Source of the DNA: Propionibacterium ruminifibrarum | GTDB taxonomy: Bacteria > Actinomycetota > Actinomycetes > Propionibacteriales > Propionibacteriaceae | Direction: 5' to 3' | Assembly: GCF_900289195.1 (NCBI RefSeq) | Contig: NZ_OMOH01000016.1 | Coordinates: forward strand, 1 to 16,527 | DNA: 16,527 bases | Shown: positions 1-16,527 of the stretch, piece after piece | Layout: every line of letters starts with the position of its first letter | Position numbering within the stretch: the first letter of the stretch is position 1 | The notes under the pieces: model-generated | What the model was told of the DNA's origin: nothing | Seen by the model: only the letters and a program-made list of their open reading frames with translations | The model's database searches: none | Position numbers and translations under genes: made by a program

Positions 1-291
1 TTTCTGACAGTGGACGACTTCGCAATCCCCACTCAACCAGCAAGGCCCTCCCATGCGTTCACACCCCTGGATCACAGTCCTTCAACCAACCAGCCCGATC
101 AGTACAGCTAACCACGTTGTCGTGTCCCAGACCGACCCGCTTTGGTGGTGACCACCTCACCGGCCAGGAAGGCGGCCGTCGCGGCCCCGGCCACCATCGC
201 ATCCACCGCCGCAGGGGATGCGACGGACTGCGAGCTGAAGCATCCGGGCGGTCGACCGTCGGCGAGCACCTGGACGGGCCGGAGCACGTTC

Positions 292-321
292 TTGGCCGGG
301 CGCGTCTGCGACCCGTAGTCT
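292..321 (+). promoter_or_regulatory. Putative leaderless promoter of paralog 1 (-35-like TTGGCC 292-297, 18-nt spacer, -10 TAGTCT 316-321, 7 nt to ATG 329)
   Basis: TAGTCT fits the actinobacterial -10 consensus TANNNT and ends 7 nt before the ATG. There is no Shine-Dalgarno sequence in between. The same geometry recurs at all five paralogs. Confidence 0.45.
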
Positions 322-328
322 CGTCACC

Positions 329-961
329 ATGACTTGGAGCAACCCCACCCCGGCGGCAAACGCCTCACTGGCCAAGGGAGCCGCGATCGCAGCACTGGTC
401 TATCACGGCCTCGCCCTCGCCCTGTTCGCGTTCTTCGCGTCCGCCCTCTCGTCGCTGCTCCTCTCCTTCGCGTCCCTCCCCACCGACAACGACCTGGGCA
501 GTCTCCCCCGCGATCTGTCAGCCGCACTCACGGTGATGCTCGTCCTCTTCCTCATCATCCTCGGCTCACCCGTCGCGCTGTCGGTCTGGATGCTCGTCGC
601 CGCGAACCGAGGCCGCCCCGGGCAGGTACTCGCCGCCCTCCTCCTCTACGCCACACCCTTCGTCCTCTTCCTGCTCACCGGGACGGTCATAGCCGTCGCA
701 AACGACCAGGGGAACTCGCTCCTCAGCTTCTACACCAGCGGCCTGCCCGATGCCGCCATCATCATCGTCGGCTGGGTCGGCTGGTGGCAGATGAGACGCC
801 CGCCCGCGGCGCCCGCCATCGGCCAGCCCCCGTACCAGGTGCAGCAGCCGATCCCCTACACCGCACCCGCGCAGCAGTACGCGCCGCCGTATCAGGGCAC
901 GCCCCAGACGCCTCAGCCTCCGCCGCAACCGGGGCAGGGCTCACCGTGGGGCCTGTCCTAG
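329..961 (+). CDS. Paralog 1 (type A) of an unrecognised four-TM membrane protein family with a Pro/Gln/Tyr-rich C-terminal tail; hypothetical protein
   Basis: 210-aa ORF with four hydrophobic segments. N-terminal motif NASLAKGAAIAALVYHG, central LSVWMLVAANRGR, C-terminal-TM motif GWVGWWQMRRPP, then tail PPYQVQQPIPYTAPAQQYAPPYQGTPQTPQPPPQPGQGSPW. Homologous to ORFs at 8013, 8854, 9491 and 10413. Confidence 0.8.
   Translation: MTWSNPTPAANASLAKGAAIAALVYHGLALALFAFFASALSSLLLSFASLPTDNDLGSLPRDLSAALTVMLVLFLIILGSPVALSVWMLVAANRGRPGQVLAALLLYATPFVLFLLTGTVIAVANDQGNSLLSFYTSGLPDAAIIIVGWVGWWQMRRPPAAPAIGQPPYQVQQPIPYTAPAQQYAPPYQGTPQTPQPPPQPGQGSPWGLS
755..949 (+). repeat. Left copy of a 195-nt direct repeat (3' end of paralog 1), about 94% identical to 10848-11042
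   Basis: Ungapped alignment by eye gives 11 mismatches in 195 nt. Homology ends abruptly at 949/950. Confidence 0.8.
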
Positions 962-1317
962 GAACGGTGTCAATGGCTCCATCGCCCGTCAAGGAGCCAT
1001 GACGACCGGGGGCAGCAGCCACCAGCAGTAGCCCGTCGACCGTGGGGTTGGCCAGACTGGAGGCCATGACCCCGACACCACCACCAGAGGAGTCGGCGGA
1101 GCCGGACATGGCCCGGCGTGAGGCGATCGCGCAGATGGTGCGCCGGGCCAAGGACGCCGGTACCGCCCTGATGGCCCGCTCAAGGCGTTGACCATGAAGG
1201 CCGTCGACGAGATGACCACCTGGATGGCCCGGCCGTTGGAGCCCATCCACACAGCGGTGTTCATCGACGCGATTCGAGAATCAAAGTGCGTGACGGGCAG
1301 GGCGGCACGGGCCGAGG
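950..1317 (+). mobile_element. IS256-family (Mutator-type) insertion sequence remnant; transposase pseudogene with frameshifts and a large internal deletion
   Basis: ATG at 1066, preceded by GGAGG, opens MTPTPPPEESAEPDMARREAIAQMVRRAKDAGTAL and then hits a stop. A shifted frame continues PLKALTMKAVDEMTTWMARPLEPIHTAVFIDAIR, and another shift gives VRDGQ. The LLKALT segment and the W..RPL....VFIDAI.VKVRDGQ segment are spaced far apart in intact IS256-type transposases (~400 aa). Only ~85 codons remain here. The left boundary is placed where paralog 1/5 homology breaks (950). The right boundary is approximate, and no terminal inverted repeats were identified. Confidence 0.55.
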
Positions 1318-2145
1318 TCAGCTCTCGGCCGTCACGGGCTCGTCACCGGCGACGATGACGTCCGGGCTCCTCCTGCGCAACTCCGAGACGATCGGCCCGG
1401 GGGTTCCCGAATCCACGATGACATGGTCGAACTCGCCGACGTCGGCGAACCGGAAGATTCCCCTCCTGGTGAATTTCGCATGGTCGGCGAGCAGGACGGA
1501 CTCGTTCCCAGCCCGCAGCATGGCCCTCTTGACCTCTGCCACATCCTCGTAGGGGTGGACACAGGACATGGCCACGATCCCGGGCGCGGACAGGAAACAA
1601 TAATCCGTCGTGATCCTCTTGAGCGCCTCCAGCGTGATGGCCCCCATGGACGAGTGAGCCCACGGTCGGTACTCACCGCCGATGATGACCAGTCCGGACA
1701 CCTTCTCCGATATCGCCTGGTTCGCGATGAGCAACGAATTGGTCACGATCGTCAAGGTGTCGACGCGATCGAGGGACCTGAACAGCCACACCCCGGCGCT
1801 GGAGTCGTCAAGGAGGACGGAACTGCCGGGCGCGACGAGCGAGGCCCCGGCCCGGGCGATGATCCTCTTCTCCTCCGCGCCCTGCTCCACCCTGAAAATG
1901 GCGTCGACCGCGTGAAGGCCGTTCACGACGGCGACGATGCGCCCCCGATTCCTGCGCAACACGCCACAGTCCTCAAGAATGCTCACGTCACGGTAGATCG
2001 TCATCACCGATACGCCGATGAGACCGGCGAGTTCCTCCGCAGTTGCGGCGTCACCAGTCATGACAGCCTTGGCAATGGCCAGCTGGCGAGCACGAACACT
2101 CATTCCAGAGGATCGGCCCTCCTGGTTCTCCCTCATTGTCATCAC
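1318..2145 (-). CDS. DeoR-family transcriptional regulator (N-terminal HTH plus DeoR C-terminal sugar-phosphate sensor domain)
   Basis: MSVRARQLAIAKAVMTGDAATAEELAGLIGVSVMTIYRDVSILEDCGVLRRNRG is a typical DeoR HTH. The C-terminal part (ILLDDSSAG...IVTNSL...GGEYRP...) is DeoR-C-like. The start is ambiguous: GTG 2145, ATG 2142 or 2136, or ATG 2103 (MSVRAR...). Confidence 0.85.
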   Translation of the reverse strand: MMTMRENQEGRSSGMSVRARQLAIAKAVMTGDAATAEELAGLIGVSVMTIYRDVSILEDCGVLRRNRGRIVAVVNGLHAVDAIFRVEQGAEEKRIIARAGASLVAPGSSVLLDDSSAGVWLFRSLDRVDTLTIVTNSLLIANQAISEKVSGLVIIGGEYRPWAHSSMGAITLEALKRITTDYCFLSAPGIVAMSCVHPYEDVAEVKRAMLRAGNESVLLADHAKFTRRGIFRFADVGEFDHVIVDSGTPGPIVSELRRRSPDVIVAGDEPVTAES

Positions 2146-2215
2146 ATCCTCGACAGATGACCGAACCGATGCTACAGAGAGATCATCCCCGCTTCATGGC
2201 CGAACACCGCACTTT

Positions 2216-2240
2216 GAGGCCCGCAGGGCGGCCGGGCCTC
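2216..2240 (-). terminator. GC-rich hairpin downstream of the isomerase gene (candidate intrinsic terminator, no U-tract)
   Basis: GAGGCCCG (2216-2223) and CGGGCCTC (2233-2240) form a perfect 8-bp stem with a 9-nt loop. It lies 30 nt past the stop at 2270. Confidence 0.35.
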
Positions 2241-2269
2241 TTCAGGCTTCTGCTGCCCCTCGACGAGCC

Positions 2270-3100
2270 TCACGGCCCACCCGCCCTCTCCGCCTGGCCA
2301 CGCTCGGACACCGGCAACCAACCCAGTGGATCCGAGTCCCCCGCGGGGTCGTACTCGAGACCCACATACCCGGAGTAGCCCAGGTCGACCAGTGCCCCGA
2401 GGATGTTGGCGAAGTTGAGCTCCCCGGTTCCCGGGCGCCCTCTGGTGGGGACATCGGCGATCTGCACGTGCCCGATGCGACCCATGATCCTGGAAAGGGT
2501 CGAGATGACATTCCCCTCCGTCAGCTGAGCGTGGTAAACGTCGTAGAGGAGCACGACGTTGTCGCTCCGACAGGCCTCCACCACTCGCATCGCCTCGTCA
2601 GTGTCGCGGCACGCGTAGTTCCGGTGCGCAGACCTGTTGAGGGGCTCGACGAGAATCCTCCTGCCCTGCGCGCACGCCTCGAGCGCGGCCCAGCGCATGT
2701 TCTCGACGAGGCAGTCCATTCCGACGGCTCGGCTCCGATCCCCGGGAATGTCCCCGGCCAGTACGTTGATGTCGTCGCAATCGGAAAGCACCGCGAAGTC
2801 GAGCGCCTCGAGGAACCGGGCGCGCCATTCTTCCACCCGGTCCGGGTCGGCCGCGAAGCCGCGCTCGCCCTGCGCATAATCGCCCTCGTACATGTTGAAC
2901 ATGGATATCCGGACGTGCTCGCGCCGAGCGGCCGCGGCCACCTGCCGGTAATCGACTCCGGCGGGCCAGAACAACTCAACGGCTCCGAAGCCGTCCTGTC
3001 TGGCGGCGGAAAACCTCTCGAGCAGCGGGCGGTCCGTGTGGAACCAGCCCAAGCTGAGGGAGTAGGAGAACCTCCTCCCCCGCGGATGAATCGTTGCCAT
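2270..3100 (-). CDS. Hydroxypyruvate isomerase family protein (Hyi/OtnI-like, xylose-isomerase-like TIM barrel)
   Basis: Family motifs present: GERG, ILVEPLN, YDVYHAQLTEG, IGHVQIADVPTRGRPGTGELN, GYVGLEYDP. The preferred start is ATG 3100 (MATIHPRG), preceded by GGAGAGAGG. The ORF track extends to 3178, but that extension lacks an RBS. Confidence 0.85.
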   Translation of the reverse strand: MATIHPRGRRFSYSLSLGWFHTDRPLLERFSAARQDGFGAVELFWPAGVDYRQVAAAARREHVRISMFNMYEGDYAQGERGFAADPDRVEEWRARFLEALDFAVLSDCDDINVLAGDIPGDRSRAVGMDCLVENMRWAALEACAQGRRILVEPLNRSAHRNYACRDTDEAMRVVEACRSDNVVLLYDVYHAQLTEGNVISTLSRIMGRIGHVQIADVPTRGRPGTGELNFANILGALVDLGYSGYVGLEYDPAGDSDPLGWLPVSERGQAERAGGP

Positions 3101-3229
3101 GGCCTCTCTCCGTTGCACAATTGATTCAGCGTGACGAGTCAGGAATGGACGGCCCCCGCCCGGGACCTCGCAGCCCACCGCGAGACGTGTTCATGGCACG
3201 ACAGGGCAGAGATCTGTCAGGGGGTTGCG

Positions 3230-3239
3230 TTTCTGAAAA
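3230..3239. promoter_or_regulatory. TTTCTGAAAA motif upstream of the isomerase gene, identical to one arm of the 7644-7667 palindrome (candidate operator half-site)
   Basis: An exact 10-mer is shared with 7658-7667. Both copies sit in intergenic DNA roughly 120-170 nt upstream of minus-strand genes. The motif is AT-rich within GC-rich sequence. Confidence 0.3.
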
Positions 3240-3371
3240 AGTTCTGTGGGCAAGTTCCCGTGATCGGTCATGCCGTCGTGATCCGTTCTTCCAGCGGGCC
3301 GGCTGGACGCCGTCCCGGCCCGGACGCGATGTCCTGGCCCTGTGCCCGCCCGGGGCCGCCCACGTCGACGG

Positions 3372-3406
3372 CCCCGGACACCCGATCGGGCGGCACCCGT
3401 CCGGGG
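3372..3406 (-). terminator. Hairpin immediately after the MFS transporter stop codon (candidate terminator)
   Basis: CCCCGGAC (3372-3379) pairs with GTCCGGGG (3399-3406). The loop contains the self-complementary CCCGATCGGG. There is no U-tract. Confidence 0.3.
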
Positions 3407-3407
3407 G

Positions 3408-4715
3408 TCAAACAGCGGCCTCGTCCTTCGCGGGCGTGGGTGCCACCTCGTCGAGGACGAAGACGATGGAGACGAGCCCGACCACCGCCCACGCGCCGAT
3501 GTAGACCATCATCGCGTTGTACCCGCTGAGACTGACCAGATAGCCGGCGACGACGGGTGAGATGGCACCGAACAGGTTAGTGCAGAACCCGTACACGCTA
3601 TTGGCGACAGCGACGCATTCCTTCCTCGAGACCTCCGCCGGAAGAATCCACGCACAGTTGCCCATGGCAGCCCCGAAGTAACCGATGGAGATGATCACGA
3701 GTCCGGCGAGCTGACCGTGGGCGAAGGGCATGACGAGCACCACCGCGGTGAGAACGAGACCAATCACGATGGGGACCTTGCGGGCGTGTTTCCTGCTCAC
3801 ACCGCGCGCGACCAAGTGGTCACTGATCCATCCCCCGAAGACGATACCGACCAGCGCGCACAGGTAGGGGATCGTGCCCTTGACGCCGCCCCTCAGGCCT
3901 CCCGTCACATCGACGTCGAAGGCCTCGCGCATGTACTTGGGGAGCCAGGTCATGAAGAAGAAGAACGCGGTCGACGTGGCACCGGTGATGATGTACAGGG
4001 CGATGAGACGCCGGTCGCTCAGAACGTACTTCACGTGCTCGCGCGTGGTCCTCCCGGCGCTCCTCTCCTCGCCGCCGCCGGCCTGGATGAGCTCGACCTC
4101 GGTCTTGTTGACCCGCGGCGCCCCCTGCGGGGTGTCGTGCACGACCGCCCGCCAGAACACCGAGACGAGCAGGGTGACGGCACCCGCGAAGACGAAGGCT
4201 CCTCGCCAGCCCCACGCGTGGGTGACGCCGGCAACGATCGGGATGCCGAGAGCGGTGCCGCAGGTGGCCGCGAACTGGTAACTCGAGACCGACTTCGCGC
4301 GCTCAGTGGGCGGGAACCAGCGGCGCACCAGCGTCGCGTTCATCGGGAAGGTCGGTGCCTCGAAGACGCCGAGTCCCAGGCGGCAGGCCATGAGCGACTT
4401 GAACCCGACTGTGCCGCCGCTGAGCAGCGTCATGAGCCCGAAGCCGATGAGGCCCACGAAGCCGACGATCCGCTCCCCGAACTTCTGCATGAGGACGCCG
4501 AAGACCAGGATGACGACCACGATGCCCCAGACGAAGGCCGAGGAGAGCCAGCCGTACTGGACATCGCTCATCCCGAATTCCTTCTGGACCGTCGGTCCGA
4601 CGACGGCGAGCACCGCCCGGTCCAGGTAATTGGCGAAGGTCGCCGCGATCATCGCGGCGAGGACCCAGACCCGGAACCGGGTCGGTCTCGCCTCTTCAAC
4701 AAGTTTCGCTGACAT
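3408..4715 (-). CDS. MFS transporter, anion:cation symporter (ACS) type, likely an acid-sugar or organic-anion importer
   Basis: 435 aa with about 12 hydrophobic segments. The N-terminal FANYLDRAVLAVVGPTVQKEFGMSDVQYGWLSSAF and GLGVFEAPTFP...RWFP..ERA motifs are typical of hexuronate/galactonate/tartrate-type MFS carriers. GAGGG lies 8 nt before the ATG. Confidence 0.85.
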   Translation of the reverse strand: MSAKLVEEARPTRFRVWVLAAMIAATFANYLDRAVLAVVGPTVQKEFGMSDVQYGWLSSAFVWGIVVVILVFGVLMQKFGERIVGFVGLIGFGLMTLLSGGTVGFKSLMACRLGLGVFEAPTFPMNATLVRRWFPPTERAKSVSSYQFAATCGTALGIPIVAGVTHAWGWRGAFVFAGAVTLLVSVFWRAVVHDTPQGAPRVNKTEVELIQAGGGEERSAGRTTREHVKYVLSDRRLIALYIITGATSTAFFFFMTWLPKYMREAFDVDVTGGLRGGVKGTIPYLCALVGIVFGGWISDHLVARGVSRKHARKVPIVIGLVLTAVVLVMPFAHGQLAGLVIISIGYFGAAMGNCAWILPAEVSRKECVAVANSVYGFCTNLFGAISPVVAGYLVSLSGYNAMMVYIGAWAVVGLVSIVFVLDEVAPTPAKDEAAV

Positions 4716-4805
4716 TGATTAACCCTCGATGTTCTTCGTGGGGTCCGGTCCGAGTCCGCCCACGGCCCCGCGTGGACGGCCCGCACCATGACCCGATGGT
4801 TTCGT

Positions 4806-5408
4806 TCATTCCGAGCCGCCGAGGAGGAAGGCGATCATTGCGGTCTCCTCGACCAACTCAGCAAGGTGCTCGGCCGCTATGGGGTCGCGGCCCAGTGCCA
4901 CGAGACCGTGGTCACGCAGGACGAAGGCCATCGGCGCCGACGGCCCAGCAGCGATGACGGACCCGACCCGTGGCCAGTCCTGCGGGGGTACGGCCGCGTG
5001 GTGCACGTCGATCACGGGGAAACCGTTGGGCTGCTTCATCCTGGAGTGCCAGGTGGGCTGGGGGATCCTCTCGTGCGATCTGGCGACGGCGATCGAATAG
5101 GGCGCATGGCAGTGCACGATCGCGTTCACGTCCGGGCGCGTCTCATAAATCCTCGCGTGGAGGAACGCCTCACGAGTCGGTGCGCCCCGCCCGGAGAGCA
5201 CGTTCCCCGAGAGGTCGGTTTCGAGGAAGTCGTCCGCATCGCAGTCGGCCAGGGACGTTCCACTGCGCGTCACGATCATCGAGCGGCTGTCCGGCCCCAC
5301 GCGGGCGCTGACGTTACCCCCGTCGCCGGTCTGGATCCCGCGCCGGTAGGCACGCCGGGCCGCCCTCACGAGCAGTTCCCTCACATCGTCTTGGCCGTCC
5401 ATCGTCAT
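4806..5408 (-). CDS. Class II aldolase/adducin-domain protein (aldolase, epimerase or decarboxylase fold)
   Basis: GNVSAR, the metal-binding VHCHAPY and the later DHG motifs are present. ATG 5408 overlaps the upstream stop as ATGA. ATG 5402 has better spacing from GGAGG and is an alternative start. Confidence 0.85.
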   Translation of the reverse strand: MTMDGQDDVRELLVRAARRAYRRGIQTGDGGNVSARVGPDSRSMIVTRSGTSLADCDADDFLETDLSGNVLSGRGAPTREAFLHARIYETRPDVNAIVHCHAPYSIAVARSHERIPQPTWHSRMKQPNGFPVIDVHHAAVPPQDWPRVGSVIAAGPSAPMAFVLRDHGLVALGRDPIAAEHLAELVEETAMIAFLLGGSE

Positions 5409-6655
5409 TCACCTCCGCACGTGGTCCGGCCGGAGATCCTCGCGAAGAGATCGGCAGCAGCAGTCCCAAATCCCTCTGTGTTCAGGTCGCCCTCGAAGAG
5501 GGTCGTCCTCAAACCGGGCCCTGCGCTCTCGATGATCGCGTCAACCAGCGCCTTGTCGACCTCGGGATCGTGCATCTTCCCGCCTGCCTCGGCCTCGGAG
5601 CGGAGGGCGCCGGTCGGGATCAGCATGTCAACGCCCCGGTGGCTCCCCGCGATCCTGCCGCCGATGACGCGTCCGACCCTTCTCGCCTCCTCAACCGTCA
5701 GCTTGATGTGCGCGAGGTTGCTGTTGTGCAGGACAAACCGGCGCCCCGCCAGGCCAACCGGGAAGTTGTCGGTCCAGTCGTCGATGAAGTCCAGCCCGCC
5801 CGGAGCCAGGAGCACCGGCGCGTCACCGGCCAGGAGCCGCTCCAAACGGCCTTTCGCACCGACCGAGTAGCCGGTTTCCATGACATCGCTGACGATCTCG
5901 TGGAGTGTCATGTCGAGTGCCCCGTGGAGCAGCCCCTCTTCGACGCACTCCTCCATCGTCGGCCCGCCCGAACCCGTGGCGTGGAAGCCCACCGGCTCGA
6001 AACCGAGTTCCCGCAGCCGTCTGATCGCCGCCACGGCGGCGATGTTGGTCACGCCCATCTGGGTCAACCCCACCGACAGCCGGCTCCCCCGCCGGATTCC
6101 CTCCCCCGGGTTCTCGGCGAGAGTGAGCATGCCGGCCAAGCAGGCGCACGCGTTGTCGAGCGTCGTCCGCGTGAACATGTTCACCCCGGCGAGATCGGAC
6201 AGGGACGGGACCACGATGATGTCCCTGTTTCCGGTGACGAGCTGGAATTCCCGTGGTCCGGTGGCCGCCGTGGTCACCATCACCTTGGGCAGACCGATGG
6301 GAAGGCGCCGCATGGCCGAGGTCGCGAGAACGGTGTTCTGGAGTCCTCCGGCCGAGATGATCCCGTGGACCTGCCCCTCCCGGTGGAGACGACAGATGAA
6401 CTCCGCCGCAACAGCGGCCATGAAATCGATCTTCTCTCCCCTGCCGGAACTCGCCAGTGCATTCCACTCGGCGCTGTGAAAACGACGGATCTCATTCGAG
6501 GAGTATCCGGTCCCGGGATCGAGCGGATCGGTGTCGAGGGTCGAGACGTCGATGTAGAAGGGATCGAGGTGGGACGCAGCCAAGCGGGAGAACATGAAGC
6601 GCATCTCCTCCCGTTTGGTGTCCCAGCTACCGACGATCGCTGCTCGTGGTGCCAT
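5405..6655 (-). CDS. UPF0261 family protein (Tm-1-like ATP-binding domain), function uncharacterised
   Basis: Starting at MAPRAAIVGSWDTKREEMRF, it matches the family N-terminus (I.GT.DTK..E). GGLQNTVLATSAMRRLPIGLPKVMVTTAATG matches the conserved GG......AMR.LP.G.PK.MVST core. The start at 6655 is preceded by GGGGGAA. The 516-aa ORF in the track is an Arg/Ser/Thr-rich out-of-frame overlap with the upstream gene. Confidence 0.8.
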   Translation of the reverse strand: MAPRAAIVGSWDTKREEMRFMFSRLAASHLDPFYIDVSTLDTDPLDPGTGYSSNEIRRFHSAEWNALASSGRGEKIDFMAAVAAEFICRLHREGQVHGIISAGGLQNTVLATSAMRRLPIGLPKVMVTTAATGPREFQLVTGNRDIIVVPSLSDLAGVNMFTRTTLDNACACLAGMLTLAENPGEGIRRGSRLSVGLTQMGVTNIAAVAAIRRLRELGFEPVGFHATGSGGPTMEECVEEGLLHGALDMTLHEIVSDVMETGYSVGAKGRLERLLAGDAPVLLAPGGLDFIDDWTDNFPVGLAGRRFVLHNSNLAHIKLTVEEARRVGRVIGGRIAGSHRGVDMLIPTGALRSEAEAGGKMHDPEVDKALVDAIIESAGPGLRTTLFEGDLNTEGFGTAAADLFARISGRTTCGGE

Positions 6656-7472
6656 CGGTTCCCCCAATGATCGGGTTCTCCGCCAGACGATCGGGAAGGG
6701 TCTTGTCGTGCGCGGGAAGGATCTGGTGCCTCTCCTCGACGCGGGCCTTCTGCTTGCGAACGCTGTTCCACGTCGCCACGACGTCGGCGAAGCGGCCCGG
6801 CGGGATGATGTCGTAGTGCAGTTCCGGAATCGGGTCGAGATTGCGCAGATCGAAGAGGGAGTCGCCGGCGCAGATGTAGTTCCGGCCGTCGGCGCAGTCG
6901 ACCTCGACGGAGACGTGCCCCGGCGAGTGCCCGAACGTCTCGAGGATCCTGACACCCGGGATCACCTCGAGCTCGTCACCCTCGACTGGCTCGATGTGCG
7001 TGTTCCCCTTGTAGGGGGCCTCGAGTCCGAGCGCGGGATCCTCGTATGACTTGTAGTACAGGGGGATCGGGTGCTGGGCGAACTCGTATTCGCGCCGGTG
7101 GACGAGCACTCGGGAGTTGTTGAACTTCTCGAGATAGTAGGAATGGTCCCAGTGCAGGTGCGTGAGGATCACAATGTCGATGTCATCGCACGAGTACCCC
7201 ACGCTCTTAAGCATGCTCTCGATGTCCTGTCCCTCATCCTGCCAGGAGCCGGGATGGTGGTACTCATTGGCCCGTTCCGTCCAGGACATCCCCGTGTCGA
7301 CGAGAACGAGCCGATCACCGCCCTCGACGAGAAAAGCATAATCGGGAAGCGGAATCTTCTCGTCCGGGACGTCCCTCAGGTAGGGCTCCGCCGAGAAGTG
7401 GAAATGATACTGAAGAGGCTTGGTCGGGATGAACCCGGTATTCAACGGCCTGATCGTCAGGTTCGATGCCAC
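6627..7472 (-). CDS. MBL-fold metallo-hydrolase (lactonase-like, AiiA/AHL-lactonase-type architecture)
   Basis: HxHxDH motif LTHLHWDHSYY plus a later GHSPGH. The preferred start is GTG 7472, preceded by AGGAGA at 6 nt. The ORF track starts at ATG 7526. The 3' end overlaps the UPF0261 start by 29 nt. Confidence 0.8.
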   Translation of the reverse strand: MASNLTIRPLNTGFIPTKPLQYHFHFSAEPYLRDVPDEKIPLPDYAFLVEGGDRLVLVDTGMSWTERANEYHHPGSWQDEGQDIESMLKSVGYSCDDIDIVILTHLHWDHSYYLEKFNNSRVLVHRREYEFAQHPIPLYYKSYEDPALGLEAPYKGNTHIEPVEGDELEVIPGVRILETFGHSPGHVSVEVDCADGRNYICAGDSLFDLRNLDPIPELHYDIIPPGRFADVVATWNSVRKQKARVEERHQILPAHDKTLPDRLAENPIIGGTDGTTSSDRR

Positions 7473-7643
7473 TTTGCGTCTCCTAAACGAAGTTGTGGAT
7501 AGCGCCGCCACGAGGTATCGCGCCATGGCGGTTCACCCCCGACGTCGACACCCCCTGCGGCACACCAAAATTATTTCCACGAAATGCCCCGGTCAAGCAC
7601 ACCCCATCCCTCAAGACAGGGACTCCCCACAATGTCAGATGTG

Positions 7644-7667
7644 TTTTCAAAAATATATTTCTGAAAA
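7644..7667. promoter_or_regulatory. 24-bp AT-rich near-perfect palindrome TTTTCAAAAATATATTTCTGAAAA, candidate operator (DeoR?) in the divergent intergenic region
   Basis: 22 of 24 positions are self-complementary. It lies in the lowest-GC stretch of the window (about 7560-7860), upstream of the MBL-led minus-strand operon. One arm recurs at 3230-3239. Confidence 0.4.
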
Positions 7668-7975
7668 TCGTTTCCAGTTATCACGTTCCTTGTTGACGGG
7701 TTGAACCAATCGGTCGATCAGGGGACACTCCCCTCACACGACCGCTGTTATGCCCTCAACAGAGCACACAGGATCGGACATCAACGGTCACAACTGGACA
7801 CGGCAAATAAAATCCCGGGAATCTCATGATCCGAGATCATTCGTTTCGAGATTCGGTCATCGTGGTGCTCGGCCGGCGGGCTGCCGTCTCACCACACCCC
7901 TCGAACCGTACCAGCGAGCCTCGGAGAGGCAGTTGACCGCACCGAGGGCGCGGGTTGACGAGCGATCACCACACC

Positions 7976-8005
7976 CTGGTCAGGTGGGCCTCGGCCCGAT
8001 AGCTT
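7976..8005 (+). promoter_or_regulatory. Putative leaderless promoter of paralog 2 (CTGGTC, 18 nt, TAGCTT, 7 nt, ATG 8013)
   Basis: Same TANNNT+7 geometry as the other four paralogs, with no SD sequence. Confidence 0.45.
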
Positions 8006-8012
8006 TGTCATC

Positions 8013-8642
8013 ATGCCCAGGACGAACCCCGTTCCCGAGACAGGGACCTCGTTGGCCAGGGGAACGGCCATCGCAGCCCTCGTCTACCACGGCGCCACGC
8101 TCCTGGTGGCCATGGCCCTCGCGATGGTTTACGGCCCGGTGATCTTCATCTTCGGGGGCGCCGCACTCTCCATGGAGGACTACAACAGCCGCGCCGCGGC
8201 GACGGCCATGGTCTTTCTTCTGATGCTCATCATCGCCCTCGTCGTTGTCGCCTCACCCGTCGCGCTGGCTGTCTGGATGATGATCGCCGAGCGCCGCAAC
8301 AACTCGGGGCAGGTGGGGGCGGCGCTCATCGGTTTCTCCCTGCTGGCCGGGCTCGCCCTGATCGCCGTGGTGACCTGGCTCCTCACATCCGGCCCGGGCG
8401 CCCCGACCGCTGTCCTTCTCATGTTTCTCCCCGAGTGCGTCATCATCATTCTCGGGTGGATCGGCTGGGCTCGCATGAGAGGCGCCTGTGCACCCGGCCC
8501 GTTCCCGAACCAGATGCACATCGGCCCCCATCCCACACCCGTCCAACAGCATGCGTCCCACCACGGCCGGCCCCTGACGCCGCCGACCTCGCCGTGGCAG
8601 GGGCAGGAGTCGCCCTGGCCGGCACCAGGGCGGATGGGCTGA
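8013..8642 (+). CDS. Paralog 2 (type B) of the four-TM Pro-rich-tail membrane protein family; hypothetical protein
   Basis: 209 aa. Motifs TSLARGTAIAALVYHG, SPVALAVWMMIAERR, LPECVIIILGWIGWARMR, and tail ending TSPWQGQESPWPAPGRMG. Shares YGPVIFIFGGAALSMEDY with paralog 4. Confidence 0.8.
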   Translation: MPRTNPVPETGTSLARGTAIAALVYHGATLLVAMALAMVYGPVIFIFGGAALSMEDYNSRAAATAMVFLLMLIIALVVVASPVALAVWMMIAERRNNSGQVGAALIGFSLLAGLALIAVVTWLLTSGPGAPTAVLLMFLPECVIIILGWIGWARMRGACAPGPFPNQMHIGPHPTPVQQHASHHGRPLTPPTSPWQGQESPWPAPGRMG

Positions 8643-8815
8643 CGCCCCCGGCCACGCCCGACCCAATGACCGCGCATCCGTTCTCGGCCCTCACCGGGAA
8701 ACCTCGACCCGACGCCGGCCCGTACCCTCCCTCCCGATGGGCACGATGAGGCGGATCCGACACGCGACCGGGCGAGATCCAGAGGTCCACTGAGAAGAAC
8801 TCCTCACGAACACCC

Positions 8816-8846
8816 CTGGCCGGGCAGGCCGCCACCCCCGTAACCT
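8816..8846 (+). promoter_or_regulatory. Putative leaderless promoter of paralog 3 (CTGGCC, 19 nt, TAACCT, 7 nt, ATG 8854)
   Basis: Same geometry as the other paralogs, with no SD sequence. Confidence 0.45.
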
Positions 8847-8853
8847 CAAGGCC

Positions 8854-9480
8854 ATGAGCCAGATCACCCCAGCCCCCGAGGCCAACATCTCATTGGCCAA
8901 GGGCTCGGCCATCCTCGCCATCGTCTATCACAGCATCCTCGTTGCGACGGCTTTGGCCACCACCGTAGCCATCGGCGGGATGACAACGCTGATGGGCTAC
9001 AGCGGATCCGGAGGACTCGAGGGCGAAGGGTCTCGAGCCGCGAGGGAAGTCATGCTCATCACCGTGATGGCCCTCATGGCCACTCTCGCGCTCCTGACCC
9101 TGTCGATCTGGATGCTCGTCTCCGTACGTCGTTACCGCCTCTGGCACGTGTGCACAGCGCTCATCGTCTTCTCGGGGCTCGCCGCGCTCCCCCTGATCAT
9201 CGCGGCGATCGGGCTAGCGCCCAGCGCCCTGTTCTCGTTCAGCCTCTACCTCCTCCCCGAAATCCTCGTCGCCCTTCTCGGCTGGTTCGGCTGGTTCCGC
9301 ATGAGACGCCCACCCGAGGTACCCGCCGTCGGCCAGTTCTCGTACCAGCTGCCGCCGCCCGGCCCCTACACCGCCCATCCCCCGCAGTACGCGCCCGCGC
9401 CCTACCGCCTGCCCCCGCCGAGCTCATCGCCCTGGTACGGGCAGAGCACGCCCTGGCCCGGTGGACAGCCGGGCCGGTAG
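8854..9480 (+). CDS. Paralog 3 (type C, most divergent) of the four-TM Pro-rich-tail membrane protein family; hypothetical protein
   Basis: 208 aa. Motifs NISLAKGSAILAIVYHS, LSIWMLVSVRR, LPEILVALLGWFGWFRMRRPP, and tail PPPGPYTAHPPQYAPAPYRLPPPSSSPWYGQSTPWPGGQPGR. Confidence 0.8.
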   Translation: MSQITPAPEANISLAKGSAILAIVYHSILVATALATTVAIGGMTTLMGYSGSGGLEGEGSRAAREVMLITVMALMATLALLTLSIWMLVSVRRYRLWHVCTALIVFSGLAALPLIIAAIGLAPSALFSFSLYLLPEILVALLGWFGWFRMRRPPEVPAVGQFSYQLPPPGPYTAHPPQYAPAPYRLPPPSSSPWYGQSTPWPGGQPGR

Positions 9481-9483
9481 CCT
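9453..9483 (+). promoter_or_regulatory. Putative leaderless promoter of paralog 4, embedded in the 3' end of paralog 3 (CTGGCC, 19 nt, TAGCCT, 7 nt, ATG 9491)
   Basis: The TAG of the -10 hexamer (9478-9480) is the stop codon of paralog 3. The -35-like element lies in the codons for the terminal TPWPG motif. Confidence 0.45.
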
Positions 9484-9490
9484 GGCGGCC

Positions 9491-10141
9491 ATGACGCAGC
9501 TCAGCCCCGCTCCACAGACAGACGTCTCGTTGGTCAGGGGAACGGCCATCGCCGCCCTCATCTACCAGGGCGCCATCTTCCTGGCAGCCATGGCCGTCGC
9601 GCTGACCTACGGCCCGATCATCTTCATCTTCGGCGGCGCCGCGCTCTCCATGGAGGGCTACAGCAGTCAAGCCATGACGGACGCCGGAATCTTCTTCCTG
9701 GTGTGCATCGCCGCTTTCGTCCTTACCACGGCGCCCTTCGTCCTAGCGGTTTGCATGTTCATCGCCGCACGCCGCAATGACATACGCCAGATGAAGGTGG
9801 TGCTCGTCCTCTTCACCCTGGTGTCCGCACTCACACCGATCGGCATGGTGGCCCTGATCGCAACCGCCCACCACATCCCGGCCGCCGCCCTTCTCGCGAC
9901 GATCCCCGAGTGGGCGATCGTCGTTCTTGGCTGGACCGGTTGGACACGCATGAGGCACCCGTCAGCACCAGTCGCCGACCAGTCGCCTCAGCAGATGCCT
10001 CAGCCGGCCCCCGGGGTGCTGGCTCAGCACCCCGAGCCAGTACCTCACCACGGCCAGTCCCAGACGCTCCCCACCGACCTCGCCGTGGCAGGGACAGGTG
10101 TCACCAGGTCACCATGGCAGGCGCCGGGGCGGATGGGTTGA
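9491..10141 (+). CDS. Paralog 4 (type B') of the four-TM Pro-rich-tail membrane protein family; hypothetical protein
   Basis: 216 aa from ATG 9491 (MTQLSPAPQTDVSLVRGTAIAALIYQG), aligned with the N-termini of the other paralogs. The ORF track's GTG 9461 start adds 10 residues that overlap paralog 3. Motifs YGPIIFIFGGAALSMEGY, IPEWAIVVLGWTGWTRMR, ending RSPWQAPGRMG. Confidence 0.8.
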   Translation: MTQLSPAPQTDVSLVRGTAIAALIYQGAIFLAAMAVALTYGPIIFIFGGAALSMEGYSSQAMTDAGIFFLVCIAAFVLTTAPFVLAVCMFIAARRNDIRQMKVVLVLFTLVSALTPIGMVALIATAHHIPAAALLATIPEWAIVVLGWTGWTRMRHPSAPVADQSPQQMPQPAPGVLAQHPEPVPHHGQSQTLPTDLAVAGTGVTRSPWQAPGRMG

Positions 10142-10213
10142 GGCTCCCCGCGGTCGGGACGGTGCCGGACAACCACGCCCCCAGACTCGCCCGAAAACCG
10201 CCGACCTCGACAG

Positions 10214-10280
10214 CCGCCATGCCCGACGGCACTGCTCACCGGGCATGGCGGCGAAAGGGCCCCGCCTGCGCCGCGGGGCC
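10214..10280 (+). terminator. Two consecutive GC-rich hairpins in the paralog 4/5 spacer (candidate terminator or insulator)
   Basis: CCGCCATGCCCG (10214-10225) and CGGGCATGGCGG (10240-10251) form a perfect 12-bp stem with a 14-nt loop. GGCCCCGC (10258-10265) and GCGGGGCC (10273-10280) then form an 8-bp stem with a 7-nt loop. There is no U-tract. Confidence 0.4.
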
Positions 10281-10375
10281 GCCCGGGGCATCACGGCCCG
10301 GTCGTCTTTCGCACACAGTCTCGTTGTCACGAACCAGACCGGCTCCTCCCCGCCGCCCACCACGCGGCCATGGTC

Positions 10376-10405
10376 TTGGCCGGATGCGCCGGCACCCCGT
10401 AGCCT
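10376..10405 (+). promoter_or_regulatory. Putative leaderless promoter of paralog 5 (TTGGCC, 18 nt, TAGCCT, 7 nt, ATG 10413)
   Basis: Nearly identical to the paralog 1 promoter: TCTTGGCCGG...CCCGTAG(C/T)CTCGTC. Confidence 0.45.
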
Positions 10406-10412
10406 CGTCCTC

Positions 10413-11066
10413 ATGACCCAGAACAGCCTCACCCCGGCAGGAAACGCCTCACTGGTCAAGGGAGCCGCGATCGCGGCACTGGTCTATCGCGGTCTCGCCT
10501 TCCTGGCGTTCGGATTCTTCGCGTCCAGCCTCACATCGCTGTTCTTCCCCTTGGCGTCCCTTGTCCCCACTGGCACCAGCGATTCCCCCAGTGAGTTGTC
10601 GGCGGCCCCCGCGGTTCTGCTCATCTTCCTTCTCACTGCCCTCGGCGCCCCCGTTGCGCTGTCGATCTGGATGCTCGCCGCAGCGAATCGGGGCCGCTCG
10701 GGGCAGGTGCTCGCGGCACTCATCCTGTACTCGATCCCCCTCGGTCTCTCCCTGATCGAGGGGATCGTCGTTGTCGTCTCGTACGATCACGACCCGGCCC
10801 TGTCTGGCCCCTCCCTCAACCCCGTGATCGGGATCCTGCCCGAAGCGGCCATCATCATCGTCGGCTGGGTCGGCTGGTGGCAGATGAGACGCCCACCCGC
10901 GGCGCCCGCCATCGACCAACCCCCATACCAGGTGCAGCAGCCGATCCCCTACACCGCACCCCCACAGCAGTACGCACCGCCGTATCAGGGCCCGCCCCAG
11001 ACGCCCCAGCCTCCGCCGCAGCCGGGGCAGAGCTCACCGTGGCAGCGGCCGGGCCAGAGGGGTTGA
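10413..11066 (+). CDS. Paralog 5 (type A') of the four-TM Pro-rich-tail membrane protein family; hypothetical protein
   Basis: 217 aa from ATG 10413 (MTQNSLTPAGNASLVKGAAIAALVYRG). The track's 322-aa ORF carries a 105-aa Arg/Pro-rich N-terminal extension with no counterpart in the other paralogs. The C-terminal ~65 aa are almost identical to paralog 1. Confidence 0.8.
   Translation: MTQNSLTPAGNASLVKGAAIAALVYRGLAFLAFGFFASSLTSLFFPLASLVPTGTSDSPSELSAAPAVLLIFLLTALGAPVALSIWMLAAANRGRSGQVLAALILYSIPLGLSLIEGIVVVVSYDHDPALSGPSLNPVIGILPEAAIIIVGWVGWWQMRRPPAAPAIDQPPYQVQQPIPYTAPPQQYAPPYQGPPQTPQPPPQPGQSSPWQRPGQRG
10848..11042 (+). repeat. Right copy of the 195-nt direct repeat (3' end of paralog 5), about 94% identical to 755-949
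   Basis: See 755-949. Confidence 0.8.
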
Positions 11067-11326
11067 CGGACGGCTCGCAGGTCACCGCCCCGCTGGGCGT
11101 ACGACCGCGAGGAATCCGGTGATGCCGCCGTCGGCGCCCGGTGACCTGCTCGGGTGCGAACGGATCACCCATGGCCACCGCGATGTATCTGGCCTGCGGT
11201 TCACGGGCGACGAGTTCCATGACCGGACGCCTGATGCGCTGATTGCGCCACCCGGTACCGGGTCCGGTGACCGACGGGCCGCTCAAGGGGCTTCAGCGTT
11301 CGGGCCGCGCTCCGTCCCTGCGATCG

Positions 11327-12793
11327 TCAGCGAGACGCCCCACCTCGCCGGGAAACCGTTCGGGCATGCCGCAACCCCGGGTCGGGACTGCTCCAGCGCC
11401 CGCCCGTGATGTCGATGACCACGCCGGTCACCACGCAGACCAGCGTCGGGAAGGTCCAGCCCGTCTCGTCGTTCCAGAGCCGGGTGCGAGCCAGCAGGAC
11501 GCTGGGTGCGGTGACACCGAGAGCGCTCAGCGCCGAGACCAGGCCAAGCAGCCCGGCGCAGGCCGTGCCCCATCGGTACGCGGCACGCAGGTGGCCGGGT
11601 GCCACCGCGTCGACGAGGGTGACCGCGACGAGCGTGATGGCGACCGGGTACAGCAGCAGGGTGATGGGGAAGACGATCCTCACGATCATGCCGAGCCCCA
11701 GGTTCGCCAGGAAGAAGCAGACCACCGTGCCCGCCACGAGCTGTCGGCCGAAGCCCACTCGTGGCCATGCTGTCGCCGCATAGCTCGACCAGGCGCTGAG
11801 CAGGCCGGCCGATGTGGTGAGACAGGCGAGGATGACCACGGCGGCGAAGATCACGACACCGGCACCGCCCAGCGAATGGGCTGCGGCGCCCCGCAGCAGC
11901 CCCGCGCCATCGCTCGGGTCGCCACCACCGACACGGGCACCGAGCATGGCCAGGCCAAGGTAGACCAGGCCCAGTAGCGCGGCGGCGATGGCAGCGGCCA
12001 CCGAGGCGGCACTGACGGTCCTGCGGCGGTCCGTCGCTCCCTGCGAGTCCAGCGCGTTGAGCACGACGAGGCCGAACACCGAGGCCGCCAGCACGTCCAT
12101 CGTGAGGTACCCCTGCACGAGGCCGGTTCGGAACGGACTGGTCGCATATCCACCGGCGGGCTCCTGCTCGGCTGCGGGGAGCCGTACGAGGACGACCACG
12201 CACAGCACCGCAACGAGTATGAGCAGTGTCGGGGTGAGCCAGTGTCCGATCCGGTCGGCCAGGCGGGAGGGTTTGAGGGCCAGCAGCAGGGTGAGGCACC
12301 CGAACACGGCCGCGTGCACGGGCAGCGCCCAACGTCCGGGCTCGACGCCGGCCTGAGCCAGCAACGAGCGGGTGGCCAGTTCGTACGAGACCGTCACGAC
12401 GCGCGGCACCGCGTACAGGGGACCGATGACGAGGTAGACGACCAGCGGCATGAGGGTACCGAACCGGGGCCCGACGCGGTGCGCGATGCCGCTGATACCC
12501 TCCCCCGAGGTCGACACGGCGACAATCGTGGCGAGCGGCAGGATCACTCCGGTGAGGAGGAAGCCCGCGAGGACGACGGGGAGGTGCGCACCGGCCGAGG
12601 CGCCCAGCACCGGCGGGAAGATGAGGTTCCCCGCGCCGAAGAACAGGGCGAAGAGCATGAGCCCGGTCGTGGTGACGTGACCGGTGGGGTTGGTCTGGGC
12701 AGGCACGGGGACCTCTTGTCTGGTACGGCGGCGTGGCAGGGACCCGTACACAGTAGACGAGGAGGCAACCTTGCCCACATCAGTGGCTGGCAC
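11327..12793 (-). CDS. brnQ: Branched-chain amino acid transport system II carrier protein (LIVCS family)
   Basis: GLMLFALFFGAGNLIFPPVLG is the BrnQ signature near the N-terminus. There are about 12 TM segments. The track start GTG 12793 gives an unusually long N-terminus. GTG 12706, preceded by AAGAGG at 6 nt, is a plausible alternative (460 aa). Confidence 0.85.
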   Translation of the reverse strand: MPATDVGKVASSSTVYGSLPRRRTRQEVPVPAQTNPTGHVTTTGLMLFALFFGAGNLIFPPVLGASAGAHLPVVLAGFLLTGVILPLATIVAVSTSGEGISGIAHRVGPRFGTLMPLVVYLVIGPLYAVPRVVTVSYELATRSLLAQAGVEPGRWALPVHAAVFGCLTLLLALKPSRLADRIGHWLTPTLLILVAVLCVVVLVRLPAAEQEPAGGYATSPFRTGLVQGYLTMDVLAASVFGLVVLNALDSQGATDRRRTVSAASVAAAIAAALLGLVYLGLAMLGARVGGGDPSDGAGLLRGAAAHSLGGAGVVIFAAVVILACLTTSAGLLSAWSSYAATAWPRVGFGRQLVAGTVVCFFLANLGLGMIVRIVFPITLLLYPVAITLVAVTLVDAVAPGHLRAAYRWGTACAGLLGLVSALSALGVTAPSVLLARTRLWNDETGWTFPTLVCVVTGVVIDITGGRWSSPDPGLRHARTVSRRGGASR

Positions 12794-12820
12794 GACGGCT
12801 GGTCCCCTACGGGCAGGGCC

Positions 12821-13537
12821 TCACAGGGACGCGCCCGTGCGCCGCTCGAGAATGCCGATGAGCCGGTTCTGGAACCTCGGGTCGAGGGCCGCCCGATGCG
12901 GCTCGGTGGCACGACGGTGGTGCCAGTAGCCTCCGGTGCGCGGGGTGATGTCGGTCTCGGGCGCGGTGGCGAGCCATTCCTGGGTGCGGTGCCCGGCGGT
13001 GAGGTCGTCCGGGGCGCCCGGGCCGCCCATTCTCGTGGGCACCCAGCCGGGATCGACGGCATGGGCGAGCGTGTCACCGCTGCTGCGGGCGAGGGCCATG
13101 GCGAACGCCGTGACGCACAGCTTGCTCGTGCTGTACGAGCCCCGGTCGAAGTCGTCGGCGCCGACTCGGGTGTCACCGTCGCGGTGCATCGAGCTGGACG
13201 TGACGATGATGCGCCCGGGCAGCGGCATGCAAGCGGTGAGCAGGTAGGGGGCCACCACATTGACGGCCATGACGTCCGGGCCGCTGAGGACACCGGCATT
13301 GTGGATGACCGCGTCGAGGGGGCCGAGAGCGGCCGCCTGCTCGGCGACGGCCCGCACCTGGCCGGGGTCGGCCAGGTCGCCGCAGATCACGGTGTGCATG
13401 CGGGCGAGCACGTCCGGGTCGGTGAGCCGATCTGCGCTGCGCAGGTGAGCAACCACATCGTGCCCCGCGTCGGCGAGGGATTCCGCGATGAGTCGCCCCA
13501 GCCCCGAGGACGCCCCTGTCACCATCACCCGTGCCAT
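12821..13537 (-). CDS. SDR-family (short-chain dehydrogenase/reductase) oxidoreductase
   Basis: VTGASSGLG (TGxxxGxG) cofactor motif and YSTSK (YxxxK) catalytic motif. ATG 13537 is preceded by GGAGAGGAG at 6 nt. The track uses TTG 13543. Confidence 0.85.
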   Translation of the reverse strand: MARVMVTGASSGLGRLIAESLADAGHDVVAHLRSADRLTDPDVLARMHTVICGDLADPGQVRAVAEQAAALGPLDAVIHNAGVLSGPDVMAVNVVAPYLLTACMPLPGRIIVTSSSMHRDGDTRVGADDFDRGSYSTSKLCVTAFAMALARSSGDTLAHAVDPGWVPTRMGGPGAPDDLTAGHRTQEWLATAPETDITPRTGGYWHHRRATEPHRAALDPRFQNRLIGILERRTGASL

Positions 13538-13749
13538 GGTCAACTCCTCTCCTGCGGAGCCAGCATGTCATGCCCGACGGGCCGCGGCCAGAGCAGGTCC
13601 ACGTGGCAGGGCCCGTGCGGGACGTCAGACCAGCTCGCGTCCTGGCAGGGAGCCTCTTGGTCCTCGTCCGCCATGAGCCATGGCTGCCGAGGCGCACGTC
13701 GGCCGATCAGCAGGCGCAGCCGGGCCGCAGAAGGCCGGACGTCCAGCCC

Positions 13750-15132
13750 TCAGCGCCCTGCGGAAAGCGTGGCGAGCACCTCGTTGAGCGCCTCGGTGCT
13801 GGACGGGTGGGTCCAGATGCCGTCGCGCAGCTGGGTGGCGGTGGCGCCGGCGCGCATGGCGAGGGCCACGAGGTTGATGACCTCCTGGGCGTCCGTGCTG
13901 AACACGGTGGCGCCGAGCACCTTGTCGGTGGCCGGATCGATGAGCACCTTGATGAGGCCGTGGGTCTCGCCGAGGATCTTCGGCCGGGGCATGGCGGCGA
14001 TGTCGGCGACCTTCTTGGCGGCGACCACGTGGTCGATGCCCTGCCGGCGCGCCTCGCGTTCGGTCAGACCGACCTGGGCCAGCGGCGGGGTGATGAAAGT
14101 GGTGGTCGGCACCGCCGACCGGTCAGCGGTGGAGCGGGATCCGTCGCCTGCGAGCTGACTTGCGAGAATGCGGTAGTCGTCGAGCGAGATGTAGGTGAAC
14201 TGCGGTCCCCCGTTGACGTCGCCGGCCGCCCAGATGCCGGGCACGGAGGTGGCCAGGTGCTCGTCGACGATGATGAAGCCGCGCTCGTCGGTGGCGACAC
14301 CTGCGGCGCCCAGGTTCAGGGCCGCTGTCTCGGGTCTGCGGCCGGTGGCGACCAGCACGGCCTCCGCGTCGATGCGTCCGGCGGACGTGTTCACGCCGGT
14401 CGCGTCGATGGCCTCGACCACTGCGCCGGTGAGGATCCGTACGCCGCGGTCGGTGAGGGCGGTGACGACGGCCTCGCGCACGTCGTCGTCCAGGCCGTCC
14501 AGGCCGGAGCCGAACCGGGCCGAGCGTTCGAGGACGGTGACCTGTGAACCGAATGCGGCGAACATCGAGGCGAACTCCATGGCGATGAAGCCGCCGCCGA
14601 TGATGGCGAGCCGTTCCGGGAGGTCGGTGATGTGCTGGATCGACTGCGAGGTGTGCACGTTCGGCCCGTCGATGCCCGGCAGGTCGGGCAGCAGCGGGCT
14701 GCTGCCGGTGTTGATGACGATCTGGTCCGCCGTGATCTCGAGGGTCTCGTCACCGCCGCGCACCCGGACCCGATGGGGCCCGGTGAACCGGGCCTCACCG
14801 CCGATGAGTGTGACGGCCTCGACCGTCTCGAGCATGGCCCGGTTGGCGGCACGCAGCCTGGTGACGAGGGAGTCGCGCGAGGCGATGGCCTGGCGCAGGT
14901 ACGCGGCCGGCTCGGCGCCGGCACGGTGCTCGGCGGAGTCGATGAGGTCCTTGGTGGGCACGCAGGCCACATTGATGCAGGAACCGCCGATGAGGGAGTC
15001 ATCGCGTTCGACGAGCACGACGCGTCGGCCCCGCCCGCCGAGGTCCTTGGCCAAGGTCTTGCCGGCCTTGCCCCAGCCGATGATGAGCAGATCGGCGGCC
15101 AGGGTCTGAGTCGTGGCGCTGGGTCCTGTCAT
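13750..15132 (-). CDS. rclA: Class I pyridine nucleotide-disulfide oxidoreductase, RclA-like (reactive chlorine/HOSCN/Cu(II) reductase type; often annotated as mercuric reductase homolog)
   Basis: IIGWGKAGKTLA dinucleotide motif, redox-active CINVAC in GGSCINVACVPTK, FTYISLDDYRI, and the C-terminal THPSSTEALN dimerisation motif. These align along the whole length with my recollection of E. coli RclA. The preferred start is ATG 15132. The symbol is tentative. Confidence 0.8.
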   Translation of the reverse strand: MTGPSATTQTLAADLLIIGWGKAGKTLAKDLGGRGRRVVLVERDDSLIGGSCINVACVPTKDLIDSAEHRAGAEPAAYLRQAIASRDSLVTRLRAANRAMLETVEAVTLIGGEARFTGPHRVRVRGGDETLEITADQIVINTGSSPLLPDLPGIDGPNVHTSQSIQHITDLPERLAIIGGGFIAMEFASMFAAFGSQVTVLERSARFGSGLDGLDDDVREAVVTALTDRGVRILTGAVVEAIDATGVNTSAGRIDAEAVLVATGRRPETAALNLGAAGVATDERGFIIVDEHLATSVPGIWAAGDVNGGPQFTYISLDDYRILASQLAGDGSRSTADRSAVPTTTFITPPLAQVGLTEREARRQGIDHVVAAKKVADIAAMPRPKILGETHGLIKVLIDPATDKVLGATVFSTDAQEVINLVALAMRAGATATQLRDGIWTHPSSTEALNEVLATLSAGR

Positions 15133-15139
15133 GGCGACA

Positions 15140-15169
15140 AGAATATTGGCCGCCGGCCGCTGCACCAGC
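15140..15169 (-). promoter_or_regulatory. Putative leaderless promoter of the rclA-like gene (-10 TATTCT 15145-15140, 7 nt to ATG 15132)
   Basis: On the minus strand the sequence reads CTGGTG-(17 nt)-TATTCT-tgtcgcc-ATG. There is no SD sequence. The TANNNT+7 geometry matches the paralog promoters. Confidence 0.35.
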
Positions 15170-15327
15170 AGCCCGGCTACGCGATGAGCGGACAGGCGAG
15201 CCAGCCCCGGTGCGGCGCGGGCCGAGCGTGGCCGATGGGCGTGGCAGGCCGGGCCCCTGCCGTGGGCGGCGGCGCCGTGCGGGGACCGGGCTGCTGGGGC
15301 CCGCAGGGCCCGCGGGCAGGTGCCCGG

Positions 15328-16527
15328 CTACAGCCCGAGCAGTGGTTCGACGCGGTCGGCCAGGATCGGAGCCATTGTGAGGGCGTACGGGCCGCTGATG
15401 TGGTTGTCGTCGAGGTAGACGAAGATGTTGCCGATGATCGTGTAGCACTCGCCGTCGACGCAGTACAGATCGGTCGGGTCGATCTGATGGAATTGCGGGA
15501 TCATCAGCAGCTCGACGGCGGGATCGATCCGCGCCAAGTGGGTGTCCTGCGGGAAGGAGCATCCGCCGAATGGCGTGCCGCTGGGGCGTTCGCTGGAGCA
15601 CTCGTAGAGGTCCTTGGTCGACCGCGGGTTGTCGCGGAAACCGATGACGATGATCCCCAGCGAGGAGAGCTGTTCGGCCAGTTCCCTCACGCCGGGCCTC
15701 AGCGCCTCGTCCGGGGAGCCGGGAACGGCCGCGGTCGTGCTGAGCATGACGACATCGGGCGGGTCCTCGGCGAGGAGGTCGAGGACGACCTCGTTCCTGA
15801 TCCGGCACTCGCCGTCGTAGTACTCGGGCTGCCCGAAGGAGCAGCCGCCCATCAGGTACTGGCTCAGGTCCAGGTCGTGACGGCTGGCCAGTGTCAGGGC
15901 GACCGGGGTGATCATCTGCTCGATGTGGGAGTCCCCCACGATGACGATCCGGGGCCGGCCCGCGTTACTGGCCGGCATCGAGCTGCACAGCGTCTCCGTC
16001 TCGCCGAAGAGTTCCTGCTGGCCGGGCGGGCAGGGCGCGGGCAGGTCGGGGATCCAGCTCTCACCGACGGCGAGCGGCCCGGGGATCGGCTCGGCCGAGA
16101 AGTCCTGCGGCCCCTGCGAGAGGATGGCTGCCGCCCCGGGATGATCCGGGTCCCCGGTGCCGCCCAGGGCCGCTGACAGCTGGGCGGCACGACGGCGGTC
16201 GAGGACGATGTCGGTGCTGACGAGTGGGACGAGGCCGACGGCGAGCGAGACGAGCACGACCATGGTCTTCTTGAGTACGATGCGCCCCGTACGCGGGTAG
16301 CGCTGCGCCGGCTGGTCGACGAAACGGGTCATGAACCATGCGAACGCCAGCGAGGCCGCGATCAGGATCGTGCCGCCGCGCAGACCGAGCCTCGCGCGGT
16401 CGAACTGCGCCATGAAGAGCACGAAGACGGGCCAGTGGATCAAGTACACGCTGTACGACATGTCACCCAACGCCACCAACGGACGCCACGACAACAACCG
16501 CTGAACCGAACCCCCCACCGGAGCCGC
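15328..16527 (-). CDS. Acyltransferase family 3 protein with C-terminal SGNH/GDSL-like domain (OafA/YrhL-like), 5'-truncated by the window end
   Basis: LSWRPLVALGDMSYSVYLIHWPVFVLF is the distal part of an acyltransferase-3 membrane domain. It is followed by TM helices and a soluble domain containing IVIVGDSHIEQ (the SGNH block I position). The reading frame stays open to position 16527. Confidence 0.8.
   Translation of the reverse strand, partial: AAPVGGSVQRLLSWRPLVALGDMSYSVYLIHWPVFVLFMAQFDRARLGLRGGTILIAASLAFAWFMTRFVDQPAQRYPRTGRIVLKKTMVVLVSLAVGLVPLVSTDIVLDRRRAAQLSAALGGTGDPDHPGAAAILSQGPQDFSAEPIPGPLAVGESWIPDLPAPCPPGQQELFGETETLCSSMPASNAGRPRIVIVGDSHIEQMITPVALTLASRHDLDLSQYLMGGCSFGQPEYYDGECRIRNEVVLDLLAEDPPDVVMLSTTAAVPGSPDEALRPGVRELAEQLSSLGIIVIGFRDNPRSTKDLYECSSERPSGTPFGGCSFPQDTHLARIDPAVELLMIPQFHQIDPTDLYCVDGECYTIIGNIFVYLDDNHISGPYALTMAPILADRVEPLLGL

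Follow-up and report, generated by a model that had tools for sequence, protein, structure and literature searches.

A genus-restricted family of four-helix membrane proteins with disordered, tryptophan-bearing tails in Propionibacterium: candidate membrane tethers

The window analyzed here, a stretch of 16,527 nucleotides from Propionibacterium ruminifibrarum, carries five paralogous genes on the + strand that encode proteins of 208-217 amino acids (Table 1). In a MAFFT alignment the copies show 28-67% identity to copy 1 and share 28 invariant columns. These comprise an N-terminal motif (S13, L14, G17, A19, I20, A22 and Y25), the end of the second transmembrane helix with the basic loop that follows it (M88, R94), a proline within an LPE, LPD or IPE motif (P140), the GWxGWxxMR motif (G148, W149, G151, W152, M155 and R156) and, close to the C terminus, the P206 and W207 of an SPW or TPW motif. 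A family profile recovers every copy at E ~1e-90 and matches homologues in other species as well so that, to judge from alignment and profile, the resemblance among the five copies is far beyond chance.

Codon composition speaks for the coding status of these genes. The GC content at third codon positions (GC3) is 0.82-0.88 among the copies (0.88 in copy 1), the same as in the neighboring enzyme and transporter genes, and the pattern of GC by codon position remains intact even in the low-complexity tails (GC3 0.75-0.89). Insertions and deletions that distinguish the tails of orthologues are multiples of three or sum to one. On these grounds the five copies are judged to be real coding genes, and the original prediction of five + strand reading frames with these starts and shared motifs is borne out. 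Five proved correct as the count for the window but not as a total: immediately upstream of copy 1, assemblies of this species other than the present one have a further intact copy, the sixth (P0010/P0043, E7Z97_02600), and a fragment with a frameshift.

Table 1. Family genes, tails, upstream elements and breakpoint sequence in the window
Feature	Positions	Strand	Description
Breakpoint sequence	1..108	.	stands where other same-species assemblies have the sixth copy's 3' end
Copy 1 upstream element	293..328	+	TGGCCGG-N16-TAGTCT (box 316-321)-N7-ATG; putative leaderless promoter
Copy 1	329..961	+	210 aa, subtype A; ORF, alignment; exact match to E7Z97_02595 (NCBI; P0002)
Copy 1 tail	800..958	+	P/Q/Y-rich (31% P, 20% Q); ends GSPWGLS; predicted disordered
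Copy 2 upstream element	7977..8012	+	box TAGCTT 8000-8005
Copy 2	8013..8642	+	209 aa, subtype B; ORF, alignment; E7Z97_02560 (P0003)
Copy 2 tail	8484..8639	+	two heptad-spaced motifs, TSPWQGQ and ESPWPAP
Copy 3 upstream element	8817..8853	+	box TAACCT 8841-8846
Copy 3	8854..9480	+	208 aa, subtype C; ORF, alignment
Copy 3 tail	9310..9477	+	two heptad-spaced motifs, SSPWYGQ and STPWPGG
Copy 4 upstream element	9454..9490	+	box TAGCCT 9478-9483; inside the 3' end of copy 3
Copy 4	9491..10141	+	216 aa, start ATG 9491, subtype B; mechanically called ORF begins at GTG 9461
Copy 4 tail	9959..10138	+	one motif, RSPWQAP
Copy 5 upstream element	10377..10412	+	box TAGCCT 10400-10405
Copy 5	10413..11066	+	217 aa from ATG 10413, subtype A; ORF opens at GTG 10098
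Copy 5 tail	10893..11063	+	one motif, SSPWQRP; pLDDT <50 in the full-length model

Copy 1 is closest to P. australiense P0008 (75% identity over the core), while P. australiense P0006 shares 65% core identity with copy 4 and 54% with copy 2; copies 2 and 4 are 51% identical to each other over the same region. Copy 5, which adjoins brnQ, is 89% identical to copy 1 at the nucleotide level in the tail and 74% in the core, and this excess of tail over core identity suggests that the tail has either undergone gene conversion or been held under stronger constraint.

A second conserved feature precedes every family gene. This is a CCGTA(G/A)YCT box whose TAnnnT hexamer ends 7 nt ahead of the ATG or GTG in the copies and orthologues and 6 nt ahead in loci L001 and L002, with no Shine-Dalgarno sequence upstream of the family start codons. 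All 32 matches of a regular expression for the element, searched over 400 kb on both strands, fall at family start codons (32/32); in 200 shuffled versions of the window the expression never matched. The spacing of the box, together with N-terminal homology (MTQLSPAP), places the start of copy 4 at ATG 9491. The box occurs in distant orthologues too and, as counted by hand, is more conserved than the coding sequence, with 33/40 nt shared between copy 3 and P. acidifaciens. In P. acnes, promoters of leaderless mRNAs have GnTTnG and TAnnnT boxes with the transcription start site at the start codon, and transcripts of this leaderless kind, beginning with AUG or GUG, are frequent in that organism (PMC3848588). 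The family genes are like these leaderless genes in carrying a TA(G/A)YYT hexamer so placed that transcription would begin at the start codon, and this placement suggests that each may be read from its own putative promoter as a leaderless mRNA. They differ in that conservation continues well past the hexamer (CCGTAGCCT, with TGGCCGG 16-17 nt upstream in close relatives) and in that the element overlaps the last codons of an upstream paralog in three gene pairs. The last 12 codons of copy 3, for example, overlap the promoter-like element of copy 4; the copy 3 tail ends TPWPGGQPGR*, and its TAG stop (9478-9480) supplies the first three bases of the copy 4 TAGCCT box. Some of the conservation of the element among paralogs may have come with the duplication unit.

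Searches against known families and systems returned no significant match, in agreement with the earlier statement that no domain could be assigned. In Pfam the best scores of the five copies were 8-17 bits against cut-offs of 23-30, with a different family for each copy; the best in NCBIfam was 14.9 bits against 20.5 (IPTL-CTERM), and eight more distant members likewise gave nothing above cut-off in either collection. Neither PADLOC (where a single member reached a generic 2TM effector at E=0.077) nor PHROGs (best E=0.16) held a significant match, and the best result of a sequence-profile search of the PDB, 70 residues of Vph2 at E=0.019, was taken as no match. Foldseek found nothing at E<0.1 in either the PDB (best E=0.91) or BFVD (best E=0.11), and searches of phage, plasmid and viral-contig collections turned up no relatives. 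By these comparisons the family matches no described family. Several candidate assignments were considered and set aside. Uroplakin and PRPH2, representing a tetraspanin-, claudin- or MARVEL-type scaffold, reached only E>=5 and TM-scores of 0.26-0.38 in the Foldseek search of the PDB. The segment from LPE through the fourth helix to RMRR reached 11-15 bits as an IPTL-CTERM, PEP-CTERM or LPXTG sorting signal, where the cut-off is 20.5, and with 52-60 more residues after it the segment is not C-terminal. A holin or LrgA-like identity was rejected for want of a Pfam or PHROG match, of phage relatives and of a charged tail.

Actinobacteria also encode P/G/Y-rich transmembrane proteins whose function is unknown, among them the DUF4190 and RDD types and the mycobacterial "proline-rich antigen" type. 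Like these, the present proteins combine a small helical membrane domain with a segment rich in P, G, Q and Y that is predicted to be disordered, in a high-GC actinobacterial host. In contrast to these proteins, however, they carry the low-complexity part at the C terminus, where it ends in a conserved SPWx(R/A)P, their membrane domain matches neither DUF4190 nor RDD (the sole such match is that of one member at E=0.31), and they are confined to one genus.

Structural modeling divides the protein into two very different parts. AlphaFold2 predicts four long helices in a core of about 155 residues (mean pLDDT 85), followed by a basic juxtamembrane junction (MRR) and a tail with pLDDT <50 in the full-length model, as expected from the original proposal of four transmembrane helices and a low-complexity tail. 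Over 15 members, lysine and arginine average 5.5 per protein in the N terminus, the loop between helices 2 and 3 and the junction after helix 4, versus 1.0 per protein in the two acidic connectors. This charge bias, taken with the model, places both termini and the tail in the cytoplasm, the orientation that had been predicted from the positive-inside rule. The connectors were also correctly singled out as the most divergent parts, with mean pairwise identities of 0.26 (helices 1 to 2) and 0.14 (helices 3 to 4), versus 0.30-0.58 for the helices; the value for the tail is 0.38. Only ten columns are invariant or nearly so across the 15 members (P8, G17, A22, P81, M88, L104, W149, G151, W152 and M155), and none of the helices holds a conserved polar or charged residue. 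That observation bears on whether the bundle itself is the functional part, as a small channel, holin-like pore or transporter subunit for which the tail would be merely regulatory. Four-helix bundles are common as pore or holin-like architectures, but such a role is very unlikely given the lack of polar helix residues, of any holin or transporter match in Pfam, NCBIfam or PHROGs and of a significant structural neighbor, and given that no lysis cassette or transporter partner recurs in the two synteny classes over the stretches examined.

The tails show a different pattern of conservation. Rich in proline, glutamine, tyrosine and glycine and nearly uncharged (K, R, D and E each 0-7%), they are 50-70 residues long in the array copies and extend to about 200 in single-copy orthologues. 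A [S/P]PWx[R/A]P motif lies near the C terminus in all array copies and most orthologues. In the array copies it occurs 1-3 times with 7-residue spacing, placing tryptophans at -8, -15 and -22 from the C terminus; the last tryptophan lies 4 residues from the C terminus in copy 1 and 8 residues from it in copies 2-5. Conserved islands within the tails are limited to one or two short ones. Among long-tailed orthologues with 43-63% overall identity the tails cannot be aligned except at YEQxEPTRRLPPPEAWP and DEPTxxQRSPWARPD, and one tail contains a 21-nt tandem repeat. The ratio of nonsynonymous to synonymous change (dN/dS) in the tail is 0.34-0.74, not above that of the helices in most pairs. Nor is SPW universal: proteins of the P. 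acidifaciens type end in ...QRSW or ...RRGW, and the tail of P0019 lacks the terminal motif.

The tandem array and the divergence of the predicted outer loops had led to the speculation, not supported here, of a role in surface variation, in interaction with phage or toxins, or in immunity. By the Nei-Gojobori method loop dN/dS is about 1 (0.4-1.8, from 39 codons only) and not consistently above it, and values for the helices are mostly 0.4-0.8, with the most divergent pair at 1.04, although dS may be compressed by the extreme GC3 bias, which would inflate these helix ratios. With helix values high as well, the pattern resembles a general relaxation of constraint more than positive selection specific to the loops. 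The idea that these are diversified immunity or exclusion proteins against a membrane-acting toxin or phage, with the outer loops as specificity determinants, draws on the tandem array with its four divergent subtypes, on loops that are the most divergent parts and reach a dN/dS of 1.2-1.8 in some pairs, on copy number and integrity that differ among strains and species, with IS elements in the array, and on an Rhs/PT-HINT toxin and orphan toxin fragments about 5-8 kb upstream in P. australiense LR134442. That Rhs protein, however, has a soluble toxin domain at its end, its gene is directly followed by a soluble immunity gene of its own (116 aa), and three IS elements lie between it and the array; within the same species no toxin gene lies in the window or up to 10 kb upstream, and the loci of single-copy orthologues have none in the stretches read. 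With no conserved linkage to toxins or phage, no relatives among the defense and mobile-element collections searched, and a conserved, motif-bearing cytoplasmic tail that would be unexpected in a simple immunity protein, this explanation is improbable. Its extension to the whole array, in which each set of variable loops would neutralize a different toxin or phage and the shared SPW tails would couple to a common partner, is more doubtful still.

A useful comparison is the TsaI/DUF443 array beside TspA in Staphylococcus aureus, which we take to be a tandem set of polytopic immunity proteins next to a secreted membrane toxin. Both systems consist of tandem small polytopic membrane paralogs with strain-variable copy number and strong divergence between copies. 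In contrast to the staphylococcal proteins, the Propionibacterium family has no match to DUF443 or any other Pfam entry, no toxin or secretion genes neighbor its array in the window or up to 10 kb upstream, and it includes single-copy orthologues at housekeeping-type loci as well as a long, disordered tail bearing a conserved motif.

The distribution of the family is narrow. Searched exhaustively with a family profile, 1.84 billion representatives yielded 19 proteins, and all of those with a named organism come from Propionibacterium, to which genus, by this census, the family is restricted. Other species of the genus have one copy each, at ordinary chromosomal sites beside tpx, argG, pflA/pflB or an FAD oxidoreductase, and the array is found only in the P. 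australiense clade. The species of the window has at least six intact copies and the fragment, representing four subtypes. The point at which the window departs from the other assemblies is the exact end of the sixth copy, and bases 1-108 match nothing in any other locus compared; they mark a rearrangement or assembly breakpoint. In the P. australiense lineage segmental duplication would have multiplied a single ancestral gene, and birth-and-death evolution of the array would now be under way, its copies including mosaics as well as genes hit by frameshifts or IS insertions.

A rival explanation is that these genes form a young lineage-specific family under weak constraint that does little or nothing for the cell, its array a decaying product of neutral segmental duplication. 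Restriction to one genus, high dN/dS throughout, the frameshifted and IS-disrupted copies of the P. australiense array, and metagenome variants with an internal deletion of helices 2-3 (P0009) or a frameshifted tail (P0007) are all in keeping with it. At least one intact copy is nonetheless kept in every lineage seen, the tail islands and the GWxGW/MR junction persist across orthologues of 31-37% identity, and the upstream box outstrips the coding sequence in conservation; the intact codon-position GC and frame-keeping tail indels likewise count against neutrality, which we regard as unlikely.

The best guess, drawn from the pattern of conservation, is a membrane tether built around a tryptophan motif. 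The four-helix bundle would be a passive membrane anchor and the tail a flexible leash that offers a cytoplasmic partner a Trp-centered short linear motif, present in multivalent form in the array copies, so that the protein would act as a tether or adaptor rather than as an enzyme, channel or transporter. Taken as a whole, with the array history included, this model of an orphan family is plausible, though we would put it at somewhat less than an even chance. The helix dN/dS values are high for a protein of important function, and the tolerance of broken copies in P. australiense and the exceptions to the SPW ending also sit uneasily with it.

The family occurs in a single genus of bacteria from the rumen, the mouth and animal lesions and shows signs of relaxed constraint, so that its wider importance is limited for now. 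The rule linking promoter and start codon, along with the use of one stretch of DNA as both a coding tail and the box of the downstream gene, should be useful for annotating these genomes. If the tether model is true, the family would represent a compact bacterial membrane anchor that acts through a disordered tail and a short Trp-centered linear motif, a mode of interaction on which much work exists for eukaryotes but little for bacteria, and the existence of both single-copy and six-copy lineages would provide a natural experiment on how motif and leash diversify.

The five family genes of the window (copies 1 to 5, c1 to c5; see table) are 28-67% identical to copy 1, with 28 invariant columns in a MAFFT alignment of the five copies that contain all of the motifs listed in the original prediction. 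The ATG starts chosen there for copies 4 and 5 match the N-termini of the remaining copies. Because the GC3 of the five copies (0.82-0.88) equals that of the neighbouring DeoR, MFS, BrnQ, and oxidoreductase genes, and because indels that separate orthologous tails leave the frame intact, the copies are real, translated genes, tails included; the coding signal is kept in the tails themselves, at a GC3 of 0.75-0.89. The fourth transmembrane helix (TM4) is the most conserved segment (mean pairwise identity 0.58) and the predicted outer connectors are the least (0.26 and 0.14). Beneath the invariant GWxGW at the end of TM4 lies a perfect tandem repeat of two 9-nt units, GTCGGCTGG or TCGGCTGGT, so that the motif represents an internal three-codon duplication.

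The membrane core can be modeled with confidence. An AlphaFold2 model from a 15-sequence core alignment has a mean pLDDT of 85, with helices at 12-48, 61-94, 97-125, and 128-156, and a full-length model of copy 5 retains the four helices while giving a pLDDT of about 42-49 to tail residues 163-217, on which basis the tail is predicted to be disordered. Across 15 family members, Lys and Arg together number on average 1.3 for the N-terminus, 2.2 for the loop between TM2 and TM3, and 2.1 for the stretch following TM4; both connectors are acidic and average 0.7 and 0.3. By the positive-inside rule, this bias places both termini, and with them the tail, on the cytoplasmic side. The descriptive reading made earlier, of four helices, a cytoplasmic tail, variable outer connectors, and no known domain, is the right one. 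Columns conserved in all 15 members hold only Pro, Gly, Ala, Met, Leu, and Trp, and no conserved polar or charged residue is found inside a helix among these members, which argues against a role as an enzyme, channel, or transporter.

Searches for known relatives bear out the lack of a recognized domain. All copies, together with distant members, were scanned against Pfam and NCBIfam, which returned nothing near cut-offs and nothing consistent, and the same sequences gave nothing consistent with PADLOC or PHROGs. A sequence-profile search of the PDB was without significant match, as were Foldseek comparisons of the confident core model with the PDB (best E 0.91) and BFVD (best E 0.11). Two candidate homologues, P0022 and P0023, are four-helix proteins with Pro/Tyr-rich ends that reach an hhalign probability of only 20-27% and were rejected. 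A sortase or IPTL-type sorting signal at LPE-TM4-RMRR was likewise dismissed, as its score is below cut-off and its position is not C-terminal.

When 1.84 billion cluster representatives were searched exhaustively with a profile, 19 proteins were found at E<=1e-3, 16 of them at E<=1e-10; homology of the two weakest is unsupported by hhalign. The named members, all annotated "hypothetical protein," come from four sources: P. australiense, P. acidifaciens, Propionibacterium sp., and a metagenome-assembled genome matching the window (a Propionibacteriaceae bacterium with locus tags E7Z97_02560, _02595, and _02600). Among 185,579 species genomes scanned, only Propionibacterium carried the family, and a metagenome scan recovered only single copies of the P. 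acidifaciens type. The family is an orphan, confined to a single genus. No relatives occur in viral contigs, phage genomes, or plasmids, and a link to mobile elements was rejected on that ground.

The tails contain 19-34% Pro and 9-22% Gln and are almost free of charged residues. In the array copies, Trp occurs at positions -8, -15, and -22 from the C-terminus, which describes one to three heptads in tandem, each x-[S/P]-P-W-x-G-Q, and a 21-nt tandem repeat is found in one tail. Orthologues of a long-tail lineage, at an overall identity of 43-63%, carry tails of 125-198 residues in which only two islands can be aligned, YEQxEPTRRLPPPEAWP and DEPTxxQRSPWARPD; the second holds the SPWx(R/A)P motif of copies 2, 4, and 5. 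Conserved islands amid freely drifting disordered sequence are the signature of putative binding motifs. On P. acidifaciens-type metagenome contigs (L020, L021, and L016), a tail tandem repeat, QPGAYYSP(T/A), is present in one, two, or three copies among otherwise near-identical proteins.

Putative expression signals are conserved as well. The 40-45 nt ahead of every start codon are shared among the paralogs and with the orthologues of other species, following the pattern TGGYCNG-N16/17-TA(G/A)YYT-N6/7-ATG or GTG. All 32 matches to this pattern in 400 kb (window plus comparison loci, both strands) fall at family start codons, with zero in 200 shuffles of the window; as the pattern was derived from these same sequences, independent evidence comes from its specificity alone. 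A Shine-Dalgarno sequence is not apparent. P. acnes has a described TAnnnT box and commonly makes leaderless mRNAs that begin with AUG or GUG (PMC3848588); the family hexamer and its spacing to the start codon agree with that box. We infer that each copy is a putative independent leaderless transcription unit. The element of copy 4 sits in the coding sequence of copy 3, within its 12 final codons, and the TAG stop codon of copy 3 is part of the copy 4 TAGCCT box, so that a single stretch of DNA holds both the closing tail residues of copy 3 (TPWPGGQPGR, stop) and a promoter-like element; this 10-nt doublet junction recurs in two further gene pairs. An operator-like inverted repeat in the promoter spacer was not above shuffled expectation, no intrinsic terminators were found in 7400-11400, and Rfam and tRNA scans of the window for non-coding genes were without match.

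Locations of family genes and associated features (window coordinates unless a comparison locus, L, is named)
Feature	Location	Strand	Remark
Copy 1	329-961	+	ORF
Copy 2	8013-8642	+	ORF
Copy 3	8854-9480	+	ORF
Copy 4	9491-10141	+	ATG aligned with other N-termini; mechanical ORF opens further upstream
Copy 5	10413-11066	+	ATG aligned with other N-termini; mechanical ORF opens further upstream
9-nt tandem repeat	767-784, 9278-9297, 10860-10877		under GWxGW
Copy 3 end/copy 4 element	9454-9490
Further doublet junctions	L009 9102-9141, L007 3429-3468
Splitting block	962-8012	-	7 kb
UPF0261 protein	5405-6955	-	mechanical ORF
MBL-fold protein	6627-7526	-
GC drop	6500-8000		0.575-0.61
Unmatched end	1-108
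Loci with tpx divergent from the family gene	L002 9376-9876, L004 6322-6936, L013 3832-4314, L014 667-1167		long-tail lineage
P0019	L013 4442-5785		447-aa called product
Rhs toxin region	L006 1-9200		P. australiense LR134442.1, 2300976-2310175

Outside the clade that unites P. australiense with the window species, each species has one copy, in one of two synteny classes. The P. acidifaciens type adjoins pflA-pflB (in P. acidifaciens, L003, a FAD oxidoreductase is also adjacent), and its class is marked by either or both of these neighbours. The long-tail type has argG and genes for a SIR2 protein and a HAD hydrolase nearby, and is always divergent from a thiol peroxidase gene (tpx, AhpC-TSA/Redoxin) about 110-150 nt away, a constancy that may reflect mere relatedness of the genomes. 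Neither class shows a recurrent functional partner. In P0019, from a long-tail locus, the C-terminal part of one family copy (..CWVGWARMAG..) is fused to another copy that is complete; tandem copies therefore exist, or once existed, in a second lineage.

The array is found only in the P. australiense/window-species clade, upstream of brnQ, an SDR gene, the FAD oxidoreductase, and an acyltransferase gene. As longer contigs of the window species show a sixth intact copy (c0), a frameshifted fragment, and an IS3 remnant ahead of copy 1, the species has two sub-arrays, (fragment, c0, c1) and (c2, c3, c4, c5), separated by a 7-kb sugar-catabolic block (DeoR to MBL). The block encodes a DeoR regulator, an AP_endonuc_2-type isomerase, an MFS transporter, a class II aldolase, a UPF0261 protein, and an MBL-fold hydrolase, and is missing from the corresponding P. 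australiense region; GC content drops to 0.575-0.61 at 6500-8000. Its MBL-fold protein matches Lactamase_B and, weakly in precomputed Pfam data, Anti-Pycsar_Apyc1. The UPF0261 ORF spans 516 aa versus 396-416 aa called in other assemblies, and translation probably does not include its N-terminal portion, which is rich in Arg, Ser, and Thr. The first 108 bases of the window are wholly unlike other assemblies of the species (L009, L012), in which the sixth copy ends exactly at this boundary and identity resumes at base 109 (TAACCACGTTGT...). As an IS end this segment was rejected; it matches none of the comparison loci and so reflects either a rearrangement in this strain or a break in the assembly.

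The copies fall into subtypes A (c1, c5, and P0008), B (c2, c4, and P0006), C (c3 and the frameshifted fragment), and D (c0), P0006 and P0008 being P. australiense proteins. Identity between subtypes (24-41%) is about as low as that to orthologues of other species. At the nucleotide level, c2 and c4 share 71% of their cores and only 49% of their tails, while c1 and c5 share 89% of their tails and 74% of their cores, so some copies appear to be mosaic. Several P. australiense copies are frameshifted or IS-interrupted, and among metagenome variants one has an internal deletion and one a frameshifted tail. These patterns suggest a history of birth-and-death evolution.

Constraint on the family appears to be generally weak. 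Nei-Gojobori estimates of dN/dS by region are mostly 0.4-0.8 for the N-terminus plus helices (1.04 in one pair), 0.4-1.8 for the outer loops (39 codons), and 0.34-0.74 for the tail, all probably inflated by an extreme GC3 bias that compresses dS. Even allowing for this bias, positive selection specific to the outer loops is not convincing. The earlier leaning toward immunity or surface variation is not supported, although it keeps a low probability. Directly upstream of the P. australiense array, a Rhs/PT-HINT polymorphic toxin precedes a gene for a soluble 116-aa protein, a duplicated fragment of pre-toxin, and three IS elements; a family copy is interrupted by one of the three. The Rhs toxin was rejected as a functional link, having its own adjacent soluble gene and lacking this adjacency in the window species.

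The most likely model, held with limited to moderate confidence and proposed chiefly because of the conserved islands in the drifting disordered tails, is that of a membrane tether. A disordered leash would present the SPW linear motif to a cytoplasmic partner, and in one lineage the gene for this tether would have multiplied, with some decay now in progress. As an orphan family of one genus, these proteins are of modest general interest, with relevance for annotators of Propionibacterium genomes and for students of bacterial disordered regions.

Follow-up and report, generated by a model that had tools for sequence, protein, structure and literature searches.

Organisation of the six-gene block

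The window, a 16,527-nucleotide stretch of Propionibacterium ruminifibrarum DNA, contains a block of genes in which a UPF0261 (Tm-1-like) protein stands in a sugar-acid context. This raises the question of what the UPF0261 protein does and which compound the block degrades. An ORF check and a domain search confirmed six minus-strand ORFs at the positions first reported (Table 1), and the block is a genuine bacterial gene set. The first-pass annotation had placed the start of the MBL gene at 7526, but GTG 7472 is the most likely start, judging from an AGGAG ribosome site and from homologues that begin there. ATG 3100 is most likely the start of the Hyi-like gene. The MBL and UPF0261 genes share 29 nt (6627-6655), where the stop of the former lies within the start of the latter, and the ATGA overlap described for the UPF0261 and class II aldolase-family genes (5405-5408) is present in the sequence.

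Table 1. Features of the block and its flanks.
Feature	Position	Strand	Evidence
MBL-fold hydrolase, AHL-lactonase/4-pyridoxolactonase group; core member, proposed lactonase	6627..7472	-	PF00753
UPF0261/Tm-1-like protein, GGLQN subfamily; proposed ATP-dependent kinase	5405..6655	-	PF06792+PF23189
Class II aldolase-family Zn enzyme; core member, proposed decarboxylase/C-C lyase of a phosphorylated keto acid	4806..5408	-	PF00596
ACS-type MFS anion carrier, cluster-dedicated in actinobacteria	3408..4715	-	PF07690; TIGR00893, 259 bits vs cutoff 395
Hyi/OtnI-like isomerase; accessory, actinobacterial variant only	2270..3100	-	PF01261
DeoR regulator; accessory, in place of the usual GntR/FadR	1318..2145	-	PF00455+PF08220
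AT-rich upstream region, probable promoter	7473..7970		GC 0.575 over 7001-8000
Degenerate IS256 (Mutator) transposase remnant, left edge of the block	1110..1310	+	weak PF00872 match, E=0.021; frameshifted motifs

An imperfect palindrome upstream of the MBL gene (7644-7667) is a weak operator candidate. A 10-mer of this region that recurs at 3230 has only three copies in the genome, but this operator candidate was not conserved in a near-relative species that is 90% identical. The domain search detected neither a DUF1537 kinase nor a dehydrogenase in the block, as had been claimed, and no protein of the block reached an NCBIfam function cutoff.

Residues of the UPF0261 protein point to a kinase with a polar pocket

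Bacterial UPF0261 proteins had been described in the first-pass annotation as having no assigned function. This view is out of date, since the UPF0261 member MarK is an ATP-to-ADP kinase (PMC12624787). MarK (Saro_1862, PDB 9MPY) is an aromatic kinase of Novosphingobium, and the proven UPF0261 activity is on phenols only. The protein of the block matched PF06792 and PF23189 above cutoff, and the top fold matches of its AlphaFold model (pLDDT 87) were Tm-1 and MarK. It also aligned to both proteins, with about 24% identity to MarK. In this alignment, which was numbered by hand, D14/T15/K16, G195, H219 and H304 of MarK corresponded to D12/T13/K14, G201, H225 and H310. The nucleotide motif DTK and the acceptor residues are thus present, including the two by which MarK holds the phenol oxygen (G195 and H219). 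The MarK precedent, these conserved residues and the lack of any other kinase in the conserved core agree with the earlier proposal that UPF0261 is the non-orthologous kinase of the operon, and the protein is very probably a kinase in a catabolic route.

The pocket differed from that of MarK. Hydrophobic I285 is replaced by Asp, no equivalent of the ketone-binding H348 remains, and His, Lys and Arg are gained, which suggests a pocket suited to a polar anion. D292, H316, K318 and R352 are characteristic of the GGLQN subfamily. Judged by these residues, the pocket is polar and not aromatic-binding, and the protein belongs to a separate UPF0261 subfamily. MarK thus shares with it the two-domain fold, the DTK motif, the acceptor Gly/His/His and an operon without a PF09370 partner, but has an aromatic pocket and an acvCDEF context where the present protein has a polar pocket and a sugar-acid context. 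It is therefore very improbable that the protein phosphorylates phenols or other aromatic enols in the manner of MarK, or that it binds ATP without catalysis like Tm-1: the residue equivalent to the stacking H304 is retained and phenols are the precedent, but the neighbouring genes encode carriers for sugar acids and isomerases for sugar phosphates, the pocket is polar, and no acvCDEF-like genes were present in any locus examined.

Conservation of the gene set in related loci

We compared 26 dereplicated locus groups of the subfamily, from Actinomycetota and Bacillota, with 27 other UPF0261 loci as a control. Of the 26 groups, 23 had the MBL lactonase-like gene and 22 the class II aldolase-like gene. 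The PF09370 partner was found in none of them, in contrast to 25/27 control loci. It was likewise absent from the block, as claimed, and from the genome when searched with one query. The canonical UPF0261/PF09370 TIM-barrel pair, which is fused in plant Tm-1, has the same UPF0261 fold, but its UPF0261 protein forms a separate clade with a GGSGG-type motif. The expected neighbourhood association thus proved conserved for the MBL and aldolase genes, whereas Hyi accompanied UPF0261 in only 5/26 groups. Since the arrangement recurs across two phyla, it is not due to chance. The core trio of UPF0261, MBL and aldolase-family genes is conserved with no other kinase, and the window holds the actinobacterial MFS/Hyi variant of this conserved system.

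No related locus was found to contain DUF1537, PdxA or ApnO, and a dehydrogenase occurred in only one. The carriers were of the ACS-MFS, KdgT, GntP or sugar ABC type. Binding-protein matches were generic ribose/allose types, and searches of binding proteins, MFS carriers and plasmids indicated no ligand. A Thermus plasmid locus with UPF0261 and an aldolase-fold gene was set aside because its UPF0261 belongs to another lineage. A scan of the genome contigs with a single protein query gave one locus only. Literature searches returned no paper on the cluster and no matching pathway.

Core enzymes and accessory genes

The MBL protein has the features of AHL-lactonase-like enzymes (HxHxDH, His, bridging Asp and C-terminal His), and its motifs HLHWDH, GHS/CPGH, GD and C-terminal H were invariant within the subfamily. 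Its best PDB matches were AiiA and 4-pyridoxolactonase, and its orthologues were 46-71% identical across phyla. The position of AiiA Tyr194 is Phe, and no equivalog cutoff was reached. Together with the PF00753 match, these results support the earlier assignment as a lactonase-like enzyme. The class II aldolase-family protein has a FucA-type site with the GGN phosphate-binding loop, catalytic E81 and three Zn His ligands, with R/K at the FucA S72 position. It forms its own orthologous clade. OtnC was its best NCBIfam model (91 bits vs cutoff 250), and it was rejected as a FucA, AraD, MtnB or OtnC orthologue because it scored below the cutoffs.

The role of the ACS-type MFS protein as an anion carrier was also supported, since the D-galactonate/ACS model (TIGR00893) was its best NCBIfam match and its close homologues (56-69% identical) included proteins of the Brooklawnia and Cellulomonas loci. 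The Hyi-like protein scored below the cutoffs of both Hyi (241 vs 353 bits) and OtnI (225 vs 325) and was not accepted as an orthologue of either; its best PDB match was YgbM. Hyi had been counted as a core member, but the five groups that carry it are all of actinobacterial type, and in the four other actinobacterial loci it is divergent from the MBL gene. The argument that a DeoR regulator favours a kinase step also lost its force. Relatives mostly carry GntR/FadR (18/26) and DeoR was present in only 2/26. The DeoR of the block shares 54% identity with a paralogue at another site of the genome (C21:350234, adjoining FGGY kinases) and was therefore probably recruited locally.

Erythrulose-phosphate isomerases and the pathway output

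A LerI-like TIM and an RpiB (DerI-like) protein were each found in 14/26 groups. The TIMs matched LerI (11EF) best and had the TIM fold and the GR[SA]AW loop. They were rejected as housekeeping TIM because the VGGASL motif was missing. They fell into at least three lineages and grouped with TIMs from gene clusters of apiose or tetrulose type. One operon (L001) was followed by transketolase and PFK. In the source genome, candidates for both isomerases lie on another contig (C21), where the LerI candidate, a divergent protein of GRFAH type, is less secure; they may act with the block in trans. LerI/DerI-type isomerases in relatives suggest a four-carbon product, and the output is probably a tetrulose phosphate feeding erythrose-4-P and not DHAP, as it is in the tetronate pathway. 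About half of the groups, some of them incomplete contigs, showed no LerI/DerI-like genes. The product may differ in sister loci with extra aldolases and a microcompartment (L134: two extra aldolases, PduL and a BMC shell gene) or with an AraD-like gene instead. The substrate of LerI is itself disputed, the 1-phosphate or the 4-phosphate (PMC10733421 vs PMC12994016).

These results bear on the C4 route first proposed for the block, in which 2-oxo-tetronate is converted to 3-oxo-tetronate, phosphorylated and decarboxylated to DHAP. The tetronate (OtnI/OtnK/OtnC) and D-ribonate (Rib2D, OrnI, DerK) routes share with the block a Hyi-family isomerase, a kinase, class II aldolase-fold decarboxylase logic and an acid carrier. 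The best NCBIfam models were indeed OtnC and Hyi/OtnI, and the window holds no LerI or DerI gene. However, the scores are far under the cutoffs, Hyi is missing in 21/26 groups, and OtnK (DUF1537) and tetronate dehydrogenase, the initial enzyme of tetronate routes (PMC13753588), are absent. The block instead has an extra lactonase, and its relatives carry LerI and DerI, which would be pointless if the output were DHAP. This route is thus improbable.

An apionate-type branched C5 acid would account exactly for LerI plus DerI. UPF0261 would replace OiaK, and the aldolase-fold enzyme or a RuBisCO-like protein (RLP) would replace OiaX, giving L-erythrulose-1-P directly. Oxidative apiose/apionate catabolism (ApnO, OiaK, OiaX/OiaC, LerI, DerI) likewise exits to erythrose-4-P through LerI/DerI and uses an RLP or a xylose-isomerase-fold enzyme as alternatives, and RLP, TIM and RpiB occur together in the Rhizobium etli apiose cluster. 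Yet ApnO, the source of 3-oxo-isoapionate, was not found in any locus, neither was an OiaX or OiaC orthologue, and the lactonase fold differs. The RLP of related loci is only about 29% identical to OiaX (219 vs cutoff 700) and nearer to MtnW; it was below the cutoffs for an orthologue of either. A separate apionate-type cluster is already present in the source genome, and we consider this explanation as doubtful as the tetronate route.

Proposed pathway and substrate

From gene content, conservation, family placement and residues, we infer the reactions, the order of the kinase and lactonase, the phosphate position and the substrate. The MFS carrier would bring the anion into the cell, where UPF0261 would phosphorylate it at the expense of ATP and the MBL enzyme would open the lactone ring. 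The Hyi-like enzyme may shift the carbonyl from 2-oxo to 3-oxo or act as an epimerase. The class II aldolase-family enzyme would remove CO2 to give erythrulose phosphate, and LerI-type and DerI-type isomerases, encoded in cis in most relatives, would lead to erythrose-4-P. D-ribonate is known to reach erythrulose by a 2-to-3-oxo isomerase route (PMC13753588), and OtnI/OtnK are active on C6 acids (PMC12994016). The whole model, in which the operon degrades a small sugar acid or lactone whose oxidation level is already that of a keto acid, is finely balanced.

The best-fitting substrate is a C5 or C6 keto-acid lactone of ascorbate type, in the simplest case a C5 enediol/keto-acid lactone like erythroascorbate or a different acid derived from ascorbate; diketogulonate gives erythrulose and erythroascorbate (PMC5398285). 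None of the loci had an identified, characterised ascorbate gene at its side, and the PTS adjacent to one of them (L009) matched PF03611 only. That the substrate is related to ascorbate is a tentative assignment, somewhat short of probable.

The Ula ascorbate pathway of E. coli has an MBL lactonase, no dehydrogenase, class II aldolase-fold and xylose-isomerase-fold enzymes and a DeoR regulator. The block shares all of these features, but its MBL is AiiA-like, its aldolase-fold enzyme is not AraD/UlaF, and neither UlaD, an AraD-type epimerase nor the UlaABC PTS was found in it. Since the block has no PTS, a soluble kinase would be needed. UPF0261 might then phosphorylate the acidic enediol oxygen of L-ascorbate itself or erythorbate, as MarK does a phenol oxygen, and the lactonase and decarboxylase would yield a pentulose-1-phosphate for cleavage by an aldolase or for isomerisation by TIM/RpiB/RLP into the pentose phosphate pathway. 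The conserved G195 and H219, the two enzyme folds shared with Ula, the RLP resembling ketose-1-phosphate enzymes such as MtnW, and the L134 genes expected for aldehyde release are consistent with this. However, stereochemical reasoning suggests that the C3 configuration of L-xylulose-1-P is wrong for a LerI-type site, the TIMs resemble ordinary LerI lineages recruited repeatedly, and neither Ula nor Yia genes could be identified in the vicinity. Ascorbate itself is accordingly an unlikely substrate. The broader reading, in which the subfamily phosphorylates an enolic oxygen of vitamin C or a C5 analogue and lactone opening and decarboxylation give a ketose-1-phosphate, is only slightly less unlikely.

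Significance

The kinase family has a single characterised enzyme, and the gene set is widely conserved among bacteria. The compound that the block degrades is most likely a small sugar acid or lactone that is already oxidised, and it may be a relative of vitamin C. If this is correct, a second activity would be known for the UPF0261 family, and the first with a sugar acid as substrate; a carbon-scavenging pathway not yet described would be defined, and an unassigned MtnW-like RLP clade would be placed. In Brooklawnia cerclae and Blautia, five-enzyme versions are short enough for a direct in vitro test of the pathway. A single 90% cluster contains 2,593 members of the Blautia/Dorea form, which is thus common in gut metagenomes. 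If an enolic oxygen is phosphorylated, common gut Lachnospiraceae (Blautia, Dorea) and a few actinobacteria would possess an ascorbate-type pathway that needs no PTS and involves new kinase chemistry.

A UPF0261 subfamily with MBL and aldolase-family neighbours

Most GG[LVAM]QN-motif proteins fell into a single clade (support 0.99) separate from canonical UPF0261. UPF0261 loci were dereplicated at 85% identity, giving 26 GG[LVAM]QN-type locus groups, and neighbours were counted within 9 kb. A gene for a metallo-beta-lactamase-fold (MBL) hydrolase was found in 23/26 groups and an aldolase-fold gene in 22/26; the missing cases were contig ends, except for one MBL gene at 9.2 kb. PF09370, the TIM-barrel partner typical of canonical UPF0261, occurred in none of the 26 groups, whereas 25 of the 27 other UPF0261 loci had it and none of these 27 had MBL or aldolase orthologues, in a comparison where kin loci are not independent and control flanks are shorter. 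The split was seen in two phyla, between which orthologous MBL and aldolase-family proteins share 40-70% identity. The first-pass annotation had asked whether UPF0261 keeps company with MBL and class II aldolase genes or with PF09370, and for this subfamily the counts favour the former. It had also associated Hyi with this set, which held in only 5/26 groups, the actinobacterial type. Pairing with an aldolase-fold gene on a Thermus plasmid apparently has an independent origin.

Layout and genomic setting of the operon

The operon encodes an MBL hydrolase, UPF0261, a class II aldolase-family protein, an ACS-type MFS carrier, a Hyi/OtnI-like protein and a DeoR regulator; the MBL and UPF0261 genes overlap by 29 nt. 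None of the six proteins reached an NCBIfam function-level cutoff, and no paper on this gene cluster was found in the literature. Its GC content (0.62-0.68) is slightly lower than that of the flanks (~0.70), a weak IS256 remnant lies at its edge, and the block is set within a family of five membrane-protein paralogues, between copies. The UPF0261 subfamily was present in 2/301 genomes of Propionibacteriaceae and in 0/400 other genomes sampled from the same class, which suggests that the operon was acquired laterally. In L011, L012 and L013 (species ~90% identical), a ~690-bp deletion between short direct repeats leaves a fusion of 5' UPF0261 sequence with the 3' end of the aldolase gene, indicating a decayed operon in some strains.

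Coordinates of the operon, its surroundings and compared loci
Locus	Positions	Strand	Feature
Window	1318 to ~7472	minus	Six-gene operon
Window	7472	minus	Probable MBL start
Window	5405-5408	minus	ATGA overlap, UPF0261/class II aldolase-family gene
Window	3100	minus	Probable Hyi start
Window	329-961, 8013-8642, 8854-9480, 9461-10141, about 10440-11066		Membrane-protein paralogues: Pro/Gln-rich tails, 29-64% identical, this contig only, no Pfam match
Window	5659 to 4969		Extent of deletion in L011, L012, L013
Window	11327-16518		Unrelated genes: BrnQ-type transporter, short-chain dehydrogenase, pyridine nucleotide-disulphide oxidoreductase, acyltransferase-SGNH protein
L101 (this genome, contig C21)	4415-14117		Apionate-type cluster: DUF1537 kinase, PdxA, RpiB, divergent TIM, GntR, MFS, xylose-isomerase-fold gene, PF16896 ApnO-like gene, DAK kinase
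L102 (this genome, contig C21)	2235-10452		Probable polyol cluster: paralogue of the window's DeoR (54% identical), then membrane protein, two FGGY kinases, Fe-ADH-type dehydrogenase
L074; L077	12714-14011; 8574-9604		RuBisCO-like protein gene in pieces (gut loci)
L008; L120; L134	2494-3513; 8538-9593; 8120-9145		Orthologous URO-D/MtaA-family gene (50-62% identical) within three ABC-type operons
L134	11974-14993		Three class II aldolase-family genes, then PduL and BMC shell gene
L133 (Thermus plasmid)	3538-12584		Different UPF0261 lineage, class II aldolase, creatininase/IolN-like hydrolase, Zn dehydrogenase, tricarboxylate transporter

UPF0261 as a candidate kinase

MarK, a Novosphingobium UPF0261 protein (Saro_1862), uses ATP to phosphorylate phenols, releasing ADP (Hall et al. 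2025, PMC12624787). The modelled window UPF0261 resembles both MarK and plant Tm-1 in fold. When aligned to MarK (9MPY) and numbered by hand, D14-T15-K16 of the nucleotide motif corresponded to D12-T13-K14; at the acceptor site, G195, H219 and H304 matched G201, H225 and H310. The nucleotide and acceptor residues are common to both proteins, whereas the remaining pocket differs: I285 of MarK becomes Asp292 and H348 is lost. His316, Lys318 and Arg352 were invariant across a 15-sequence alignment. Since the pocket combines these three residues with Asp292 and lacks H348, its sequence would suit an acceptor that is polar and probably anionic.

Predicted substrate and product

The carriers across loci range over ACS-MFS, KdgT, GntP and sugar ABC systems, and the substrate is therefore likely an acid or its lactone. 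Only one of the loci examined had a dehydrogenase. A pathway of lactonase, kinase and decarboxylase-like steps that lacks a dehydrogenase would require a substrate that is at the keto-acid level from the outset. Ascorbate-type enediol lactones would fit, since their opening would yield 2- or 3-keto acids, which the Hyi-like enzyme may interconvert; loss of CO2 from a C5 acid would then give a tetrulose phosphate. Such a decarboxylation has a precedent in the D-ribonate route (PMC13753588), and erythroascorbate and erythrulose arise from ascorbate breakdown (PMC5398285). The main rival takes L-ascorbate itself as substrate, giving pentulose-1-phosphate; we consider it unlikely, and it fits the extra aldolases and microcompartment of the sister locus L134, where aldehyde release is suggested.

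DUF1537, PdxA and ApnO were found in none of the loci examined. The tetronate-like C4 route of the first-pass annotation now appears improbable. The operon would operate along the lines of the tetronate, ribonate, apionate and Ula (E. coli ascorbate) pathways, yet by the membership test of each it belongs to none of them.

Accessory genes among the 26 groups encoded GntR/FadR (18), a LerI-like TIM (14), RpiB (14) and DeoR (2). A RuBisCO-like protein occurred in 12/26 groups, which are Bacillota with ABC importers; it may be dispensable, as its gene is split in some gut loci. The Brooklawnia locus has a fuller actinobacterial form, with Hyi divergent, followed by MBL, UPF0261, aldolase, MFS, LerI and GntR. 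LerI-like TIM and RpiB genes are not in the window; the apionate-type cluster on contig C21 holds RpiB, a divergent TIM and a DAK kinase. An apionate-type route for the operon seems equally hard to credit as the C4 route.

TIMs of the related loci carry the loop of LerI, an erythrulose-phosphate isomerase, and not the housekeeping loop, and LerI 11EF was their first or second match. They form at least three lineages, each grouping with TIMs of apiose- or tetrulose-type clusters. This repeated recruitment of LerI function suggests that the product is erythrulose phosphate, then erythrose-4-P, a known conversion (PMC10733421). Our judgement is evenly balanced on the overall model, each reaction of which we infer, that the operon would convert an ascorbate-type C5 keto-acid lactone to tetrulose phosphate.
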